Source: a virus | Length of the DNA stretch: 56,177 nt | Strand: one strand, 5' to 3' | IMG/VR virus record: IMGVR_UViG_3300045988_073633 | Coordinates: 1 to 56,177 of that record | Shown: positions 1-56,177 of the stretch, one piece after another | How positions within the stretch are numbered: the first letter of the stretch is position 1 | How the letters are laid out: every line of letters begins with the position of its first letter | Translations under genes and position numbers: made by a program | Notes under the pieces: model-generated | Databases searched by the model: none | What the model was told of the DNA's origin: nothing | The model's input: the letters and a program-made list of their open reading frames with translations, nothing else

Positions 1-75
1 CTTTTTTTTTCGATGTATCTAAAATAACTGTCAACTATTTTATTCTGTGCTTCGTATAGTAATATCTCATAGTAC
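1..75. repeat. Terminal overlap, identical to 56103..56177 (circular or permuted assembly; unit length 56,102 bp)
   Basis: 75/75 nt identity read directly at both window ends. Confidence 0.9.
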
Positions 76-332
76 CGATCAAGCAGCTCAAAAGAAGATT
101 TACTTTCAAAAACTATCTTCTCAATTTCCCACATTGAGAAATTCATTTCTTTTTGACAATATGTCTCAACTAATTCCTTTGCTCTTGATGTGCATTGTAG
201 TAGTATCGGTATATTGTTTCTTTTTAACGCTATTTTACATACATCACAATATGCATTTACAACATTTTCATCTATTCCATTAGTTGATATGTATTGTTCG
301 CAATCAGATATTATCTCTTTCAATTCTTGCAT
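1..332 (-). CDS. terL: Terminase large subunit, N-terminal segment (same ORF as 54710..56177, joined across the circular junction)
   Basis: ATG at 332 (alternative TTG at 341, 9 nt after SD GGAGGT). The frame is open to position 1 and continues in frame at 56102. 332+1393 nt = 1725 nt, 574 aa. Confidence 0.8.
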   Translation of the reverse strand, partial: MQELKEIISDCEQYISTNGIDENVVNAYCDVCKIALKRNNIPILLQCTSRAKELVETYCQKEMNFSMWEIEKIVFESKSSFELLDRYYEILLYEAQNKIVDSYFRYIEKK

Positions 333-440
333 TGTTGCCAAAATATAAGCACCTCCACTTTTCAGCAAAGGTGCTTATAGACCTCTGCCTATAATTGTTC
401 TAGGGTAGCGACTAACTCCTGTTGTTAGCCGGTTAGTTAT

Positions 441-824
441 TTATTTGATATCAATGTCCGGTGCAATTCTTTCCGGATAAAACACTAACTGATAATGATA
501 CTTATCCGTTCCGGTTGGTTCTGTCTGCTCCATAACATAGCAAGTCCAATCATTCAGATAAATATAATCTTTGTAGTATGTATTCTCGCCTGTCTTAATC
601 GTAATCACAAGCTCATTGTTACTGTTATTGCTAAGATCCATATATCCTTCTGCCTGCAGCATAATGGTATCTGTTCTTGCGTTTGTTACAGTAATCTTCC
701 TGTATAAATTAAATTCATTTGCATCTTTTGTAAGGTTGTGATTTACTGTATCCGCTGTAGTGCATCCCACTAGACTTAAAGAAATACATACAATCATAAT
801 CAGTGACATAATTTTCTTTTTCAT
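441..824 (-). CDS. Lipoprotein (possible surface or exclusion moron)
   Basis: Internal Met preceded by SD GGAAAGGAA. Signal peptide plus lipobox: MKKKIMSLIMIVCISLSLVGC. Confidence 0.55.
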   Translation of the reverse strand: MKKKIMSLIMIVCISLSLVGCTTADTVNHNLTKDANEFNLYRKITVTNARTDTIMLQAEGYMDLSNNSNNELVITIKTGENTYYKDYIYLNDWTCYVMEQTEPTGTDKYHYQLVFYPERIAPDIDIK

Positions 825-847
825 AAAAAATTCCTTTCCGCTAATAA

Positions 848-1075
848 TCAGCAATTTATCTTTATTCCCTCTGTCAACACTTCTGTCTTATCATTATTCT
901 GAACCAAATTACCATCTTTTCCCTCCTTATGCCATTGAGCATCTACGGTAATCATTGGTTCTCTACCGACATGGCCGCTAAAATGTAATTCCATATCGGT
1001 ACAGCTTACTTTTTTGCCGTCAATAAACACTTGTGCAGTTTTGCCATCGGATATTATCTTGATTTTCTCATTCAT
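848..1075 (-). CDS. Hypothetical protein
   Basis: ORF track 848..1108. Met-12 has an SD and avoids overlap with the upstream ORF. Confidence 0.4.
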   Translation of the reverse strand: MNEKIKIISDGKTAQVFIDGKKVSCTDMELHFSGHVGREPMITVDAQWHKEGKDGNLVQNNDKTEVLTEGIKINC

Positions 1076-1257
1076 TCTTCCACCAACTTCCTGCCGCAGA
1101 TAGGGCAATAGTTAATTTCGAATTCTCCCTCTCCGTATTCATCACAGCTGTTGTCATAACATAGTTTAAAATATCCATATGATTTTATTATATACGCATT
1201 GCCGTATGTATATCCATTTTCAATTGTCTCCTTTTTACCATCACAAAATTTACACAT
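1072..1257 (-). CDS. Small zinc-ribbon protein
   Basis: CxxC at both ends (CKFCDG ... CPICGRK). Confidence 0.45.
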   Translation of the reverse strand: MCKFCDGKKETIENGYTYGNAYIIKSYGYFKLCYDNSCDEYGEGEFEINYCPICGRKLVEE

Positions 1258-1266
1258 ATCATAACC

Positions 1267-1527
1267 TCAAATTTTCGTAAAAATATCCAGATCGTAATTG
1301 TCCCGGATATGGTAAACCACTTCACACAATTTCTCTTTCACAAATTTATCATTGGCAATATCCGGATGGCAATAAAACATGCAACTATCTTTCTTTCCAT
1401 GTTCCTTGTACTTACGATAGTCAAATGTCATTGTAAAAATTGGTATTCTTGTTAAATTTTTTGTTTTCTTTCGTATGTATAAATTCCAAATTTTTTCAAA
1501 CATAGTTACCATCCACTTTGATACCAT
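1267..1527 (-). CDS. Hypothetical protein
   Basis: ORF track, co-directional packing. Confidence 0.4.
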   Translation of the reverse strand: MVSKWMVTMFEKIWNLYIRKKTKNLTRIPIFTMTFDYRKYKEHGKKDSCMFYCHPDIANDKFVKEKLCEVVYHIRDNYDLDIFTKI

Positions 1528-1547
1528 TACACCATATCTGCATAATT

Positions 1548-1742
1548 TTATTTTTTTTCAATGAATACACCCTTTGGAAATTCCTTATCCTCCAAAAGCA
1601 TTTTCAGATATTTTCTAAAAGTTGGTACACTCATTTCTGCACCTTTTGCTGCTTCTACTTGATTTCTATAAAATCCGCTCAAATAATTAACAACAACTTC
1701 AGAAAACTTATCCGGATCAATATAATGATGTTTCCTCGCCAT
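1548..1742 (-). CDS. Small putative HTH protein
   Basis: 64 aa. The segment GAEMSVPTFRKYLKML looks like helix-turn-helix. Confidence 0.4.
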   Translation of the reverse strand: MARKHHYIDPDKFSEVVVNYLSGFYRNQVEAAKGAEMSVPTFRKYLKMLLEDKEFPKGVFIEKK

Positions 1743-1982
1743 AGCATTCTCTCCTTGAACATCTGAATATTACTACACCTAGATATAAATTTGCGAGGGG
1801 AGGGGTGTGCAAATAATATCTAGGTGTGTATCTTACGTATAATTGCAATCAATCTGATTGCTAACCCTACCGGATCTTGTGACGATCCTTTAATCAGCTT
1901 TCCGCTAGTAGGTGAAAGGAGGACAAACACGAATATCGTTTGTCTCAAATAACAGCCGAGATGAAAAAAGCTGTTATTCTAT

Positions 1983-2050
1983 TGAAAGATATGGGATTCG
2001 AACCCATTGATTGACAATTACTATTGTCTAATCTTCCAAACTAATCTTTC
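1983..2050 (-). other. tRNA-like pseudo-element (non-canonical, probably not a functional tRNA)
   Basis: Perfect 7-bp acceptor (GAAAGAT/ATCTTTC), T-arm ATGGG-TTCGAAT-CCCAT and a D-arm-like GTTT..AGAC. The anticodon arm is a 6-bp stem with a 4-nt loop, and the total is only about 67 nt. Confidence 0.25.
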
Positions 2051-2053
2051 TTT

Positions 2054-2380
2054 CTAATCTTTGAAATTTTCCATTTCATTAATGCTCATGCCAACTATTC
2101 CGGCAGATCCATCACTATCTGTATGCTTAAAAAATTCTCCGTCTTGTGGCCACATATATCGAAACATCGCATAATTGGCAACGTCCAGCAAGTATTCAGT
2201 GTTTTTAGTTTCTTCAAACTTCTTCAAGCACTTTTTCAGACTTCCTATTGCATCAACATTTCCAGTTGCAAAGTTCCTACCGGCTTTGCCATACTTATAA
2301 TAACTCTGGACTACTAATGCTTTTCTTTTTTCGTCAAACTGTTGGCTATAATCAGTTTTCAAAATTTCCTCACTGGTCAC
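2054..2380 (-). CDS. Hypothetical all-alpha protein, translationally coupled to the MazG-like gene (possibly an NTP-pyrophosphohydrolase-related helper)
   Basis: ATGA overlap with the upstream ORF. Family assignment is tentative. Confidence 0.45.
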   Translation of the reverse strand: MTSEEILKTDYSQQFDEKRKALVVQSYYKYGKAGRNFATGNVDAIGSLKKCLKKFEETKNTEYLLDVANYAMFRYMWPQDGEFFKHTDSDGSAGIVGMSINEMENFKD

Positions 2381-2760
2381 TATATATCACCTTCCTTGCG
2401 ATGATTAGCCAAATACGTATCAAATCCTTCCGGATACCTTGCTTTCAGTTTATCAACATTTGTCTGCAATACATCGTCAAGATCAAATCCAGCAGATTCA
2501 CAGATCATAGCAACATACCACATTACATCGCCAATTTCTTTTTTCAGATGCTCCTTGTCAAGTTCCTTTTCGTGAAATACCCACTTCTTAATCATGTCTA
2601 AGGTTTCACCAGATTCACCCGCAAGTCCTAAGCATCCGTTTATTAATCCCCCAAAATCAACTACTGTATTTTCATCCCTGCTTGTCAAAAATCCTAATCT
2701 TTCTGTTGCCTCACCGTCATTAGTCCTCATTGCTAATTTCTGATACTCGTTTCCTTCCAT
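2380..2760 (-). CDS. MazG-like nucleoside triphosphate pyrophosphohydrolase
   Basis: Motifs LAGESGE...KKEIGDVMWYV...KLKARY are typical of the all-alpha MazG family. Confidence 0.7.
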   Translation of the reverse strand: MEGNEYQKLAMRTNDGEATERLGFLTSRDENTVVDFGGLINGCLGLAGESGETLDMIKKWVFHEKELDKEHLKKEIGDVMWYVAMICESAGFDLDDVLQTNVDKLKARYPEGFDTYLANHRKEGDI

Positions 2761-2777
2761 TTTACTTGACCTCCAAT

Positions 2778-2969
2778 CTATTCATACCGGATCGGTATAA
2801 AAACAAATGTTAACGGATACATAATCAAATTCTTCAATCCTATCTTCGGTTTATTGCCGTATACCCTTCTACTCGCTACAGATACAAGATATATTCCCTT
2901 AAACAGTTTAATCACTCTGAAATCCCTATATAGTTCTATCATTTGTCTTGTATTAACTCTTTTAAGCAT
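2778..2969 (-). CDS. Hypothetical protein
   Basis: ORF track with SD AAAGGGGA upstream. No recognisable motif. Confidence 0.3.
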   Translation of the reverse strand: MLKRVNTRQMIELYRDFRVIKLFKGIYLVSVASRRVYGNKPKIGLKNLIMYPLTFVFIPIRYE

Positions 2970-3309
2970 TTCATATATCCCCTTTTTAATACTTATAAAG
3001 GTACCTGTTACCTCACAGTTATTATTTACATAGGCCTTTTTATTTTTGGCGGTTATTTTAGGGACTTAGTAAGACCATTCTCACTCTTCACATAAACCCC
3101 CTCCCCCTCTTGATCCGAGACCTGTTGTTGCTTCACCGTTTCAAAACTAAGGTTTTAATTATCAGACAAATTATATAATTGTGTGTGAGTATTCATGAGC
3201 TAGCGGAAAAATGTTGATTTATCCGCATTTACCCATATACTTTGGTGCTAAAAACCTTGTAAATATTAGGTTTATAATTGTGTGCCATTTTTATACAATT
3301 TCGAGTGCT

Positions 3310-3906
3310 CTAATCGCTGGCATCATCAATTAATTGTGTCCCGTTTTTGTTCAATTTAGCCTTGATATCTTCGATTGATAAAGCTGCTTTTCTGGTTGTC
3401 TGCTCTCTTACACCTGGCATATTCCATGCATGTCTTTTATTCAGTGCTGGTAGATACTTCATCGGATTATTGCGCCTATCTTTCATCAGTGCAAATAAAG
3501 ATTCCTCATTGTCCATCATAATTTTTTGCGACAAAGAAGAGAATCGACCGCTTAGCTCCTCATCTCTCCAGCAGTGCAGCGTTTCAGTTGTCATGCCTAC
3601 CATGTCGCAGAAACCTTTCTGAGTTATCTCTTGACAGTGAGTATTACAAAGTCTTTTATATATATATTCATAAATATACTCTATATATTCAATATTATAT
3701 CCTACTCTATCTGAAGTATAGTATATACTTTTATTTGGATAAAATACTTTAATATTTAACTCAGTTATAATATCATTCCATACGGTCGGTGGGATATCGC
3801 TTTCGTCATAGCCGTACATTACGCAGTAGCTCTGAACAGTAGAACGCGCCAGCTCTGGTAGATCTTCAATATTCACTTTCCCTGTCTGATCTTCTACTTT
3901 CTGCAT
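3310..3906 (-). CDS. terS: Putative terminase small subunit
   Basis: Met-41 of the tracked ORF follows SD GGGAGGA. HTH-like GFCDMVGMTTETLHCW and a C-terminal NPMKYLPALNKRHAWNMPG resemble TerS. It is the first gene after the large AT-rich gap. Confidence 0.45.
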   Translation of the reverse strand: MQKVEDQTGKVNIEDLPELARSTVQSYCVMYGYDESDIPPTVWNDIITELNIKVFYPNKSIYYTSDRVGYNIEYIEYIYEYIYKRLCNTHCQEITQKGFCDMVGMTTETLHCWRDEELSGRFSSLSQKIMMDNEESLFALMKDRRNNPMKYLPALNKRHAWNMPGVREQTTRKAALSIEDIKAKLNKNGTQLIDDASD

Positions 3907-4398
3907 GGCTGCATCCTCCCAATTTTTAAAATAAAAAATGAGAAATAATAAATATACAGTCTTGAAGGATTTTGAAAACTTGGTTAACAGTTCAAAGTAT
4001 AGACTATATATTTTATTAAATCTCACGTAATACCATAACGGCTATAAGACATATATATCATACATCAACTATGTAGTCAATAACTATTTTAAAAAATTTA
4101 CATTTTAATTTTATATATTAAATTTTATATAAATATTTATATATTTTAAATGATTTAGATTATTAATAAATAATAAAGCAGAATAAATAACAGAATAACA
4201 GTATCAGAAATCAGTATCAGAAACAGATGCTTATATGGGGTATGTATACCCCTTATATGGGGCATATTTTTCTTACATATTTACGTCAATAATCGTTGAA
4301 TAATCGTAATACAATTTATCTATGTATAGTATTGTTTTACCTTGTTACTGATTTCGGGTGTTTTGCTCTATATTTGTTGAATTTATAAAAAATTGAAG

Positions 4399-4427
4399 TT
4401 GACAGATCAGTAAAAATTATGTATAAT
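4399..4427 (+). promoter_or_regulatory. Consensus sigma-A-type promoter with no ORF downstream
   Basis: TTGACA, 17 nt spacer, TATAAT read directly. Confidence 0.5.
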
Positions 4428-4433
4428 TCTAAA

Positions 4434-4530
4434 CATAATATAACCATGTTGGAATGTTAAAAAGAACAATTTCCAATATTTTATAATTTAACCAAACTGG
4501 AAAGAGGAGCCTGCATGCTCCTCTTTTATT
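4434..4530 (+). ncRNA. Candidate small RNA of about 100 nt (promoter to intrinsic terminator)
   Basis: Bounded by the consensus promoter and the hairpin plus T-tract. Internal TTGGAA/TTCCAA hairpin. Only a 4-codon ORF. Confidence 0.35.
4503..4530. terminator. Intrinsic terminator shared by convergent transcripts
   Basis: AGAGGAGC-CTGCAT-GCTCCTCT followed by TTTTATT. Confidence 0.6.
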
Positions 4531-4538
4531 CTCAATAT

Positions 4539-4802
4539 TTACAAATTATCGAACATTCCAGTATTTATACAATCCGCAGCTTCTGCTTGCGTTGTAAATC
4601 TACCTAGAACTCTACCATTCCCGCAATTCACAGCAACAGATCTACCGTTACGATCTGTAACTGAATACACCCACAAAGCGTACCTATAACCGTCTGACAT
4701 GCTAGGAACTCCTCCTTGCATATCATCATAATCACAAACCCGCATCTTTGTGCTTGTTCTTTTCTCCAACTCGGCAACCGCCTTTTCTAATTTTCTCATC
4801 AT
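4539..4802 (-). CDS. Hypothetical protein
   Basis: ORF track, SD AAAGGGGA. Last gene of the RHH operon. Confidence 0.5.
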   Translation of the reverse strand: MMRKLEKAVAELEKRTSTKMRVCDYDDMQGGVPSMSDGYRYALWVYSVTDRNGRSVAVNCGNGRVLGRFTTQAEAADCINTGMFDNL

Positions 4803-4851
4803 ATTATCCCCTTTCTGCCCTCGTTACCTCCGGGGCGGTTTCTGATTTTTT

Positions 4852-5148
4852 CTATTCTACACATGGATGTATATCCGCGCCGTCTTCAATTGCATATAAA
4901 ACAGCTTCGGCTATACTGCCCAATTCAAATCGAGTAAGCACGTCTTGTGCTCCGTACTCGTCACAGTCAACGCACCAATCACCATCAATCTTTCTTAGTG
5001 TGTATTCTGTTGAGTCGCTTTTTAACGTGTCACCGTCTGTAATCTCAATAATTTCTCCAGTTCTGGAGTTCTCAAAAACTCCATCAGAAAGTTGACCGTT
5101 AAACTCTTCCCGGCAGGCTTCGAAGTCCTCGGCTGCTTTCCATAATTT
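4852..5148 (-). pseudogene. Protein-like ORF of about 97 codons lacking a start codon (1-nt frame offset from ATG at 5143)
   Basis: The frame reading WKAAEDFEACREEFNGQLSDG...DIHPCVE is open and protein-like. The only SD+ATG is in the +1 frame and stops after 14 codons. Confidence 0.4.
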
Positions 5149-5197
5149 TCACCCCTGCACCGTTTCCGATGTCCTTTCTTTATGATGTAATCATCAT

Positions 5198-5238
5198 ATC
5201 ATATGTGCATTATATTGTCAATCATATATTGCACATAT
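5198..5238. promoter_or_regulatory. Operator-like repeats downstream of the RHH gene
   Basis: TCATATGTGCATTATATTGTCAA (exact copy also at about 5471) plus an inverted ATATTGCACATAT. Confidence 0.45.
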
Positions 5239-5239
5239 T

Positions 5240-5437
5240 TTACTTTTTTTGATACTTTTCCATTTTGTCAAGCTCAGTTGATATCACTTCCTTAATAAAT
5301 GTACCCGGCTTTTCAATTCCGAGCCGCTCCATGCGTTCTCTCGTGCCGGCTGGGAATATAATATTTATACGGTCATTTCTTTTTTCGTACGCTCTTGACG
5401 CTCTAAGCTGCGCCACGCTTGTCTTGTTTTCGCTCAT
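5240..5437 (-). CDS. Ribbon-helix-helix (Arc/CopG-like) regulator
   Basis: 65 aa. Beta-strand RINIIFP followed by two helices. Flanked by its probable operator repeats. Confidence 0.6.
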   Translation of the reverse strand: MSENKTSVAQLRASRAYEKRNDRINIIFPAGTRERMERLGIEKPGTFIKEVISTELDKMEKYQKK

Positions 5438-5470
5438 TTTCCAAAACCTCCGTTTTTTCTTTATATAGTA

Positions 5471-5585
5471 TCATATGTGCATTATATTGTCAAGCGTATA
5501 TGTGCATTATACATATTGCACAATAAACCCTTCTTATATGTGCAATATTTTGTCATTTTTACATCTTGTATATGTGCAATATAAA
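5471..5585. promoter_or_regulatory. Divergent promoter region with five copies of a TATGTGCA(A/T)TAT operator motif
   Basis: Copies at about 5471, 5496, 5513 (inverted), 5535 and 5568. Confidence 0.5.
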
Positions 5586-5635
5586 TGCTATTATATATAC
5601 AAGTTAAGAAAAAGAAAAACAAGGAGGATAAACAC

Positions 5636-5749
5636 ATGAAAGCATATAAGGTAGAGGACAAGGAAACAAAGTTAATTATAGGCATTTTGGTTATGACACC
5701 AGAGCAGGCAAGAAAAGCCGAGCGGGATTTTATAATAAAAGAAGTCTAA
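5636..5749 (+). CDS. Small hypothetical protein (37 aa)
   Basis: SD AAGGAGG 6 nt before the ATG. Followed by GC-rich hairpins. Confidence 0.35.
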   Translation: MKAYKVEDKETKLIIGILVMTPEQARKAERDFIIKEV

Positions 5750-5909
5750 GCCGAAACGCCGCAAGGCGTCAGCCGGGAATGGTTCCCCGGCTCTGATGAT
5801 GGCAGGCTAGAAAAAAGCCGGTTGCAGGTCCTCCAGATCACGCAGCCGGCACCAATCAAAAAAGAAAGGTAAGCCAATTATATCATAGTTGGCGAAAAGG
5901 TAAAATGCT

Positions 5910-6143
5910 ATGAAGATTGTAAAGATAAAAACATATGATAATAAAAACATCTTTATAGAACAAGCTATTAATTCAAGAAATGATGTTTTGAAAGTCATTG
6001 AGGTCTTAAAAAAATATATATTAGGTCTTCGCTCTGATTTAATGAACGAAAGATTAATATATCAAAGAGAAAGCAGAGAAATAGAACTTATAAACGCAAT
6101 AAATTATTATGATTCAATCGCTGAATCATTAGAAAGGGGTTAA
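5910..6143 (+). CDS. Hypothetical protein
   Basis: ORF track. Confidence 0.45.
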   Translation: MKIVKIKTYDNKNIFIEQAINSRNDVLKVIEVLKKYILGLRSDLMNERLIYQRESREIELINAINYYDSIAESLERG

Positions 6144-6145
6144 TT

Positions 6146-6304
6146 ATGACAGTTTACAGAATTAAAATCACAGGCACAGAATACAACGAAGATTACACAT
6201 TCACAGAGCCAGCAGAGGGAGATATCAGAGAAGAAATCGCCGCAGCTTTAGAAGAGATGAAAAAGGGCAATATTGACAGTTTAGAGATTAAAAAGGAGGC
6301 TTAA
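6146..6304 (+). CDS. Small hypothetical protein (52 aa, below the ORF-track cutoff)
   Basis: SD AAAGGGG. Abuts neighbouring ORFs with gaps of 2 and 1 nt. Confidence 0.45.
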   Translation: MTVYRIKITGTEYNEDYTFTEPAEGDIREEIAAALEEMKKGNIDSLEIKKEA

Positions 6305-6305
6305 A

Positions 6306-6560
6306 ATGATTATAGGAACATTGATTGACGGCACAAAATGCGTCTACGATTTACCAAGCAACATAAAGACAGCCGAGGAAATGGAGAGCCTTATATATAG
6401 CTACAATAACGGAAGAATGGCAGAAAGCCAGAGAGAAGAATTATATAACCAGCCTAAGTTATTAGGTTTAAATGGTCCGATGTGGAACGGCTGGGGAACG
6501 CTTAAAAGCACAGGCGAAACGGTTGCAATTATCCGTTACGAAAAGCCAGAAAGATTTTAA
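6306..6560 (+). CDS. Hypothetical protein
   Basis: ORF track, SD AAGGAGG. Confidence 0.5.
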   Translation: MIIGTLIDGTKCVYDLPSNIKTAEEMESLIYSYNNGRMAESQREELYNQPKLLGLNGPMWNGWGTLKSTGETVAIIRYEKPERF

Positions 6561-6574
6561 GGAGGGTTAATATT

Positions 6575-7015
6575 ATGAAGACAATCAAATTACAAGGAAT
6601 ACACACACCACAAAAAGCAATTCCGGCGGCAGAATTAAAGCCAGGAATGGTTACAGTTTGGAATTTTGGTTACACTTCCACGGTTAAAAGCGTGGAGCCT
6701 ACTAAGAGCGGAAAAAGCGTTAAATGCGTTATTATTTCCGACGAAAGCGGGAACGAACATATTAGAACAATGCGCACTGATAGGCTTGTAGCGGTTAAAG
6801 AAGAAGAACCAAATAGTCCGATTGATAAAGCAATAGCAAATAGGGCTAAAACATATAGCGGTATTTATAGAGATGTCGGCACAGCATTAGACACTTTTAG
6901 CACTTCGGAGCTTGCAGAATATTATATACAGCGTTTCGGAGATAGCGCACTACGTTATTTTCTCGAACAGGGAATAATTGCTGCAGAAATCAACAAAGAA
7001 AAAGAATCAATTTAA
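6575..7015 (+). CDS. Hypothetical protein
   Basis: ORF track, SD AGGAGGG. Confidence 0.55.
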   Translation: MKTIKLQGIHTPQKAIPAAELKPGMVTVWNFGYTSTVKSVEPTKSGKSVKCVIISDESGNEHIRTMRTDRLVAVKEEEPNSPIDKAIANRAKTYSGIYRDVGTALDTFSTSELAEYYIQRFGDSALRYFLEQGIIAAEINKEKESI

Positions 7016-7032
7016 TAGCAAGGATAACGCTT

Positions 7033-7060
7033 CCGGGGTTCGATGCCCCGGCTTGCTTTT
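7033..7060 (+). terminator. Intrinsic terminator
   Basis: CCGGGG-TTCGATG-CCCCGG followed by a T-rich tail. Confidence 0.55.
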
Positions 7061-7102
7061 ACCCGGATTCCGTGAAATTTTGAAAATATGGAGGTATGGA
7101 AA

Positions 7103-7312
7103 ATGGGAAAAATAGATGTTGATATGTGGCATGGAGCCAAGCCGGGACAGGTGACAGGATTAGACATATATTTTAATGACTTATATGGTGGTTATTCCGG
7201 CAATCTTCGCATTTTTGGGAAAACTGTAGGCGATTATTACGCAGACAGCGTGCAAGACATAGAAAAAGCCTTCCCGCACCTTGCGAAAGAGATTGAAAAA
7301 AGCTTGAACTAG
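7103..7312 (+). CDS. Hypothetical protein
   Basis: Met-6 of the tracked ORF sits 8 nt after GGAGG. Confidence 0.5.
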   Translation: MGKIDVDMWHGAKPGQVTGLDIYFNDLYGGYSGNLRIFGKTVGDYYADSVQDIEKAFPHLAKEIEKSLN

Positions 7313-7328
7313 CCGCCGCAGAGGATGC

Positions 7329-7360
7329 CCGCCGGATCACTACCGGCGGCTCTTTCTTCT
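7329..7360 (+). terminator. Intrinsic terminator
   Basis: GC-rich 7-bp stem (CCGCCGG/CCGGCGG) followed by TCTTTCTTCT. Confidence 0.5.
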
Positions 7361-7397
7361 GTAATGGATAATATTAAAAAAATGGAGGGTATAAATT

Positions 7398-7568
7398 ATG
7401 GAAAACAGAAAGATAAAAAAGATCTTGGACGTTCACAGCGTCCCAAATTTTGAAAAAGAAGGACGAATATATGCCGATTCTATGCTTGCCGGGTCTGATC
7501 TTTTTGAGGATGTAGAAGACCTTACCGGGTGGAGCATGGAAAGGCTCCGGGCGTGGCTTGGATACTAG
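7398..7568 (+). CDS. Small hypothetical protein (56 aa)
   Basis: SD GGAGGG 8 nt upstream. Followed immediately by a terminator. Confidence 0.45.
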   Translation: MENRKIKKILDVHSVPNFEKEGRIYADSMLAGSDLFEDVEDLTGWSMERLRAWLGY

Positions 7569-7589
7569 GGCGCATTTTGCGCCCTTTTT
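7568..7589 (+). terminator. Intrinsic terminator
   Basis: GGGCGC-ATTTT-GCGCCC followed by TTTTT. Confidence 0.65.
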
Positions 7590-7593
7590 ACAG

Positions 7594-7622
7594 TTGAAAA
7601 AATAGCGAAAATGATATATAAT
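7594..7622 (+). promoter_or_regulatory. Sigma-A-type promoter for the 7685 gene
   Basis: TTGAAA, 17 nt spacer, TATAAT. Confidence 0.5.
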
Positions 7623-7684
7623 TTTCTTTAATTATATTTGTGTTTTTAATACTAGAATTATTGAAATTCTGGGGGGTTTAAGTT

Positions 7685-7897
7685 ATGCAAAATATCGAAA
7701 GATTCAAGGGTGATTTATGCGATCAGATCAATAGATTGACCGCGTCTGATTTATATAAATTATGTACAACATTAGACGATAAAGGTCATGAAATTCCGCT
7801 TGAAAATCCTGCAGGGTGTGAACTGTGCATTTCAGTATTCGGTCCATGTAACGCTATTGAGTGCGAAAAAAGGTTTGATAAACTTTGTGAGATGTAA
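7685..7897 (+). CDS. Cys-rich hypothetical protein
   Basis: ORF track, SD GGGGGG. Confidence 0.5.
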   Translation: MQNIERFKGDLCDQINRLTASDLYKLCTTLDDKGHEIPLENPAGCELCISVFGPCNAIECEKRFDKLCEM

Positions 7898-8089
7898 AAA
7901 ATATATTTCGTCAATTTACGCTATTGGCAAATCAAGGGTGAATTTTGAATTTTTTTTGGAGCATAAAAAAGTGCCGACATCTTTTTTGAGATTTTTTCTG
8001 ATATTTGTAAAAATCCAAATTATTTTTATTTTTCTCAAAAAGTAAGGTTTTTGTATTTCAAAAAAATTTTAAAACAAAATTTAAATTAA

Positions 8090-8113
8090 GGGCAAGAATT
8101 AATTATCTTGCCC
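8090..8113. terminator. Bidirectional hairpin terminator between convergent operons
   Basis: GGGCAAGA-ATTAATTA-TCTTGCCC with T-rich flanks on both strands. Confidence 0.55.
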
Positions 8114-8251
8114 TCCTATATTTTTAGATGATAACGATAAAGCAATTATTCCATATGAATTGCTTGATCTTAATATATCTAAAAGTTTTTCTTTTGTCAT
8201 GTACTTGTTGGTTCTTTTAACGTATTCCAAAACTTTATCTATATTATCCAT
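8099..8251 (-). CDS. Small hypothetical protein (50 aa)
   Basis: ATGGATAA start/stop overlap with the upstream metallopeptidase ORF. Confidence 0.4.
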   Translation of the reverse strand: MDNIDKVLEYVKRTNKYMTKEKLLDILRSSNSYGIIALSLSSKNIGGQDN

Positions 8252-8603
8252 ACTTTTTACTCTCCATAAATCCACTCATTATATCATCAGCTAGATATAT
8301 GATATCTCTGCCATACAGTGATAAAAAATCTGCAACAATTTCTTCTGTTTCGATTGGAATTGTATAATCATATTCCATTGCATGAACGTGTGTTAATTCG
8401 TGGCACAATACTTTATCTGTCATATCTTTTGATAAACAGTTTGCTATTGTTACAGTTTTTGTGTTTCTATCTGTGACTCCCAATGTATATGTGCCGTCTG
8501 AACGCATTAATTCGCTTGTATTTGGATTTTTATATTGTATGTGCCAAATTGTACCATTGATGCTAAAAATCACCTGTATACCCCTTTCTTGAACAATTTC
8601 CAT
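8244..8603 (-). CDS. Small HExxH zinc metallopeptidase (ImmA/IrrE- or SprT-like)
   Basis: The CHELTHVHAMEYD motif in a 119-aa protein. Confidence 0.55.
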   Translation of the reverse strand: MEIVQERGIQVIFSINGTIWHIQYKNPNTSELMRSDGTYTLGVTDRNTKTVTIANCLSKDMTDKVLCHELTHVHAMEYDYTIPIETEEIVADFLSLYGRDIIYLADDIMSGFMESKKYG

Positions 8604-8659
8604 TTTGGAAATAGTTAATCAAAAACAGGCTATGAATATTTCTACTCATAGCCTATAAT

Positions 8660-9277
8660 CTACATTTTAGAAACAAGTGTACTTAACTTTGATTTTGTCA
8701 AGTTTTTTTCTTCCGGTGTCATATCAGAAATTAATTCCGTTATGTCTTCTGACAATTCACGCATATAAGTTTCCAGATCATGCATTTTTGCTTCCTTGTC
8801 CTGCTGCGTATTAGCCTTGTGTGCATCTCTTGTATCCATGTACGTTCTTCTGCTCATTCCACTCTTGCCTTCTCTGGAATCATGCATATGAGTAGGCTCT
8901 GTATAATACATACGTCCATATGGCTCTCTGTCCATATCCCTGTACATTTCAGGTGTCATATGCCACATAGGTTCATCGTAATTTCTACGATACGTTCCTC
9001 TTCCTTTTGGTGCAAATCTTCCATCTTCATACCGGTAATGATCGTAAAATCTCTTATCTCGTCCATATCTGTCAAACATCTTTAAGATTTCTTCATCTTC
9101 TGATTCATCCATAGTCTTGGTCAACGTCCGATAATACATAGCTTCCGCAAGGTCTTTTATCATGTCTATAACTTTTCCCATCTCGCAAGTATCAACACTT
9201 TCAATTCCCTTATCAAACTGTGATTTCGAACATTCAGTAAGTTTTTCAATCATATCATGCATTCTTTTAATATCCAT
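8660..9277 (-). CDS. R/Y/M/D-rich hypothetical protein
   Basis: ORF track. Low-complexity centre (RFYDHYRYEDGRF...MYRDMDREPYGRMYY). Confidence 0.5.
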   Translation of the reverse strand: MDIKRMHDMIEKLTECSKSQFDKGIESVDTCEMGKVIDMIKDLAEAMYYRTLTKTMDESEDEEILKMFDRYGRDKRFYDHYRYEDGRFAPKGRGTYRRNYDEPMWHMTPEMYRDMDREPYGRMYYTEPTHMHDSREGKSGMSRRTYMDTRDAHKANTQQDKEAKMHDLETYMRELSEDITELISDMTPEEKNLTKSKLSTLVSKM

Positions 9278-9278
9278 G

Positions 9279-9695
9279 TTATTTTGCCCCCTTTACTGTC
9301 GCAGATTGTGTAACAGGTGTACCACCACCATTAATCGCAGTTAAACGATTGTCTGGAGAACAGCATGGATTTCCGAGCATTCTAAACAATCCAGAATCGT
9401 TAGTTGTTTCAACGATTGTTGAATATCTTGTGCGTGTTCTAAGTCCACATGCCGTAACCTGTCTACAATTTTTCTTTACTAACGGATAAAGTACCGCTCC
9501 ACCGCCGATCGTAATATAAACAGGAGCATTGATTGTTGTTGCATCTGGTATTGACTGTGCTACAACAATACATACTTTTCTATTATTTGCGTAACTTCCG
9601 GCAGGTAAGTCAATAACAAGGTTTCCGCCTGTAAAAGTTACAGAATTTGAAATTATAAAATTGTCACATAAGTGACATACATTTCTACAACTCAT
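9279..9695 (-). CDS. Cys-rich hypothetical protein
   Basis: Met-13 of the tracked ORF follows SD AGGAGG. Starts MSCRNVCHLCDN. Confidence 0.5.
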   Translation of the reverse strand: MSCRNVCHLCDNFIISNSVTFTGGNLVIDLPAGSYANNRKVCIVVAQSIPDATTINAPVYITIGGGAVLYPLVKKNCRQVTACGLRTRTRYSTIVETTNDSGLFRMLGNPCCSPDNRLTAINGGGTPVTQSATVKGAK

Positions 9696-9744
9696 ATATA
9701 TACCTCCTAAAAGTAAAGGGCAGATTTTCACCTGCCCTTAAAAA

Positions 9745-9966
9745 TCAAACCTTTTGGCGAAAATCGGATAAAATATTAAGTATTTCATTCTGATTCTGAA
9801 TTATCTTATCAAGGTATTCCCTGTCTTGCTTCTGCAACTCTCTCAACAAATCATCGTTAGATGTCTGCATCTGGTCATTCTGATAACCGATCATTTGCAG
9901 GATTACAGAAAATACAGTAAGTGCATCAAGGTAAGGTAATCCGTTTGTGTTTTGATTGTTATTCAT
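9745..9966 (-). CDS. Hypothetical protein
   Basis: TAATG overlap with the upstream ORF. Starts MNNNQNTNG. Confidence 0.45.
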   Translation of the reverse strand: MNNNQNTNGLPYLDALTVFSVILQMIGYQNDQMQTSNDDLLRELQKQDREYLDKIIQNQNEILNILSDFRQKV

Positions 9967-10739
9967 TAACAACCACATCCGTTGTTGTATCCACACCCAT
10001 ATGCATATGCATTTGGATTAGGTACAACGTATGCCGGAATTGCAGTAGGATTTACTGCATTAATAATCTGGCTTGTCTGTGCAGTCATAGCAGTAGTTAG
10101 AATTGCATTCTGTCTATCCTGCGAAGCAGCTCTCCGAAGATCGCTGTTCTCTGCCTGCAATGTTGCAATCTTATCCTGACATAAGTAGTCTAAGATGCTA
10201 CGTGTGCTATCGGCAATTGCCTGTCTTGTCTGGCAAGCCTGTGTAGCCATGTTGTAATTTGTGTCTGCAAATCCACGTTCAATCTGTCTCTGTGTTTCAC
10301 AGCAGCATGAAGCGTTCTGCGCAGCCATATTAGTAAGTGTTGCCTGAATAGAGTTAGTATTCTGCATTCCACTTACAGTGTCGGCATTAATTGCCTGCTG
10401 GATGCCAAAACCAGTCTGCAGAATGTTGGTATTAATACCATTCATTCCATTCTGTACAGCATAGAATCCATCACATAAGCCGTTATTGATTCCATCCAGC
10501 TTAGAAATTACAGCTGAATTGTCAAATCCTCTCTGAATATCAGCCTGAGTAGCTGCAGTAGCGACATAACCGCCATTACCGCCAAAACCTCCGCCAAATC
10601 CATTATTCCCCCATCCAAACAACAGGGCGAATACAACGATGATCCATAACCAACCACCGTCTCCCCAGCCAGCACCAGAACCATAATTTGAGTTAGCAGG
10701 TGCAACCGGCATCATAAAAGGTGTATTTGATTCAAACAT
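9966..10739 (-). CDS. Gly/Trp-rich single-pass membrane protein with Cys clusters
   Basis: GGWLWIIVVFALLFGWGNNGFGGGFGG, two RGF(D/A) motifs, a CCC cluster and C-terminal GCGYNNGCGC. Confidence 0.55.
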   Translation of the reverse strand: MFESNTPFMMPVAPANSNYGSGAGWGDGGWLWIIVVFALLFGWGNNGFGGGFGGNGGYVATAATQADIQRGFDNSAVISKLDGINNGLCDGFYAVQNGMNGINTNILQTGFGIQQAINADTVSGMQNTNSIQATLTNMAAQNASCCCETQRQIERGFADTNYNMATQACQTRQAIADSTRSILDYLCQDKIATLQAENSDLRRAASQDRQNAILTTAMTAQTSQIINAVNPTAIPAYVVPNPNAYAYGCGYNNGCGC

Positions 10740-10791
10740 ACCATTTTACCTCCTAAAAAATTATATATACGTAATCTTGCAAGAATTAGTA

Positions 10792-11025
10792 TCACATTCC
10801 AAATTTTTGTTTATACGAATTGTATATTTCATCTGCATTTATTCCTTTTTCTTTGCAGAGATTTCTGGCCATCTGCTCAATTCCATTCATATCTCCTTTT
10901 TGAGCCATTTCAATTGTGTTTTTAGCCATAGGGTTTTGCATAATCTGACTGTTCCCCATTATGCTTTGCATGAATTGCTGAGGATTTCCATTTTTAGCCA
11001 TCTGTAAAATATTAAGTAGATTCAT
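10792..11025 (-). CDS. Q/M/N-rich small protein
   Basis: ORF track. Confidence 0.5.
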   Translation of the reverse strand: MNLLNILQMAKNGNPQQFMQSIMGNSQIMQNPMAKNTIEMAQKGDMNGIEQMARNLCKEKGINADEIYNSYKQKFGM

Positions 11026-11045
11026 TTTATATCCTCACTTTCTTT

Positions 11046-11546
11046 TTAATCTTGGACTAAATCTTGACTAATCTTTGACTTAGATGATGTTTTAGTTGTA
11101 GATTTAGTCAAAGATGATTCCAAACTACACAACTTTGTTTCTATCTCATCGAATCGTTTCATAATGCCCTCTGTAACCTCTTCTGATAGGCTTATTTTCG
11201 ATTCTGTAACAATGTTTGATGTATTTATACCATTACTGTTTGAAACCGGTTTAAAAACGGTTGTACGAATTGTGCCATCAGCATTCCATCCCTTTACATA
11301 TATTTCCGACAAATCCTGTTTAGGAAAAAATGCCATACTGCCATCCATAGGAACTTCATTAGCGTTAATATTATCAACTTCCTGTACGATTCTACCATTA
11401 ATGCCTGTTATCTGCTGTGGCATAGTTTGCTGAATCTGTTCCTGTGTCTGAAATCTTTGCATATTTGCCATAGGATTATACTGATAGGCACCATATTGCG
11501 GCAAATAATTATTCATTATAGGTGTCTGATAAGGATTGTTTACCAT
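11046..11546 (-). CDS. Hypothetical protein with a Q/N/P/Y-rich N-terminus
   Basis: ORF track, SD GAGGAGG. Confidence 0.5.
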   Translation of the reverse strand: MVNNPYQTPIMNNYLPQYGAYQYNPMANMQRFQTQEQIQQTMPQQITGINGRIVQEVDNINANEVPMDGSMAFFPKQDLSEIYVKGWNADGTIRTTVFKPVSNSNGINTSNIVTESKISLSEEVTEGIMKRFDEIETKLCSLESSLTKSTTKTSSKSKISQDLVQD

Positions 11547-11664
11547 AATTTTCCTCCTCTAAAACCTCTTCTATTGCGTGAATCACAGAAGATTGAGTCT
11601 GTAAATCTAATTTCTGTAATTCTTTTCGCATAAATATTTTTTCTAAAACTTCATCTGAAAACAT
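11521..11664 (-). CDS. Small hypothetical protein (47 aa), first gene of the cassette
   Basis: SD AAGGAGG 9 nt before the ATG. Overlaps the next start. Confidence 0.35.
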
Positions 11665-11698
11665 AAGAGCCAACCTCCTTATGATTAAATTTTTGCAT

Positions 11699-11773
11699 AA
11701 AAAAAGACGGTAAAACCGTCATGTTGCCGTCTTAAAACCGCCAATAAAGCAAAAAAAGAACGTAAAAACGTTC
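11699..11773 (-). terminator. Two tandem intrinsic terminators downstream of the tRNA-like attP core
   Basis: GAACGT-TTTT-ACGTTC+T7 and GACGG-TTTTA-CCGTC+T7 on the minus strand. Confidence 0.55.
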
Positions 11774-11804
11774 AAAATAAAACGTCCATATTAAGTATTA
11801 ATTT

Positions 11805-12030
11805 ACTACTTGATTACCTCGTTGATTACCTTTCATTTTTTGTCTATTTTAAGTGACAACATACAAGTCTCCTTTCCCTAGTATTTACAAGGCTTTCAGC
11901 GTTTCACTCTATATATATGTAAAGTGAGACACGGGGGATTCGAACCCATTTCCGAATCCCTATACCCATTGATTTTTCTTGATTTTTAAGTTTTGGTTTT
12001 GATTACCTTGATTACTTTTTGATTACTTAC
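11805..12030. other. Putative attP: tRNA-3'-end-like core flanked by arm-type repeats
   Basis: Minus strand reads GGGTTCGAATCCCCCGTGTCTCA (T-loop, T-stem, acceptor 3' half) at about 11925..11947. TTGATTAC(C/T)T occurs twice on one side and three times on the other, plus two TTGATTTTT, directly abutting int. Confidence 0.5.
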
Positions 12031-13250
12031 GCAGAAAAAGCACGTTCAATTATACGTTCTGCTTCTTCTTTGCTTTTATTGTTATAGTAATAAAAAGCTC
12101 TGGTAGTTTTAATATCTGTGTGCCCCATTTGGGATATTGTAATGTTGTCTGGAACACCTGCATCAATAAGATGCGTGCCATAAGTCATTCTGGCTTTATG
12201 AGCTGATCTGCGTTGGATTCCTAGATCATCACATATCCTGTATAATTTATCGGTGAATGCATGGCCATGCATTCTTTTCCCAGACTTACAGAATATATAT
12301 CCATTTTGAGATCCACTTATATTTTTTATTTTTTGTAACAACTCAATCGTTTTTTTGGTTATGATAATATTTCTATTTCCTGCATCTGTTTTCGGAAAGT
12401 CTCTAACTTCAAAAACATATTTTCCATTATTATCTTTATATCGTATCTCAGTCTTTGTAATTTTAATGGAATTTCCATCTATATCATTCCATTCTAAAGA
12501 TGATAACTCTCCTATTCTCATTCCTGTTTGGAACGATAAAAGTACTCCATATAAAAGCAATGATGGTTTTTGATTACATATGTAATCGGCGATCAAGTTT
12601 TCTTCCTCAGAAGTAAAAACTTTTAATCTATCGTCAATATATTTTTTTGTAAATATATTTTTCGATAAATCCAGATCACCCATAAAGCTTGTTATACTTA
12701 TTTTAGTATATCCTTTTTTCTTTCCATACTTAAAAATGCCATTAATCAATGTCCTAAGACCGCTCCAAGCCTTAGATGTAAGATTCATGGAATGAATAGT
12801 TGTTTTTATAAATTCTTCCAGCAAATCTTCTGTAATAAATCTGAATTCAATTTCTGAAATAAGAGTTTTTCGTATATATCTTTCATAATCGGTAGAATAT
12901 CTATCGTATGTTTGTCTTTGAATTTCTCCGTACTTCAGTTTGCTATCAATCCACATGTTGAATACATCCTCTATATAAGGCTCATTTGCCATATTCTTAT
13001 AATAATCAACAATTGCATTCTCAATAGAAGATTCATTTGTACGTTTCAAAAGTTTCCTTCCGGATTTCGTATGCTTATCAGGCAAATATGTATAATATCT
13101 TTCATCCTTCCCCTTCCAAATTTCGTAATTGTGTTGCTCCAAATACCTCTTTCGTTCGTTCATCTCAATTTGTTCTTGTATGTTGTCACGACTGATAATA
13201 CCATTTTCAATAGCGTAATTCAATAATTCTCGATCCGTTAATTCACACAT
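12027..13250 (-). CDS. int: Tyrosine integrase
   Basis: 407 aa. RIGE...HKARMTY...GH...Y catalytic pattern, adjacent to attP. Confidence 0.85.
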   Translation of the reverse strand: MCELTDRELLNYAIENGIISRDNIQEQIEMNERKRYLEQHNYEIWKGKDERYYTYLPDKHTKSGRKLLKRTNESSIENAIVDYYKNMANEPYIEDVFNMWIDSKLKYGEIQRQTYDRYSTDYERYIRKTLISEIEFRFITEDLLEEFIKTTIHSMNLTSKAWSGLRTLINGIFKYGKKKGYTKISITSFMGDLDLSKNIFTKKYIDDRLKVFTSEEENLIADYICNQKPSLLLYGVLLSFQTGMRIGELSSLEWNDIDGNSIKITKTEIRYKDNNGKYVFEVRDFPKTDAGNRNIIITKKTIELLQKIKNISGSQNGYIFCKSGKRMHGHAFTDKLYRICDDLGIQRRSAHKARMTYGTHLIDAGVPDNITISQMGHTDIKTTRAFYYYNNKSKEEAERIIERAFSA

Positions 13251-13458
13251 TATTTATCACCTCTAATCTTCTGATTTTTTCTTTAATGCACTGAATTCTT
13301 CTCTCCACTGTTCTAAGTGATAAACAAGTTTTAATTGCAATCTCTTTATTTGAAAAACCGCGGAAAAGAAATGTAAAAATCTGTTCTTCTTCCGCGGTAA
13401 AATTGGCGTTTAATCTAATTTCTTCAAGCTCTGGCTTAGTCAGTTTGGATAACTTCAT
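13243..13458 (-). CDS. Sigma-70 region-4/LuxR-type HTH regulator
   Basis: The segment FSNKEIAIKTCLSLRTVERRIQCIKEKI. Confidence 0.5.
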   Translation of the reverse strand: MKLSKLTKPELEEIRLNANFTAEEEQIFTFLFRGFSNKEIAIKTCLSLRTVERRIQCIKEKIRRLEVINNV

Positions 13459-14035
13459 AAGCCGTATTCTCCTTATTTCTACTGTTATGTATACTTTTTA
13501 ATAATATATCATAGTGCTTTTCGCATACTTTATATCCTTTTTTGGCTGTATATCCGCAGAAATAACATTTGCCGTTATAAACCCAGTCCATTTTTCTGTT
13601 TTTGTTTTCTTCTTTGTTTGGAAATCTATGTTTGGACAAATAGTCATTACGTTTAGCTCTGCATATAGAACATACAGTTTTCCCTTCTAAGGATTTCCTT
13701 TTGTGGCAAATTACACACATACCATTTTCTTTGTCTTCATAATATTTTTTCTTTTTTAACTCCTTATTCCTTTCTGCATTTTTCGCATAGTCATATTTTT
13801 TTTCTTTTGTTGAACAAATATGGCATATTTTCTCGTTTAGATATAATTCTCTTTTGTGGCATATAGGGCATATTCTAAGAGATTGATATGCTTTATAATC
13901 TTCTTTAGCCTTATTTGCTCTTTTCTCTTCACAGCAACTACAAAGAGTAAGGCCTTTTCTGCAGTCTTCAATCTCTCCACCACACAATACGCATAATCCT
14001 TTAGATTTTCGGTTATAATAAGTTACGTTCGACAT
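13436..14035 (-). CDS. Multi-zinc-ribbon basic protein (paralogue of 16934..17431)
   Basis: Met-21 follows SD AGGAGG. Repeated CxxC-N-CxxC units, C-terminal GKCYFCG...VCEKHY. Confidence 0.5.
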   Translation of the reverse strand: MSNVTYYNRKSKGLCVLCGGEIEDCRKGLTLCSCCEEKRANKAKEDYKAYQSLRICPICHKRELYLNEKICHICSTKEKKYDYAKNAERNKELKKKKYYEDKENGMCVICHKRKSLEGKTVCSICRAKRNDYLSKHRFPNKEENKNRKMDWVYNGKCYFCGYTAKKGYKVCEKHYDILLKSIHNSRNKENTAYEVIQTD

Positions 14036-14036
14036 A

Positions 14037-14234
14037 TTATTCAACCTCCTGAAAATTAGAAAGTATGCAATTTTCACACAATTGTTTCCCATCAAAATAA
14101 CGATACAATAACTCTACTTCCTCCTTACAACTGTCACAATAATAATGAGGTACATTCTGATTAGGGCAACTTTTGCCTATGCAAGGATAGCCGGCAGTTG
14201 CACAATCACAACAATCATTCTCATACATTACCAT
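14037..14234 (-). CDS. Small Cys-rich protein
   Basis: ORF track. Met-4 has the best SD spacing. Confidence 0.45.
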   Translation of the reverse strand: MVMYENDCCDCATAGYPCIGKSCPNQNVPHYYCDSCKEEVELLYRYFDGKQLCENCILSNFQEVE

Positions 14235-14778
14235 TATTATCATCCTTCCTAATAGCGTTCAAACGGTCTTTGTTGGAATATATTGTTTCAACTTCACCTA
14301 TTAATGCATTTGGTAGTTGCCTTTTTTCGTCCTCTCTAGCTGAATATTGCTCATACATCATTCGAAAATTAGCACGCTCAACAGAAAGATTCTCTGACAT
14401 ACATAATGTATCGTATCCTATCCTTTCCGCACATCTAAGTGCAATCCTATTATGCTCACCAATGTATGATATACCTTCTTGCTTTCGATACATTCCGAAT
14501 TTTCTAATCGAATCAAGAACCAATTCCCATGCTTCTCCCCAATCTGGAATATCACCGTAAACAATGCTAGATGCATATGCTCTTATATCTGCTATTGATG
14601 GTGACCATTTATTAAGTGCAACCCATTTATTAAGTGCTGCGCTGGCTACATCGTATGATAGGTCCTGTAATTGCATATACCACAATCCCATAGCCTGCTG
14701 ATTAATAAGCAACTTTTCTTCCCTTGAGTAATATGTCTTTAATGCCATTGCAAATTTACTAAATTCTTCCTTTGTCAT
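14221..14778 (-). CDS. Putative helicase-loader/replication accessory protein (G39P-like)
   Basis: Position after the replisome organizer. The similarity is recalled, not tested. Confidence 0.4.
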   Translation of the reverse strand: MTKEEFSKFAMALKTYYSREEKLLINQQAMGLWYMQLQDLSYDVASAALNKWVALNKWSPSIADIRAYASSIVYGDIPDWGEAWELVLDSIRKFGMYRKQEGISYIGEHNRIALRCAERIGYDTLCMSENLSVERANFRMMYEQYSAREDEKRQLPNALIGEVETIYSNKDRLNAIRKDDNNGNV

Positions 14779-14782
14779 ATCA

Positions 14783-15559
14783 TCACTCTCCATTCGCCCA
14801 TTCATTCATCATTGCATAAGAATCATTCATTGAGCTTTCGTTCGTATTAATCTTCTGATTAAGATAACTTTCAAACTTTGCTCCAAACAATGTTTCTGGT
14901 CTAAGATACTGTTCCCATTGAGTGCCTTTCCACTCTGCAAATTTCTTATCTACAACTTCCAACATATCAGATTCTGTAAATCCATCTTTAAGCCTTGCCC
15001 GGATATGCTTCTTCGTTGACGCGGTTTTGTAACTATAACGCGTTCCACACTTTGCGTTCAGATAATCAACCACATTTTTAACAATTTCCAGTTCGTTATC
15101 ATTATCAGGAATATCAATTATACGTGGCTCTGAAACACATTTATCGTCATATTCTGGCGGTTTTTCATCGTTTGCAATGCAATTCATAACCTTGTATAAA
15201 TAATCCCTAAATTCCGCACATTTAATGTGTTTAACAACACTCTCAACTCCGTTAAGCGTCTTAGGCGATTTTGACCAATTGTACTTATGCCAGTTCAAAA
15301 TCAATACTTCTTTAGTTTCAGAATTGAACCTGATCACATTATGTACCTTTTCAAATCGTTCAAGAAGTCTTATGCACGTATCTTTGTTATATCCTGTATC
15401 ATCAACCATTGACTTATAACTGATTTCATAGCATCCACATATATTCGTGTGCGGATTCGTCAGAAGATACAAGTAAAAATATTTGTCTTCTGGCGTAAAC
15501 TCATCTAAAACCTTATTGTCTGTCCAAAACGAAAGTTGTACATTTCTGTATATTGCCAT
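14783..15559 (-). CDS. Phage replisome organizer / replication initiation protein
   Basis: N-terminus FWTDNKV...YLYLLTNPHTN. The C-terminus VVDYLNAKCGTRY...RPETLFG.KFE matches the conserved phage C-terminal domain. Confidence 0.65.
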   Translation of the reverse strand: MAIYRNVQLSFWTDNKVLDEFTPEDKYFYLYLLTNPHTNICGCYEISYKSMVDDTGYNKDTCIRLLERFEKVHNVIRFNSETKEVLILNWHKYNWSKSPKTLNGVESVVKHIKCAEFRDYLYKVMNCIANDEKPPEYDDKCVSEPRIIDIPDNDNELEIVKNVVDYLNAKCGTRYSYKTASTKKHIRARLKDGFTESDMLEVVDKKFAEWKGTQWEQYLRPETLFGAKFESYLNQKINTNESSMNDSYAMMNEWANGE

Positions 15560-15602
15560 ATCATCATCTCCTATATTTCTTCAAGTTCCGTCTTGATGTA
15601 TT

Positions 15603-15893
15603 TTAATCAGCTTGAGGGCAATTTATTCTGAACAAGTTCCGCTCCTGCTTATACTTAATCCAACTGTCAATGTCCTCATCTGTAATCTCAAATACCTGTT
15701 TTAAAATCTCAATGCAAATTAATACATCAGCCATTTCCTCAATGATATTGTTTCGGTTATCTTTACCTCTTATCTCCTTGCTGATTGCCTGTGTAAGCTC
15801 TGATAATTCTTCCATGCATACCACAAGTTGCATTCCATTTCCATATGTATCAAGGCTTCTTGAGACTATTTCTTTGTTAATGTTGACTTCCAT
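15603..15893 (-). CDS. MazG-like pyrophosphohydrolase (second copy)
   Basis: The segment EELSELTQAISKE...IEEMADVLICIEIL. Confidence 0.6.
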   Translation of the reverse strand: MEVNINKEIVSRSLDTYGNGMQLVVCMEELSELTQAISKEIRGKDNRNNIIEEMADVLICIEILKQVFEITDEDIDSWIKYKQERNLFRINCPQAD

Positions 15894-15897
15894 CTTC

Positions 15898-16089
15898 TCA
15901 CCTCACCAAATCGTTGATATTAACCCTAAATCCGTCAAATTCCTTTCCTTTACTTCTAACATAGGCAGATGTATCAAAGAACATTAAGTTACCACTATTG
16001 TCCGTTGCCATACTCACACCATTTCTTGTAAGACTGCCTTTGAGTAGGTCAAGTAAAATCTGTATCTCCTGTTTTGTTTCGTCTTTCAT
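15898..16089 (-). CDS. Hypothetical protein
   Basis: ORF track. Confidence 0.4.
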   Translation of the reverse strand: MKDETKQEIQILLDLLKGSLTRNGVSMATDNSGNLMFFDTSAYVRSKGKEFDGFRVNINDLVR

Positions 16090-16871
16090 ACTGTATCTCC
16101 TATAAAATCAAATAAGTTCATCTGTGATGTCTCGGCTTTTACTCGGCTTTCAGCAATTTTATAATTTTTATCATCATTTTCAAATGCGATAAATTTTAAT
16201 CCGCAATTATGTGCCGCTATTGCAAAAGTTCCACTTCCTGCGAATGGATCCAAAAGTAGTTCACCATTTCTTGCAGATTGAGCAATCATATCCTCTGCAA
16301 TATCAAGCCGCTTTTGATTCGGGTGTTCTGTCCTTTCATTGCCTTGACAAATTGGTTTTACCCAAAAAGATTGCTTCTGTCCTTTCTCAATATTCCAATA
16401 ATGTTTAGCACCTGGCAACTTTGTGGCAAAAATGCAAAATTCAGTGCTAGACATATATCCAACCTTAAATATTTGAGGACAAGGATTGGTTTTGCACCAA
16501 ACCAATATGTTTCTAACATGGAATCCTATATCTTTAAGTATATATTCAATAAAAGATACTTCACTTCTAGGAACCCACATATACAGACTAGCACTGTCTT
16601 TCATAACTCTATACACTTCGGCAAAGACACTCTGAATAAAGCTGAAATACGCCTCATTATCTGCAAAGAAATCCCATTTGCCGTAATTGAAGTTGAGTTC
16701 TTTTTTATTTCCGTTCCTTTTTAATTCCTTGCTATCTATCACACTTCTATCAATAGACTTTTTTTGAGAAATATTATAAGGAATATCTGTCATTACAATA
16801 TCTACCATTTCATCATCTATTAATTTAAGTCCATCCCTGCAATCCATTTTATACAATCCATTTTCTAGCAT
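16086..16871 (-). CDS. DNA methyltransferase (beta-class N6A/N4C)
   Basis: DIPY motif IV is N-terminal to the AdoMet motif LDPFAGSGT. Met-15 is the likely start. Confidence 0.8.
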   Translation of the reverse strand: MLENGLYKMDCRDGLKLIDDEMVDIVMTDIPYNISQKKSIDRSVIDSKELKRNGNKKELNFNYGKWDFFADNEAYFSFIQSVFAEVYRVMKDSASLYMWVPRSEVSFIEYILKDIGFHVRNILVWCKTNPCPQIFKVGYMSSTEFCIFATKLPGAKHYWNIEKGQKQSFWVKPICQGNERTEHPNQKRLDIAEDMIAQSARNGELLLDPFAGSGTFAIAAHNCGLKFIAFENDDKNYKIAESRVKAETSQMNLFDFIGDTV

Positions 16872-16933
16872 TTTAATCCACCAAAAGGAAACCTCGGTTT
16901 TATGTCCGGACAACCTATTCCTTTCTTTGATTT

Positions 16934-17431
16934 TTAGTTGTTAAATATCAATCTATTCTGTTTTTTAATCCAAGATCGTTGTTTAATGGTTCTATCCGAA
17001 TCTCCTATTGATTCCAGATTTTTCATCAGTGTTTCATAGTGTTCCTCACATACCGATTTGCCATTCAATGCTTCTTTCCCACATATGTAGCAAAGTCCGT
17101 ACATTGCACGTTCCGATCTTATAATTTCGCTTCTGTTTTTCTCGTTTCTTTTTTTTGCTTTAGTCCTGCAATCTATACAATAACACTTGCTGTTGCTGCA
17201 AATTGGTTTTCCGCAGTCAATACATAACCCTTCTGACTTTCTTTTTTCTCGAAGATTTTTATTATACAATCTTCGATCACTAATTTTATAAGTTCCAACT
17301 CTCCTGCGTCTTTCTTGTGTTGAAATATTCTGTTCTAAACAAACCTCACATCTGACACGATTAGGAGCTGCATTTTCTTTTTTGCATTGCACACATATTC
17401 CAATTGATTTATACCATTCATAATCTGTCAA
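16934..17431 (-). CDS. Multi-zinc-ribbon basic protein (paralogue of 13436..14035)
   Basis: Same CxxC repeat architecture, C-terminal GLCYICG...VCEEHY. Confidence 0.5.
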   Translation of the reverse strand: MTDYEWYKSIGICVQCKKENAAPNRVRCEVCLEQNISTQERRRRVGTYKISDRRLYNKNLREKRKSEGLCIDCGKPICSNSKCYCIDCRTKAKKRNEKNRSEIIRSERAMYGLCYICGKEALNGKSVCEEHYETLMKNLESIGDSDRTIKQRSWIKKQNRLIFNN

Positions 17432-17712
17432 TCTGAATCACCCGATTTCGTATCACCAACAATCTTGATTTTCTTACCACAAAAATTACAGTAAATATCA
17501 TAGTTTGATACACGGCTAAGGCTTATTTTTCCGCAAGAAGTGTAGAAAACCGGCATTCCGTGTGGGGGAATGACATTTTCCCATTCACAATGCTTATTCT
17601 CTTCTTCCTCTGCAATTTCAATGGCAAAATCAAGTATTTGGTCGTATTCTGCATAGTCGTTTTCTTTGTATGCTTTCTGTAAATCTCTTAATTTGTCTGC
17701 AATTACACCCAT
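17428..17712 (-). CDS. Zinc-ribbon protein
   Basis: C-terminal CGK...CNFCGKK. Confidence 0.45.
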   Translation of the reverse strand: MGVIADKLRDLQKAYKENDYAEYDQILDFAIEIAEEEENKHCEWENVIPPHGMPVFYTSCGKISLSRVSNYDIYCNFCGKKIKIVGDTKSGDSD

Positions 17713-17748
17713 TACTCTTCACCCACTTTCAATAAATCCATAAACTTC

Positions 17749-18186
17749 TCATAGCTCTTTGCTCCATCTTGTTTTCATTTCTCTTGGTATATCCTGACCT
17801 TTATTTCTTTCTCCGGTCCAATGCGTGCCTCCTGCAACTCCATCACACCGAAAATTACTCGCTTTAAGACTTGCGCCATTTTCGGATTCGAGAATATATG
17901 TAATTATCTTCTTATAACCCATTTCTTTTGCCACTCTACAGCAAGCTCCATATAGCATTGAACAAGCATTATATGTTCCATCTGTACATAGTCTATTGAT
18001 TTCACAAGTGATTCCATTGTCTAATTTTCTTGAAACAGGTCTGCCACATACAGCAACCCCAACAAGTTTTTCATCATCATATAGACTAAGACAAAACTTA
18101 CACCCAACTGTTGCCTTATGGTGTCTGTGATTTTTATTGATAAAATCACAAGCGCTTGCAAAGGTTATTGGTCTAATTTCCATCAT
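17749..18186 (-). CDS. GNAT-fold-like protein (tentative)
   Basis: Resembles small phage acetyltransferase-fold proteins. The gene is flanked by roughly 45-bp imperfect direct repeats. Confidence 0.35.
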   Translation of the reverse strand: MMEIRPITFASACDFINKNHRHHKATVGCKFCLSLYDDEKLVGVAVCGRPVSRKLDNGITCEINRLCTDGTYNACSMLYGACCRVAKEMGYKKIITYILESENGASLKASNFRCDGVAGGTHWTGERNKGQDIPREMKTRWSKEL

Positions 18187-18787
18187 ATTCACCACCATTC
18201 ATAAGAGACATAAACTTCTCATACTGTTTCTGTGATACCTTGTTGTGCTTCCTATCGTCTCTAATTTCGATTTTAAGGTGCTTTTCAGCGATAGAGGATA
18301 ATTCCCTCGCTAACACCTTTTTGCCTTGCTGTATGCCTTGCATATAGCCTTTAGGTGATTTTCTCTCTCCTATTGAACCACTAGCACGGTTTTCTCCTTG
18401 ACCGCCTAAACTGACATTTCTAAGCTGATAACCTTTATCAGCATATAGCTTGATGTAATACTTCTCTTTTTCGTCAAGCTGACTTTCTTGGAAATTCAGA
18501 AATTCAACTCGCCAGCCATAAGGATTTTTCTCTTTGTCATACAGCTTGTGGCGTTTCAAACTAAGGTCTATATGCTGTTCATAGCCTACAAGGTGGCTTG
18601 CCAATCTGCTAAGTGTATGTACTGCCTGTCCGACATACGCATACTTAAATCCGTTTTCATCTTCTCGGAGTAAGAAGTATATTCCGCTTTTGTCATTCAG
18701 TTTTGGATTCAGTTTCAATAGTCGCTTTTTGTTTTCCTGTTCTATAGCCTTGGCTCTTGCTATATTCTGATAGCTCAATTTTTCCAC
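18173..18787 (-). CDS. GIY-YIG nuclease (homing-endonuclease-like)
   Basis: GIYFLL...YVGQA...EKYYI motifs. Its 5' end overlaps the upstream ORF by about 95 nt. Confidence 0.6.
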   Translation of the reverse strand: MEKLSYQNIARAKAIEQENKKRLLKLNPKLNDKSGIYFLLREDENGFKYAYVGQAVHTLSRLASHLVGYEQHIDLSLKRHKLYDKEKNPYGWRVEFLNFQESQLDEKEKYYIKLYADKGYQLRNVSLGGQGENRASGSIGERKSPKGYMQGIQQGKKVLARELSSIAEKHLKIEIRDDRKHNKVSQKQYEKFMSLMNGGEYDGN

Positions 18788-19046
18788 CTGCCTTTACTAT
18801 CTCGATTGATCGTTCTGCCATTCTTTTTTGAGTGCAATCACAACAGTGGATATCTTCGACAGGACAATTATCAAAGTCACACGCATCAAGTTCTCGCAGT
18901 TCTTCCAACTGCTCCACAACCGCATCCACATCATAGGCGGTCGGCATATTATTAACCACTTTTCTTATCGCATCATAATCTTCCATACTCGAAAGCATTC
19001 CACTTAAGTTATCTAAAAGTACACCAGGATCAATCAGTCTTCCCAT
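18693..19046 (-). CDS. Hypothetical protein
   Basis: ORF track. The C-terminal tail overlaps the GIY-YIG gene. Confidence 0.45.
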   Translation of the reverse strand: MGRLIDPGVLLDNLSGMLSSMEDYDAIRKVVNNMPTAYDVDAVVEQLEELRELDACDFDNCPVEDIHCCDCTQKRMAERSIEIVKAGGKIELSEYSKSQGYRTGKQKATIETESKTE

Positions 19047-19230
19047 CGTTCGTCCTCCTGTTCCATTCTTTCATTACCTCGTCTAAATTATGTCCTGCCG
19101 GATAAGATGCAACCGGAATTGGGCAATCCGGATTGTTACACTTAACCATATACATAGTCCCACCGCTTTTCCATTGTTCGATTATAGGTTTTCTTCCGCA
19201 AAACGGGCACGGTTTCAGTTTTTCGCTCAT
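19030..19230 (-). CDS. Lar-like restriction-alleviation zinc-ribbon protein
   Basis: The pattern LKPCPFCG...VKCNNPDC...WNRR. Confidence 0.5.
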   Translation of the reverse strand: MSEKLKPCPFCGRKPIIEQWKSGGTMYMVKCNNPDCPIPVASYPAGHNLDEVMKEWNRRTNDGKTD

Positions 19231-19577
19231 TCTTCATCACTCCAATCTAAATGTTGACCGCAGCCATCGCAATAATCTAGTCGATAGTCGATAAAACTAT
19301 CGCCTGTCTCTGTCTTTGCACTCTCACCACAGTAAGGGCATTTGTAGCTCTGTTTTCCGTCCTTGACTACTTTCTTCGGTATCTGCTTTTCAAGTGCCTG
19401 TATTGCAATCTCTATACTTTTGATATGTTCTCCAGTATTACCTTGTGCATAACATAAATCACAGTTGTCGCATAATTTCTCGTTACAATCTTCACAAATG
19501 CCTTTTACTTGTAATCTTTGGCATTTAAGATATGCTCTTAATTTTTCTAATGCTTCATTTTCTGCCACTTCTTTCAC
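19227..19577 (-). CDS. Zinc-ribbon protein (paralogue of 21397..21696)
   Basis: Shares the AIQALEKQ segment and a C-terminal CxxC..CxxCG..DW. Confidence 0.45.
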   Translation of the reverse strand: MKEVAENEALEKLRAYLKCQRLQVKGICEDCNEKLCDNCDLCYAQGNTGEHIKSIEIAIQALEKQIPKKVVKDGKQSYKCPYCGESAKTETGDSFIDYRLDYCDGCGQHLDWSDEE

Positions 19578-19580
19578 TCC

Positions 19581-20943
<1,363 letters not shown>

Positions 20944-20958
20944 ATCACCTCACATCAA

Positions 20959-21387
20959 TTAAGCAAATGGTAGTTCTTCCTCAGTACCGTCCGGGATAGT
21001 CATAAAACCATCTCCTATGCTGTTTGGTTCTGGTCTAACTGTTGTCGGTCTGTTCTCATTGGCACCATTCTTGCTTTCACAAAATTCATGTCTTTCAACA
21101 ACGCAATCATTAGTGTAGACTTTCTGTCCGTCTTTGTTAGTGTAGTTGCCGGTCTGCCATCTACCCTCAACGATAATCTTAGTTCCTTGGTGTAAATACT
21201 TTTCCGCAAACTCTCCATTCTTGCCAAATGCGATACAGTTAATAAAGTCTGCTGCCTGTTCGCCCTCTTTCTTGAAAGCTCTGTCAACAGCTAACGTGTA
21301 CTTTGCTACTGCTGTTGCGTTTGCTCCTTGTGAATATCTAATCTCCGGATCTCTAGTCAGTCTCCCACATAAAATTATACGATTCAT
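20959..21387 (-). CDS. ssb: Single-stranded DNA-binding protein
   Basis: N-terminus MNRIILCGRLTRDPE, an OB-fold, and an acidic C-terminal tip EEELPFA. Confidence 0.9.
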   Translation of the reverse strand: MNRIILCGRLTRDPEIRYSQGANATAVAKYTLAVDRAFKKEGEQAADFINCIAFGKNGEFAEKYLHQGTKIIVEGRWQTGNYTNKDGQKVYTNDCVVERHEFCESKNGANENRPTTVRPEPNSIGDGFMTIPDGTEEELPFA

Positions 21388-21396
21388 TATTTTTCC

Positions 21397-21696
21397 TCAC
21401 TTTCTAATAACCTCTTGATTGTCAAAAAAACTTCCCCAATCCATCAACTGTCCACACTTCCAGCAATAGCCTCTTTTAATAACATTAACTGCATAATCTG
21501 TTGTAGCATGACACATTGGACACTCCACATTTGCATTATCGTTATCGTCTACTTGTGATATGTGATATGGTCTCTTTGACATCTGCTTTTCAAGTGCCTG
21601 TATTGCCACATCTAAAGCCTCGGCTCTCTTTTGTGGGATAATGCCGCCTCTAGGTCTTATACTGTGTAATTCCTTAATTACTTCACTCTCTGTCAT
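21397..21696 (-). CDS. Zinc-ribbon protein (paralogue of 19227..19577)
   Basis: AIQALEKQ segment; CPMC...CWKCG. Confidence 0.45.
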   Translation of the reverse strand: MTESEVIKELHSIRPRGGIIPQKRAEALDVAIQALEKQMSKRPYHISQVDDNDNANVECPMCHATTDYAVNVIKRGYCWKCGQLMDWGSFFDNQEVIRK

Positions 21697-21706
21697 ATTT
21701 TTTCTC

Positions 21707-21916
21707 CTATTCTGCTTCTGATTGAAGCCATTTTAATAAATCTCCGTAACTATCATGGATTTCCTCTTCTTTCTCTGTATCAAGGTTATAGATTGATTTG
21801 AATGGCTCTTCGTGCCTTTCAATATCGCACATGTTCGTAAGCCATTCCGCCAACTCTTCATCCGACATAATCCTTATTCTGTCTGCATTGGTCTCTTTAT
21901 CTGTCATTTTCTCCAC
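21707..21916 (-). CDS. Acidic hypothetical protein
   Basis: ORF track. Confidence 0.4.
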   Translation of the reverse strand: MEKMTDKETNADRIRIMSDEELAEWLTNMCDIERHEEPFKSIYNLDTEKEEEIHDSYGDLLKWLQSEAE

Positions 21917-22325
21917 CTCTCAATTCATCATAAATCATCTTACTTGCGTAGTTTGTAATTTCTATAGGATTTATTATGTTTTTACACTCAGGACAAATTG
22001 GATATAAATCTTTTCGATAATTACTGTCCATATTTTTAAATACAGCATTTTTTATTCTCCTGTGAAACTCTTTATCTGCCATTTCTGAATACACTTTTAT
22101 TTTTTTAAGTGCTTTTTCCTGATATTCTGTAAATTTATCTTCATAACAGCAAAGCGTTACTAATGCTTCAAAAGCATCTATTACAGCACCACAGTCTGTG
22201 CAAGTTACAATTCTATTTACGACATCAAGCTCATAATGTGGCGGATTGCATTTGCAAAGTTTACTTCTTCCTTTTTCGATTTTCAAAAATTCAAATGAAA
22301 CAATATTGTTGTTAGCCGTTTTCAA
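21897..22325 (-). CDS. Zinc-ribbon hypothetical protein
   Basis: CKC...CTDCG...CPECK. Confidence 0.45.
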   Translation of the reverse strand: MKTANNNIVSFEFLKIEKGRSKLCKCNPPHYELDVVNRIVTCTDCGAVIDAFEALVTLCCYEDKFTEYQEKALKKIKVYSEMADKEFHRRIKNAVFKNMDSNYRKDLYPICPECKNIINPIEITNYASKMIYDELRGGENDR

Positions 22326-22642
22326 TTCTTTCGCCTCTCTTTCAGTTTTGCTTCTGTTTTTTCCTCTGTAGAAAAATACTTGCAGTTTTCTTTGTCGATA
22401 CTTTCAATCTCATATATTGTAAGCTCCCTTATAGGTCTTTTCATAACCGTTGCATACTTAGGATTGTTTATATCTACAATGGAATACACATCTTTACAAG
22501 GTAGAATAACAAGTCTGCCCTGTTCTTCTAAATCCTCATATTCAGCTAATTTTTCCGCAGCTGATACATAATTGTGATTTTTTACCCACACGCCAGATTC
22601 TCCATCTGGAACATTATCAATTCTTTCTGTTAATCTATTCAT
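22322..22642 (-). CDS. Hypothetical protein
   Basis: ORF track. Confidence 0.45.
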   Translation of the reverse strand: MNRLTERIDNVPDGESGVWVKNHNYVSAAEKLAEYEDLEEQGRLVILPCKDVYSIVDINNPKYATVMKRPIRELTIYEIESIDKENCKYFSTEEKTEAKLKERRKN

Positions 22643-22644
22643 TA

Positions 22645-22866
22645 CTACTCCTTTCTACCAAGATGCATCATCCAGTCAATAAAATGTAATATAAAAAATA
22701 ATGGGTCTATCACAAATGCGATTATAAACACCAATGTACAAGCAAAAATGTTGAGGTCTGTACATTCATATATCTGCCTTGGAGTAACTGCAGCATTATC
22801 ATAATCTAAAATGGTTGCAAAAAATATAACGATAATAAATATGATGTAAAAAACTAATATCGACAT
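22645..22866 (-). CDS. Small membrane protein (two TM helices)
   Basis: Hydrophobic segments at both ends. Confidence 0.45.
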   Translation of the reverse strand: MSILVFYIIFIIVIFFATILDYDNAAVTPRQIYECTDLNIFACTLVFIIAFVIDPLFFILHFIDWMMHLGRKE

Positions 22867-22878
22867 TTCTATTCCTTT

Positions 22879-22977
22879 CTACCACACTGGGTAATAGTTT
22901 CCTTTATCATCCACAACCCAATAGCCTGTACTCCAAGTATTAGTTAATGGATCATAGACTTTTCTGCCTTTAATCAT
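22879..22977 (-). CDS. Small hypothetical protein (32 aa)
   Basis: SD GGAGG 8 nt upstream. Fills the gap between ORFs. Confidence 0.3.
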   Translation of the reverse strand: MIKGRKVYDPLTNTWSTGYWVVDDKGNYYPVW

Positions 22978-22981
22978 CTAA

Positions 22982-23470
22982 TCAACCTCCAAGATTAGGC
23001 ATTACGCATTCCCATACATAATCATCATATTTAGTTTCTTTATTCTCTTTTAAGTTGCCGTTTTCGATAAGAACATATCTGCTAAATTCCATACCTCTTT
23101 CAAATGTTTCTATTTTTATATCCACATTGTATGATTTGGATAATTCAATGTATGGTTCACTTTCTACATCCCAAGCCGCTCTAAACTCCACAGCAACACA
23201 GGCATTTCCATCTTTTCTTTTCCAAACGTTTATTTCGTTTGGCTCAACAAAGTTTCTACGAGTACCTTTTATATGTGCAGTTTTTTCGACATATATAGTT
23301 CCATCTTCTCTGTCTATCTTAATGGCTTCTTTGTCAAGTTCTTCTAGCATATCAAATTTTGGTTCTCTAATGATAACTGTTTCCCAAACTTGAAGATTGT
23401 CAGCTAGAAGATTGAATACATCTTCTTGCTTTCCTCTGATTTTTAACATTCCCTCGCACCAGTTCGGCAT
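22982..23470 (-). CDS. Hypothetical protein starting MPNWCEG (DUF1281-like, tentative)
   Basis: Met-17 follows SD AAAGGAGAA and removes the overlap with the upstream ORF. Confidence 0.4.
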   Translation of the reverse strand: MPNWCEGMLKIRGKQEDVFNLLADNLQVWETVIIREPKFDMLEELDKEAIKIDREDGTIYVEKTAHIKGTRRNFVEPNEINVWKRKDGNACVAVEFRAAWDVESEPYIELSKSYNVDIKIETFERGMEFSRYVLIENGNLKENKETKYDDYVWECVMPNLGG

Positions 23471-23495
23471 ATCAATTCTCCTTTCTAAAACGAAT

Positions 23496-23744
23496 TTAGT
23501 GTTCTCCCATGCTACCAAAATCTTTTAATGGATATTCGTGCTTGTGGTTGCGTGCAAATGTTTTTATAAGACATTTTCCATTCGTTGTTCGAAACTCACA
23601 TTCGCTACACCTAAACACAAGGTCTTCATGCCTTTCTACCTCTTTACAGTTCATACACCAATTCTTTGTAAAAATATCAAGCCCATGTACTGCCTCTGTT
23701 GTATTATCTGAATTTCCACTTGTAAAACTAATCAAAACGGACAT
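23496..23744 (-). CDS. Zinc-ribbon hypothetical protein
   Basis: CMNC...CSEC. Confidence 0.4.
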   Translation of the reverse strand: MSVLISFTSGNSDNTTEAVHGLDIFTKNWCMNCKEVERHEDLVFRCSECEFRTTNGKCLIKTFARNHKHEYPLKDFGSMGEH

Positions 23745-24469
23745 TCATCTCCTTTCCTTAAAATACATTCTTTTCCACGCTCTGCAACATCTACATTTGC
23801 TCCATAAGCAACTTTTTTCATCTTCTCGATAAAACTACCGCTATCAGCATTCTCACTTGATAAATGGCACATTATGACGTTCTGCAAGCTATCTGAATGA
23901 TTTGCTTTAACAAAATCACAAGCTGTGTCAATGGATAAGTGGCCTCTGAATACATGATTGGCTTTGCCTGTGTTATCCCTGTCGATTAAATCCTTGTCAT
24001 AATTCACACCTAAGAGAATGTGGTTTATGTCTCTAAACTTCCACTTGACAACCTCACAATCGGTTATGTAAAGCATTCTTCCCATTTCCTTGTGAGTAAT
24101 CAGAAAGCCATATATCGGACAAGGTGTTCCATCTGCGTTAGTGTGTGTCCATCTATTGTCTGTTGTTGTCAATGGGAAATCTTTAACCTCAAATTCTCCG
24201 TATATTTTTGTGTAAAAATGTGGTTCAAATTTTTCATATGGTGCAAATACAGGTATTCCCATTGAATTAAAATCGTTTAATGACTTGCTATGATCTGAAT
24301 GAACGTGGCTGACTATGCAGCCAACCACATTTCTTATGTTCCAATTCAAGCCTTTTTTAATTTCCTTAATTGGGATTCCGCAATCAAGGATAAGTGTTTC
24401 TCCACTGTCGGAAGTTAAGGTGTAGCAGTTCCCTGTACTTCCTGTTGCAATACATTTAAGTTTCATCAA
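23732..24469 (-). CDS. Metallo-beta-lactamase-fold nuclease (probable partner of RecT)
   Basis: HVHSDH motif, located in the recombination module. Confidence 0.7.
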   Translation of the reverse strand: MMKLKCIATGSTGNCYTLTSDSGETLILDCGIPIKEIKKGLNWNIRNVVGCIVSHVHSDHSKSLNDFNSMGIPVFAPYEKFEPHFYTKIYGEFEVKDFPLTTTDNRWTHTNADGTPCPIYGFLITHKEMGRMLYITDCEVVKWKFRDINHILLGVNYDKDLIDRDNTGKANHVFRGHLSIDTACDFVKANHSDSLQNVIMCHLSSENADSGSFIEKMKKVAYGANVDVAERGKECILRKGDECPF

Positions 24470-24773
24470 AATTTCTCCTTATTGCTTTTCGTATCGCACC
24501 GACTTCAAGCCACTTCAATACCGTATTTATCGTATTATTTTTAATCACTTCTATATGTTTTGTTGAGTGATACCACATCACCCATGTCTGTTTTAGTAAT
24601 TCGTCCAGATTTGTTATTTGTTCTCCTTCCTCAAACATCCTTTTTGATTCCAAATATTTTTTGTGCTCAACGATATATTCGCACTTTGAGCATTCTTTGC
24701 CAGAGTAAGACATATAATGTTTTCCTTTGTGCTCCAAAGCACTTGAACAATATCTGCATGGGTTCTGTTTCAT
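24456..24773 (-). CDS. Hypothetical protein
   Basis: ORF track. Confidence 0.45.
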   Translation of the reverse strand: MKQNPCRYCSSALEHKGKHYMSYSGKECSKCEYIVEHKKYLESKRMFEEGEQITNLDELLKQTWVMWYHSTKHIEVIKNNTINTVLKWLEVGAIRKAIRRNFDET

Positions 24774-24776
24774 AAC

Positions 24777-25127
24777 TCACACCTCGATTTCATCATCCTG
24801 TGGGAACTGAAATATAGCATTGCTAAGGCATTCTACTTTTGACGGCTGATTTTCTGTTCGCACCATAATGCCACATTTCTTTAATCTTTCAAATTCCTTT
24901 GCCACATCTTCTGAAATAGCGACATTCTGCATTACGATTGGCATACCGATATATGCTTTTCTCAGCATTTCCATAACCTTATACGATTTCTCTTTGGAAG
25001 AGTACTCTCCTAATAAGTATCTCTCTCCATTGTATAGTGCTATAACGCTCTCCATTGCGTGACACACAACTATCTGTTCATAAGGCAAATCAACATTGCC
25101 ATGTTGTGAAATTACTCTCATGCTCAA
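24777..25127 (-). CDS. Hypothetical protein
   Basis: ORF track. Confidence 0.45.
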   Translation of the reverse strand: MSMRVISQHGNVDLPYEQIVVCHAMESVIALYNGERYLLGEYSSKEKSYKVMEMLRKAYIGMPIVMQNVAISEDVAKEFERLKKCGIMVRTENQPSKVECLSNAIFQFPQDDEIEV

Positions 25128-25131
25128 TCTC

Positions 25132-26040
25132 CTATTCTGCCTGCATAAATGGCGGTAATGTGCTATCTTCTGCCTGTTGCTCGGTTACTTCTGTGGCTGT
25201 ATCTTCGACTACGTCATCAACAATATCGCCCTCAACAAAATCTACGCTGTTAGCATTCTGTTCAATATCGTAATCAACATCAGCCTGCATACGCTCATCA
25301 TAACTAGGCAACTTCTCCTCACTATCGTAATTTCCGTCATAGAAAGAACCATAAGTATTGTTAATCTGCTTTAACAGTCTGTTCTTAACTGTTTTCATAG
25401 CCATCTGGTCTGTGAATTTCTGATGCGTTCCGTTTCCGTTCTCTTTATAGCCATATCCCTGTTTCCAAGCCTGCTTTATCTGTTTGATGTTCATAACCTC
25501 TGTGAGAACACTTCCGTCATCCATAGTGGCTATTGCGTAAGCACCCTTGACCTTATCGTTGTCGATATTCTCAAAGTCCTGCTTATGAGTGACAATACTT
25601 TTCTTGCCATTAACAATTTCATACTCAAATGTATCGCCCTCATAGATAACCTCTGCTGTTATGTCTTTAAGTCCATATCTCCTAGCAATGCAAGTGTTTC
25701 CATACACTGATTTCTGACACTGCAACTTGCCACCATAAGCAACCGGGTAGCACTGCTTCTTCTGCATTGAAAGGCCATTTGTAACCATTTCAACAAGTGC
25801 ATTTTCAATACTTGCCCTTGTGCAACTCTGCAATACTGGCTTCTTGTTCATATCTACTGTTTCCTGTAAAATAAGCATTGCTGACATAAATTCATTTGTG
25901 TAGTTGTAATCTTTAGGAAATGTCAAGCCGAATTTCTCTTTTTGCTTGATTTTCACAACCATTCCCTCTGTAAAGTCCTTTGCTACAAGTTCCCTACTTT
26001 CAGTTTCTTTCTTTTCTGCAACTGCTGTATTCTCTGCCAT
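25132..26040 (-). CDS. recT: RecT-family single-strand annealing protein
   Basis: The CYPVAYGGKLQCQKSVYG...ARRYG core and an acidic C-terminus. Confidence 0.8.
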   Translation of the reverse strand: MAENTAVAEKKETESRELVAKDFTEGMVVKIKQKEKFGLTFPKDYNYTNEFMSAMLILQETVDMNKKPVLQSCTRASIENALVEMVTNGLSMQKKQCYPVAYGGKLQCQKSVYGNTCIARRYGLKDITAEVIYEGDTFEYEIVNGKKSIVTHKQDFENIDNDKVKGAYAIATMDDGSVLTEVMNIKQIKQAWKQGYGYKENGNGTHQKFTDQMAMKTVKNRLLKQINNTYGSFYDGNYDSEEKLPSYDERMQADVDYDIEQNANSVDFVEGDIVDDVVEDTATEVTEQQAEDSTLPPFMQAE

Positions 26041-26042
26041 AA

Positions 26043-26267
26043 TTATTCATCCTCCTTAATACCCAAAATCTTTTTCGCAAGATTCTCAAAATGTTCCATT
26101 GCTTCTTTTTCAATCTCTTCATCAGAAAGAGCAGCTCTTTCTATGCAGCGGTTATAATCTTTTTCACCAAAATGTTTCTTACAATTTCTTAAAATAAAAA
26201 CTAATTCTGCTTCTACTAATGGCTTAGGACCTGCGATTTCTAATTTACCCATATCTGTTTTAATCAT
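26043..26267 (-). CDS. Hypothetical protein
   Basis: ORF track, overlaps the RT stop. Confidence 0.4.
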   Translation of the reverse strand: MIKTDMGKLEIAGPKPLVEAELVFILRNCKKHFGEKDYNRCIERAALSDEEIEKEAMEHFENLAKKILGIKEDE

Positions 26268-27325
26268 AATTTTCTCTCACTTTCTAACAATTTTTTTACA
26301 TATAAATCCATCGAGTAACATAGTTTGATACAATTTCCATGTAACGCATGATTTTTCCATGCATTGTATTTTTCATAGAATTTTTTCTCTGTCATTCTTC
26401 CAGACTTGATAAGTTTCACCCACACCGTAATTTTTTTGCGGATTTTTCTTTTATTTACTCCATTTAACTTCCTTATATACTTTCCATCTTTGGTAACGTA
26501 ATGATGAAAACCTGTAAACAACATTCCGTTCTTGAATGGTATAATCTGTGTTTTACCATTAAGCGACAATCCAAGACTTTGTACGAACTGATTTATGCAA
26601 TCAAGACACCATTTTATATATTCCTTACTTGGTGCTATCAGATAAAAGTCGTCCATATATCTTCCATATAGACTTATCCCTAACTCGCCTGTAATAAAAT
26701 GATCTAAGCCATTTAGCATAAGTAAAGCATAAACCTGTGCCACCTGATTACCGAGTGGCAATCCCAAACCATCTGTACTGTCGATAAATAGGTGATTAAG
26801 CCACTTCGTATAATCATCTGCAAAATAGTAATCAACAATATCTTTCAACACTTCATGATCTATCTGATAGAAAAATTTTGTAATATCACATTTTAGAATC
26901 CAACCATTAAGTCCATGTTCTCTGTAAAATTCAAGCATATGTTCTTTCAAAAAATCAATTCCAAAATGCGTACCTTTTCCTATCTGCCCTGCATAGTTAG
27001 TCTTAATAAACTCATCTGCCAACATTGGATGCAAAATATTGTCGCACAAACAATGTTGAACTACCTTATCTTTGAATGAACACGATTTAATCACTCTTTC
27101 CTTTGGTTCGTAAACCTTAAATTCATTGTACGGATTCATCCGGTATGTCTGATTTTCAAGTTGTTCCTTCAAAATATGTAGCCCTTCAAGATCCATTGTC
27201 TGAAATCTTGCACTGCTGCCATTAAATCCTTTGCCGGCTTTAGCCTTTCTATATGCTTTATACAGATTTTCATAACTGCAAATAATATCTTTATCCAATG
27301 TAAAAGCTCCTTTGTATTTACCCAT
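26264..27325 (-). CDS. DGR-type reverse transcriptase
   Basis: 353 aa. YMDD, LGNQVAQ (DGR-type motif 4) and GKGTHFG motifs. Confidence 0.9.
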   Translation of the reverse strand: MGKYKGAFTLDKDIICSYENLYKAYRKAKAGKGFNGSSARFQTMDLEGLHILKEQLENQTYRMNPYNEFKVYEPKERVIKSCSFKDKVVQHCLCDNILHPMLADEFIKTNYAGQIGKGTHFGIDFLKEHMLEFYREHGLNGWILKCDITKFFYQIDHEVLKDIVDYYFADDYTKWLNHLFIDSTDGLGLPLGNQVAQVYALLMLNGLDHFITGELGISLYGRYMDDFYLIAPSKEYIKWCLDCINQFVQSLGLSLNGKTQIIPFKNGMLFTGFHHYVTKDGKYIRKLNGVNKRKIRKKITVWVKLIKSGRMTEKKFYEKYNAWKNHALHGNCIKLCYSMDLYVKKLLESERKL

Positions 27326-27497
27326 TTAGGAAAGGTCATACACTTTTTTGTATCTTTTACTGATTTCGGCTTATTGCCTACTCTTACTGCCTGTTTGATA
27401 CAGAATGGGCGAACACCGTTGTTGTTATTGCAATTGTTGTTGTTGATATTGCCGGACGGGGCAACAACGGTTTATACAGTGTATAACCTATATGTGT
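27326..27497 (-). ncRNA. DGR template RNA region (TR plus spacer) between avd and RT
   Basis: Non-coding 172 bp containing the TR. Confidence 0.7.
27397..27473 (-). repeat. DGR template repeat (TR)
   Basis: Colinear with both VRs. The coding-sense reading is GNINNNNCNNNNG (AAY codons), with 22 adenines. Confidence 0.9.
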
Positions 27498-27869
27498 TTA
27501 CCTTTCCCTGTCTTTTGTCCTCCAGGCAATAGCCATATGCTTTATATCAGAAACCATCTTTGACCAGTATTCCATGCTTTGCATGTTTATAATGTTCAAC
27601 TTCATTGACAGTTCTATATAAAAAATCAATTCATCACAATTCGTTATGGATTTTGTCTGTAGCTCTGACCTTTCCCGACGATATAACTTCAAATCTGTTC
27701 GGTTTGCTTCGTACAAATATTCGTAGATTTCCATTGCTTTGTTCTGCATCTTATCTACAAGCGAAAATCTGTACTTCTTTGGATATCTATTGCAATTTGA
27801 AGTTATTCGCAATGTATGTTCAGCTAATTCCTTTGCTTTTAGAATTACTTTTAGTTCTGTTTCTGCCAT
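27498..27869 (-). CDS. avd: Avd (accessory variability determinant), four-helix-bundle protein
   Basis: The YPKKYRFSLVDKMQNKAMEIYEYLYEAN motif, basic, located between VP and TR. Met-8 is the likely start. Confidence 0.8.
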   Translation of the reverse strand: MAETELKVILKAKELAEHTLRITSNCNRYPKKYRFSLVDKMQNKAMEIYEYLYEANRTDLKLYRRERSELQTKSITNCDELIFYIELSMKLNIINMQSMEYWSKMVSDIKHMAIAWRTKDRER

Positions 27870-27873
27870 ATAC

Positions 27874-28488
27874 TTATTCCTCTGATTCAAAGATTAAAGA
27901 GGAGAAGATACAAACCGGGCGAACACCGCGGCTGCCATTGCAAAGGCTGAGGCTGAAATCGCCGGACGGGGCAACAACGGCCACAGATGTCTCATAATCG
28001 TTGCATGGTGTACTCCACGGAGTAACAAGCCACCACCAATAATCATCTGTGTTAGGTATAAGGCTTCTATATTTTCGGTATTCATCAACCGTAAGAAGTG
28101 ACACCTTGTCCTCACACTCTCCATATTCAGTCTGTCCGTCAAGTGAAATCAGATTGCGATTGAATGGAATGATATTCTCTTCTCCTATTTCGTCAACAAT
28201 CTTTTCGATAAACTCTGTATCGAGATATTCTCGTAACTGGCTTTTAATCCAATCGTTTGATTCTTTGTCAAACTCCATGTTTTCTTCTAGTTTATCTGCA
28301 AGACACATATATCCTTTTTCAGTAATATTAAGTATCTTCCAAGTGACCCCGGCAATGTCAAAGGTATCTCCAATTCCTAATCCAGATGGTATATTATTAA
28401 TCTTCTTTGAAGATTCAAGTGCTGCAATCTTCTCTTTCAACTCATTAATTTGTTCCTGCAAGCTTTTCATTGTTAATGTTGTACTCAT
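27874..28488 (-). CDS. DGR variable protein 1
   Basis: 204 aa. The C-terminus DYWWWLVTPW...VVAPSGDFSLSLCNGSRGVRPVCIF contains VR1. Confidence 0.85.
   Translation of the reverse strand: MSTTLTMKSLQEQINELKEKIAALESSKKINNIPSGLGIGDTFDIAGVTWKILNITEKGYMCLADKLEENMEFDKESNDWIKSQLREYLDTEFIEKIVDEIGEENIIPFNRNLISLDGQTEYGECEDKVSLLTVDEYRKYRSLIPNTDDYWWWLVTPWSTPCNDYETSVAVVAPSGDFSLSLCNGSRGVRPVCIFSSLIFESEE
27907..27983 (-). repeat. Variable repeat 1 (VR1)
   Basis: 16 differences from the TR within the repeat, all at template adenines. It also has 3 shared non-A differences at the 3' (IMH-like) edge. Confidence 0.9.
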
Positions 28489-28490
28489 AA

Positions 28491-29090
28491 TTATTCTCCT
28501 TTCGATACAAAGATATTAGATTTCAAGATACAAACCGGGCGAACACCGTAGTTGTAATTGCAATTGCGGCTGCTGATAAAGCCGGACGGGGCAACAACGG
28601 CTATTGCATACTTCCAATTTCTACTTTCAGTAGACCAAGGCGTGCAAGTCCACCACCAATCGTTTAGATTCTTATTGGCAATCAAATCATTGTACTTTCT
28701 TGCTTCGTCAAATGTAATAGGTCTGACCTTACAAGTACAAGGTTCAAACTCATGCTGCATATCAACAGAAGTCAAATCAACCGTATGTTCAATGATGTTA
28801 TCTGCTCCCAGTTCATCTTCAATAATAGGCTGTATATCGTTCTCAATAATTTTCTTTAGATTTGACTTGTTATAATCTCTTGTATCTTCATCAAATAAAA
28901 TATCTTCTGCCATAAAATCCTTAGATATTACCTTTGTTGTTCCGTTGCAATGATCAAGCACGATGAAATCATGCTCTCCAACTTTGAATGCATCTCCCGG
29001 ATTCAATACTGATAACTGTACCTTGTTAGCTTTTTCTGCTTCTTCTAACTGCTTGACAAGTTCTCTTGCAATTTCTAATGCTTTGCTCAT
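28491..29090 (-). CDS. DGR variable protein 2 (paralogue of VP1)
   Basis: 199 aa. The C-terminus NDWWWTCTPW...VVAPSGFISSRNCNYNYGVRPVCIL contains VR2. Confidence 0.85.
   Translation of the reverse strand: MSKALEIARELVKQLEEAEKANKVQLSVLNPGDAFKVGEHDFIVLDHCNGTTKVISKDFMAEDILFDEDTRDYNKSNLKKIIENDIQPIIEDELGADNIIEHTVDLTSVDMQHEFEPCTCKVRPITFDEARKYNDLIANKNLNDWWWTCTPWSTESRNWKYAIAVVAPSGFISSRNCNYNYGVRPVCILKSNIFVSKGE
28527..28603 (-). repeat. Variable repeat 2 (VR2)
   Basis: 10 differences from the TR, all at template adenines. Same IMH-like edge as VR1. Confidence 0.9.
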
Positions 29091-29092
29091 TT

Positions 29093-30988
29093 TTAGCCCT
29101 CCTTACTAATCACTTTCAGTTTCTCATCATCTGTTCTTTTAAGAATAATCAGCTGATTGTCAACATCAGGAATCCTAATACTATCAACAGATTCAGCATC
29201 ATCAATTATGATTGGAATGCTGATCCCAAGTTTTTCCTGAAATGCCATACAAATATCCATCTCTGTAAGCATTCTTGCACCATGGTTAAGATTCCTGTAA
29301 TAAGATTCTCCATTGTGAAGATAATTACAACATTCTTCCAATTCTCCGTTTTTCAACTTCTTTATTAATTCAACATTGCAAAACGATAAATGCTTATTTA
29401 CGTCATCTTCCAACACTTTATTCTTCTTCAAAGAAAATTCTCTCAATAAATCGATTATTCTTTCTTGATCTGCAATTTTTTGCTGTGTTTTTCTTTGTTC
29501 CATTAGAATATGTTCTATTCTCTCATCTATAGCAATATTGTTAGAAGATCGTTGCATTTTAGAATCTATGCTGGAAAGCTCTTGCATGAGATCCTGCTCA
29601 TCTTCTTTAAGAGAAGATCGAACTTTTGTAAGTTCATTTTCCTTTACTTGATTCTGCAGCTCTTCCATTTCTTCTCTTAAAGAAATAACCTCCTCATTAG
29701 AATCTATATCAGCTACATTCCCGATAGATTCTATCTCCTTACTAATTGATATAAGATTAGATTGGAAATCAGACAACCTTTTATCATTTTCGACATTAAG
29801 TTGTTCGATGTTCTTAATTGTCGAAGTTGATTTTTCGATACAGTTCTTTAGTCGAAGTCCTTCTTCCTCAATGCCTTTAAGCCTTTTTTCTTTTGAAGAT
29901 TTCAAAAAATCTTCACTATCGCTTAAAGGTCTGCCACAAGTAGGGCATACATCTGGAATCTTTTCTGCTTTTACATCCATCCACAATTTTGAAAGCCTAT
30001 TTTTCTCCGAACTCATATTTTCGACATCCCCACGAAGTCGAATTACTTCGTTCTTATTTCTCTGTATTGCATCCGAAATATCATATATTTCATTTATGAT
30101 ATCCCCTTTTTTCTTTTCCAGCTCTTTCCGTCTAGCTCTTGCTTTTTCATTTTCTTCATTCTGTAGTTCTGATATTCGAAACTTGATTTCCATGATTCTT
30201 TCAATAGAAGAATCATATTGGCTTAATAAAGCTGATGTCTCAGTCTGTTTCTTTGCATTCTCATCAAGAAGTTTTTTTATCTCATTCTTTCTCAGTTCAA
30301 GTTCTGACACATCAATATCAACCTTCTGCTTCTCTAATTCTTCAATTCTAGGTCTGTATCCGCTAAAATCTGCTTTTAGTTTCTTTAATTCCCGGCTACA
30401 TCTATCTTTCAATTCATTAATCGTTCCATCTTCCAACATAGGCTTTAATTCTGAAAATTCATCGCATTCGCACAATGAAGAATCCTCATGCTCCGAAAAT
30501 GTGCTGTTAAGAATTGATCTCTGATCTGAATAACCACTTCTCAGCAAAGTCATTGCATTAATGCAGTAGGATATGTTGCCTATATTTTCCTGCAAAAACG
30601 ATCCATAATCAGTCGCTTTCTTGAGAATATCGTTGATATAGCATTCCGTAACTGTTCCTGTAATGTCTCCTTTTTTGTTCTTTTTATATTTCAGCACCTT
30701 TTTCAGCACCTTTTTAGATCCATCAATATCAATTTCCATTTCAGCAATGCAATCATCTGAATTAATATCGTTTCCATCTAAATCATGTGGCCTAATTCCT
30801 GTAATTTCCTTGCCGTTCTCATCCTTGCAGTTAAGCAACCACTGTATGATCTTTTTAATTGTTGACTTTCCGGATTCATTAACACCTGTAATCTCAGTTA
30901 CGTTGCTTAAAGTTATATCAATAGTGTTATCACCATAAAACTTAAAGCAATTATCAACTTTAATTCTGCATATTTTCATTATCATCAT
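29093..30988 (-). CDS. SbcC/Rad50-like SMC-family ATPase
   Basis: Walker A GVNESGKST, a long coiled coil with a central CPTCGR zinc-hook-like motif, and Walker B IIIDDAES. Confidence 0.65.
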   Translation of the reverse strand: MMIMKICRIKVDNCFKFYGDNTIDITLSNVTEITGVNESGKSTIKKIIQWLLNCKDENGKEITGIRPHDLDGNDINSDDCIAEMEIDIDGSKKVLKKVLKYKKNKKGDITGTVTECYINDILKKATDYGSFLQENIGNISYCINAMTLLRSGYSDQRSILNSTFSEHEDSSLCECDEFSELKPMLEDGTINELKDRCSRELKKLKADFSGYRPRIEELEKQKVDIDVSELELRKNEIKKLLDENAKKQTETSALLSQYDSSIERIMEIKFRISELQNEENEKARARRKELEKKKGDIINEIYDISDAIQRNKNEVIRLRGDVENMSSEKNRLSKLWMDVKAEKIPDVCPTCGRPLSDSEDFLKSSKEKRLKGIEEEGLRLKNCIEKSTSTIKNIEQLNVENDKRLSDFQSNLISISKEIESIGNVADIDSNEEVISLREEMEELQNQVKENELTKVRSSLKEDEQDLMQELSSIDSKMQRSSNNIAIDERIEHILMEQRKTQQKIADQERIIDLLREFSLKKNKVLEDDVNKHLSFCNVELIKKLKNGELEECCNYLHNGESYYRNLNHGARMLTEMDICMAFQEKLGISIPIIIDDAESVDSIRIPDVDNQLIILKRTDDEKLKVISKEG

Positions 30989-31505
30989 CGTTCACCTCCT
31001 CGATTCTGTAGCACGAAACCTCATATGCTTCTCCATGCTTATTTCCATTATTGTAGATTCTTCTCTGAAATCTACCTTCTATTTCTATTCTTGTTCCACA
31101 TTTCATATCATTCAATATGTGTGCGTTAGAACCCCATGCAATAAAAGGTATGTAATTCCTTCCATCTGTAAACATCATTGAGTTGCATATAAGGATATTG
31201 TTAACCGTGGATCGCTTCATGTATGGCTTCATTACAACAATCCCATTCAAAAGTGCTTTGTTCGTTGTTGGAATAATTGACTCAGACATAATATGCAGGT
31301 CTTCAACATCCACATATACAATTAGATGCTTTTTGTAATACATTGACTTAATCGTTCCTTTAATATGTACAATGTCTCCAATTTCTGCACAATTACCGCA
31401 TGTCTGGCATAGAATTATGTCCGAATTTCCGCTTGTCCTCATAACTTCAACGCTATACAGCGTTTCATTGATTCCAACAACTTCTCCTGCTATCTCGATA
31501 TTCAT
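30960..31505 (-). CDS. OB-fold SSB-like protein
   Basis: The C-terminal half (NYIPFIAWGSNAHIL...IEIEGRFQRRIY) resembles SSB/PriB-type OB folds. Confidence 0.45.
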   Translation of the reverse strand: MNIEIAGEVVGINETLYSVEVMRTSGNSDIILCQTCGNCAEIGDIVHIKGTIKSMYYKKHLIVYVDVEDLHIMSESIIPTTNKALLNGIVVMKPYMKRSTVNNILICNSMMFTDGRNYIPFIAWGSNAHILNDMKCGTRIEIEGRFQRRIYNNGNKHGEAYEVSCYRIEEVNDDDNENMQN

Positions 31506-31638
31506 TTGATCTCCTTTCGTTTGAACCTACAATAATTAGAATTATACCGGCAATGGTTATGGAAATCGGAATTGCTATGTATCTGCTATCCATTAATGAC
31601 ATTCCCACAAACATCAACATAAAACCAATCCTAATCAT
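31465..31638 (-). CDS. Small membrane protein (57 aa)
   Basis: SD AAAGGAGA, two hydrophobic helices. Below the ORF-track cutoff. Confidence 0.35.
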   Translation of the reverse strand: MIRIGFMLMFVGMSLMDSRYIAIPISITIAGIILIIVGSNERRSNEYRDSRRSCWNQ

Positions 31639-31811
31639 CTCCGCTTGTCTCCTTTCAAAAATTTATCAACAAACTTTATTACACCTGTTTTTCGATTCAC
31701 TATCCGATAATAAAAATCCGTTTCTGCTACAAATCCCCATTCTTTAGGATCTAATTTATGTGCCATTATGCACTCTTTTTGATTTCTGGTTAATTTCTTC
31801 GGTTGCTTCAT
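31635..31811 (-). CDS. Small conserved phage/ICE protein (DUF6906-like, tentative)
   Basis: 58 aa, MKQPKKLTRNQKECIMAHKLDPKEW...NRKTG. Confidence 0.4.
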   Translation of the reverse strand: MKQPKKLTRNQKECIMAHKLDPKEWGFVAETDFYYRIVNRKTGVIKFVDKFLKGDKRR

Positions 31812-31814
31812 CGC

Positions 31815-32366
31815 TTATCTCCCTTCTGTGCTAAAATAAAGATCGCCAGATTTCAGATACGGAACACCAAAGCTGTGATAATAACCATTTCTGAAATAAT
31901 ACATATCTGATGGATGATTGTTTTCTTTTAAGGCATTTTCAACGGCCTGCTCAACCTGTTCCGTCCATCCATAGTTTTCAAACTCGCTCCATGTGGTTAC
32001 CTCATATTGGTTCTTCTGATAAATCACATCATGCAATGTATCAGGAAATTTATCGCTTTCAAGTCTGTTAAGAATCGTCAGTGCTACCATTTCCTGTGCT
32101 TCAATGCTCTGGTTTCCAGATTCGCAATACACGGTCCTGCATAACAATTCTTTTTCTTCCTTATTTAAAAGGATTCTGTAATCCGTTCCTTTCGTACTTG
32201 CGTGTTCCACAAACTCAACTTCTTTAGCATCTACTTCAACAGGTACAGGATCTTCATTTACTTCTTCAATCTGTATTTCTTGCTCCAGTTCTGTTTCCTT
32301 ACATATAATTGCAGTAGCAACCATAACCGATACAATTCCAAGAAATACTAATCTTTCCTTTCTCAA
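31815..32366 (-). CDS. SleB-type cell-wall hydrolase with an N-terminal TM anchor
   Basis: The LLCRTVYCESGNQ...ALTILNRLESDKFPDTLHDVIYQKNQY motif. Confidence 0.7.
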   Translation of the reverse strand: MRKERLVFLGIVSVMVATAIICKETELEQEIQIEEVNEDPVPVEVDAKEVEFVEHASTKGTDYRILLNKEEKELLCRTVYCESGNQSIEAQEMVALTILNRLESDKFPDTLHDVIYQKNQYEVTTWSEFENYGWTEQVEQAVENALKENNHPSDMYYFRNGYYHSFGVPYLKSGDLYFSTEGR

Positions 32367-33070
32367 TCTCTTAACTCCATTCTTAACTGTGCGTTACAAT
32401 CATGCACTTCTTCTTCAAGGATTCTCGGAAGTTCATAGCAATCAATGAAATCGTGAACATCTGCAATGTACTTTCGCTTAATACTCTTATACGTTGAAAC
32501 ACAACCATATTCACGTTTCAACTGATTCCACATGTCAGAGAACACCTTGTTTCTTGTACTTGCATCCTTGTAAGCATTACTCTGCTTTCCGCCAAGGATG
32601 TTTACCGCCTTTCTCTTTACATGAGACTGAATCTCGTCAATCTCGCATCCGTAAAGCGGCATATCGTTCTCAAGCCTGTCCATACGTTCTGACAACTCTG
32701 TATTTCCCTGTGCCAGCAACTTAATCTGCTCTGAGGTTGTCATTGGCTTGTTATATCCTCCGGTCTTTCTGATTGATGGAAGAACCTCGGAGGTAACCCA
32801 ATCTGTAAATCTTTCTGCACTGTCTTTACGGCTCTGAAAGATTGTCTTGTAAAGATTGCTCTCGTTGATATATAAAAGCTTCTGCTCTCCTCCTTTTGTA
32901 AGGGTAGGAATACTATTCACACCCTTTGAGTTCAATCTTTCCTTAACCTTTGATGGTTGTGTAAGCTCTAATGCCCTGCACACATCGCCCAAACAAAACA
33001 TTGGTTCATCATCTTTTGTAATAGTTCGTATTTCTCCAAATTCTGTGTTACTAAAAATCTGTAATTCCAT
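32363..33070 (-). CDS. BRO-N/KilAC-type antirepressor
   Basis: The N-terminus FGEIRTI...PMFCLGDVCRALE...FTDWVTSEVLPSIRKTGGY. Confidence 0.75.
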   Translation of the reverse strand: MELQIFSNTEFGEIRTITKDDEPMFCLGDVCRALELTQPSKVKERLNSKGVNSIPTLTKGGEQKLLYINESNLYKTIFQSRKDSAERFTDWVTSEVLPSIRKTGGYNKPMTTSEQIKLLAQGNTELSERMDRLENDMPLYGCEIDEIQSHVKRKAVNILGGKQSNAYKDASTRNKVFSDMWNQLKREYGCVSTYKSIKRKYIADVHDFIDCYELPRILEEEVHDCNAQLRMELRD

Positions 33071-33134
33071 AAGCGTTCCTTTCTAAATAATTTGTGATAT
33101 AATACCCTTATTCTATTAAGAAAAGAGGTGAAAT

Positions 33135-33326
33135 ATGACTGCCGAAAAATATGTGTCAGCTTACGCTATTGCTAAAATTTGTGGTTATAATGGTTCATAT
33201 GATGATTTTAAAAAACTGTACGACCAATACTATTCAGAAATCATCAGTTCATTACCTACTGAAGAACAACAATTAGCAAAAATAGAAGCGGCTAACAATC
33301 CATTCCGTAACCCGAAGCACTTCTAA
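33135..33326 (+). CDS. Hypothetical protein
   Basis: SD AGAGGTG. Extended -10 (TGATATAAT) at about 33095..33103. Confidence 0.4.
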   Translation: MTAEKYVSAYAIAKICGYNGSYDDFKKLYDQYYSEIISSLPTEEQQLAKIEAANNPFRNPKHF

Positions 33327-33549
33327 ACGCTTCAATTACTGGGGAAATGGCGGTAAGTACTTTGATTGATAGCTCAATGTCAGTTTCTTCAAGTTGCTTA
33401 TCGCCACTCTTAATGTCTTTGTAATCATCAATAATATCCATAGCAATATGCTGTGCAAATTCATCAATGCTTATAAAACGGGAATCTTCTTTCTCGGCAA
33501 TTACGCTTTTCCCATTTTTGTCTGTTATTGTGTATCTTTGTTTTTCCAA
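33292..33549 (-). CDS. Hypothetical protein
   Basis: ORF track. Confidence 0.45.
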   Translation of the reverse strand: MEKQRYTITDKNGKSVIAEKEDSRFISIDEFAQHIAMDIIDDYKDIKSGDKQLEETDIELSIKVLTAISPVIEAFRSASGYGMDC

Positions 33550-33587
33550 TTCTTACTCCTTTCTAAAGTTTAACGCTGTTTAACTTT

Positions 33588-33794
33588 TTAAGCAAAAAAA
33601 TAATCGCCATATTCTGCTAGTTGAATATTAAGTAGTCTACTCCATTCTTCAATATCGTGCTGTGAAAATTCTGTCTTACAATTAAGTTTTCTTGATACCG
33701 AAACCATAGAAATACCCAGTTTACTAGCAAAAGCACTCTGACTGCCGAATACTTCGACTATACGTCCTTTTAACTTGTTATATGTATATGGCAT
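33588..33794 (-). CDS. cro: Cro-like XRE-family HTH regulator
   Basis: 68 aa HTH (SQSAFASKLGISMVSVSRKL), divergent from the repressor gene. Confidence 0.7.
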   Translation of the reverse strand: MPYTYNKLKGRIVEVFGSQSAFASKLGISMVSVSRKLNCKTEFSQHDIEEWSRLLNIQLAEYGDYFFA

Positions 33795-33825
33795 ATATCT
33801 GACCCCCTTTCCTTAAGCTGATTTT

Positions 33826-33914
33826 AGTTTAACACCGTTCAACTCATATGTCAACACAAAAGTTTAATTTTGTTCAACTTTTGTGTTGAAAGTTTAACAT
33901 CATTGTGTTAAAAT
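33826..33914. promoter_or_regulatory. Lysogeny switch: back-to-back promoters with operator repeats
   Basis: Minus strand: TTGACA(33854..33849), 17 nt, TAAACT. Plus strand: TTGAAA(33886), 17 nt, TAAAAT. Operators AGTTTAAyN3GTTyAACT at 33826 and 33861, with a variant at 33891 and a further copy at 33567. A 13-bp inverted repeat TCAACACAAAAGT brackets the middle operator. Confidence 0.6.
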
Positions 33915-33946
33915 ACAGTTATCACAAAAGAAAGGAGAATATACAT

Positions 33947-34294
33947 ATGAAATGCGAAGTCACAGCAAAAAGGTTAAGAAAAGCACTTAATGAATGTGGT
34001 ATGAAGCCACAAGAATTAGCTGATAAAACAGGCATTAGTAAGTCATCAATAAGTCAATACCTTAATGGCTCACACGCTCCGTCTAATATCAGTAGTGGTA
34101 AAATGGGAAAAGTGTTAAATGTAGAACCTTTATGGCTAATGGGATTTGATGTTGAACAACGTAAGACTTTCAATGTTGAACAGGGAGATAAAGATTTTGA
34201 AATATTAGATAAGATTTCTATGTTAGACGAAAGAGATAAACAGATTGTTCTTGATATGATTGAATCTATGATTTCCAGCAAAAATAAGAAGTAG
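33947..34294 (+). CDS. CI-like XRE-family repressor
   Basis: Met-15 of the tracked ORF follows SD AAAGGAG. HTH QELADKTGISKSSISQYLNG. Confidence 0.7.
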   Translation: MKCEVTAKRLRKALNECGMKPQELADKTGISKSSISQYLNGSHAPSNISSGKMGKVLNVEPLWLMGFDVEQRKTFNVEQGDKDFEILDKISMLDERDKQIVLDMIESMISSKNKK

Positions 34295-34298
34295 GGTT

Positions 34299-34412
34299 TT
34301 ACCCCCACTTCTTAACTAATTTCTTTGTGAAAGCGTACAGATATTCTAATATGTCTGTACGCTCTATTTTATTTATAAGCTCTATTAACTTATCTTTGTA
34401 ATTTTCGTTCAT
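34299..34412 (-). CDS. Small protein (37 aa) under a LexA-box promoter; candidate SOS-induced antirepressor
   Basis: SD GGGAGGG 4 nt before the ATG. 38 codons verified by hand. Confidence 0.4.
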   Translation of the reverse strand: MNENYKDKLIELINKIERTDILEYLYAFTKKLVKKWG

Positions 34413-34449
34413 TTTTACCCTCCCAAATTTCTTTTGTAGCGATATTTTC

Positions 34450-34478
34450 ATTATAGAACATACGTTCGATTAAGTCAA
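34450..34478 (-). promoter_or_regulatory. Consensus promoter with a LexA (Cheo) box in the spacer
   Basis: Minus strand reads TTGACT-taatCGAACgtatGTTC-TATAAT. Core GAAC-N4-GTTC at 34456..34467. Confidence 0.6.
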
Positions 34479-34699
34479 TTCCCCTCTTAAACTTGACGAA
34501 CGTAGAAAATAGTGCTACTCTAATATATAGAGAGTGGTGCCAACGCCAATTAACACCACTCTCGCCAGAACTTGATACCGTTATGTTTAACGGTGATTTA
34601 ATCTTATAATATATTGAGGGGGGATTCTATACGATTCGAGAAGAAAAATTAAAAGAATTATCTACAAAACTATCCATAACAAACGATGAGAATAACTAT

Positions 34700-35392
34700 A
34701 TGAGTACATTAAGGCATAATATTGATATATATGTCGATGATAAAGAAATTACATTGAATGATATATCGGAAAAATCTGGTTTATCTGTTTCTACATTATC
34801 CAATGTATTGTATAAAAATTCGAAAGATATACGTCTAGGAACTGCTCTTGCACTTGCTAAGGCATTTGAAATCACTTTAGATGAATTGATTGGTTCTGTT
34901 ACAATGGAGCCAAAAATGAGTGAATCAGTGCGTATGTGCAGGGAACTACCAGAACATAGTATTTATCTAGTTAGGTATTTTATACGGCATCAATATATGA
35001 TATACAATAAAATTAAAACTAATTATATATCTGTATTGATTCCGAGACTAGAGAACGGAATTATGCCAACAACTAATGTAGTAGAACCATTATGTGTGGA
35101 TTTACCAGAGGATATAAAATCTAAGGCATATATAGGGTTAAAGATACCATCAGATAATTATATGCCTTATTACGATGCCGGAGAGATAATTCTTATAGCT
35201 TCTGACCGAGAAGCACAAAGAGGGGAGCATTGTGTTGTAACTAGCAATGGTGGAATTTATATAGTTGAAAAATCAAGAAAAACGTATAAACCACTTACAT
35301 CTCAATACGATATACCAGCTTCTAAAATTGATGATAAAATCGGATATGTTGTAGGTTTTCTTAACAAGGATCTAACGTGGGGAATACGATAA
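34700..35392 (+). CDS. XRE-HTH protein with an S24/LexA-like C-terminal domain (second repressor-like gene)
   Basis: HTH LNDISEKSGLSVSTLSNVL. The C-terminus NYMPYYDAGEIILIA...HCVV is S24-like but lacks the canonical Ser. Confidence 0.55.
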   Translation: MSTLRHNIDIYVDDKEITLNDISEKSGLSVSTLSNVLYKNSKDIRLGTALALAKAFEITLDELIGSVTMEPKMSESVRMCRELPEHSIYLVRYFIRHQYMIYNKIKTNYISVLIPRLENGIMPTTNVVEPLCVDLPEDIKSKAYIGLKIPSDNYMPYYDAGEIILIASDREAQRGEHCVVTSNGGIYIVEKSRKTYKPLTSQYDIPASKIDDKIGYVVGFLNKDLTWGIR

Positions 35393-35405
35393 GGAGGAAA
35401 ACAAT

Positions 35406-36095
35406 ATGAAAGAAAAAAAGGGTTTGGCAATCGCCGGAATGGTATTAGGAATATCATCGGTATTAGTTAGTTGCTGTGGTTGGCTGAGTATAGCATTAGC
35501 AATTATTGGACTTAGTCTGTCTGTAGCTTCTATTCTGATGCATCAGAACAAACCGTTTGCTATAACAGGAATTATAACATCCGGTTTCGCAATTTTAATA
35601 TCAATAATTGTTCTTATTACAGGCGTTACAGCCGGCATGATGGATTCAATTAATAGCAGCAGTGAGACAACAGAAGAAACAGAATACATGACTGAAGAAG
35701 AAACAACAGAGGAAACAACAGAATCAACGGAAATTAGTGAAGAAGATTTTAAGGCACAAGCTATGGAGGTTTCATACGAAGACATATATAGGAATCCAGA
35801 AACGTATAGAGATCAAATAATTAAGATTACCGTTAATGTAGAAGAATACGACACGCAGCTTTTTGGTTTAAATTCGGTATATTATTGTACAATGGACGGA
35901 AATGATTTACTTGTATCCGATAGAAGAACTATAGAAGAACCGACAATAGCACCCGGCGACACAGTTACAATATATGGCAAGGGAAATGGAATGGCAACTT
36001 TAACGGAGGAGCAAAAGGACGAGTTTGGATTCACAACAGATAGCACAAAATCATTAATACCAGACGTATCAATGATATACGTTGAATTAAATTAG
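35406..36095 (+). CDS. Membrane protein with an acidic T/E linker and an extracellular domain (prophage-expressed, possible exclusion factor)
   Basis: Two to three TM helices, then the TEETEYMTEEETTEETTE linker. Confidence 0.5.
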   Translation: MKEKKGLAIAGMVLGISSVLVSCCGWLSIALAIIGLSLSVASILMHQNKPFAITGIITSGFAILISIIVLITGVTAGMMDSINSSSETTEETEYMTEEETTEETTESTEISEEDFKAQAMEVSYEDIYRNPETYRDQIIKITVNVEEYDTQLFGLNSVYYCTMDGNDLLVSDRRTIEEPTIAPGDTVTIYGKGNGMATLTEEQKDEFGFTTDSTKSLIPDVSMIYVELN

Positions 36096-36100
36096 TTTTT

Positions 36101-36135
36101 AGGGGTAAGATCAATAAATCTTACCCCTATATTTT
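36101..36135 (+). terminator. Intrinsic terminator
   Basis: AGGGGTAAGA-loop-TCTTACCCCT followed by ATATTTTT. Confidence 0.65.
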
Positions 36136-36136
36136 T

Positions 36137-37159
36137 CTATTGGACGTACATCTGGAATTTGGTTATTGGATGTCCAAACAATCCGGCATATCCGTCCTGT
36201 CCATTGGATATCTGGTTGTTATGCTGCCATTCAAAATAAATGTTTCTGTCTGATGCCTGGACCCGGTACACAGCAACAGATCCATCGACTACAATTTCCA
36301 CAGCATCAATAGCGTTTCTTAAATCCCCGGCAAATCCATTTTTGATATCGTTCAGATCGTATCCATCAATGTAAGGATACCATTTCCCTTTAATTGTATG
36401 AACTCTTACCCGTACGTGCTTACCGGGTACCTTCACAGCGATCGCTTTTATAGCTCTACCGGCCCAGCCGGCATAATCTTCTAGGTTCTTTACCGGTGGC
36501 AGCCAACGATCGGTATAGACCTGATAAAGTGCATCACTTGCCGCAGGAACAATTGGCTGCGCTGTCGCATATTCCTTATAGAACTCACTGATATCAACAT
36601 TTCCCTGCACACCATTAATAGATCCAGTTGAAGTGTACTGCCATCCGACTTTTACACCTTCATAGGTACATACATCATTGTACTGTGCTACCCACTTATC
36701 CCACTGTCCGAATCGCGGATCTGTCAGTTTATTTGTAAACCAGTACTTATTCGCATAGATTCCGACCGGATATCCGGCATTCTGAAGTGCCTTGCAAAAG
36801 ATCTCCGCCATATCTCCTAACAGATCCGGACTACTCTTTCCGGTTGTATTTTCATCCTCCATATCGTAGAAGATGGGCAGATCTAAGGATATACCTTGAA
36901 GCAGACGAATCGCATGTGCTGCTTCTGACTGTGCATGTGCGACAGAATCTGCATAACTGTATAGATACGCCCCTACCTTTAATCCGGCTTCTTTTGATCC
37001 ATTTACATTCTGATTCCAAAATGGATCATCTTGTGACAACACATCATCTCCAAATCCGCAGCGAATTATTGCAGCTTCAATCCCAGATTCCTTAACGGAC
37101 TTCCAGTCAATGTTTCCGTTGTGCTTACTCACATCAATAACTTTATACATTTTTACCAC
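36137..37159 (-). CDS. Endolysin, GH25 muramidase with a C-terminal wall-binding region
   Basis: VIDVSKHNG.IDW...AAIIRCG...GAYLYSY...FYDMED. Confidence 0.8.
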   Translation of the reverse strand: MVKMYKVIDVSKHNGNIDWKSVKESGIEAAIIRCGFGDDVLSQDDPFWNQNVNGSKEAGLKVGAYLYSYADSVAHAQSEAAHAIRLLQGISLDLPIFYDMEDENTTGKSSPDLLGDMAEIFCKALQNAGYPVGIYANKYWFTNKLTDPRFGQWDKWVAQYNDVCTYEGVKVGWQYTSTGSINGVQGNVDISEFYKEYATAQPIVPAASDALYQVYTDRWLPPVKNLEDYAGWAGRAIKAIAVKVPGKHVRVRVHTIKGKWYPYIDGYDLNDIKNGFAGDLRNAIDAVEIVVDGSVAVYRVQASDRNIYFEWQHNNQISNGQDGYAGLFGHPITKFQMYVQ

Positions 37160-37165
37160 TCCTTT

Positions 37166-38149
37166 TTAAGCGACCTTTTTATGGTCGATTTTTACATTGT
37201 CTTCATCAACACTACAATATAGCATTGTTGTATCTAAGCTCGAATGTCCTAGTATTGCCTGTAAGTGTTGTATTTTCATTCCCTTATTAAGGGCATTAGT
37301 AGCAAAGGTTCTACGGAACCTATGCGGATGCACATTGTTTATTCCTGTTATTTCAGATATCTTTTTTAACATTTTTTCTATTGATTGTTTGCTTAATCTT
37401 TCTCCAAATCTGTTGACAAAAAGTGATTCGTTACAATCTGTTCGTTCTTTTAAGTATTCTCCAATATAGTACAATGCCTTATCAGAAATATATACTTTCC
37501 TTTCTTTGCTTCCTTTTCCAAACACAATCGCTTCACCACGAATCATATCTATATCGTTCCAATTAAGATTAACAATTTCACTTACCCTGCACCCGGTTGT
37601 AAGCATAAATTCAATAATAGCTCTGTCTCTTTTATTCCATGTGGAATTTTTAATTCGTTCAATTTCATTGTCATTAAATGGTTTTCTGAAAACCTTTTCT
37701 GTTTTTATCTTCTTGATCCGTAGCATTGGATTTTTCTCGATATATTCTTCTCTTGTAAGCCATGCAAAAAAAGACGATAGATTTCTCCTTTTGTTGTCTA
37801 TTGTGCTTTTAGACACCTTTCTATTTTGCTGATACATTGCCAAGTGATATCGTATATCATTTGTAACCATGTCTTCTACTCTTTTGTCCACATCTAAAAA
37901 TAGAAGATTAATTGCTAATTCATATTGATCTAATGTTTGCTCCGACTTACCTTCTAATCTTAAAGATGCTATAAACTTCTTTTTCAATCTTTCATTGCTG
38001 TTATCATAAAATCCAACTTCATGTGATTTCTGCTCTACATGATATGATTGAAATAACACTGTTAGTGCATCTCCTAATTTTTCCATCTGCTCCTTGCTCA
38101 ATTCTTCTGACATCATTAGCAATAATTCACTTCTTAATCTTTCCTCCAT
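37166..38149 (-). CDS. XerC/XerD-like tyrosine recombinase (second recombinase)
   Basis: RVSEI...HPHRFRRTFAT...LGHSSLDTTMLY catalytic pattern. Lies between the tail fibre and the endolysin. Confidence 0.8.
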   Translation of the reverse strand: MEERLRSELLLMMSEELSKEQMEKLGDALTVLFQSYHVEQKSHEVGFYDNSNERLKKKFIASLRLEGKSEQTLDQYELAINLLFLDVDKRVEDMVTNDIRYHLAMYQQNRKVSKSTIDNKRRNLSSFFAWLTREEYIEKNPMLRIKKIKTEKVFRKPFNDNEIERIKNSTWNKRDRAIIEFMLTTGCRVSEIVNLNWNDIDMIRGEAIVFGKGSKERKVYISDKALYYIGEYLKERTDCNESLFVNRFGERLSKQSIEKMLKKISEITGINNVHPHRFRRTFATNALNKGMKIQHLQAILGHSSLDTTMLYCSVDEDNVKIDHKKVA

Positions 38150-38247
38150 AAATTAGTCCTCCCCTATGGTTTTTTATTTTTATTAATGCCATACGAAAGA
38201 CTTGTTGTCTATATACTGATAGTAATAATGTATTGTACACTAAACTC

Positions 38248-39609
38248 TCATTTAATCCGAATAGCGATAATGCTCGCCTCATTCTGCACAAAGTTCATCG
38301 GAGATTCAGCGTTCTGGTATACCCAGAGGGATACTGTTGTAACTGTTGTAAAGGTCGCAACTGTAACTAAGGTTCGAGATCCATATGGCCGATTGACTAA
38401 GATATCATCTGCATTGTCACCTTTAGATAATCGAGCATACTGAATATCTTTCTGATCAGAAATCAGACCAATTAAAAGATACATACCAGGCTGAATATTG
38501 TATGCAATACACACAGCCGTAAATGATGCAAGTGGAACTGGAACCGTTCCGCCTAAGTTGGTCTGACTAACCTCTCCGAGCTTTGAATAGTTTGAGTTTA
38601 GTGTAGATATAGCACCAGTAATTGTACCATCTCCTAAGGTAGATATGTCCGTACTTCCAATATCTTCTTTTAATCCGCTAAGGCTAACAGGTGAACTTGT
38701 TCCGCTTTTTGCTACCAAATCTCCAGCAGTTGAGTATCCATTAACTTTCTCATATATGTAATCATCAATCATTTTTGCAATTTTGCCCTTGAACTCAGAC
38801 CATTCAGATCCAGATACTAAGCTGCTTAACGCTTCTGGAACCTCAAAATCCGTTCCTACTGACATTGCACCAGTAGAAGACACTTTGACATCATTTGTTG
38901 CCATGACTTTTCCGGGAGTTGTTGTTGTCGCTATTGACATTCCGGCCGCAGATTTAGCTTGTTCCATATAGTATTTAGCATTATCTACAGCTTCTCCGTC
39001 TCTTAATCCGCTTAGACCATTAGCATATGACATTGACATTTTGGAGTAGTATTCTGACTGAGTTTCACTGCTTTTTGCATTATCCGCATAGTTTTTGACT
39101 TTTCCAGTTTCAACCTTAATGTTTGCAAGATATCCTGTCTCCAGCATTGATTCTGTAATAGAACCATTTTTGACACTTGCAGATATACTTCCGTCTTCCG
39201 CTACACTGAATGTTATAGTTGAAGATTCCTTGAATTCATACTGTGTAACAAGTGCCGACATATCAACATACTGATATGTTCCATCTTCTAATGTAATAAC
39301 TAATCTCTGATTAACGGAATCGTAACTAAAGTTAACAGCAATCTTCTGTAGATTAGTATTGTATGTCTGAGATGATCCATTCTTATAATTAATCGTCAAT
39401 ACGCCGGTACTCTCATTAAGAGTTACAGACAATACCATCTCATTTACTTCCGATATATCAGCTTTGATTGTATCTAGTGTTATTACTCTATCATCTATCC
39501 CATCTAATGCAGAGTCACTTTTATTTAAGTTGTTTTGATCGATTGGAGTTGCTGTTGATGGTCTGTTGATCCAATTAATTCTATTAAATAACTTTTTCCA
39601 ATTTTGCAT
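38248..39609 (-). CDS. Tail fibre / receptor-binding protein
   Basis: Met-12 follows SD GGAGG. The N-terminus NWINRPSTATPIDQNNLNKSDSALDGID is typical of Firmicute phage fibres. Last tail gene. Confidence 0.65.
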   Translation of the reverse strand: MQNWKKLFNRINWINRPSTATPIDQNNLNKSDSALDGIDDRVITLDTIKADISEVNEMVLSVTLNESTGVLTINYKNGSSQTYNTNLQKIAVNFSYDSVNQRLVITLEDGTYQYVDMSALVTQYEFKESSTITFSVAEDGSISASVKNGSITESMLETGYLANIKVETGKVKNYADNAKSSETQSEYYSKMSMSYANGLSGLRDGEAVDNAKYYMEQAKSAAGMSIATTTTPGKVMATNDVKVSSTGAMSVGTDFEVPEALSSLVSGSEWSEFKGKIAKMIDDYIYEKVNGYSTAGDLVAKSGTSSPVSLSGLKEDIGSTDISTLGDGTITGAISTLNSNYSKLGEVSQTNLGGTVPVPLASFTAVCIAYNIQPGMYLLIGLISDQKDIQYARLSKGDNADDILVNRPYGSRTLVTVATFTTVTTVSLWVYQNAESPMNFVQNEASIIAIRIK

Positions 39610-39610
39610 T

Positions 39611-41575
39611 TTATTTTTCCTCCAATTTCTTAATTCTATCATTCAACTGTTGTATTGTAGCAACCAGATCTGGTATTATCTCTTCGTATCTAAGGCTTTT
39701 AACGCCGTCATTCTCTACATATACACCATAATCTTCTTTCATCACTTTTTTAACTTGTTGCGCAATAAACCCATGATGATATCTATTAGATGTTCCGTTT
39801 TTAAGCCTATATTTGTAAGGTATAAGTGAACATATGAAATCTGAACTATCTTCTTTATTTAACCTTTCAAGGTCTTTCTTGACATGAAAATCTGATTTAC
39901 TTACTGTTCCATCTGGAGTATATACAGTTCCGTTGAACGTAGCACCGTTTTCAAAAATGTTAACCGCTCCAATTAATGCGGTTCTAGTTGTTCCTTCATC
40001 ATAAAAATATATACTTCCTTGATCCTGAGATACAGATACTTTAGCTCCGTTTCTTCCCATAAATGTACATACTGGAAAAGCTAATACTACAGATCCAATT
40101 CCATCATCTCTTACAATCATGAACTGATTTGTATTTTCTATCGCTGTTAACTTAATGCTGCCACCAGTAATCTTCATATCCGAGGCTTCAACAGCACCAT
40201 TTTTATTCAGTTTGAACTTGTCGCTCTCAATAGAAACTCTGTTAGCCTTAATTGTTATATCTCCAGCTTCTTGACTTATTTCAGATGAGACATCTCCTTT
40301 TGTTACTTTAGTGGCTATGTTTGCTTCAGTCTGAGTTATTTTTGTACTCATTTCATCTTCTACCGAAGTCGCTCTGGAAACTTCACTTTCTAGTCCGCTT
40401 TCAGTTGCTTCAACTCTGATTTTAAGTCTTCCATTTTCTGAGTTAAGTTTTTTTAATTGACTTGTAATGCTGTTCGGATCAGTTGATAAGTATTCCGTAC
40501 CTTCTGCTTTTATTTCGTCTGTTAATGCCTGTACTCCTGTTAGTGTCCTCTCGAATATATATGTTTCTACATATTCATCACCAACCTTAAAACTTATCAT
40601 ATCTCCACATTCAAGATATGGCTGGCCAACCATTGTTAATTTTGATGGCCGATAATAAAGTTTATCAATGTTACTTGCAATTTGATTAATAGTGTTTTTA
40701 AGTTGTTCTTCTTCTAATGACGCAAGAATATAATTGTCTGTAAACGTGTATGGATTATCAAGATTATTAGTCTCATATCTTGTTCCATCAGAAAACAACG
40801 CTATAACACCATCAATAGGATATGTTATATATTCTTCACATTCCGGGTAGTCTTTTAATATGCGTGCCTCTGATATATCCATATCGCTATCTGAATGTGA
40901 AGGATATAATGTTTCAGAAGGATATAATGTTTCAGAAGGATACAATGATGATGCTTTTATTTTTACATATTTTAATTTACCGTTTCTATCAATCTGTGGC
41001 CAGCAACAATTTAATTCGCATAGTCCAGACATAATATCTGTTCCACTTATTCCGCTTGAATAATCCAGTTTAGGATCAAATGATAAACTATCATACAATA
41101 AATTTGTTTCTATCTGATCTATTCCTACGTATTGGCATAATCCATCTCTTAATTCTTTGACAGTTGTTGGAAATTCAACAGATTTATACCACTCTGACAC
41201 ATCAGAATTAAGATTAATAAGTTTATCGTATGCTACGATTTCTCTATACGGCTTTCCTATTTGTTTTTTGGCTGAATAGACATTAAAAAATCCAAGTGAT
41301 AACTCTTCGTTGTCTACTATCAATACCGGATTGATTTCAGCTCCAACTATATCTTTTTCAACCCCGGTAACTGTAACAGTAAAGCAAGAAGCATTAATGA
41401 GACCGAATTTTAATTGTTCTTCGTTCATCATGATTTCTTCTAACTTCATGCTCTCAGATACAATGTTTTTATTGTTTAATTCCTTGTGGTACCCATCCGA
41501 GAATCGAATTACTAGATTCTTATTAACACTATCTTTTGTATATAGTTTTTTTAATTTTTCGCTTACATTAATCAT
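39611..41575 (-). CDS. Tail-associated protein (Tal-like) with a C-terminal S74-type intramolecular chaperone domain
   Basis: 654 aa. The C-terminus YRLKNG.SNRYHHGFIAQQV...LRYEEIIP..V..IQQL. Confidence 0.6.
   Translation of the reverse strand: MINVSEKLKKLYTKDSVNKNLVIRFSDGYHKELNNKNIVSESMKLEEIMMNEEQLKFGLINASCFTVTVTGVEKDIVGAEINPVLIVDNEELSLGFFNVYSAKKQIGKPYREIVAYDKLINLNSDVSEWYKSVEFPTTVKELRDGLCQYVGIDQIETNLLYDSLSFDPKLDYSSGISGTDIMSGLCELNCCWPQIDRNGKLKYVKIKASSLYPSETLYPSETLYPSHSDSDMDISEARILKDYPECEEYITYPIDGVIALFSDGTRYETNNLDNPYTFTDNYILASLEEEQLKNTINQIASNIDKLYYRPSKLTMVGQPYLECGDMISFKVGDEYVETYIFERTLTGVQALTDEIKAEGTEYLSTDPNSITSQLKKLNSENGRLKIRVEATESGLESEVSRATSVEDEMSTKITQTEANIATKVTKGDVSSEISQEAGDITIKANRVSIESDKFKLNKNGAVEASDMKITGGSIKLTAIENTNQFMIVRDDGIGSVVLAFPVCTFMGRNGAKVSVSQDQGSIYFYDEGTTRTALIGAVNIFENGATFNGTVYTPDGTVSKSDFHVKKDLERLNKEDSSDFICSLIPYKYRLKNGTSNRYHHGFIAQQVKKVMKEDYGVYVENDGVKSLRYEEIIPDLVATIQQLNDRIKKLEEK
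40899..40947. repeat. 18-bp in-frame tandem repeat (2.7 copies) inside the tail protein gene
   Basis: GAAGGATATAATGTTTCA twice plus a partial third copy. Encodes SETLYP repeats. Confidence 0.85.
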
Positions 41576-41991
41576 ATTGTTTCTACCCCATAACTAATCC
41601 ATGCCATTCTTGTTGATTGATACTGTATTTTATTTTCATCCGCGAAGTACATCTGCGGACTAAAATCAGCCATGTACATATCACTTGTGACGTATTTATC
41701 TAATTCCGGCACATAGACTTCAACGCTTGCTCTTTTTTCGATCGCATCTGAATAATTATTGCGAATGTTAAGCATAAGTTCTGAAAGTTGTAAGTTATCA
41801 AGCATATTTCTGGTTTCAAATTCAACTTTGGGTGCTTGATGTTTTAATGCTGTTCTGTGCAGAATTCCATCCGTATCCCTGTATGAATCCAAATCTTGCC
41901 CATAATTAGTTGCAGAGTAGCTTTCTGCCGCTATCATTGACAATGGGATTTTATAATTACCGACCTTAATTAGATATCCATTGTATGCCAT
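41572..41991 (-). CDS. Distal tail protein-like
   Basis: Position between the tape measure protein and the Tal-like gene. Confidence 0.4.
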   Translation of the reverse strand: MAYNGYLIKVGNYKIPLSMIAAESYSATNYGQDLDSYRDTDGILHRTALKHQAPKVEFETRNMLDNLQLSELMLNIRNNYSDAIEKRASVEVYVPELDKYVTSDMYMADFSPQMYFADENKIQYQSTRMAWISYGVETI

Positions 41992-42032
41992 TTTGTTTAC
42001 CTCACTTAAAAAGGAGAGGTAAAAACCTCTCC

Positions 42033-45000
42033 TTAATAAACCAATGCATTTCTTCCGCTTTGGTTGTAATATTTCCTGTTCGATTTTTTAACTGAATTAA
42101 ATATGTCGCTATCAGTTATACCAAATTCTTTTTGTACAATCTGCATAAGCAAATCGTTCTGCCTACGCAACATTGCCAATTCCTGTTGACTTGAATCGTA
42201 TATTGCGTCTCGTATTCCTGTTATCTCATTATTAGACGCTACTGCACTTTTACCATTTACAGTTCCGACAAGCTCTGGTCCTGCTTCGTTCGCTACAAAA
42301 AGATCACCCATATCCGGATATCCACCATACTTGAAAAACTTTAGGTTTGGCCATCCTGTTAGATGTAGAGCTTTCGTTACGCTTTTTTGTATTGTTCCAA
42401 CAGGAGTTGTAAACTCAACATGAAGATTTAATTTCATGTTTTGTCTTGCCCAATTCTGAAGGCTATTCCAAGCATTTCTAACGGTATCAATAAGATTAAT
42501 TGACGCTACTCTAATATTTAAAATTGTGGCTCCCTGCCACCATGCTAAAACTATTGACCATGCTTTAGCCAGACCGTCTTTTATATATACCCAAGCATTG
42601 CTGAATATATTAGACAATGTACTTCCAATACCGGATAAAGCTCCATACAACATTGTATCGAAAGCCAATCGAATAGAAATCCAAGTGACCGGATTAGTTA
42701 TAGCAGTCCGAAGAACAACAAGTAAATTAATAAACATTTTTCCAAGAACACTTCCTAATGATTTCCAATCAACATTATATATAAGTGATTGTATGGCTTT
42801 CATTAGGTCACCTGCTAATTTTGTCCAGTTTACATCATTTATAAATTCAGACAATGTATTTGTAATTGTATTAACATTATCATATATGAATCTTACAATA
42901 ACAGGTATTGCATCTGAATCTATAATGTTATTAATAATTCCAGCTATTCCCTTTGCCATTCTTTGTAATCCGGATTTTAGTTTGTTTCGGTCAAAATTAA
43001 GCAATGCTGTTTTAATTCCTACAATTATTGAATCTCCTATCTGCTTGTAATCTAACGTATTAGCCATTTCTTCAAATCCGGCAATACCAGAATTTATAAC
43101 ATTATATATTGCAGTCGCTATACTTTCTGTTGTTCTAACACTAAATATTCCATTAATGAAATCTGCAATGCCTTTTCCGGCATTTATTCCATTTTGTAAT
43201 ATCTGGTTCCAATCAATTGTAGAAACTGAGCTTTGGATAATTTCGCTTAAAAACTCACCAACAGCTTTAAAATCTGTAGATTCAAGAAATGCACCTATAT
43301 TGGCACTTACTGTATTAATTGCTTCTCCTATTGTATTTCCTATAGAAGAAGATAAGTCATCTGCGGAAACAAATCCACTTATAAATGTTCCTATTGACTT
43401 TCCAATCTTTTTTGCTTTCTCTTTTATTGCAGACCAATTAATTGAATCTAATTGAGCAGCCAATTCTGTTCCCAGATCTTTTCCAAGCGAATAGAAATTT
43501 CCAGTTTCCCATGCTTCCTTTATTCTTTCAGACAATTTTTTTATATTATCCGGAATATCAGCATCTTCAAACCCAGTTCCTTTATTGCTGTTATTACCGC
43601 TTCCACTTCCTCTGCCACTACCATCATTAGTAGTTATATTGTTTAATTCATCGAAACTTTGTAATTGCTTGTTTAAGTCTTTCTGAGCCTTAGATGCACC
43701 ACTTGCAGAATCCTTAAATGCGTCCATGTTTGCAGTAGCTTTAATGTATGTGTTTTGCCCAGATAATGCTGCAATTAATTGTGATAACGCATTGACGGCA
43801 GATAGTATTCCATTTGCTAACGCATTAACTGCAGGCAACACGTAATTCATAACAGGCTCAAATGCTGCCACAAACTGACCGCCTATTAATTGCAACGTGA
43901 CTTTTAATCTCATCATCTGATCGTTCAATCTTGATGAATGCTTTTGTAGATTGTCAAAACTATCTCCCATGCTGTCAGTAGTTGCTGTAACAGCCATAGA
44001 TCTCAGTCTACTGGCTAGTGCCATGAATATTCTTTGAACTCCACGCAATAGTTTATTTGAGCTTCGACTGCTTGTTTTCCCAAGCGACAACATTTGCTTT
44101 ATTACGTTTTTAATTGCGTCCGAAATTTTTCTGAAAAATCCGACTATATACTGTGCTATTTTTGATACTACACTTGCCAACTTTCGAAAAGCATTGATTA
44201 ATACCGTCACCCCAGCTAAAACAATTCCTATTACCGGAATAGCCGTCTCTAGTCCAGCCATTGCTGTCCCTGCCGCTTCTGAAGTTGTTGCAACTTCTGT
44301 CATACTAGCAGAAATATTGGAAAGATTTTGCCCTGCAGATTGAACTCTTTCTGCAACTTGGCCAAATCCAATACCTCTTAATGCAGAAGCAACTGTTTTT
44401 GATACAGAAGAAAGCCTTTCAAAAACACTATAAAGCCCACTTGCCGGCTTTTCTATTGACTCTATTGCATTACCGGCAGTTTCCATTTGAGTTGCAGAAT
44501 CAACAAGTTTATTGTACCCTTCTGTCACATGGTTTATATTCCACTCAAGATCTTTGTATTTCTGTGAATTTTTGCTTACTCCCGTATCTTCAAATCTTTG
44601 TTTCTTAACAAGAAGTTTGTCAAGAGCAATTGATGTTCTCTCAATTTGAACCTGTAAATCCTTATATGCACTTGTATACTTTTCTCCGTTTTTTAATTCT
44701 GGATTTTCATAGGCTTTCTTTTGTGTTAGCTTTTTCAAATCCCCATATGCTGCATTTTTCATATATTTTTCTATATCACCCGTATCAGTTGCCATTGCAG
44801 ATGATGCACGAGGGAATCTTTTTTCTATATCTTCAATTAAATCTTTGTAATCTTTTATTGTTTGTTTGGCATCTGGAAAATCTTTTTTCAACTTTTGAAA
44901 ACTTCGTTGTAATCCAGAAAAGTAATATCCTTTTGTATCATAATCTTGAATATTAGAATCATACCAACTTAAATTACTTTTATAGTAATCAATTCCTTTT

Positions 45001-45590
45001 TTGTTTTCTTCTTTTTTTCTGCTTTTTTCTAACAGTTTTTTCCACGATTCTTCTCTTTCTTTTAGCAGCTCATCATTTCTTCTTTTCTCTTCTGAATTAA
45101 GTAACTCTAACGCTTTTTCTGCCTGTGCAATAGTTGCTGCATACCTTGCCATTCCTTTTGACTGCGTGCTTGCATCTTCACTTGCTGTAATTTTATACCA
45201 CTCATTTTGTGCTGTAATTAACTTGCTTTCCCAGTTACGGACCTGAAGTTTTAATTTATCTGTTGAAACATTAGTGTCTACAGCAACATTGACCTTTTCT
45301 TTTGCAGTCTTCATTATTTTTGCCTGCATATCTTCTATAGATTCTGCCACTTTCTGAGTTGATTTAGCGACATTATCCATATTCTTTTTGGCTGAGTCAG
45401 ACATTTGTTCAACCGATTTTTTGGCTTCAGAGCTTGCTTTCTTTATTCCTCCAAGATCTTTTGTTTTATTTTCGGTGCTACCCAGTTTAGACGATATAAT
45501 ATTTAGCTTTTCAATGAGCTTATCTAACGCTGCTTCTGCTTTTTCTGCTTCTGCTTTAATTTTGATCTCTAAGCTGTCTGTATCTGCCAT
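42033..45590 (-). CDS. Tape measure protein
   Basis: 1185 aa, the largest ORF. Coiled-coil N-terminus and hydrophobic centre, downstream of the chaperones. Confidence 0.85.
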   Translation of the reverse strand: MADTDSLEIKIKAEAEKAEAALDKLIEKLNIISSKLGSTENKTKDLGGIKKASSEAKKSVEQMSDSAKKNMDNVAKSTQKVAESIEDMQAKIMKTAKEKVNVAVDTNVSTDKLKLQVRNWESKLITAQNEWYKITASEDASTQSKGMARYAATIAQAEKALELLNSEEKRRNDELLKEREESWKKLLEKSRKKEENKKGIDYYKSNLSWYDSNIQDYDTKGYYFSGLQRSFQKLKKDFPDAKQTIKDYKDLIEDIEKRFPRASSAMATDTGDIEKYMKNAAYGDLKKLTQKKAYENPELKNGEKYTSAYKDLQVQIERTSIALDKLLVKKQRFEDTGVSKNSQKYKDLEWNINHVTEGYNKLVDSATQMETAGNAIESIEKPASGLYSVFERLSSVSKTVASALRGIGFGQVAERVQSAGQNLSNISASMTEVATTSEAAGTAMAGLETAIPVIGIVLAGVTVLINAFRKLASVVSKIAQYIVGFFRKISDAIKNVIKQMLSLGKTSSRSSNKLLRGVQRIFMALASRLRSMAVTATTDSMGDSFDNLQKHSSRLNDQMMRLKVTLQLIGGQFVAAFEPVMNYVLPAVNALANGILSAVNALSQLIAALSGQNTYIKATANMDAFKDSASGASKAQKDLNKQLQSFDELNNITTNDGSGRGSGSGNNSNKGTGFEDADIPDNIKKLSERIKEAWETGNFYSLGKDLGTELAAQLDSINWSAIKEKAKKIGKSIGTFISGFVSADDLSSSIGNTIGEAINTVSANIGAFLESTDFKAVGEFLSEIIQSSVSTIDWNQILQNGINAGKGIADFINGIFSVRTTESIATAIYNVINSGIAGFEEMANTLDYKQIGDSIIVGIKTALLNFDRNKLKSGLQRMAKGIAGIINNIIDSDAIPVIVRFIYDNVNTITNTLSEFINDVNWTKLAGDLMKAIQSLIYNVDWKSLGSVLGKMFINLLVVLRTAITNPVTWISIRLAFDTMLYGALSGIGSTLSNIFSNAWVYIKDGLAKAWSIVLAWWQGATILNIRVASINLIDTVRNAWNSLQNWARQNMKLNLHVEFTTPVGTIQKSVTKALHLTGWPNLKFFKYGGYPDMGDLFVANEAGPELVGTVNGKSAVASNNEITGIRDAIYDSSQQELAMLRRQNDLLMQIVQKEFGITDSDIFNSVKKSNRKYYNQSGRNALVY

Positions 45591-45634
45591 TGTTTACACC
45601 TACTTTCATGATACTAAAAAAGACGGTACAAACA

Positions 45635-46066
45635 TTAGTCCGTACCGCCATTGTTCTTCTTTTTATTAAGTTCGAAATTTGTTTGCATGACTTTAAGTTG
45701 TGCAAAAAATAATTCTGCCTTTTTCTTTCTTTCTTCTTCTGATTGTTCTTCTTCTATCATATCTAAAATTGGTTTTTTATAATACTTATTTTTTTCGTTC
45801 ATTGTGCAAGCCACAGCTGACCTTATATAGTATCCATTCAACCAATTATCATAATCTTCTTCTTTCTTTTTCGCTTTATACCCATTTGCTATTGAGTTTA
45901 AATCTGCATGAGTAAGACTCCAAAATGTTTCCCATGTAACACCCATTTTATACGCTTGTGGATATAATTCTTCTCTAATCCATTGCCTTAGATTTCTGTA
46001 TTTTCTTCTTTCTTCGGATTCTCTGCTGTAGTCTTTTCTTCTGTCTTGTTGAGTGCTCGAAAAAAA
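45635..46066 (-). CDS. Tail assembly chaperone T segment (expressed as a G-T fusion by -1 frameshift)
   Basis: The -1 frame is open from the slippery site to 45635 and in frame with tracked ORF 45635..45946. Confidence 0.6.
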   Translation of the reverse strand, partial: FFSSTQQDRRKDYSRESEERRKYRNLRQWIREELYPQAYKMGVTWETFWSLTHADLNSIANGYKAKKKEEDYDNWLNGYYIRSAVACTMNEKNKYYKKPILDMIEEEQSEEERKKKAELFFAQLKVMQTNFELNKKKNNGGTD

Positions 46067-46323
46067 TCAGATTCTTCCATTTCCGCATTCATTACTTCAA
46101 TAAGGCTATCAAGCGTACCACCTGCTATCATATGATTTTCAATTTCTTTGCCGGCTAATTCCTGATCGTTATTTAGATGCAATGCAAAATATGCTCTTAC
46201 TGCAGACATAGGTTTCTTCATCATGTTTTCCAGTGAAATACCCATATCTTCCAAATCGCACAATGTATTGTATCCGAACTTCTTTGCTGTATACAACTTG
46301 TTGTTGATCTTAAATGTTCTCAT
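45988..46323 (-). CDS. Tail assembly chaperone G
   Basis: 111 aa between the major tail protein and the tape measure protein. Confidence 0.65.
   Translation of the reverse strand: MRTFKINNKLYTAKKFGYNTLCDLEDMGISLENMMKKPMSAVRAYFALHLNNDQELAGKEIENHMIAGGTLDSLIEVMNAEMEESDFFRALNKTEEKTTAENPKKEENTEI
46060..46066 (-). promoter_or_regulatory. -1 programmed frameshift slippery heptamer U UUU UUU
   Basis: The zero frame reads GAT TTT TTT CGA. The -1 frame (TCG AGC ...) is open for about 140 codons. Confidence 0.6.
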
Positions 46324-46480
46324 TTTTATACCTTTTACCTTTCCTCCTATACATTCTGTATAGGAAATGGGCAGTCCTAAGACCGCCCTTTCTTACTTAG
46401 TTAATAAAGTTCTGGCTCGGCTGTTTCTTCATTATAGCCAGTCGCAACAGCCTTGCTATTGTCTTTAACGGACTGGCTAT

Positions 46481-46954
46481 TTATTCCCCCGGTGTCAGTG
46501 CAATCTTTGTATCAGTTCCCTTGTACTCTTCAATAGTCAAGTTCATTTCGATAGTCAAAAGCTCATTCTGGCCAACTTCCGGCATAGGAATACTTTCCGG
46601 TGGCTGTGCAACAACAAAGAATCCTTTTGTAAGATCTTTCGACACAACCTCAAACCACATTCTCTTTCCACCAGTTAATGCCTTATATGCAGTGATAAGG
46701 TCTTCCCATTCCTTGGCTGTTTCATCAGTGTAGTTTACTGTTACCGTCCATGTTCCACCTGTATCTGCACGTCCCTTAACGTAACGTGTAACATCGTCTT
46801 CCAATGCAGATGCATCAATCTGTTCCGGGTCAATTGTAATTCCACCAATTGCATTAATACGATTTAACTGGTTAAAAGTTGTCGGCTTTGTTCCGGCCGT
46901 TTCTTCTACTCCATATCCTAAAGTAATACCGAGTGTACTAATACCTGCTACCAT
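46481..46954 (-). CDS. Major tail protein
   Basis: 157 aa, upstream of the chaperones. Composition typical of siphovirus tube proteins. Confidence 0.65.
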   Translation of the reverse strand: MVAGISTLGITLGYGVEETAGTKPTTFNQLNRINAIGGITIDPEQIDASALEDDVTRYVKGRADTGGTWTVTVNYTDETAKEWEDLITAYKALTGGKRMWFEVVSKDLTKGFFVVAQPPESIPMPEVGQNELLTIEMNLTIEEYKGTDTKIALTPGE

Positions 46955-47010
46955 TTTTTCTACCTCCTATTTGCAAAAAAATAAGAACCATAAGGTTCTT
47001 GTAAAATTAT

Positions 47011-47418
47011 TTATATTAACTTTTCGTTTGCACCTATAATTCTTTGAAACCTTGCGGTGCTTTTGTTTGTATCTCCAAATTCCATTGATGGGAATTTTTT
47101 AATTCCAAATCTTAATTCCTTAAATACTTCTGAAATTACGGACATTACATATCTTGCTTCTGATTCGTCTTTGTTAGTTGTTACATCTACTTGAAACATT
47201 ACTGACAATGCGTTTATTGATTGACCATCAATCGTTTTTCCCTCTTCCGTTGGCGGAAGAAGATGAATATATACCGTTGGAAATGTTGGTGTTTTTGTTG
47301 ACTTGCTTTTTTGCGTGAAGTATATCTTTGGATATTTTTCAATTAATTTTGGTTGCGCTATTGATTTAATGATTGAATATACCGTCATCTCAATATCGTA
47401 CGCCCATAAATTATCCAT
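47011..47418 (-). CDS. Tail completion / tail terminator-like protein
   Basis: Synteny. ATGGATAA overlap with the upstream ORF. Confidence 0.4.
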   Translation of the reverse strand: MDNLWAYDIEMTVYSIIKSIAQPKLIEKYPKIYFTQKSKSTKTPTFPTVYIHLLPPTEEGKTIDGQSINALSVMFQVDVTTNKDESEARYVMSVISEVFKELRFGIKKFPSMEFGDTNKSTARFQRIIGANEKLI

Positions 47419-47944
47419 CTCTAAACACCTCTTTTGCCGTTTCAACAACCAAATCCCTTAACTCATTAGCAGTGTTATACATAAATGGTCTTGATGGCAT
47501 TCCTTCAGTAAAATACCATTTCCCATCATCGCCAGGATAAAACCACCCATATCTTCCATCAACTAACTTATGTATTGTTTTCCCAGTTGCATACTCCCAT
47601 GTCACTCCATCAGGAAGTTTTCCTTTATAAGGTGATTGTTTACCTATTACTCCGGTTCCAAATTCAACAAACATGGCATGATCCGAATCTGTAACTACTG
47701 CCCATATTCCTCCTCCATTAACAGAACCTTTATATTCTGAATGAATGCTCTCTATGAGTTCGCCCGTAAACACTGCATCTAATTCTGCTACTTGTATTCT
47801 TGCTATTTCTACTCCTTTTTCTGCAAGCATTTCTGCAATCTTTTGACATTTATATGCCAATCCGTTTTTATATGCCTTTAATTGGCGTATAGCGCGTTCT
47901 ACGCTGTTTTTTGAAAGGCAATCAAACTTTATTATTTCCGACAT
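47411..47944 (-). CDS. HK97 gp10-like head-tail joining protein
   Basis: Synteny and the FTGELIESI segment. Confidence 0.5.
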   Translation of the reverse strand: MSEIIKFDCLSKNSVERAIRQLKAYKNGLAYKCQKIAEMLAEKGVEIARIQVAELDAVFTGELIESIHSEYKGSVNGGGIWAVVTDSDHAMFVEFGTGVIGKQSPYKGKLPDGVTWEYATGKTIHKLVDGRYGWFYPGDDGKWYFTEGMPSRPFMYNTANELRDLVVETAKEVFRDG

Positions 47945-48388
47945 CTAACTCACCTGATCTGACTCAACAACATTTCGTTTTATTAGAAATAAATCTACTG
48001 TTAATCCTTCATCTGCAACACCCATGACTGTATAATCAGCAGACGTTGAATCAATAATGCCATTTTCATCATACTTAACATCCGATTTTTTCCATATCAG
48101 ATCTCCGGATTTAATTGGCAAAAATCCTTTATCAGTAATAATCTGAGAATAGTTCGTTGAATCATCTATACCAAACTGCTTTGCCAGAACCTCTGACAAT
48201 TTATTGCTTATGTTTGCATAAAAAATTACCGGTTCACTAAAACCAACAATTTCTTTTTTTACAAGCGGTATTTTTTCGCCGTCTGCAGATTCGTAAAATT
48301 TAATATTCCCATTATCATCTTTTTCGTATACTTCTATTCTTTTGCCTTGCAATGAATACTTCATTTTTTGCTTGTTAATGCGAAGCAT
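47945..48388 (-). CDS. Head closure / head-tail adaptor-like protein
   Basis: Synteny only. Confidence 0.35.
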   Translation of the reverse strand: MLRINKQKMKYSLQGKRIEVYEKDDNGNIKFYESADGEKIPLVKKEIVGFSEPVIFYANISNKLSEVLAKQFGIDDSTNYSQIITDKGFLPIKSGDLIWKKSDVKYDENGIIDSTSADYTVMGVADEGLTVDLFLIKRNVVESDQVS

Positions 48389-48389
48389 A

Positions 48390-48716
48390 TTACTTCACAT
48401 CCTTACCAAATCGCTTCCACAATTCAGACAGCTTTTCCCAGCCATACATTGCAACAAATGCTACTACAAAGCCTGCCATAATTGCTGCAAGAATCATATA
48501 CCATAATATTGTCATGTGAATATACTGCATATAAGCAATGAACGATGCAATCGTAATGCCGATTGATAATACAAACACCACAATATCCGTAGGCAATTTG
48601 TTGAATATGCCAATACCCTTAATTACCTGTGTAATTACAGATACAATAAACGCTAATGCTCCGATAATTGCTAATATGATTGTCATGTTTGTAATCAATG
48701 TCTGCATAATCTCCAT
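48390..48716 (-). CDS. Holin-like membrane protein
   Basis: Three hydrophobic helices and a charged C-terminus. Met-9 follows SD AAGGAGG. Confidence 0.5.
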   Translation of the reverse strand: MEIMQTLITNMTIILAIIGALAFIVSVITQVIKGIGIFNKLPTDIVVFVLSIGITIASFIAYMQYIHMTILWYMILAAIMAGFVVAFVAMYGWEKLSELWKRFGKDVK

Positions 48717-48720
48717 CCTG

Positions 48721-49041
48721 CTATACCTCCTTGTCCTCAAATCTCTTAACTAATTCATCTATTCTGTGATGTGCCTGCTTAGTGCTTTCCTCAACCTTAA
48801 CAATTCTGCTATCGTGAGAATTAAGCTCTCTTCGCATTTCTGTAACTTCTTTTTTTATTTCCGTGGTATTGCTTGATATCTCATCGAGCTTTAAATTGAT
48901 TCGGGTGTTCTCTCTCACCCTCTCCTCAAATTCCGAACTATTAGCCTTTTTATCATTCTTAAAATTGAATGATAAGCTAAAGAATCCGAAAAAGACGGAA
49001 AAAGCGACTGAAATAATGCTTATAATTACTGCTGTTGGCAT
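48721..49041 (-). CDS. XhlA-like membrane-anchored coiled-coil protein
   Basis: N-terminal TM helix plus coiled coil. Pairs with the holin-like gene as xhlA-xhlB does in PBSX (recalled). Confidence 0.4.
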   Translation of the reverse strand: MPTAVIISIISVAFSVFFGFFSLSFNFKNDKKANSSEFEERVRENTRINLKLDEISSNTTEIKKEVTEMRRELNSHDSRIVKVEESTKQAHHRIDELVKRFEDKEV

Positions 49042-49129
49042 TTATATACCGCCTTTCAATTTTAATAAGGCACACCGCCCACCACCCTTAAAGTGTGCCG
49101 CCTGCTACCAAATGGTAACGCACAATCTT

Positions 49130-49492
49130 CTATAACATCTTTACAAACGGATATACACCAACAAACAAATCGTCACGGTCTTTCCAGTTTCGACTTATTC
49201 CGTTTTCTGAATACGATTTCATATATGATTCTCCTGCCTGTGAATAGTCATACACTGCAAGGTTGACAACGACGCTATTCAGCTTTTTCAAATCATTATC
49301 TATTTGCTCTTGTGTATAACTTTCCGGGTATATCCGTTTGCTTATTACATCTTGCGTGGCTTGTTCTATTAATTGTTCAATCAGTGGATTTTCTTCCGGA
49401 TGGTCAAATACAACCTTGTCCGAACCATCTTCTGACTGTTCAATATGAAATTGACCTAATCTAATCTTAACTTGTTCTAAGGTTGTATACAT
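49130..49492 (-). CDS. gp6-like head-tail connector protein
   Basis: The N-terminus LEQVKIRLG and synteny after the capsid gene. Confidence 0.55.
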   Translation of the reverse strand: MYTTLEQVKIRLGQFHIEQSEDGSDKVVFDHPEENPLIEQLIEQATQDVISKRIYPESYTQEQIDNDLKKLNSVVVNLAVYDYSQAGESYMKSYSENGISRNWKDRDDLFVGVYPFVKML

Positions 49493-49500
49493 ATGATCTC

Positions 49501-49728
49501 CTATAATCCAAATTTCTCAATCAATAGTTTCTTTAACTCTGCTCCTGTAAGTTCTTCTGCATTGTCTATGCCTTGTTCTGTGGCAAAAGCCTGTAAATCA
49601 GATGTAGACATACGATTAATGGTTGTCTTGCTATAGTCAAAAGAAGTCCCGGAATTGTTATTTTCCGGGACTTCTTCGCCTGCGCTATACCATTTGCCAT
49701 TATGAATCACTATATATGGATATTTCAT
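49501..49728 (-). CDS. Small protein with a SAP/Rho-N-like C-terminal motif
   Basis: The segment LTGAELKKLLIEKFGL. Confidence 0.35.
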   Translation of the reverse strand: MKYPYIVIHNGKWYSAGEEVPENNNSGTSFDYSKTTINRMSTSDLQAFATEQGIDNAEELTGAELKKLLIEKFGL

Positions 49729-49739
49729 AGTTGCACCCC

Positions 49740-50813
49740 CTACTCTTCGCTATGAACCTCATATACGAATGTGCTATCCATATTCTCATATGATGGAAGA
49801 ACAACCTCGGAAGCAAATGTTGACATCTTCATAGGTGGTCCGTACTCTGTCTTTGTAGCAACTGTGATACCTACACCATATACTGTTACATCTACATCGG
49901 CTACCTGTCTTGCTGTTCTTTCTTCCGGTGTAGTGCCAAACCAAGTACTGCCAAGACTACCTTCTGGAAGAAGTGTAACCTTGTTATCCGGGTAGAAGTA
50001 CTGCTCCTTGCCATCATCATCAATGTACATCTTATCGTAAAGTACGATAGTGAGCTTTGTTCTCTTCTGCACTACTGAAACAACAGTATCATCATCAACC
50101 TCAATGGTTGCTGTAAGGTTCTGTGCAAGGATTGAGTTTCTTATCTGTGCATTATCAAGCAAATACTGAAATGTATTGCTGTTCATCAGCACATATCTAG
50201 CAATCTTGCCTTGCTTCTGCAACTTCTTTCTTGCATTGTTAAGGTCTGTAAGTGGCTTTGAATTAGTTGTATCGCTCCACATACTTGTGCCGGATAACTT
50301 TGCGTAATGGTCTTTTGCGTATGAGCCATCCTTATCGTAATCGTAAGCATACTGAACGCCATCACTTACAATAGCAATTACCGGATGACCTGCATTTGTA
50401 GAAAGAAGTGACATTCTCATACGTTCTGGTACAACCTCTGCACCACTTACAAGATTATTAGTATCGTCATATACGCTTGATAAAGCACTTGCAAGATAAG
50501 GGTCGTCCGCTGACTGAATACGCTCGATTTCAAGCATTTCCTCTTCACCGACTGTCATTCCCTCACGGAAAAATGCCATCTGTGTTTTTTCCTTGCTTAA
50601 TCCACCTCTAGCTCTAAGAGTTGGAATTGTGTCAAAGTTGGATGGTGCAAGTGATACTGGAAGTCCTTTATGTGTCTTAATCCAGCTTAAATCAAGCCCC
50701 TGTTTCTTTCTTTCTGGAAACCACTGTAAACCAAGATAAGGTATCTGATTACTAGCGTTTTCTGTTGCCGATAATGCAATAGACTTACTGTCTAATACTT
50801 CATTAATTAACAT
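49740..50813 (-). CDS. Major capsid protein (lambda gpE-like family)
   Basis: 357 aa, follows the scaffold and decoration-like genes. N-terminal region resembles capsid protein E. Confidence 0.75.
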   Translation of the reverse strand: MLINEVLDSKSIALSATENASNQIPYLGLQWFPERKKQGLDLSWIKTHKGLPVSLAPSNFDTIPTLRARGGLSKEKTQMAFFREGMTVGEEEMLEIERIQSADDPYLASALSSVYDDTNNLVSGAEVVPERMRMSLLSTNAGHPVIAIVSDGVQYAYDYDKDGSYAKDHYAKLSGTSMWSDTTNSKPLTDLNNARKKLQKQGKIARYVLMNSNTFQYLLDNAQIRNSILAQNLTATIEVDDDTVVSVVQKRTKLTIVLYDKMYIDDDGKEQYFYPDNKVTLLPEGSLGSTWFGTTPEERTARQVADVDVTVYGVGITVATKTEYGPPMKMSTFASEVVLPSYENMDSTFVYEVHSEE

Positions 50814-50830
50814 CTGTTTACCTCCTGTTA

Positions 50831-51184
50831 TTATTCAAATACAATCATTGGAAGAGCTGTCTTAACTGCTTCTGCGTATGTAACGCCGGAATGTGCTTCC
50901 GCTACCTTTGTATTAAGATACGCCTTTTTAAGTGCTACTCCCTGTGGTCTGTCTTCTGTTACATCAAATCTTAAGATTCCGATTGCTGTTGCTGTATTAT
51001 CAGCCACACCTGACTTGTTTACAGGTGTACCAGCCTTTACAATCTTCTTTCCATTCGCATCCTTTTTTGTTACCGCTGAAAAATCAAGCGTTAATGGGAT
51101 CGCTTCATTAGGCTCTCTCTTTAAAATCTGAACATCTCCTGCATATGAAGTCTTTTCATACTGCATATTCATTTCTTTTGCCAT
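50831..51184 (-). CDS. Head decoration / capsid accessory protein (tentative)
   Basis: Position immediately upstream of the capsid gene, as lambda gpD is. Confidence 0.35.
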   Translation of the reverse strand: MAKEMNMQYEKTSYAGDVQILKREPNEAIPLTLDFSAVTKKDANGKKIVKAGTPVNKSGVADNTATAIGILRFDVTEDRPQGVALKKAYLNTKVAEAHSGVTYAEAVKTALPMIVFE

Positions 51185-51201
51185 TTTTTTACCTCCTGTT
51201 A

Positions 51202-51756
51202 TTACTGAATGTAATGTGATAAAACGTCATTGTTCTTAGGTGCATTAGATATAAGGCTTTCTGCTATCTTTTCAGCATTTGTCTTATTGTCTGCACCGCC
51301 TTTATTACTGCCGCCGCCCGGAATATCCTGATGTTTTGCAATTTCCTGTTCCTTAGCCTGTGCCGCAGCGGTTTCTTTTTCGGACATAATCTTGCCAAGC
51401 TCTGTGTAATCAAGACTTCCATCATCCTTAACAATTGCTTTTGCCTGATCTGCGGTAATCTTGAAATTAGTCATTGCTGATTCTCTCTGATCTCTTACTG
51501 CATTTTCTTTCTGCAACTTTGCAATCTGACTATTTGCAGCTTCTAAAGCCTTATTGGCTTTTTCAATTTCAGAAAGATTACCTGCTTCTAACTCATCCAG
51601 TTTTTTCTGCAGCTCATCTGCATTGTCGGCTTTTTCCTTGTATGCCTTGTTTTTTTCTTTTTCCCTTGCAACTTCTGAATTTGTCTGATTTAACAATCCT
51701 GTGATCTGCTCATCTGTTGCATCTGGAAACAACTTCAATACCTGTTCTCTTGTCAT
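51202..51756 (-). CDS. Scaffolding protein
   Basis: Charged coiled-coil protein between the head morphogenesis gene and the capsid gene. Confidence 0.65.
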   Translation of the reverse strand: MTREQVLKLFPDATDEQITGLLNQTNSEVAREKEKNKAYKEKADNADELQKKLDELEAGNLSEIEKANKALEAANSQIAKLQKENAVRDQRESAMTNFKITADQAKAIVKDDGSLDYTELGKIMSEKETAAAQAKEQEIAKHQDIPGGGSNKGGADNKTNAEKIAESLISNAPKNNDVLSHYIQ

Positions 51757-51871
51757 AATTACCTCCGTTTAACTCACGCTTTTGATTTCGCAGGTTGCTC
51801 CTGCCGAGTTATCTGCTATTTTTCGCATAGCTGCTTTTTTATATAGAAAAAGGCAACCATAAATGGCTGCC

Positions 51872-52504
51872 TTAATTCTTCGTGTATATAATTGAGCATC
51901 TGCAATTCACTATCTCATTTGCACTTGCTCCAAGCGACATATCTTTTGGAAACATTAATTCCGAATTTCCGACTTTGAACGGTTCAAAAATATTAATTTT
52001 CTTATCGTCAACTTCAACATGTGTATGCCTAACATATTTATCTTTCATTGTCTTCCAAGTTTTGAATTTATACCCTTTACTTATCATCTTTGTTTGAAGC
52101 CTGTAATTTCCTATCGTGTTAGCTTCATTTGCTGATATATTTAGCAATCGTGCAATAGATGTATAGTATTCATATTGAGCATTTTCCAAGGTTGTATCTA
52201 TTATTTCCATTGTTATGTATGCGGCATAAGAAACTATATAGGCAGGTGTTATTTTCTTACCCATATAATCTGTTGCAATTTCGCAATACGCATTATCTAT
52301 GTACTCATAACATTCTTCCTTTGTGCTGTCCTTAATCATTTCAAACAGTCTTTCAAAAGCTCTTTCGAATTTTTTAGCAAGGTTTATTCTGTCTTTCTTC
52401 TCCTGGTCTGATATTTCCATTTCACCGAAATAATCTTCGTATTCAATTATGTTCAGTTCATCTATTTTATTCATATCAATTAAATAAGCGGTAGCATTAT
52501 TCAA
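51872..52504 (-). CDS. SPP1 gp7 / Mu F-like minor head protein
   Basis: The RHTHVEVDD...FPKD...NCRCS motif. Overlaps the portal stop. Confidence 0.65.
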   Translation of the reverse strand: MNNATAYLIDMNKIDELNIIEYEDYFGEMEISDQEKKDRINLAKKFERAFERLFEMIKDSTKEECYEYIDNAYCEIATDYMGKKITPAYIVSYAAYITMEIIDTTLENAQYEYYTSIARLLNISANEANTIGNYRLQTKMISKGYKFKTWKTMKDKYVRHTHVEVDDKKINIFEPFKVGNSELMFPKDMSLGASANEIVNCRCSIIYTKN

Positions 52505-53927
52505 CTACCGCTTTGTTACTGTTTATGTTTTTTACTATTTCTTTTGCCTTAGATTCTTGTTCTTCTACATCATCAATAGTTTTGTATATGTTGTCAATGT
52601 ATGGTTTTGATAATAAAAATGTCTTTTCCGCATCTCCCCATAATCCTACTGTTTTTATTGCTACAAGAGGATGTATTCCACTTTGTAACAATACTGTAAG
52701 TGTCTGTGCTTTGGTGTACATGTTATCCTGCGGACTGTGATTAATCTGCACATCAAAATCCCTAATTGACAGTTTCAAGTCTTTGCCGGCAAGTCTTAAT
52801 ACATTAAGAACCACCATTGCAAGTCTTTTTTCCGCCGTTTTAACAACCGGGTCTTTTAACTTTGCTCTTGTTTTAGAGAAGTCCCATCCGTTTCTAAGCT
52901 CAACCGCCCCTTGTGTATCTCCTCCTGTATTTCCCTGTTTGTTTGGAATAGCTAAAATTGATAATGTATTATCCCACAAATCTTCTTTAGCGACCTGGCA
53001 CTGCGTCTGGTTAAGCTCCTGCGTCATGATTTCAACATCAGCTTTGTTGTCTTTGTTGTTCGACTTAACTGCTAATGCATGGCTCATCTTCATCTGCTCG
53101 AACGTTTCTTTGTCAATATCGCAATTAATAAACTTAACCCAATACTGTACAAACTGTTCAACACCATCCATACGATTAGATTGCATATTGTTAATTGCAT
53201 CAAGCATTCCAATAACAAGTTCAATGTCAGATATTCTTTCGTGATTGTTCGGAAACTCAACAATTGGAATCTGACCATATGTGTGAAGCTTTGTCTCAAC
53301 AACATTGCTATTTTCTATTCTGAATGACATTGTTTCAGAAAATGCCATTTTATAATGATTTCCGTCAATATCTTTAAGCTCCTGCACTGCAAGGATTGGT
53401 TCTTCTGTATTTTCGTTGTATATCACAAAGGTATTCATTGGTGTTGGTGCCACAATCCTAAATGGAATATCACCATTATCTTTAGGTTGAATTGCCTTAA
53501 ATGAAGTCCCTGTTGCTGATTGCCACTCTCCAGCTTTAATATCTTTTTCCTGCTTATTTGCATCAGCCATAAAATCATTAAGCATATCAACGGCTTTGTT
53601 GATAGTTTTATCGTCTTTTCTACTTATGAATTGAATAGGCTCTCCATATGTCTGTCCAACCTTAAATTGAACAATTTCATATGCATGATTTTCAACAACC
53701 TTGTTTAATATGTCCTCATTTGAAAGCTTTGTACGATACAAAACAGGTTGGTCACCTTTGTAATAATCCCAAAGATACTTAATAGCCGTTTTATTCCAGT
53801 AAAACGCACCAATACAACTGCCAATTACTTTCACAACATTTTTAGCATTTATCATTTCGACATTTGTGTATGCAATTTTTCTGCCATAACAACCTCTGAC
53901 AAGATCGTTAAAACTTCTCTTATTCAT
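52497..53927 (-). CDS. Portal protein (SPP1 gp6-like)
   Basis: 476 aa. The YYKGDQPVLYR motif and synteny. Confidence 0.8.
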   Translation of the reverse strand: MNKRSFNDLVRGCYGRKIAYTNVEMINAKNVVKVIGSCIGAFYWNKTAIKYLWDYYKGDQPVLYRTKLSNEDILNKVVENHAYEIVQFKVGQTYGEPIQFISRKDDKTINKAVDMLNDFMADANKQEKDIKAGEWQSATGTSFKAIQPKDNGDIPFRIVAPTPMNTFVIYNENTEEPILAVQELKDIDGNHYKMAFSETMSFRIENSNVVETKLHTYGQIPIVEFPNNHERISDIELVIGMLDAINNMQSNRMDGVEQFVQYWVKFINCDIDKETFEQMKMSHALAVKSNNKDNKADVEIMTQELNQTQCQVAKEDLWDNTLSILAIPNKQGNTGGDTQGAVELRNGWDFSKTRAKLKDPVVKTAEKRLAMVVLNVLRLAGKDLKLSIRDFDVQINHSPQDNMYTKAQTLTVLLQSGIHPLVAIKTVGLWGDAEKTFLLSKPYIDNIYKTIDDVEEQESKAKEIVKNINSNKAVVE

Positions 53928-54118
53928 ATAAATGTCACTCCACTGCTTGTAGCTCTAATTGGTAAGGATTTTGCTTTTGTTTCTCCTGTATCAGTGTAAT
54001 AAACAATTTTCTTATTACACTTCTTGCATCTGTACATCTGATTTATTGTTGCTTTCCCATCATAATCGCCAACTTTTCGTTTACAAATAGGACAGTATAT
54101 TGTTTTTTCCATCTTCAT
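53924..54118 (-). CDS. Small zinc-ribbon protein (Com / Cys-rich KTR-like)
   Basis: CPICKRK-N17-CKKCNKK. Confidence 0.4.
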   Translation of the reverse strand: MKMEKTIYCPICKRKVGDYDGKATINQMYRCKKCNKKIVYYTDTGETKAKSLPIRATSSGVTFI

Positions 54119-54271
54119 TTTCCTTTAAAATATCAAAAGCACCATATTTGATATGGTGCCTTGATGAGAGGGTTTGTTAACTTATTGTTTTGGATTAGAA
54201 TGAAGTTCATTTCTGATACTTCTTCTGATTGTCAGTTTATCATGTCAACTTTTTAACATCAATGTGAAATT

Positions 54272-54706
54272 TTATGAATTTTTATGCAAATATGTATCTC
54301 CATACATTTTTTCAAATTCCTGTAATGCTCTTCCGTGAATGTTAAAAACCTGTCGTATGCTCCAGTTTTCGGAATCTGCTATGTCTTGGAACGTTCTTCT
54401 TTCGACATAATGTTTATGTAATACATCATAGTGGTCTATATTTTTCATGTTGTCAATTTGTCTTAATATTTCTTTTCTTTTATCAACCAACGAATCAACT
54501 AATTCATCTGTTTCTCTTTCCAAGTCTACAATCTTTGCAATTGTTGACCCAAGTTTATCCTGATTACCGGAAGTCTGTACTTTTTCGCTATCACCTGATA
54601 CAGTTATACTGCAAGCCATTATTTTCAGCTGATAAATCTCAGAAAGTTTATTCGTAATCATCTTATCAAGACGTTCAATTTGGTTCAAATATTCCTTTGT
54701 TGTCAT
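54272..54706 (-). CDS. DUF1492/sigma-70 region-4-like transcriptional regulator
   Basis: The IAKIVDLERETDELVD...RRTFQDIADSENWSIRQVFNIHGRALQEF pattern. Confidence 0.6.
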   Translation of the reverse strand: MTTKEYLNQIERLDKMITNKLSEIYQLKIMACSITVSGDSEKVQTSGNQDKLGSTIAKIVDLERETDELVDSLVDKRKEILRQIDNMKNIDHYDVLHKHYVERRTFQDIADSENWSIRQVFNIHGRALQEFEKMYGDTYLHKNS

Positions 54707-54709
54707 AGT

Positions 54710-56177
54710 CTAATACCTCCTAAATGGATTAACAGCGGCTTCCACTCTTGCTACTCTATTCCCCTGTGTCACTCTTAGTGCAAAGTTCGAGAAAACATCC
54801 GGTACATCATCTAACTGTTTTTTTCCTGATACCGAATATTGCTTTAGCAGTGACATCATTATTCCATATGGCTCATTTGGCTTGTACTTCGACGGATCCT
54901 TAAAAATCACATGCTGTAAAATCCAACTAGAACATTGGAATATGCGGGCTTCCTTATTTGTTTCTGTTGGTACATCTGTAATATTGCATATCCAGCCTAC
55001 ACTCTCAACACGCTTATTGACTTCCATTGCGACTCTGTCACCGCCAGCGTTTCGCTCAAATTCACATTCCTGTACCTTATTGTTCACAAGAACACTTGCT
55101 GCATTCCTATACTGTGCTTCATAATCTGCAGTATTATCGCACACACAATCAACACAATAATAATCATCTCCATACTTTTGAAGCACCGGAAGTACAAAAT
55201 AATCTGTTCCTTTGCCTTTTGTATCACATTGTGCAGTAATAATTTCAGGATCACCATGTGGAAGGTTAAGATACCTACGAATTTTATCATCCGGAAATAA
55301 TAATCCTTCACGTTCAATAGGCTCCTGCTTGTATAAACACTTATAAGAAATCTCATCCATGAGCAATTGCTGATCCGCAAAAAACTCTTTAGTAAAACCG
55401 CAGTATTCATAATTAAAATTGCTCTCTCCTGTAACAGGATCTATGTCTGGTACTGCTATTACCTTTACTTTAGGATTTCCAACATACATATTCTGTATGC
55501 GGCCTATTACATCGTGAACTGACCACCTAGTAGCAATATGTATTTCTTTGCATGGCTTACCATCCGAATCTTGAGTTTTTCGCTGTCTAGCATCTACAGC
55601 GTATTTTGACCACAACTTATCAAGTATCAACGGATTTAGTGCTTCTTCAATTCCACCTATCATATCATCTACTAACAAAAACTTAGATGCACGAACCTTA
55701 CCTGCATTCTTACTGCCAACAGATGTACATTGCATCGAAGCAAACGGTTTGTATTTACCGACATTGAATTGCTCCATCTTGGCATCGGTTCTTGTAACAG
55801 ACAATTTGGGGAAAATTTCATTCCATGTATAATCGTCTGGATTAGTAACTATATCCAATGTTCCATCATAGAACATCCTAGTTATATCTCCACTGTGAGA
55901 ATAAAACAAACTATAATCCTTTGGATACCAACCTATTACAGCAGTAGCAAAAAACTTTTCGATCGTAGTTTTACCGGCTCCAGGGATTAAACTTATGCAT
56001 AGAATGTTATATTTATCATCAATCATCCCTTGCAATGCATCTATAAGTCCTATTTTTAACAGCTGTTTTCTGCGCGGCATATAAAATCGGTCTTTTGGTT
56101 CTCTTTTTTTTTCGATGTATCTAAAATAACTGTCAACTATTTTATTCTGTGCTTCGTATAGTAATATCTCATAGTAC
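54710..56177 (-). CDS. terL: Terminase large subunit (C-terminal 464 codons; the ORF runs off the window end and continues at 1..332)
   Basis: Walker A LIPGAGKT and Walker B LLVDDMIG. The frame is open upstream of the tracked Met to position 56177. Confidence 0.85.
   Translation of the reverse strand, partial: YYEILLYEAQNKIVDSYFRYIEKKREPKDRFYMPRRKQLLKIGLIDALQGMIDDKYNILCISLIPGAGKTTIEKFFATAVIGWYPKDYSLFYSHSGDITRMFYDGTLDIVTNPDDYTWNEIFPKLSVTRTDAKMEQFNVGKYKPFASMQCTSVGSKNAGKVRASKFLLVDDMIGGIEEALNPLILDKLWSKYAVDARQRKTQDSDGKPCKEIHIATRWSVHDVIGRIQNMYVGNPKVKVIAVPDIDPVTGESNFNYEYCGFTKEFFADQQLLMDEISYKCLYKQEPIEREGLLFPDDKIRRYLNLPHGDPEIITAQCDTKGKGTDYFVLPVLQKYGDDYYCVDCVCDNTADYEAQYRNAASVLVNNKVQECEFERNAGGDRVAMEVNKRVESVGWICNITDVPTETNKEARIFQCSSWILQHVIFKDPSKYKPNEPYGIMMSLLKQYSVSGKKQLDDVPDVFSNFALRVTQGNRVARVEAAVNPFRRY
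56103..56177. repeat. Terminal overlap, identical to 1..75
   Basis: 75/75 nt identity with the window start. Confidence 0.9.

Follow-up and report, generated by a model that had tools for sequence, protein, structure and literature searches.

A complete and very probably recently active diversity-generating retroelement with two DUF6273 targets in the recombination operon of a gut phage

Introduction

Why would a phage carry a reverse transcriptase gene in the middle of its recombination operon, and does the cassette around that gene still diversify proteins? These questions are raised by the IMG/VR record IMGVR_UViG_3300045988_073633. We analysed the whole record of 56,177 nt, called the window below. 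A first-pass annotation of the sequence had called a complete diversity-generating retroelement (DGR). We find every testable DGR component, and all parts lie on the minus strand where that annotation had placed them.

Our answer is that the locus almost certainly holds a complete and recently active DGR. Its carrier is a temperate, siphovirus-like gut phage, and the element is an optional cassette within that phage's early recombination operon. Gut-phage DGRs with DUF6273 targets are already published, and IMG/VR holds several hundred relatives of this cassette. The locus is a compact and clean example: its template has 75 nt, its two targets lie in tandem, and about 200 nt hold all of the RNA elements.

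Results

Layout and genomic setting

On the minus strand, the order is VP2-VP1-avd-TR-spacer-RT. The two target genes, VP2 (28491..29090) and VP1 (27874..28488), are open reading frames, as is avd, the accessory variability determinant (27498..27869). They are followed by the non-coding template repeat (TR, 27397..27471), which we placed by repeat alignment and a masked-pattern search, and, beyond a spacer, by the DGR reverse transcriptase (RT, 26264..27298).

The cassette sits between genes for an SbcC-like ATPase and RecT, on the same strand and in the same operon as the replication and recombination genes. Gene ends abut at the cassette. The tail-fibre gene (39611..41575) is about 10.5 kb from the cassette, past the lysis and lysogeny genes, and an adenine-masked pattern search of the 56 kb window found no variable repeat (VR) in it. 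Phages with a 95%-identical RecT lack the whole cassette. The cassette is an optional part of the early recombination operon and lies outside the tail module. Its carrier is a temperate siphovirus-like gut phage, and a Lachnospiraceae bacterium is the likely host.

Template and variable repeats

The template had been described as 77 bp long (27397..27473). Its position is right; its 5' end is convincing only in part. Homology ends at a T just upstream of the 5'-most template adenines. Among the three adenines nearest the 5' end of the 77 nt, the one at 27471 alone convincingly belongs to the copied template, perhaps together with that at 27472. The TR thus measures 74-75 nt and has 19-20 mutable adenines. 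Repeat alignment puts VR1 at 27907..27981, with a mutagenised body at 27929..27960 plus 27981, and VR2 at 28527..28601, with a mutagenised body at 28549..28580 plus 28601.

In the 77-nt frame, the TR has 24 adenines; the 22 of the earlier count are those upstream of the 3' edge. VR1 differs from the TR at 19 positions of this frame (16 adenine positions in the body and 3 positions at the 3' edge), and VR2 differs at 13 (10 in the body and the same 3 at the edge). The 16 and 10 adenine substitutions counted previously are therefore exact. When only the 64-nt body of the 74-nt core is considered (19 adenines), all mismatches still fall on adenines: 13/13 in VR1 (hypergeometric p 2e-9) and 8/8 in VR2 (hypergeometric p 2e-5).

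A masked pattern, in which each non-A position is fixed and each A position is free, has exactly three mismatch-free matches in the 56 kb window. By chance 0 matches are expected, and there was no match in any of 100 dinucleotide-preserving shuffles. Hence the non-adenine positions of the repeat body are invariant, as had been claimed. Overall identity between VP1 and VP2 is only 37%, but the two agree with the TR and with each other at all non-adenine repeat positions.

In the reading frame of the VRs, the TR adenines form nine AAY codons, one ATC and one ACC. Eleven codons per target are randomised in this way, at the C-terminus of the DUF6273 domain. This amounts to about 15^9 x 4 x 4, or roughly 6e11, peptides per target; by the same arithmetic, stop codons are impossible. 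The translations, ..SGNINNNNCNNNNGVRP.. for the TR, ..SGDFSLSLCNGSRGVRP.. for VR1 and ..SGFISSRNCNYNYGVRP.. for VR2, agree with those first given.

At the 3' edge, both VRs share three differences from the TR (A>G, T>G and C>T), so that GCCCATTCTG in the TR corresponds to GCCCGGTTTG in both VRs. These edges belong to an IMH*-like 3' end in the TR (GGTGTTCGCCCATTCTGTATC, 27397..27417) and to IMH-like 3' ends in VR1 (27907..27927) and VR2 (GGTGTTCGCCCGGTTTGTATC, 28527..28547). Relatives conserve the same 3-nt difference, which makes the proposed IMH/IMH* pair plausible; the pair may have a directional role. Hybrid 3' ends also occur: VR1 reads GCCCATTTTG in the related phage L004, and it has an A at 27916 in L245, a close relative described below. 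The IMH-like element is short and moderately GC-rich. DNA folds of 71 nt across the VR 3' ends gave no significant hairpin or cruciform after either VR (z -0.63 and +1.24 versus shuffles).

Target proteins

VP1 (204 aa, pI 4.4) and VP2 (199 aa, pI 4.9) are acidic. N-terminally, each forms a helix (residues 7-27 of the VP1 model), and a DUF6273 domain with the VR at the C-terminal end follows. Both score above the cutoff of 23.5 bits for Pfam DUF6273 (PF19789), VP1 with 38.8 bits (E 1.1e-9) and VP2 with 28.9 bits (E 1.3e-6), and both match phrog_9958 (E 5.4e-48 and E 1.2e-34). Precomputed PF19789 matches exist for 120/120 listed homologues of VP1 and for a minority of the listed homologues of VP2. 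The AF2 model of VP1 has a pLDDT of 72.7, and its Foldseek matches are DUF6273 proteins. Published work describes DUF6273 among the targets of DGRs and places the VR at the C-terminal end of the domain (PMC10743442; PMC11792537; bioRxiv 10.1101/2024.10.15.618418). VP1 and VP2 are most probably paralogous ligand-binding proteins of about 200 aa, with variable specificity for a presumed ligand.

Where would such proteins act? With the same DGR mechanism, VP1 and VP2 could be early non-structural binders that work in the cell or on the lysogen, for example in counter-defence, in superinfection exclusion or for the benefit of the host. The distance to the tail fibre and the neighbouring recombination genes point this way, as do the small DUF6273 genes of FP_Toutatis and Lelie, which also lie among early or replication genes. 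Inspection of both sequences by eye found no signal peptide or transmembrane segment. Moreover, phages with a 95%-identical RecT do without the cassette, and therefore its targets are dispensable for virion assembly.

However, gene position is a weak guide to function in mosaic phages, and the DUF6273 targets of other DGRs occur in fusion with Ig-like or tail-fibre domains and have been assigned receptor-binding or decoration roles by interpretation. The C-terminal parts of both VPs weakly match a 'Hoc-like head decoration' PHROG, and the N-terminal helix could oligomerise or dock onto the virion. We therefore regard a non-structural role as a serious possibility, though an unlikely one. A narrower proposal is doubtful: that the VPs are early-expressed, DGR-diversified binders acting inside the infected cell or lysogen, with variable host proteins of defence or surface maturation as possible targets, or superinfection exclusion as another possible role.

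If it were true, VP-VP-avd-TR-RT would form a self-contained, optional 'adaptive binder' module, passed from one phage recombination operon to another, and the function of phage DGRs would extend beyond tropism switching. Small DUF6273 targets occur in early, non-structural operons both here and in Faecalibacterium phages; should they be true non-virion proteins, our understanding of phage DGRs would change.

Reverse transcriptase and Avd

The RT had been given as 353 aa, which is not borne out. The start at TTG 27298, which follows AAAGGAG and aligns with ATG-GAT-AAA of relatives, gives 344 aa, and ATG 27325 falls within a conserved RNA hairpin. The YMDD and DGR-type LGNQxAQ motifs reported for the RT are found, as YMDD and LPLGNQVAQ. 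The canonical motif of DGR RTs is [ILV]GxxxSQ; LGNQVAQ has Ala in place of its Ser.

Among solved structures, the best relative of the RT is bRT of BPP-1 (PDB 8ub7, E 1.7e-36, 129 bits). The next class, group-II-like RTs, follows at E 7e-12, a gap of 24 orders of magnitude. The RT also matches Pfam RVT_1 (E 4.5e-14) and the reverse-transcriptase family phrog_1423 (E 5.8e-100). NCBIfam models of group II, Drt3a and retron RTs give sub-threshold matches, all far below their cutoffs. The nearest annotated phage RTs are those of nd12, nd4, FP_Brigit, FP_Toutatis, Lelie and BPP-1, phages described as DGR-bearing (PMC10743442; PMC11792537; bioRxiv 10.1101/2024.10.15.618418). Judged by these best matches, the RT groups with DGR RTs, the placement that a DGR call predicts.

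The ORF between VP1 and the TR encodes a basic protein of 123 aa (pI 9.2), and its reading as Avd-like is upheld by a match to phrog_3206, 'Avd protein of DGR' (E 1e-21). Two further matches stay below the curated cutoffs, with E 5.5e-12 for NCBIfam DivGenRetAVD and E 0.001 for Pfam bAvd, and a search of the PDB with the Avd sequence gave no match. Among related RT loci, 79/80 have avd.

Variation among related phages

The same layout is found in 67 related IMG/VR phage loci. Across these 67 loci, 1467/1518 mismatches in 113 TR-VR pairs are at adenines. The TR-type sequences are conserved and the VRs differ. In sister phages (L002-L004), non-adenine changes in the TR are mirrored in both VRs of each genome (CCCCGTCCGGC versus CCCCGGCTGGC; GTTCG versus GTGCG). 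Sequence flows one way, from the TR to the VRs, and TR and VRs evolve in concert.

The closest comparison is with L245, a 96%-identical contig from another sample, which ends inside avd, upstream of the TR. VR2 differs between the window and L245 at 13 positions and VR1 at 15 (including 27916). All of these differences (28/28) are at template-adenine positions, which confirms the expectation that variation between strains is limited to them. VP2 has no substitution outside VR2.

Might the DGR nevertheless be a relic, active in an ancestor and inert now, with the VRs as its frozen products? The Ala in the RT motif would fit, and a related locus (L207) has lost RT and TR while keeping its VPs and avd; therefore decay does happen among related cassettes. 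In the window, however, all four reading frames (RT, avd and the two targets) are intact. Neither VR has a single non-adenine mismatch in its 64-nt body, and hence there has been no drift since the last homing event. L245, at 96% identity, has entirely different VRs that differ only at template adenines, and the LGNQVAQ-type RT family is the one that shows concerted TR and VR change between sister phages. A relic is thus very improbable. Judging from these relatives, the DGR is apparently active in the window's own genome as well.

It is hardly credible that VP1 and VP2 are ordinary duplicates under diversifying selection, the 'TR' a pseudogene fragment and the RT derived from a retron, group II intron or defence RT: the paralogy at 37% identity and the sub-threshold NCBIfam matches would suit this, but the latter are dwarfed by the match to bRT, no intron RNA domains or maturase/endonuclease extension are seen (27150..27650 yields only a weak Rfam match to RT-2), and diversifying selection cannot limit changes to the adenines of a third, non-coding copy, be it between TR and VRs or between the window and L245, nor keep every other repeat position identical.

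RNA architecture around the TR

The spacer RNA that separates the TR from the RT start codon (27299..27396), delimited by alignment and covariation, contains an invariant motif, AGUAGGCAAUAAGCCGAA (27365..27382). Fold and covariation together predict a helix of 12 bp that closes around TR and spacer, with AGGUUAUACACU (27478..27489) as 5' strand and AGUGUAUGACCU (27333..27344) as 3' strand. Nine of its pairs have compensatory changes. In 30 sequences, 98.9-99.2% of cells are paired. Shifting the 3' partner by 1-3 columns lowers this to 23-41%, and the observed values were not attained in any of 500 shuffles. Downstream follows a 3-bp hairpin, UCCUAAAUGGG (27321..27331), with 2 covarying pairs, and then UAAAUACAAA. 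By sequence and analogy, the closing helix is the counterpart of the 'cPRT Stop' duplex of BPP-1, and its 5' strand answers to the avd strand of that duplex. Natural covariation supports the view that this 'cPRT Stop' architecture has been kept in the DGRs of Clostridia phages.

The spacer also contains GAUACA (27349..27354), which is complementary to the TR 3' end UGUAUC (27397..27402) and therefore a candidate primer strand. Complementarity between TR end and spacer is higher for matched than for mismatched loci (5.5 versus 4.2), and 0/2000 permutations reach the observed value. The duplex UGUAUC:GAUACA is invariant in the close family; its register is ambiguous in distant relatives. These patterns are suggestive of a primer duplex, and priming may occur there.

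The sole Rfam match in 27150..27650 is to RF03077, 'RT-2 RNA', which we take to be an RT-associated motif of unknown function. The stretch 27290..27395 aligns to the full RT-2 model and shares with it the consensus blocks AGUAG-c..g-CGAAAUCAG as well as a terminal hairpin that precedes UAAAUA. Membership is not established: at 21.2 bits (E 0.005-0.006) the match stays short of the gathering score (40 bits), the window does not form the model's outer helix, and none of the 13 related loci scanned matches at the gathering score.

A possible mechanism

How might these parts work together? The RNA of the avd end, TR and spacer would fold, and the 12-bp helix would enclose TR and spacer, with the short hairpin and an A-rich stretch downstream of it, as in the BPP-1 "cPRT Stop". 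A putative RT-Avd complex would bind the folded RNA. cDNA synthesis would be primed in cis near the TR 3' end, with the spacer GAUACA paired to the template as candidate duplex. The TR would be copied with misincorporation opposite adenines until synthesis halts at the closing helix. Finally, the cDNA would replace VR1 or VR2, and the IMH-like end of the VRs, distinct from that of the TR, would set the direction.

Comparison with known systems

The prototype is BPP-1 (mtd-avd-TR-brt), whose paradigm the locus had been said to match. This is true of the gene order, target(VR)-avd-TR-RT on one strand, and of the adenine-specific TR-to-VR differences and the IMH*/IMH-like 3' pair. The RT and bRT are homologues (30.6% identity, covering 89% of the query), and the conserved equivalent of bRT R74, the hydrophobic residue of xGxxxxQ and YMDD all align. 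The same arrangement of duplex, stem-loop and adenosines has been described for BPP-1 RNA (Handa et al., bioRxiv 10.1101/2023.10.23.563531), and here too a predicted duplex between spacer and sequence upstream of the TR precedes a short stem-loop and adenosines.

The paradigm does not extend to genomic position or targets. The cassette is in an early recombination operon, whereas that of BPP-1 is next to tail genes. It has two adjacent DUF6273 targets of about 200 aa instead of one 381-aa tail-fibre-tip protein, Mtd. The TR has about 75 nt versus 134 nt, the duplex has its upstream strand immediately past the avd stop codon and not inside avd, the VRs are followed by no hairpin in our folds, and the RT motif has Ala for Ser.

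DGRs have also been described in two uncultured gut phages, nd4 and nd12, by Baykov et al. (2023, PMC10743442). The nd12 RT is the closest annotated one (48% identity). Both systems use a single TR for two targets, of which one, the small single-domain DUF6273 protein 'tgt2', is homologous to VP1 (about 32-34% identity) and is a globular domain with short helices on both flanks (PMC10743442). Their other target is a large 'tentaclin' (DUF6273 plus Ig-like, VR near the N-terminus), which has no counterpart here, and their small target is far from the cassette (PMC10743442). In the window, by contrast, both targets are small, paralogous and in tandem directly upstream of avd.

The Faecalibacterium phages FP_Toutatis, Lelie and FP_Brigit, from hosts of the family Oscillospiraceae, have RTs about 39% identical to ours and small DUF6273 proteins 31-36% identical to VP1. 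Their DUF6273 targets have the VR at the domain C-terminus, and FP_Toutatis and Lelie carry small DUF6273 DGR targets (PMC11792537; bioRxiv 10.1101/2024.10.15.618418). In these phages the small target is a reported core gene remote from the TR (17 kb in Toutatis), whereas here the targets travel with the optional cassette.

A very probably active retroelement with two targets

The element is almost certainly a real, very probably active diversity-generating retroelement (DGR). Public viromes contain hundreds of close relatives, and its target family has already been published. What our analysis adds is a corrected start of the reverse transcriptase (RT), a candidate priming duplex, turnover of the variable repeats (VRs) between samples that is restricted to adenines, natural covariation support for the cPRT-Stop RNA architecture in DGRs of Clostridia phages, and the placement of the whole cassette as an optional insert in an early recombination operon.

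The region contains five tightly packed minus-strand ORFs and one intergenic repeat. The target genes VP2 (28491..29090, 199 aa) and VP1 (27874..28488, 204 aa) are followed by an Avd-like ORF (27498..27869, 123 aa, pI 9.2) and by the RT ORF, which ends at 26264. The intergenic region between avd and RT is 200 nt long.

The core of the template repeat (TR) spans 74 nt (27397..27470) and aligns without gaps to 27907..27980 (VR1) and 28527..28600 (VR2). Its first 64 nt contain 19 template adenines. Over this stretch VR1 differs from the TR at 13 positions, all 13 of them adenines (hypergeometric p = 2e-9), and VR2 at eight positions, again all adenines (p = 2e-5). Three more differences from the TR, common to both VRs, are found at the 3' end, where the TR reads GCCCATTCTG and the VRs read GCCCGGTTTG. 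The first-pass annotation had used a 77-nt frame, counting 22 adenines ahead of the 3' edge, 16 substitutions in VR1 and 10 in VR2. A recount gives identical figures; the observation is confirmed and its interpretation as a DGR supported.

If all non-adenine positions are fixed and adenines are left free, the resulting pattern has exactly three matches in the window (TR, VR1 and VR2) and none in 100 shuffles. No remote additional VR was found in the window by this search, and the tail-fibre gene is without a VR. Hence, the genome carries no further remote VR. A hairpin of the BPP-1 type was found after neither VR.

Taken in the frame of the VRs, the TR reads SGNINNNNCNNNNGVRP. Nine AAY codons have template adenines at their first two positions, and ATC has one at position 1. 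Adenine 27471 begins an ACC codon, and the residue encoded there is A, T, S or P in homologues, which matches the expectation for NCC. TR homology stops at a T two bases further upstream. Arithmetically, the coding capacity is about 15^9 x 4 x 4, or roughly 6e11 peptides per target, and stop codons are impossible.

The RT matches Pfam RVT_1 (E = 4.5e-14) and PHROG 1423 (E = 5.8e-100). Among all PDB sequences its best relative is the BPP-1 RT, bRT, in the bRT-Avd-RNA cryo-EM entries (8ub7, E = 1.7e-36); group-II-like and retron-type RTs come next as a class, at E = 7e-12. In the alignment with bRT the R74 equivalent is conserved, LGNQVAQ lies opposite IGSLTSQ of bRT, and YMDD lies opposite the catalytic aspartates. 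Among annotated phage RTs, the closest come from nd12 (48% identity), nd4, FP_Brigit, FP_Toutatis, Lelie and BPP-1 (31%). DGRs have been described in the gut phages of this list, nd12, nd4, Brigit, Toutatis and Lelie (PMC10743442; PMC11792537; bioRxiv 10.1101/2024.10.15.618418). The Avd-like protein matches the PHROG "Avd protein of DGR" (E = 1e-21), as well as NCBIfam DivGenRetAVD and Pfam bAvd under both curated cutoffs.

The RT start in the ORF list, ATG 27325, does not hold: most relatives lack this ATG, which falls within a conserved RNA hairpin. When 30 related intergenic regions are aligned, the start is found at TTG 27298, which is preceded by AAAGGAG and stands where the relatives have ATG-GAT-AAA.

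Adenine-restricted variation among related loci

A megablast of the 7-kb region against GenBank phages returned no match, so protein-level searches were needed. An exact 20-mer scan of IMG/VR with the VR 5' anchor hit only an unrelated GC-rich contig, a chance match that was discarded. Scanning IMG/VR with the RT yielded 547 relatives, of which we took the best 80 (74-96% identity). Among these 80, a simple TR/VR finder recovers adenine-specific repeat pairs in nearly all loci with sufficient flank, with the spacing and the order VP-VP-avd-TR-RT of the window. Template adenines hold 1467 of the 1518 TR-VR mismatches (67 loci, 113 TR-VR pairs). An avd gene is present in 79 of the 80 loci and two VP genes in 55 of 61, with one, three or four in a few. 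The closest cellular copies in a reference-genome scan are in Lachnospiraceae MAGs, such as an Agathobacter sp. MAG (RT 81% identity); more distant copies are spread across Clostridia.

Target number and position vary within the family. One related contig has a third VR about 2.9 kb upstream of its TR (L075:2965-3033), and another has a VR displaced further upstream (L048:4134-4198). The TR of a third contig (L025:5820-6010) has two extra AAC units in its AAC run (8 versus 6 in its nearest relatives). No VR partner turned up with the ungapped TR/VR finder; this TR may be a length variant, or its template may have changed recently.

In the three closest phages (L002-L004, RT 95-96% identical) the TR also differs at non-adenine positions, reading CCCCGGCTGGC instead of CCCCGTCCGGC in the window. 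L002 additionally has GTGCG where the window has GTTCG. These changes are mirrored in both VRs of each genome, as one-way copying from TR to VR predicts.

A direct comparison between samples comes from a VP2 variant, P0121, which a protein search found to be identical outside the VR. It is carried by L245, a 3.1-kb contig from run SRR25448140 with 96% identity to the window. Compared over VP2, VP1 and the beginning of avd, the two differ by 13 substitutions in VR2 and 15 in VR1, and outside the VRs by 4 substitutions and one 3-nt indel. Every one of the 28 VR substitutions is at a position where the template has an adenine. This is the outcome that the first-pass annotation had expected between strains for a DGR. 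Like the concerted change of TR and VRs, this adenine-restricted turnover of the VRs between samples speaks for an active DGR.

Two of these relatives have hybrid 3' ends at the IMH-like and IMH*-like elements with which VR and TR end. VR1 of L004 (L004:5343-5421, GCCCATTTTG) is TR-like at two of the three IMH-distinguishing positions, and VR1 of L245 has the TR-like A at the first of them (equivalent to 27916 in the window). This suggests that the 3' limit of the transferred cDNA at times falls within the IMH-like element.

A covarying RNA structure around the template

Folding of the avd-TR-RT intergenic RNA gives a long-range stem that encloses TR and spacer. The closing helix has 12 bp (27478..27489 with 27333..27344). 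In an alignment of 30 distinct relatives, 98.9% of its cells are paired and nine pairs show compensatory double changes. Immediately 3' of it is a 3-bp hairpin (27321..27331) with two covarying pairs, followed by UAAAUACAAA. Over the whole tested structure 99.2% of cells pair, a figure that falls to 23-41% once the 3' partners are shifted by 1-3 columns. None of 500 shuffles reaches the observed covariation.

The closing helix and hairpin have the same architecture as the "cPRT Stop" of the BPP-1 DGR RNA, which combines a duplex of TR-upstream sequence with the spacer, a short stem-loop and A-minor adenosines (bioRxiv 10.1101/2023.10.23.563531). The cPRT Stop terminates cDNA synthesis, is also required for it, and has been computationally predicted in 207 of 278 Avd-type DGRs (Handa et al., bioRxiv 10.1101/2023.10.23.563531). 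In BPP-1, re-forming the base pairs of the disrupted helix brought no rescue.

In BPP-1 the primer strand pairs with the TR 3' end, and two nucleotides separate it from the spacer strand of this duplex, which follows downstream (bioRxiv 10.1101/2023.10.23.563531). In the corresponding spacer segment, the window has GAUACA (27349..27354), complementary to UGUAUC, the final six nucleotides of TR/VR homology (27397..27402). The pair is invariant within the close family. In distant Clostridia DGRs both partners have changed (GUGG/CCAC, GCGG/CCGC, GAUUA/UAAUC, GAUA/UAUC). The mean run of complementarity between TR end and spacer is 5.5 for matched and 4.2 for mismatched partners, and 0 of 2000 permutations reach the observed value, in sequences that are phylogenetically clustered. 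The register is ambiguous, and we regard GAUACA:UGUAUC as a candidate priming duplex. The predicted priming nucleotide is the 3'-terminal A of GAUACA (27349) or a base next to it.

The spacer motif AGUAGGCAAUAAGCCGAA (27365..27382, minus strand) is invariant and persists in DGRs with an RT that is only 50-60% identical. In the form AGUAGG[CU]R-N2-3-AGCCGAA, this motif just downstream of the TR is invariant in such DGRs of many Clostridia genomes (spacers of loci L098-L152). It probably serves as an RNA element for protein binding and may correspond to the stem-loops of BPP-1 that bind Avd or RT. The spacer motif also contributes to a weak match to Rfam RF03077 'RT-2 RNA' (27290..27395, minus strand), but at 21.2 bits against a gathering score of 40 (E about 0.005) we do not assign the spacer to this family. 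Both contain the block AGUAG-c..g-CGAAAUCAG and a hairpin with UAAAUA after it; possibly RT-2 is the spacer RNA of DGRs from a related group. RNAalifold also proposes helices within the TR, and others that join its 3' end to the AGUAGGC motif; their columns are invariant and show no covariation, and we do not rely on them. The hairpins CUGU-AUCAA-ACAG and GGC-AAUAA-GCC show essentially no variation within the close family.

An optional module in a recombination operon

The window is the genome of a temperate siphovirus-like phage with a GC content of 35.7%. PHROG matches identify a terminase (54710..56080), portal (52497..53927), major head protein (49740..50813), tape measure (42033..45590), tail fibre (39611..41575), integrase (37166..38149, minus strand; PHROG 1, E = 1e-55), endolysin (36137..37159) and divergent repressor (34700..35392, plus strand). 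A second integrase-family gene (12027..13250, minus strand; PHROG 1, E = 4e-39) lies inside the replication region, so that this one phage genome has two. Between tail-fibre gene and integrase is a 464-aa ORF (38248..39642, minus strand; PHROG 'kinase', E = 2e-45), an unusual cargo position. ARAGORN reports a tRNA-like gene (1983..2050, minus strand) as 'tRNA-???' with an unassignable anticodon 'gt'.

The DGR sits in a leftward early operon, with an SbcC/SMC-like ATPase (29093..30988) upstream, RecT (25132..26040) downstream, and abutting stop and start codons. Scans for sigma-70 promoters and terminators across 25000..32500 gave counts no better than shuffles, so we took the boundaries of the transcription unit from gene packing.

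The cassette, targets included, is an optional insert in this operon. Most phages with a 95-96% identical RecT have no DGR cassette, and their ATPase ends a few hundred bases upstream of RecT. Conversely, the ATPase is upstream in 49 of 61 RT-positive loci, and the window's RecT type is downstream in only 13 of 75. Taken together, the RecT- and RT-anchored comparisons describe a cassette that is optional and occupies a variable slot in the recombination operon. One relative, L207 (5338-7882), has kept VP2, VP1 and avd and lost TR and RT: it has no RT match, and its gap between avd and RecT is too small for TR plus RT. It looks like a decayed cassette with orphaned targets.

Between the window and L245, about 6% of positions differ in the ATPase region (29363..30623), and there are zero substitutions on the VP2 body side (28601..29362). 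The change from one to the other is a sharp boundary of recombination or mosaicism, located at the cassette's upstream edge. At the other edge, a 74-aa acidic ORF without a family match (26043..26267, minus strand) overlaps the RT stop codon by 4 nt. Since a homologue lies between ATPase and RecT in a phage without a DGR (L175), the ORF probably belongs to the recombination module and not to the DGR.

Two small DUF6273 targets

The DGR diversifies a C-terminal loop of two DUF6273 proteins. Both VP1 and VP2 score above the gathering score of Pfam DUF6273, and both are members of PHROG 9958. A first AF2 model, from a shallow alignment of 29 close homologues, was unusable (pLDDT 47). A search with Toutatis gp24 as query returned only variants of about 87% identity and little diversity was gained. 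The second alignment comprised three subfamilies, with VP2-like and Toutatis-gp24-like proteins added, and gave a model with pLDDT 72.7 and pTM 0.69: an N-terminal helix (residues 7-27) and then a mixed alpha/beta globular domain. The VR loop is modelled with low confidence, which hypervariable columns lead one to expect. A Foldseek search of PDB and BFVD matched DUF6273 proteins and found no Mtd or C-type-lectin match; we therefore do not claim a C-type-lectin fold.

DUF6273 is already established as a DGR target domain in gut phages. Phages nd4 and nd12 have large "tentaclins" and small single-domain proteins (PMC10743442), the Faecalibacterium phages Lelie and CP11 have large and small DUF6273 targets and Roos and Pioen also have DUF6273 targets (PMC11792537), and Toutatis-like phages have two (bioRxiv 10.1101/2024.10.15.618418). 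The small DUF6273 proteins of nd12, nd4, Toutatis, Lelie and Brigit are 31-36% identical to VP1. In Toutatis and Lelie the small gene is located among early and replication genes (methyltransferases, replication initiator, antiterminator). The window's element is distinguished from the published ones by two small paralogous targets in tandem directly upstream of avd, by having no large target, and by its short TR.

The biological role of VP1 and VP2 is entirely a matter of inference. In the published view, DUF6273 DGR targets are receptor-binding or adhesion proteins. A role in the virion would be compatible with a weak match of the C-terminal part to the "Hoc-like head decoration" PHROG and with the N-terminal helix of the model, which could dock or oligomerise. 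Alternatively, VP1 and VP2 could be accessory, possibly non-structural proteins, which would be compatible with the position of their genes in the early operon, with the dispensability of the cassette and with inspection by eye, which finds no export signal in either sequence. We consider this non-virion reading unlikely.

Two homologues of FP_Toutatis gp24, the small DUF6273 protein of Toutatis-like phages, fall into 90%-identity clusters of 9787 and 4980 members (P0241 and P0242), far larger than any neighbouring cluster. Such cluster sizes fit DGR hypervariation multiplying the distinct protein sequences in the database.

What the first reader, a model, noticed from the sequence alone, without database searches (positions are those of the whole stretch)
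27874..29090. The DGR targets are two tandem small non-tail paralogues inside the early recombination operon
In characterised phage DGRs the diversified gene is a tail fibre or receptor binder at the end of the tail module. Here the two targets are 204 and 199 aa. Each has a short N-terminal coiled coil, no signal peptide and no TM helix. Their C-termini carry an aromatic WWW..TPW ... GVRPVC(I/L) motif, reminiscent of the WWLRSP...VRPA type of ligand-binding domain common in gut Firmicutes (a family name such as DUF6273 is only my recollection). They sit between an SbcC-like ATPase and RecT on the early strand, roughly 9 kb from the fibre gene. The two VRs differ from each other at most variable codons, so both copies appear to be independently diversified from one template. 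A hypervariable binder expressed with early genes could be an intracellular binding protein, for example against variable host defence or host factors, or an unconventional virion or adhesion accessory. Either would be unusual for a phage DGR.
Basis: inference. Interest (0 to 1): 0.8.

Follow-up and report, generated by a model that had tools for sequence, protein, structure and literature searches.

The report
Hypervariable lectin-like pair in phage early operon
A gut-bacterial virus uses a mutagenic reverse-transcriptase system to keep rewriting two small binding proteins encoded among its early DNA-recombination genes rather than its tail genes, which suggests (not proves) that these proteins work inside the infected cell, not on the virus particle.

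Summary
The window is a complete circular 56.1-kb temperate siphovirus genome, probably of Lachnospiraceae. It carries one DGR on the minus strand: SbcC/Rad50-like ATPase, T2 (199 aa), T1 (204 aa), Avd, TR, RT, orf74, RecT.

Both targets are DUF6273 (C-type-lectin-like) proteins with an N-terminal heptad helix and no signal peptide or TM helix. All TR/VR core mismatches fall on TR adenines. There is no third VR.

Small single-domain DUF6273 DGR targets are published (nd4/nd12 tgt2, Lelie, Toutatis), and a non-structural phage DGR target was proposed for Quimbyvirus.

What I add:
- The T2-T1 pair is present in 80/80 related viral contigs, directly after the ATPase in 70/76.
- Avd-TR-RT is optional (45/80). 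RT-less relatives keep the pair, some with identical "frozen" VRs.
- Homologues in four other lineages (FP_Brigit, Toutatis/Lelie, nd4, a wider Clostridia clade) also lie in early replication or recombination regions, never in tail modules.

Best reading, confidence about 0.5: early-expressed, cytoplasmic, probably oligomeric adaptive binders used in phage-host conflict. The published receptor-binder reading is not excluded. I rate it a new variant of a known kind, of moderate interest.

The parts
33588..33794 (-). Cro-like HTH gene, first gene of the early minus-strand operon. A promoter-like site lies at 33854-33826, and the divergent cI-like gene at 33905-34294 (+).
   Evidence: phrog_4583/2967; promoter scan
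30960..31505 (-). SSB/OB-fold-like protein, upstream in the operon.
   Evidence: PF00436, weak, 1.2e-4; synteny in relatives
29093..30988 (-). SbcC/Rad50/SMC-like ATPase (631 aa). It ends 2 nt before the T2 start codon.
   Evidence: phrog_77 2.8e-26; NCBIfam Rad50, weak; PADLOC LmuB 1e-16
28491..29090 (-). T2, DGR target 2 (199 aa): N-terminal helix plus DUF6273 domain. AGGAGG Shine-Dalgarno site upstream.
28530..28604 (-). VR2. Its 8 core mismatches to the TR are all at TR adenines.
27874..28488 (-). T1, DGR target 1 (204 aa): heptad helix 7-27 plus DUF6273 domain. AAGGAG Shine-Dalgarno site upstream.
27910..27984 (-). VR1. Its 13 core mismatches to the TR are all at TR adenines. The 3' end GGTGTTCGCCCGGTTTGTATC (IMH-like) is identical to that of VR2.
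27498..27869 (-). Avd accessory protein (123 aa, counted from the ATG at 27869).
   Evidence: phrog_3206 3.8e-22; NF033474 5.5e-12, below the curated cut-off
27400..27474 (-). Template repeat, with 10 AAY codons plus ATC. Its 3' end GGTGTTCGCCCATTCTGTATC (IMH*-like) differs from both VRs at 3 positions.
26264..27325 (-). DGR-type reverse transcriptase (353 aa).
   Evidence: phrog_1423 5.8e-100; PF00078; 48% identity to the nd12 RT and 30.6% to BPP-1 Brt
26043..26267 (-). 74-aa ORF overlapping the RT stop codon. No family match; present in a subset of relatives.
25132..26040 (-). RecT single-strand annealing protein.
   Evidence: PF03837 8e-36; phrog_148
23732..24469 (-). MBL-fold metal-dependent hydrolase, the usual third member of the ATPase-SSAP-hydrolase module.
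   Evidence: phrog_392 3e-59; Listeria phage B054 gp49-gp51 comparison

Best explanation
Shown:
- A complete, active-type DGR (Avd, TR, RT) sits in the early rightward operon of a temperate Lachnospiraceae-type siphovirus.
- It rewrites 11 codons (10 AAY plus ATC) near the C-terminus of two tandem paralogous proteins, T2 and T1.
- Each protein is a roughly 25-residue heptad helix followed by one DUF6273 (divergent C-type-lectin-like) domain. The variable codons map to a beta-strand and the loop after it.
- Both VRs carry the same 3' IMH-like end, which differs from the TR's. One TR RNA and cDNA can therefore home into either gene independently.
- The T2-T1 pair, not the RT, is the conserved unit. 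It occupies a variable accessory slot between the SbcC-like ATPase and the annealing protein, and it persists when Avd-TR-RT is lost.

Inferred:
- The genes are translationally packed into the cro-proximal operon upstream of the SSB, replication and DNA-modification genes. The proteins lack a signal peptide, a TM helix and any virion-anchoring domain.
- Unrelated phages place their homologues in early replication or recombination regions too.
- From this I infer that T1 and T2 are made early and act in the cytoplasm, probably as coiled-coil oligomers or a T1/T2 hetero-oligomer.
- I infer that they are adaptive binders of a variable intracellular ligand, most plausibly a host defence or DNA-metabolism factor met at the start of infection.
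- On this view the DGR is an optional accelerator that lets the phage population re-tune that binding surface.
For: DGR anatomy and adenine specificity:
-.
- Only two VRs exist in the genome.

Ongoing diversification:
- In 53 T1-like and 47 T2-like natural homologues, the highest column entropies fall on the AAY codon positions of both proteins.

Operon context:
- Gaps between genes are 2-4 nt, and both targets have Shine-Dalgarno sites.
- No minus-strand terminator-like site lies between cro and the cassette.
- Downstream come SSB, Mom-like, methyltransferase, DnaD-like and helicase-loader genes.

Clade synteny (80 IMG/VR loci):
- All 80 have at least 2 tandem paralogues.
- 70 of 76 have the ATPase immediately upstream.
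- 45 have Avd plus RT, and about 33 lack them.
- RT-less contigs share identical VR peptides, whereas every RT-plus VR recovered by the regex is unique (the regex missed many loci).
- The Lachnospira intestinalis prophage keeps T2-T1-Avd but has lost TR and RT.

The slot is variable:
- Dulem virus 39 (TerL 85% identical) has three small unrelated ORFs there.
- Listeria phage B054 has ATPase, SSAP and hydrolase contiguous.

Cross-lineage pattern:
- FP_Brigit gp06 lies two genes after the cro-like gene and just before exo-exo-RecT. It matches Brigit's TR 41 kb away, with all internal mismatches at TR adenines (two further non-A mismatches lie at the 3' IMH-like end).
- Toutatis gp24 and Lelie orf58 lie among methyltransferase, regulator and replication-initiator genes.
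- nd4 tgt2 lies before PolIII-alpha-like, SSB and DnaC genes.
- Across 134 neighbour genes of 18 bacterial-genome loci (14 of them distant homologues), the commonest Pfam families are DnaC-like IstB/AAA (9), SSB, ParB, HNH and MT-A70. No capsid or tail family is in the top 25.

Protein features:
- No hydrophobic segment.
- AF2 model with pLDDT 85.6.
- Best structural match is the DUF6273 N-terminal domain of the T. ramosa IgA peptidase, 9qa6 (E 1e-6). Weak C-type-lectin hits follow, including collectin neck-plus-CRD fragments.
Against: - There are no expression, localisation or virion-proteome data for any member of this family.
- Every experimentally characterised phage DGR target is a receptor binder.
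- Elsewhere DUF6273 is an extracellular or virion-associated domain. Examples are the N-terminal domain of a secreted, sortase-anchored IgA peptidase (PMC12402451), the tentaclin/Hoc-like proteins, and a tail-fibre-fused target in phage Pioen (PMC11792537).
- In nd4, nd12, Toutatis, Lelie and Brigit, the same TR also diversifies a tentaclin. This argues that both targets may see similar, extracellular ligands. The authors of PMC10743442 favour an Mtd-like role for the small target.
- On this circular genome the early operon runs co-directionally into the late genes, so read-through or later expression cannot be excluded.
- No intracellular ligand is identified.
Confidence: 0.5

Rival explanations
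1. T1 and T2 are virion-associated receptor-binding or adhesion accessories (Mtd-like, the 'tgt2' reading in the literature) that merely happen to be encoded away from the tail module. The N-terminal helix would dock them, as trimers, onto a fibre or the capsid. The DGR would then serve host-range or mucus-adherence switching.
For: - The C-lectin-like fold with a C-terminal VR matches Mtd-type targets.
- The helix-plus-domain layout resembles trimeric collectin neck-plus-CRD fragments (weak hits).
- DUF6273 occurs in tail-fibre-fused and Hoc-like virion proteins (PMC11792537, PMC10743442; phrog_10993 cross-hit).
- In several phages one TR serves both a tentaclin and a small target (PMC10743442).
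Against: - T1 and T2 have no beta-prism, beta-sandwich or Ig anchor domain.
- The genes are never next to tail or capsid genes in any lineage sampled.
- They are tightly packed into the cro-proximal operon.
- The phage already has a fibre-like gene without a VR.
Confidence: 0.25
2. T1 and T2 are soluble lectin-like proteins that act outside the producing cell. They would be released at lysis or in vesicles, or expressed from the prophage as a lysogenic-conversion factor. They would bind bacterial or host glycans, as proposed for the Mushuviridae tentaclin.
For: - The Mushuviridae preprint (10.64898/2026.05.08.723808) reports a DUF6273 DGR target expressed in lysogens and present in the secretome without particles.
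- DUF6273 is the N-terminal domain of a secreted IgA peptidase (PMC12402451).
Against: - No signal peptide.
- The genes are on the lytic-direction operon downstream of cro and the antirepressor, with no promoter or terminator of their own detected.
- Brigit gp06 is likewise on the cro side of the switch.
Confidence: 0.12
3. The position reflects the DGR mechanism rather than target function. The cassette would sit beside the ATPase, SSAP and SSB so that the annealing protein helps integrate the mutagenised cDNA, a natural analogue of retron-plus-RecT recombineering.
For: - In 45/80 relatives the RT is immediately followed by an SSAP.
- The step that integrates DGR cDNA is not understood (my own knowledge).
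Against: - The conserved unit is T2-T1, not the RT. About 33 RT-less relatives keep the pair in the same slot.
- In Brigit, Toutatis and nd4, the RT and TR lie 10-41 kb from the early-region target and next to tail or Hoc-like genes.
- The SSAP family is swapped freely next to the cassette.
Confidence: 0.08

Closest known systems
Small DUF6273 'target2' proteins of gut phages nd4 and nd12 (Baykov et al. 2023, PMC10743442), and the small targets of Faecalibacterium phages Lelie, CP11 and Toutatis (PMC11792537; bioRxiv 10.1101/2024.10.15.618418)
   Same: - A single C-lectin-like DUF6273 domain flanked by a short helix, with a C-terminal VR.
- 30-35% identity to T1.
- Encoded outside the structural module, in early or replication regions.
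- Kept in relatives that lack the DGR.
   Different: - There, the small target is a second, remote target beside a tentaclin, and its helix is C-terminal.
- Here there is no tentaclin or structural target at all.
- Here the target is a tandem paralogous pair adjacent to Avd-TR-RT, with N-terminal helices, fixed between the SbcC-like ATPase and the SSAP.
- The published papers interpret the small target as an Mtd-like receptor binder. In the passages I read, they do not comment on its early-region position.
Quimbyvirus second DGR target (Benler et al. 2021, PMC8008677)
   Same: A phage DGR target with a C-lectin domain, distal to the structural genes, argued from its neighbourhood to be non-structural and involved in phage-host conflict.
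   Different: - It is a Bacteroides phage with a different target family.
- Its context is a defence or counter-defence island (nuclease, methyltransferases, tRNA ligase) on the opposite strand.
- It also has a structural target.
Bordetella phage BPP-1 Mtd/Avd/TR/Brt
   Same: - The same cassette logic: target, Avd, TR, RT, with adenine mutagenesis of AAY codons.
- A C-lectin-type variable domain at the C-terminus.
- The RT is 30.6% identical to Brt over 89% of its length.
   Different: - Mtd is 381 aa, with beta-prism and beta-sandwich domains that attach it to tail fibres, and it is encoded at the end of the tail module.
- T1 and T2 have neither the domains nor the position.
Tentaclins / Hoc-like DUF6273 targets, including the Mushuviridae tentaclin
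   Same: The same variable domain family, and the same TR-sharing principle for two targets.
   Different: - Tentaclins carry 1-4 Ig-like domains with a C-terminal anchor motif.
- Their VR is near the N-terminus.
- T1 and T2 have no Ig domain.
ATPase-SSAP-MBL hydrolase recombination modules of Firmicutes siphoviruses (e.g. Listeria phage B054 gp49-gp51)
   Same: The flanking genes here form the same module.
   Different: In B054 the three genes are contiguous. Here the ATPase-SSAP junction holds T2-T1, with or without the DGR. In Dulem virus 39 it holds other small ORFs.

Membership tests
Diversity-generating retroelement (DGR) | Reverse transcriptase of the DGR clade | tested here: met
   phrog_1423 5.8e-100. 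tblastn finds 48% identity to the nd12 DGR RT, 38-40% to the Brigit, Toutatis and nd4 RTs, and 30.6% to BPP-1 Brt. YMDD is present. The motif reads LGNQVAQ where I recall a conserved SQ in DGR RTs (sequence; the comparison rests on my own knowledge).
Diversity-generating retroelement (DGR) | TR/VR repeat pair whose differences are confined to TR adenines | tested here: met
   13/13 (VR1) and 8/8 (VR2) core mismatches are at TR adenines; p = 2e-9 and 2e-5.
Diversity-generating retroelement (DGR) | Accessory protein (Avd) adjacent to the TR | tested here: met
   phrog_3206 3.8e-22. NF033474 scores 5.5e-12 but below the curated cut-off. The Pfam bAvd hit is weak.
Diversity-generating retroelement (DGR) | VR at the 3' end of the target ORF, with an IMH that differs from the TR's IMH* | tested here: met
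   Both VRs end about 30 nt before their stop codons. Both VRs read GGTGTTCGCCCGGTTTGTATC where the TR reads ...CCCATTCTGTATC. Function of the element is not testable here.
Diversity-generating retroelement (DGR) | Evidence of ongoing mutagenic homing | tested here: met
   At population level, entropy peaks on the AAY positions in both paralogue groups. Every RT-plus VR recovered by the regex is unique, while some RT-less VRs are identical across contigs. Homing was not measured within one sample.
DUF6273 (PF19789) / C-type-lectin-like variable domain | Pfam profile match above the gathering score | tested here: met
   T1 scores 38.8 bits and T2 28.9 bits against a cut-off of 23.5.
DUF6273 (PF19789) / C-type-lectin-like variable domain | C-lectin-like fold with the variable residues exposed on one surface | tested here: inconclusive
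   AF2 model: pLDDT 85.6. Top PDB match is the 9qa6 DUF6273 N-terminal domain (E 1e-6, TM 0.62). Canonical C-type lectins match only weakly (probability 0.35 or less). BFVD returns DUF6273 proteins, with DUF1566 weaker. The VR maps to strand 178-182 plus a loop. Exposure was not computed because no coordinates were available. Surface hairpins are reported for homologues in PMC10743442.
Mtd-type tail-fibre-tip receptor-binding protein | N-terminal beta-prism and beta-sandwich domains that attach the trimer to the fibre | tested here: not met
   Only a roughly 25-residue helix precedes the domain. Mtd does not appear among the PDB matches listed.
Mtd-type tail-fibre-tip receptor-binding protein | Encoded in or at the end of the tail module | tested here: not met
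   The pair lies 10.5 kb from the fibre-like gene, across the lysis, integrase and immunity genes. The same holds in 80 related loci.
Mtd-type tail-fibre-tip receptor-binding protein | Physical presence on virions | not testable with these tools
   Needs virion proteomics or immuno-EM.
Tentaclin | N-terminal C-lectin domain followed by 1-4 Ig-like domains with a C-terminal anchor motif | tested here: not met
   The proteins are 199 and 204 aa with no Ig or Fn3 hit. The VR is C-terminal.
Small single-domain DUF6273 DGR target ('tgt2' type, PMC10743442) | One globular C-lectin-like domain flanked by a short alpha-helix, with the VR at the 3' end | tested here: met
   The helix is N-terminal here and C-terminal in nd4, Toutatis and Brigit.
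Lamassu defence system (considered for the ATPase plus the two downstream genes) | LmuB SMC-like ATPase together with an LmuA effector and LmuC | tested here: not met
   The ATPase hits an LmuB model (1e-16). T1 and T2 match no Lamassu component (T2 no PADLOC hit at all; T1 only a marginal DrmB hit, E 0.005). The ATPase scores higher to phrog_77 and sits in a canonical ATPase-SSAP-hydrolase module.

The most novel reading that the evidence does not exclude
Small helix-plus-DUF6273 proteins are a widespread family of early-expressed, intracellular binders. DGRs reprogramme them, making them in effect a phage-encoded 'antibody-like' counter-defence or host-takeover module. They sit in early replication and recombination operons of many Clostridia phages. 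The tandem T2/T1 pair of this Lachnospiraceae clade would be a hetero-oligomeric version whose only DGR function is to re-tune an intracellular interaction.
Probability: 0.3. Interest if true: 0.85.

Novelty: new variant of a known kind. Interest (0 to 1): 0.58.

Why it matters
DGRs are very common in human-gut phages, and their benefit is almost always explained as tail-fibre switching of host range. Here the DGR of an abundant phage clade has no structural target at all. The clade is large: thousands of 90%-identity protein clusters, and 193 clusters at 50% identity with E of 1e-30 or better.

The DGR's two targets are conserved residents of the early recombination operon. Homologues in at least four other phage lineages are placed the same way. 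If these proteins act inside the cell, targeted hypermutation would be part of the phage's early conflict with host defences or DNA-metabolism factors. That would be a new role for DGRs in viruses, and a source of naturally evolvable intracellular binders.

The case is directly testable. A cultured host carries a related prophage (Lachnospira intestinalis CLA-AA-H89B), although that prophage has lost TR and RT. Cultured Faecalibacterium phages (Brigit, Lelie, Toutatis) carry homologues.

Tried and rejected
- Megablast of the 8-kb locus against INPHARED phages found no match, so no described close relative exists. The nearest by TerL is Dulem virus 39, which lacks T1 and T2.
- The first AlphaFold run used a shallow alignment (T1- and T2-like sequences only). 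It gave pLDDT 67.6, with the VR below 50, and its Foldseek hits were meaningless. I discarded it. The second run added three more subfamilies and reached 85.6.
I repeated it with A3.
- I looked for a third VR in structural genes and found none.
- I considered that the ATPase, T2 and T1 form a Lamassu-like defence system. I rejected this (and the membership table).
- I considered that the cassette sits by RecT for mechanistic reasons. I judged this unlikely, because the pair rather than the RT is the anchored unit.
- I checked Roseburia phage Shimadzu, which has two VRs, one in a protein of unknown function. It did not appear among the tblastn hits of T1, and its paper gives no localisation data.
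- My ad hoc gene caller mis-stranded some matches. The Pfam neighbour profile therefore counts families only, not per-locus architecture.
- Chance repeats as an explanation are rejected by the shuffles and by the adenine specificity.
Full report
**1. What is in the sequence**

The window's first 75 nt recur at 56103-56177. It is therefore a circular, complete phage genome of about 56.1 kb. Almost all genes are on the minus strand.

Reading the minus strand from the immunity switch, the order is as follows.
- A cro-like gene (33588-33794) faces a divergent cI-like gene (33905-34294, +), with promoter-like sites between them.
- Next come a Bro-N/ORF6C antirepressor, a cell-wall hydrolase and an SSB-like OB-fold protein.
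- Then comes a 631-aa SbcC/Rad50-like ATPase (29093-30988).
- T2 (28491-29090) and T1 (27874-28488) follow.
- Avd (27498-27869), the TR (27400-27474), the RT (26264-27325) and a 74-aa ORF come next.
- RecT (25132-26040), two small ORFs and an MBL-fold hydrolase complete the block.

Further downstream lie SSB, PAPS-reductase-like, Mom-like, methyltransferase, DnaD-like and helicase-loader genes.

The operon then wraps into the terminase, capsid, tape-measure and fibre-like (39611-41575) genes. An integrase and an endolysin follow.

Gaps are 2 nt (ATPase to T2), 2 nt (T2 to T1) and 4 nt (T1 to Avd). RT and orf74 overlap, and 2 nt separate orf74 from RecT. T2 and T1 each have a canonical Shine-Dalgarno site. 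No minus-strand terminator-like site was found between cro and 21 kb.

**2. The DGR is real**

The TR and two VRs share a 59-nt pattern that never occurred in 100 shuffles. There are exactly three copies in the genome, so no structural gene carries a VR.

In the 64-nt core, every mismatch lies at a TR adenine: 13 for VR1 and 8 for VR2 (hypergeometric p 2e-9 and 2e-5).

The TR encodes AAT ATC AAC AAC AAC AAT TGC AAT AAC AAC AAC. That gives 11 mutable codons, and the two VRs differ at 8 of them.

Both VRs end in GGTGTTCGCCCGGTTTGTATC, whereas the TR has GGTGTTCGCCCATTCTGTATC. This is the usual IMH/IMH* asymmetry.

The RT belongs with DGR RTs: phrog_1423 at 5.8e-100, 48% identity to the nd12 RT and 30.6% to Brt. 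Avd matches phrog_3206 and, below the curated cut-off, NF033474.

**3. The targets**

Both hit phrog_9958.

With a diverse alignment, AlphaFold gave pLDDT 85.6 and pTM 0.77 for T1.
- Residues 7-27 form a helix whose hydrophobic residues (10, 14, 17, 21, 24) follow heptad spacing.
- An alpha/beta domain follows.
- The VR (residues 177-187) forms strand 178-182 plus the following loop, next to strand 168-172.

The best solved-structure match is the DUF6273 N-terminal domain of the Thomasclavelia ramosa IgA peptidase (9qa6; Foldseek E 1e-6, TM 0.62). The same entry is found by sequence profile at E 2.5e-7.

Canonical C-type lectins follow, but only weakly. They include collectin neck-plus-CRD fragments that mirror the helix-plus-domain layout.

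BFVD returns DUF6273 proteins of gut-phage MAGs, and more weakly DUF1566.

Neither protein has a hydrophobic segment. Both are acidic.

**4. Diversification is ongoing in nature**

T1 has 3,837 homologous 90% clusters and T2 has 5,043. Most are singletons of 70-89% identity.

In both paralogue groups the columns of highest entropy are exactly the AAY positions: 177, 179-182 and 184-187 in T1, and 171, 173-176 and 178-181 in T2.

**5. The pair is the conserved unit and the DGR is optional**

I examined 80 related IMG/VR loci.
- All carry at least two tandem paralogues, and two carry three.
- 70 of the 76 loci with enough upstream sequence have the ATPase immediately upstream.
- 45 have Avd plus RT about 0.55 kb after T1.
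- About 33 lack them. There an annealing protein follows T1 within about 60-150 nt.

That annealing protein belongs to different families in different relatives: RecT of 302 aa, a 246-aa type, a 354-366-aa type, and a 252-aa type in L004. The RecT, 246-aa and 354-366-aa types share an acidic ...STLPPFMQ(A)E tail; the 252-aa type is known only, where its sequence was not shown.

Every RT-plus VR recovered by the regex is unique. Several RT-less contigs share identical VR peptides, for example SGDFSYYSYDSFNGIRPVC in four loci. The regex used there missed many loci.

The prophage of the isolate Lachnospira intestinalis CLA-AA-H89B keeps T2-T1-Avd but has lost TR and RT.

Genome hits name Lachnospira, Roseburia, Agathobacter, Acetatifactor, Faecalimonas and Tyzzerella as hosts of close relatives.

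**6. The slot**

Listeria phage B054 shows the canonical contiguous module: SbcC-like ATPase, Bet-like SSAP, metal-dependent hydrolase.

Dulem virus 39 has the closest TerL (85% identity). Between its SMC-like ATPase and RecT it has three small unrelated ORFs, and it has no T1 or T2.

The ATPase-SSAP junction is therefore an accessory slot. In this clade it is occupied by T2-T1, with or without Avd-TR-RT.

**7. The same placement in unrelated phages**

T1's distant homologues (30-35% identity) also lie in early regions.
- **FP_Brigit gp06** lies two genes after the cro-like gene and immediately before exonuclease-exonuclease-RecT. I found that it matches Brigit's TR, which sits 41 kb away beside the tail-fibre, Avd, RT and Hoc-like genes. 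All internal mismatches are at TR adenines; two further non-A mismatches lie at the 3' IMH-like end. It is therefore a remote DGR target in the earliest operon.
- **Toutatis gp24 and Lelie orf58** lie among methyltransferase, prohibitin, regulator, replication-initiator and Q-like genes.
- **nd4 tgt2** precedes PolIII-alpha-like, SSB and DnaC genes.

I also scanned 134 genes flanking homologues in 18 bacterial-genome loci (14 distant homologues, 4 closer relatives).
- The most frequent Pfam families were DnaC-like IstB/AAA (9), SSB, ParB, HNH nucleases and MT-A70.
- RVT_1 and Avd each appeared in only 2.
- No capsid or tail family was in the top 25.

At 50% clustering the family has 2,293 representatives (193 at E of 1e-30 or better). 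Most are 170-270 aa.

**8. Comparison with the literature**

DUF6273 as a C-lectin-like DGR target domain, including small single-domain targets flanked by short helices, is already published:
- PMC10743442;
- PMC11792537;
- bioRxiv 10.1101/2024.10.15.618418, which also notes that targets persist where the DGR is absent.

Those papers read the small target as an Mtd-like receptor binder or leave it open.

A non-structural phage DGR target was proposed for Quimbyvirus (PMC8008677). A lysogen-expressed, secreted tentaclin was reported for Mushuviridae (bioRxiv 10.64898/2026.05.08.723808). Roux et al. (PMC8144416) classed viral targets only as 'structural' or 'unknown'.

So the family and the general idea are known. 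The following is not described in what I could read:
- a DGR with only early-operon targets;
- the tandem pair fixed in the ATPase-SSAP slot;
- the recurrence of early-region placement across lineages.

**9. Interpretation**

Shown: the anatomy, the adenine mutagenesis signature, natural diversification, the fold family, the synteny and its conservation.

Inferred: early expression, cytoplasmic location, oligomerisation through the helix, and a role as adaptive binders of a variable intracellular ligand. I put about 0.5 on this.

Rivals and their weights:
- the published virion or receptor-binder reading, about 0.25;
- a released or lysogenic-conversion lectin, about 0.12;
- a mechanistic link between the DGR and the annealing protein, about 0.08.

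None can be settled without expression, virion-proteome or interaction data.

Noticed in passing
window 1-75 and 56103-56177: The first 75 nt are repeated exactly at the end of the window. The contig is therefore a circular, complete genome of about 56,102 bp, and the early operon runs co-directionally into the terminase and structural genes.
   Followed up: yes
L010:3948-4559 (FP_Brigit gp06) and L121:3403-3489 (Brigit TR): FP_Brigit gp06 is annotated as a hypothetical protein. It lies between the cro-like/regulator genes and exo-exo-RecT. It carries a VR that matches Brigit's TR 41 kb away, with all internal mismatches at TR adenines (two non-A mismatches lie at the 3' IMH-like end). The same TR also matches the Hoc-like gp60. 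I could not tell whether this remote target has been reported.
   Followed up: partly
L017, L020, L023, L025, L030 (just after the T1 homologue); window 25132-26040: The annealing-protein gene next to the pair is swapped between at least three unrelated-looking families (246 aa, 302-aa RecT, 354-366 aa) that share the same acidic C-terminal tail ...E(D/G)STLPPFMQ(A)E. L004 has a fourth, 252-aa type whose sequence I did not see. This suggests module shuffling with a conserved partner-binding tip.
   Followed up: partly
L110, L112, L116, L117 homologues; proteins P0241-P0360: Distant family members have their helix at the C-terminus. In 51 of 120 hits it is followed by an acidic tail ending in an aromatic or hydrophobic residue (...EEDDF, ...EDDNDF, ...DESEIW). 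This is reminiscent of the SSB C-terminal tip and may hint at an intracellular partner.
   Followed up: partly
L092:9386-10978 (Lachnospira intestinalis CLA-AA-H89B): A cultured isolate carries a related prophage with T2-T1-Avd followed directly by RecT. Both VRs are present, but there is no TR and no RT. This is a decayed DGR in a tractable host.
   Followed up: partly
window 29093-30988: The SbcC-like ATPase also matches a PADLOC LmuB (Lamassu) model at 1e-16, and AriA and JetC models more weakly. No LmuA or LmuC partner is present, so I read this as general SMC/Rad50 similarity.
   Followed up: partly
window 37166-38149 and 12027-13250; 441-854: There are two tyrosine-integrase-like genes. 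One (327 aa) sits between the tail-module 464-aa gene (38248-39642) and the endolysin. The other (407 aa) sits in the replication region. An RDF-like gene lies just before the packaging genes.
   Followed up: no
window 19581-20318 and 20236-20943: Two overlapping ORFs both match the PAPS-reductase-like phrog_424, over consecutive parts of the profile. This may be a split or frameshifted gene.
   Followed up: no
window 38248-39642: The 464-aa gene right after the fibre-like gene matches a PHROG labelled 'kinase' (phrog_17196, 2e-45), which is odd for a tail-module position. It had no PADLOC or NCBIfam hit.
   Followed up: no
proteins P0361, P0366, P0396, P0417, P0422; P0367: Some family representatives are 355-411 aa with two matched stretches, apparently fused tandem pairs. 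One 6,979-aa protein has 24 partial matches to the N-terminal half of the domain.
   Followed up: no
L008:8854-9393, L023: Some relatives carry an extra ORF in the slot: a 179-aa ORF ahead of T2 in L008 (its family was not checked), and a third VR-bearing paralogue in L023. The array therefore seems able to expand.
   Followed up: no

Follow-up and report, generated by a model that had tools for sequence, protein, structure and literature searches.

How a temperate phage whose repressor carries no S24 domain might respond to DNA damage in its host is the question raised by a compact locus within a 56,177-nucleotide stretch of viral DNA (IMG/VR record IMGVR_UViG_3300045988_073633), referred to here as the window. 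A sequence-only reading of this DNA had proposed that a promoter with an embedded LexA box drives a 37-aa gene lying tail to tail with the repressor gene, and that together they form an SOS-gated induction module with a small antirepressor, similar in logic to Tum of coliphage 186. Comparative evidence supports this proposal, and we consider it probable that the locus is a LexA-gated module of a temperate Lachnospiraceae phage in which a mini-antirepressor, folded as a helical hairpin, acts on the C-terminal dimerisation hairpin of the repressor. We show below the sequence elements, conservation, coding selection, co-variation, exclusion from S24-type repressors and predicted folds that support such a module. 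If true, it would explain how damage resulting from antibiotics, genotoxins or inflammation induces widespread prophages with non-self-cleaving repressors in the Lachnospiraceae, a dominant bacterial family of the human gut.

A small coding gene convergent with a short repressor gene

The 37-aa gene (MNENYKDKLIELINKIERTDILEYLYAFTKKLVKKWG), which encodes the putative antirepressor, occupies 34299..34412 of the minus strand (ATG at 34412, stop codon at 34301..34299) and was recognized by its open frame, by selection and by the family to which it belongs. As the sequence-only reading had described, it is preceded by a Shine-Dalgarno sequence, GGGAGGG (34418..34424, minus strand), located 5 nt 5' of the ATG, and its stop codon lies 4-5 nt from that of the convergent HTH gene at 33947..34294. 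The G-rich Shine-Dalgarno sequence occurs at equal spacing in all relatives. A longer 50-aa ORF with an ATG at 34451 was considered as the true gene and rejected, since its start falls inside the -10 hexamer of the promoter and the relatives start at the equivalent of 34412. All 28 of 28 variants keep the 37-aa frame open while the other frames hold stops, and pN/pS is 0.37 in this frame versus approximately 1 when the remaining frames of that strand are read. Judged by these sequence comparisons, the ORF is protein-coding, and purifying selection acts on its own frame and on none of the others; part of its sequence conservation is confounded by two terminator hairpins that are embedded in it.

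The family of small ORFs comprises 182 clusters when grouped at 90% identity and 848 when grouped at 50%. Its database relatives are all labeled "hypothetical", and searches of the 37-aa protein against Pfam and PHROG matched no family and revealed no homology to a characterised antirepressor family. Likewise, BLAST of positions 33500-35500 against GenBank phages returned no match. An AF2 model (pLDDT 90.5) predicts that the 37-aa protein folds as a helical hairpin composed of helices at residues 4-15 and 19-36.

The convergent gene (33947..34294, plus strand) codes for a 115-aa XRE-family repressor (Pfam HTH_3) that is the proposed target of the small protein. Its HTH spans residues 4-64 and is followed by a linker (residues 65-76) and a C-terminal helical hairpin (residues 77-114), with both Pfam and the AF2 model (pLDDT 91.3) indicating only an HTH and a helical hairpin and no S24 domain. 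Profile searches against the PDB established that the N-terminal domain is homologous to that of TP901-1 CI (6tri, E 2e-8; 5a7l, E 7e-8), and did not retrieve the AimC structure 9IAQ at E<=0.01. Foldseek matches of the repressor model included SinR/SinI (1b0n, rank 2), TP901-1 CI (5a7l, rmsd 1.8) and AimC (9iaq), the latter with chains at a modest TM of about 0.53.

The repressor gene diverges from a cro-like 68-aa gene (33588..33794, minus strand; Pfam DUF739, E 7e-14) that heads the early lytic operon, which is presumably the output of derepression. The genetic-switch region between them (33826..33914, assigned to neither strand) contains divergent promoters, that of the repressor gene at 33886-33914 on the plus strand and that of the cro-like gene at 33854-33826 on the minus strand, together with operator-like sites (AGTTTAAC..GTTCAAC) at 33826, 33861 and 33891. 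On the other side of the locus, the region upstream of the 37-aa gene contains an element resembling a structured RNA as well as the divergent gene of a 230-aa HTH protein (34700), which matches Peptidase_S24 below threshold only. The sequence-only reading had offered the module as an explanation for neither phage repressor showing an intact S24 autocleavage site. The module does fit a repressor of this composition, and homologous repressors that bear an S24 domain are not accompanied by the small ORF.

The likely target of the small protein

The small ORF is always convergent, stop to stop, with a gene for a 100-135-aa XRE repressor, and small-protein identity rises and falls with the identity of that repressor (rho 0.75) but not with that of the 230-aa protein (rho -0.02). 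As small-protein identity tracks the 33947 repressor and not the 34700 protein, the sequences indicate that the former is likely the only target. Additional observations concern the C-terminal tail of the repressor. For example, when repressors have a similar C-terminus and a different HTH, a similar small protein is kept (L025, L003/L004). When the same HTH is fused to a canonical S24 domain, the small ORF is absent in 9 of 9 cases, and it is present with every short-tailed repressor of the window's clade. The idea that the 37-aa protein is itself a copy of the repressor's C-terminal hairpin, in the manner of SinI, was also considered and is rejected at the sequence level, as no homology between the 37-aa protein and the repressor C-terminus was detectable (hhalign probability 1%). 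Some co-variation would be expected for any two neighbouring genes simply because they are linked.

An unlikely alternative accepts the small protein as real and under LexA control but gives it a target other than the convergent repressor. This could be host LexA or RecA or the HTH/S24-like protein of 230 aa, or the small protein could serve a role outside the switch altogether. This alternative draws on the 230-aa gene being the divergent neighbour in the window's lineage and on the existence of small phage proteins that bind LexA, such as GIL01 gp7 (PMC4551915). However, a host target would predict conservation, and the small proteins are instead hypervariable, with a median identity of 28%, whereas homologues of the 230-aa protein are approximately 95% identical. 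Furthermore, the module also occurs without the 230-aa gene, and the convergent repressor is marked as the partner by the close stop-to-stop arrangement of its gene with the small gene, by their co-variation and by the absence of the small gene beside S24-type repressors.

Termination of the small-gene transcript

According to the sequence-only reading, no U-rich terminator follows the small gene on its strand, and its transcripts were therefore expected to run antisense through the repressor gene. The first of these statements is wrong and the second is not supported. A strong intrinsic terminator of the small-gene transcript, T1, is present at 34278..34314 of the minus strand and consists of a 12-bp G+C-rich hairpin (34314..34285) followed by the U tract UUAUUUUUGCUGG (UUUUUG, 34284..34278), with a folding energy of -19.8 kcal/mol and z = -4.5. 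The T1 hairpin overlaps the end of an ORF that is under purifying selection, encoding KKWG and the stop codon of the 37-aa gene, so that it ends the transcript at this stop codon without read-through antisense to the repressor gene. An equivalent terminator on the same strand ends 33 of 42 distinct ORFs of the family. A second terminator-like hairpin with a T-rich tail, T2 (34332..34376, plus strand), lies inside the 37-aa gene within codons IERTDILEYLYA and probably terminates the repressor mRNA. The arms of T2 change together among relatives (GCAGGTAC..GTACCTGC and GCAGATAC..GTATCTGC, for instance), and its G.U pair is possible on the plus strand only.

These terminators bear directly on a second alternative, which we regard as quite unlikely, namely that the module acts as an RNA through cis-antisense or transcriptional interference against the repressor gene and that the ORF is incidental or secondary. 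The convergent arrangement with stop codons only 4-5 nt apart fits such a role, as does the position of T2 inside the small ORF, by which the 3' ends of the two RNAs could overlap by at most about 95 nt. The small-gene transcript is also strongly structured (z -7.4). A search of Rfam gave just a sub-threshold match to STnc400 (30 bits vs 80) that was caused by the two hairpins, and the upstream structured element matched nothing. Against an RNA role, T1 halts transcription where the ORF ends, short of the repressor coding region, which is the arrangement in the same 33 of 42 variants, and there is frame-specific purifying selection on a frame that is invariably open and preceded by a strong Shine-Dalgarno sequence. 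In the closest studied system, AimX of Bacillus phages, antisense effects have been excluded experimentally, as a recoded allele remained functional, unlike one carrying a stop codon (10.1101/2025.11.23.689978). Thus, where the sequence-only reading had left the choice between an antirepressor and/or an antisense RNA, the comparative evidence favors the antirepressor and T1 speaks against the antisense RNA.

A LexA-type box within the promoter of the small gene

The promoter of the 37-aa gene, P_sos, is of the sigma-A type and reads TTGACT-17-TATAAT at 34450..34478 of the minus strand, just as the sequence-only reading had it. P_sos is an 11/12 match and the top promoter-like site within 33000-36200. 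The GAAC-N4-GTTC core that had been noted in its spacer is likewise present (CGAACGTATGTTC, 34468..34456, minus strand) and is the only exact site of this kind in the whole 56-kb window. The putative Cheo/DinR-type LexA box to which it belongs, CGAACGTATGTTCT (34455..34468, assigned to neither strand), takes up the spacer and shares the first base of the -10, and so falls within the core promoter. It is a palindrome with an A/T-rich centre, as in the GAAC-N4-GTTC-type LexA operators published for Bacillus and Clostridia (PMC4234289), and it agrees with CGAACATATGTTCG at 12 of 14 positions, the motifs used for comparison being those published for Bacillus and Clostridia. It is also the sole site in the window that lies within 2 mismatches of CGAACATATGTTCG. 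A window of this kind is expected by chance to contain about 4 promoters of P_sos quality and about 0.5 boxes, and we estimate that a box inside the spacer of such a promoter would occur about 2e-4 times per window. The question of chance is settled, however, by the conservation of the box-containing promoter in relatives.

The relatives carry AGAACATATGTTCT at the position of the box, and AGAAC-N4-GTTCT is found at this position in 78 of 80 loci as well as in further loci, with a variable centre. The -35 and -10 elements are also kept in relatives, with flanks that diverge in at least 7 lineages, and a conserved cassette can be written as TTGAYW-N4-[A/C]GAAC-N4-GTTCTATAAT across at least 7 lineages having unrelated flanks and a variable N4 centre. 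Nearly all box-bearing promoters additionally contain a conserved TATCGCTAC motif at the transcript start, 4-7 nt past the -10 (34436..34444 of the minus strand in the window), which we used as an anchor in the cassette search. The box is identical in at least 10 immunity types whose repressors have unrelated HTH sequences, and it is retained where a lysin, lipoprotein or other gene replaces the 230-aa HTH gene upstream. This invariance across repressor types and persistence without the 230-aa gene imply that the box is read by a factor common to all hosts. From its motif and position, we infer that the box would be bound by host LexA and that transcription from P_sos would be DNA-damage-inducible.

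It is very unlikely that the palindrome is instead an operator for a phage regulator, either the 230-aa HTH protein or the 115-aa repressor. A near-perfect 14-bp palindrome that adjoins the 230-aa HTH gene, both in the window and in loci L001-L080, would suit such an operator, but the presence of the box in loci that have no 230-aa gene, its identity across many unrelated types of repressor HTH, its dissimilarity to the operator-like repeats of the switch region and its 12/14 agreement with the Firmicute LexA consensus all argue for LexA.

A promoter-only scan identified this cassette in at least 120 viral contigs, with a 33-52-aa ORF and a Shine-Dalgarno sequence directly downstream in 117 of 120, and 61 of the 62 distinct downstream ORF sequences match the family HMM. 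This link between cassette and ORF was found without use of the protein sequence and so counts against a chance ORF. The idea that ORF and motif both arose by chance in the intergenic region 3' of the repressor gene can be dismissed with near certainty, for while the ORF is short and overlaps two terminator hairpins able to conserve DNA by themselves, the selection, the size of the family and this independently found link all stand against it.

Sampling of distinct family members via the repressor revealed a full box in 28, a box with one mismatch in 2 and no box in 13. As about a third of the sampled members have no box or a degenerate one, LexA control appears to be common but not obligatory, and in some members other upstream regulators stand in place of the LexA box. 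The hosts of these phages are Lachnospiraceae, and the LexA of Eubacterium rectale, which has a solved structure, was encountered at rank 46 in the Foldseek search of the repressor model. Two further elements near P_sos were examined as well. A half-site, CGAACGTA at 34496, was rejected as a second LexA site, as relatives read TTGACGCACG and it is thus not conserved; this half-site forms the -35 region of the promoter of the 230-aa gene. An inverted repeat around P_sos (34436-34449 / 34505-34518) is absent from other lineages.

Proposed mechanism of induction

In the lysogen, a dimer of host LexA would occupy CGAACGTATGTTCT, filling the spacer and touching the -10 of the near-consensus promoter, so that P_sos would be silent. 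Meanwhile, the 115-aa XRE repressor, expressed from its own promoter, would keep the divergent cro-like early promoter shut. Upon DNA damage, active RecA would promote self-cleavage of LexA, and P_sos would then yield a transcript of about 165 nt that ends at T1. The 37-aa two-helix hairpin made from this transcript would bind the C-terminal helical hairpin, or dimerisation domain, of its cognate repressor. Once bound, the repressor would lose its ability to oligomerise and to stay on its operators, and expression of the early lytic operon would follow. We infer both the contact of the 37-aa protein with the repressor and the consequence of this contact from sequence, and these steps should be read as a model.

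Relationship to known systems

LexA-gated antirepression is a known kind of induction switch, while the small-protein family itself is undescribed. Of the known systems, the AimX-AimC-AimL "extended arbitrium" module of phages phi106 and phiW23, reported in a 2025 preprint (10.1101/2025.11.23.689978; AimC PDB 9IAQ), is the closest. In Bacillus phi106-type phages, AimX (29-80 aa) is located behind a LexA site, is convergent with the short XRE repressor AimC, and binds the C-terminal oligomerisation domain of AimC such that DNA binding is blocked (10.1101/2025.11.23.689978). The locus described here similarly has a LexA-type site directly 5' of a very small ORF that converges on, and abuts, the 3' end of a gene for a short (80-140 aa) single-HTH repressor with no cleavage domain, which in turn is divergent from a cro-like gene heading the early operon. 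In both systems the repressor consists of an HTH that a linker joins to a C-terminal oligomerisation domain made of helices (in our case according to the AF2 model), and the small proteins are helical, hypervariable and co-varying with the repressor. In contrast to the Bacillus phages, there is no aimR/aimP, TPR receptor or peptide gene 5' of the small ORF, leaving LexA as the only evident input. Additionally, the hosts belong to the Clostridia (Lachnospiraceae) rather than to Bacillus, and homology between the repressor sequences is not detectable beyond the generic HTH. Kabel et al. describe few AimC/AimL homologues outside arbitrium systems (10.1101/2025.11.23.689978).

We somewhat favor a wider reading in which this very large, unannotated and hypervariable family, whose members are 33-52 aa long and fall into at least 848 clusters at 50% identity, constitutes, together with the convergent short XRE repressor, the exchangeable immunity cassette of Lachnospiraceae gut phages. 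One HTH would alternate between SOS sensing in cis, through a fused S24 domain, and sensing in trans, through a LexA-gated mini-antirepressor directed against a helical dimerisation tail. Some cassettes would have swapped the LexA promoter for other inputs, and the whole may represent an arbitrium-free ancestor or relative of Bacillus AimX-AimC. If this is true, then AimX-AimC-type antirepression extends beyond Bacillus and beyond arbitrium signalling, and such switches can be found by a simple signature in which a LexA-box promoter precedes a 33-52-aa ORF that lies tail to tail with the gene of a short XRE repressor. It would also make available dozens of natural co-varying repressor/antirepressor pairs for studies of specificity or for use as orthogonal genetic switches.

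Several other systems share parts of this logic. Tum of coliphage 186 is a LexA-controlled antirepressor of about 146 aa. In the case of Tum and the Gifsy antirepressors, which are also LexA-controlled (PMC3121763), the repressor is non-cleavable, SOS enters through LexA repression of the antirepressor gene, and antirepressor and repressor are mutually specific, all as proposed here. However, those proteins are unrelated and larger, their box is of the E. coli type (CTGT-N8-ACAG), and the repressor gene is not their tail-to-tail neighbour. Sar-SroF of SPbeta/phi3T is likewise a Firmicute phage system with a small antirepressor of cognate specificity behind a Bacillus-type SOS box, but the repressor SroF is a monomeric DNA binder with an integrase-like fold, Sar is a DNA mimic, and the genes are laid out differently (10.1101/2025.11.27.690993). 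The TF-smORF modules and Qtip of Vibrio phages also comprise small proteins that inactivate cI and exchangeable sensory inputs, but they are SOS-independent, their cI is cleavable and their proteins are unrelated and approximately 50-80 aa in size (PMC10432266).

Two systems resemble the locus at the level of the repressor. SinR of B. subtilis (PDB 1B0N), an XRE HTH repressor whose C-terminal domain is formed by two helices, is inactivated by the small helical SinI, which replaces a partner subunit, a logic similar to that proposed here. SinI is homologous to the SinR C-terminus, whereas the small protein described here has no such homology (hhalign 1%) and no SinI Pfam domain, and SinR/SinI is a non-phage system that is not controlled by LexA. 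The N-terminal domain of TP901-1 CI is homologous to that of the 115-aa repressor, including the WLMGFDV motif, and CI is similarly non-cleavable and countered by a small protein, MOR. MOR is, however, the product of the first gene of the lytic operon, which in the window is the DUF739 cro-like gene, and it binds the CI N-terminal domain, whereas the small gene described here has a separate LexA promoter, and its sequence follows that of the repressor's C-terminal tail.

A promoter with an embedded LexA-type box precedes a small gene

On the minus strand, TTGACT, a 17-nt spacer and TATAAT can be read directly at 34478..34450, an 11/12 match that is the top promoter-like site within 33000-36200, and the spacer holds CGAACGTATGTTC at 34468..34456, an exact GAAC-N4-GTTC. 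The 14-mer CGAACGTATGTTCT of this box shares the first T of the -10. The LexA operator is GAAC-N4-GTTC in Bacillus and likewise in Clostridia, with GTTC or GTTT (PMC4234289). The exact core occurs once in the 56-kb window, and no other site there comes within two mismatches of CGAACATATGTTCG, the Bacillus consensus. Sequences simulated with the same composition hold ~4 promoters of such quality and ~0.5 boxes per window, and a box within such a promoter is therefore a ~2e-4 event. Downstream, an SD, GGGAGGG (34424..34418), precedes the ATG at 34412 of a 37-aa small ORF encoding MNENYKDKLIELINKIERTDILEYLYAFTKKLVKKWG, whose stop (34301..34299) lies 4-5 nt from that of the 115-aa XRE repressor gene (33947..34294, plus strand), so that the two are tail to tail. 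This observation of promoter, box and ORF, made in a sequence-only reading, is real and far beyond chance.

Judged by its frame and substitution pattern, the small ORF is a gene. In 80 viral contigs carrying a homologue of the window's 230-aa HTH protein at 54-57% identity (L001-L080), a mosaic boundary falls exactly at the start codon, downstream of a conserved promoter, and 19 different small ORFs of 35-48 aa follow that same promoter, all with the pattern (E)EY(K/R)xxIxxxIxxI(E/N/D)xxxxLxY(I/L)(Y/H)xF. The annotated frame is open in 28/28 distinct variants, and each of the other five is interrupted by stops in 23-28 of these. Its pooled pN/pS is 0.37, as against 0.98 and 1.14 for the other two same-strand frames, with pairwise dN/dS at 0.05-0.27 for most pairs of the annotated frame. 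The small protein has no match in Pfam or PHROGs, and AlphaFold2 predicts a two-helix hairpin (helices 4-15 and 19-36, pLDDT 90.5). A profile search gave 182 family clusters at 90% identity, which have either no name or the label 'hypothetical' and contain no Pfam domain, and an exhaustive search gave 848 clusters at 50% identity. Additionally, a DNA-only search of viral contigs with GAAC-N4-GTTCTATAAT-N4-7-ATCGCTA returned at least 120 contigs; the first SD-preceded downstream ORF was of 33-52 aa in 117/120, and 61/62 distinct ORF sequences matched the family HMM, which indicates that the promoter cassette is dedicated to this small-protein gene family.

Conservation of the box across hosts and immunity types

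The sequence AGAACATA[T/C]GTTCT occurs at the same position, within TTGATT-17-TATAAT, in 78/80 of the contigs with a 230-aa homologue. Contigs retrieved via the 115-aa repressor have lysin, lipoprotein or other genes upstream in place of the 230-aa gene and keep TTGACA-N4-AGAAC-N4-GTTCTATAAT with differing flanks, their four central box bases varying (GTGT, AGAT, AAAT, ATAC, GTAT, ATAT).

Since the box is kept where other genes replace the 230-aa gene, it does not serve the 230-aa protein as an operator. Nor is it the operator of the convergent repressor, since it is invariant over at least 10 immunity types whose repressor HTH sequences are unrelated.

By its pattern of conservation, the box must be read by a factor common to all hosts; the module's relatives occur in genomes of Lachnospiraceae (Lachnospira, Blautia, Eubacterium and Tyzzerella).

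The box is missing in 13/43 distinct family members sampled and carries one mismatch in two more; the 13 include the L096 promoter group, which has a half-degenerate box (CAAGCATATGTTCT) and was scored as boxless by the scan. Members without it, seen among L155/L156, L158/L159, L092, L116/L162 and L144-L146, have other upstream layouts, for example repeated ATTGTAAAAT motifs or a same-strand XRE gene and terminator directly upstream, the latter recalling TF/small-ORF modules. The small gene of L144-L146 has the end of the prophage ~190 bp upstream. The window also holds CAAGCATATGTTCT at 26932-26945 within a 353-aa gene, an identity with the L096 half-box that is probably coincidental. A further motif, TATCGCTA(C/T), lies at the transcript start 4-7 nt after the -10 in the window (34436-34444) and its relatives; nearly all promoters with a box have kept it, and the half-box L096 group lacks it.

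The convergent repressor as probable partner of the small protein

The sole Pfam match of the 115-aa protein is an HTH_3 domain. Its structural model (pLDDT 91.3) has a five-helix HTH (4-64), homologous to the N-terminal domain of TP901-1 CI, a linker predicted with lower confidence (65-76) and a hairpin of two helices (77-91, 95-114). Foldseek matched the model to the SinR/SinI complex 1B0N over its full length, to TP901-1 CI and to 9IAQ, which is AimC, a repressor from an arbitrium phage of Bacillus. The genes of the small-protein family are always arranged tail to tail with one for an XRE protein of 100-135 aa, apart from a few types in which the small ORF is paired with 250-aa proteins or one or two extra genes intervene. 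Small-protein identity follows convergent-repressor identity with a Spearman coefficient of 0.75, a co-variation that gene adjacency inflates, as against -0.02 for identity of the 230-aa homologues; within the group the latter are ~95% identical and the small proteins ~28%. Repressors that combine a similar C-terminal tail with a different HTH have similar small proteins (locus L025 versus the window; L003 versus L004). Going by these comparisons, the probable partner of the small protein is the convergent repressor.

The clearest result comes from repressors that match the window's HTH domain at 66-72% identity and have a canonical S24 domain (AG/CG site, GDSMxP, KR) after it. A small ORF accompanies 0/9 of these S24-bearing repressors, whereas all short-tailed repressors of the window's clade do, three apparent exceptions being disrupted or having another start (L085, a mutated start; L112, a TTG start; L124, an A7 frameshift). 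This distribution indicates that the SOS input alternates, being received either in cis via autocleavage or in trans via a LexA-controlled small gene. In L124 (IMG isolate genome 643886116), the A7 homopolymer splits the small ORF and one A fewer gives a perfect family member, the tract being either an assembly error or phase-variable; two LexA boxes lie upstream of this ORF.

Terminators and the antisense question

The sequence-only reading held that no U-rich terminator follows the small ORF on its strand and that transcripts would run antisense through the repressor gene. Neither point survives, as a 12-bp hairpin, T1, at minus 34314..34285 (-19.8 kcal/mol, z = -4.5 versus shuffles) is followed by UUAUUUUUGCUGG; the small-gene transcript, ~165 nt long, should end at the small-ORF stop codon without crossing the repressor gene. 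A plus-strand hairpin, T2 (34332-34363 plus a T-rich tail), is the probable terminator of the repressor mRNA and lies inside the small-ORF coding sequence. This sequence thus holds both T2 and its own terminator T1, and DNA-level constraints therefore overlap protein-level ones. With T2 as the end of the repressor mRNA, the 3' ends of the two transcripts would overlap by up to ~95 nt, and a minor RNA-level contribution is conceivable.

Proposed mechanism and comparison with known systems

The main point of that reading, a host-SOS-gated small antirepressor, stands without the read-through. We infer that LexA would bind the box and occlude the small-gene promoter until DNA damage removes it; the 37-aa hairpin would then be made and take the place of the partner subunit on the repressor's C-terminal hairpin, and the monomeric repressor would leave its operators at 33826-33904, allowing the cro-like operon to be transcribed.

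By analogy, the window's system would be an arbitrium-free counterpart of the AimX-AimC switch that LexA controls in Bacillus. Coliphage 186 Tum is likewise a LexA-controlled antirepressor. In the paper behind 9IAQ (10.1101/2025.11.23.689978), a LexA site precedes the 29-80-aa ORF AimX, which is convergent with and overlaps the short non-cleavable XRE repressor AimC, itself divergent from the cro-like gene AimL; AimX proteins are hypervariable and co-vary with AimC, and recoded and stop-codon alleles excluded an antisense mechanism. The layout is almost the same as that of the window's module, which lacks the aimR and aimP of the arbitrium phages. Small LexA-controlled antirepressors are also established in SPbeta and phi3T, as Sar (10.1101/2025.11.27.690993), and in Gifsy phages (PMC3121763). 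Beyond the HTH, no sequence relationship of the module to the proteins of these systems is detectable, and the literature searched holds no description of this system for Lachnospiraceae. The LexA-gated phage antirepressor is a known kind of switch, and what is new is a very large, previously undescribed small-protein family of gut Lachnospiraceae phages.

Surroundings of the module

The window is a temperate siphovirus-like phage genome with most genes on the minus strand. Along the plus strand, the early lytic operon comes first, its last gene in this direction being a cro-like DUF739 gene (33794..33588, minus). It is followed by a switch region (33826-33914), in which the promoters are divergent and AGTTTAAC..GTTCAAC occurs three times, the 115-aa repressor gene (plus), two hairpins, the small ORF with its promoter (minus), a structured element (34520-34602), the genes of the 230-aa HTH protein and a 229-aa membrane protein (both plus), and a GH25 lysin and a tyrosine recombinase (both minus). 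Within the repressor coding sequence, ATGTTGAACA occurs twice at 34149-34182; both copies match the operator-like GTTCAAC repeats of the switch region (33826-33904) in inverted orientation and may form a distal operator. The XerC/D-like recombinase (37166-38149, minus) lies between tail-fibre genes and the lysin and not next to the repressor gene; relatives, for example L081, lack an integrase between lysin and immunity region.

The 230-aa protein combines an HTH with a sub-threshold Peptidase_S24 match (E 0.011, 15.9 bits versus a cut-off of 23.3) in its C-terminal half (35000-35392), which is probably a degenerate, non-cleaving S24-like domain; by eye, the catalytic-serine position reads SDNYMP. 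The true start of its gene is probably further upstream than the ATG listed at 34700. An open frame runs from 34610, a strong SD, GAGGGGGG, lies at 34616-34623, and the translated stretch IREEKLKELSTKL of the 34610-34700 region aligns with the N-terminus MMKKDRIKEISTHL of its relatives; this implies either translation from ATT at 34634 or loss of the start codon.

The structured element is small-RNA-like and shares its strand with the LexA promoter, which it immediately precedes; in the window it is antisense to the leader of the 230-aa HTH gene. It is present in 114/177 loci compared (L081, L084, L096 and L009 among them) and consists of a hairpin that varies, an invariant single-stranded (A/C)TCAAGTTCTGGC and a second hairpin, whose loop contains ATTGGCG and in which 9/11 pairs show compensatory changes. 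Its G.U pairs form in the minus-strand orientation only, that of the LexA promoter, and it has no match in Rfam. Some lineages have a TTGAxx-17-TATAAT promoter ahead of it and a T tract behind. Its motifs recur, weakly and in rearranged form, at 13359-13461 (plus), as ATTGGCGTTT then CTTCAAGCTCTGGC behind a CCGCGGAA..TTCCGCGG hairpin; the covariance-model E-value of this second copy is only 0.5, and it resembles the second copies in L028 and L030.
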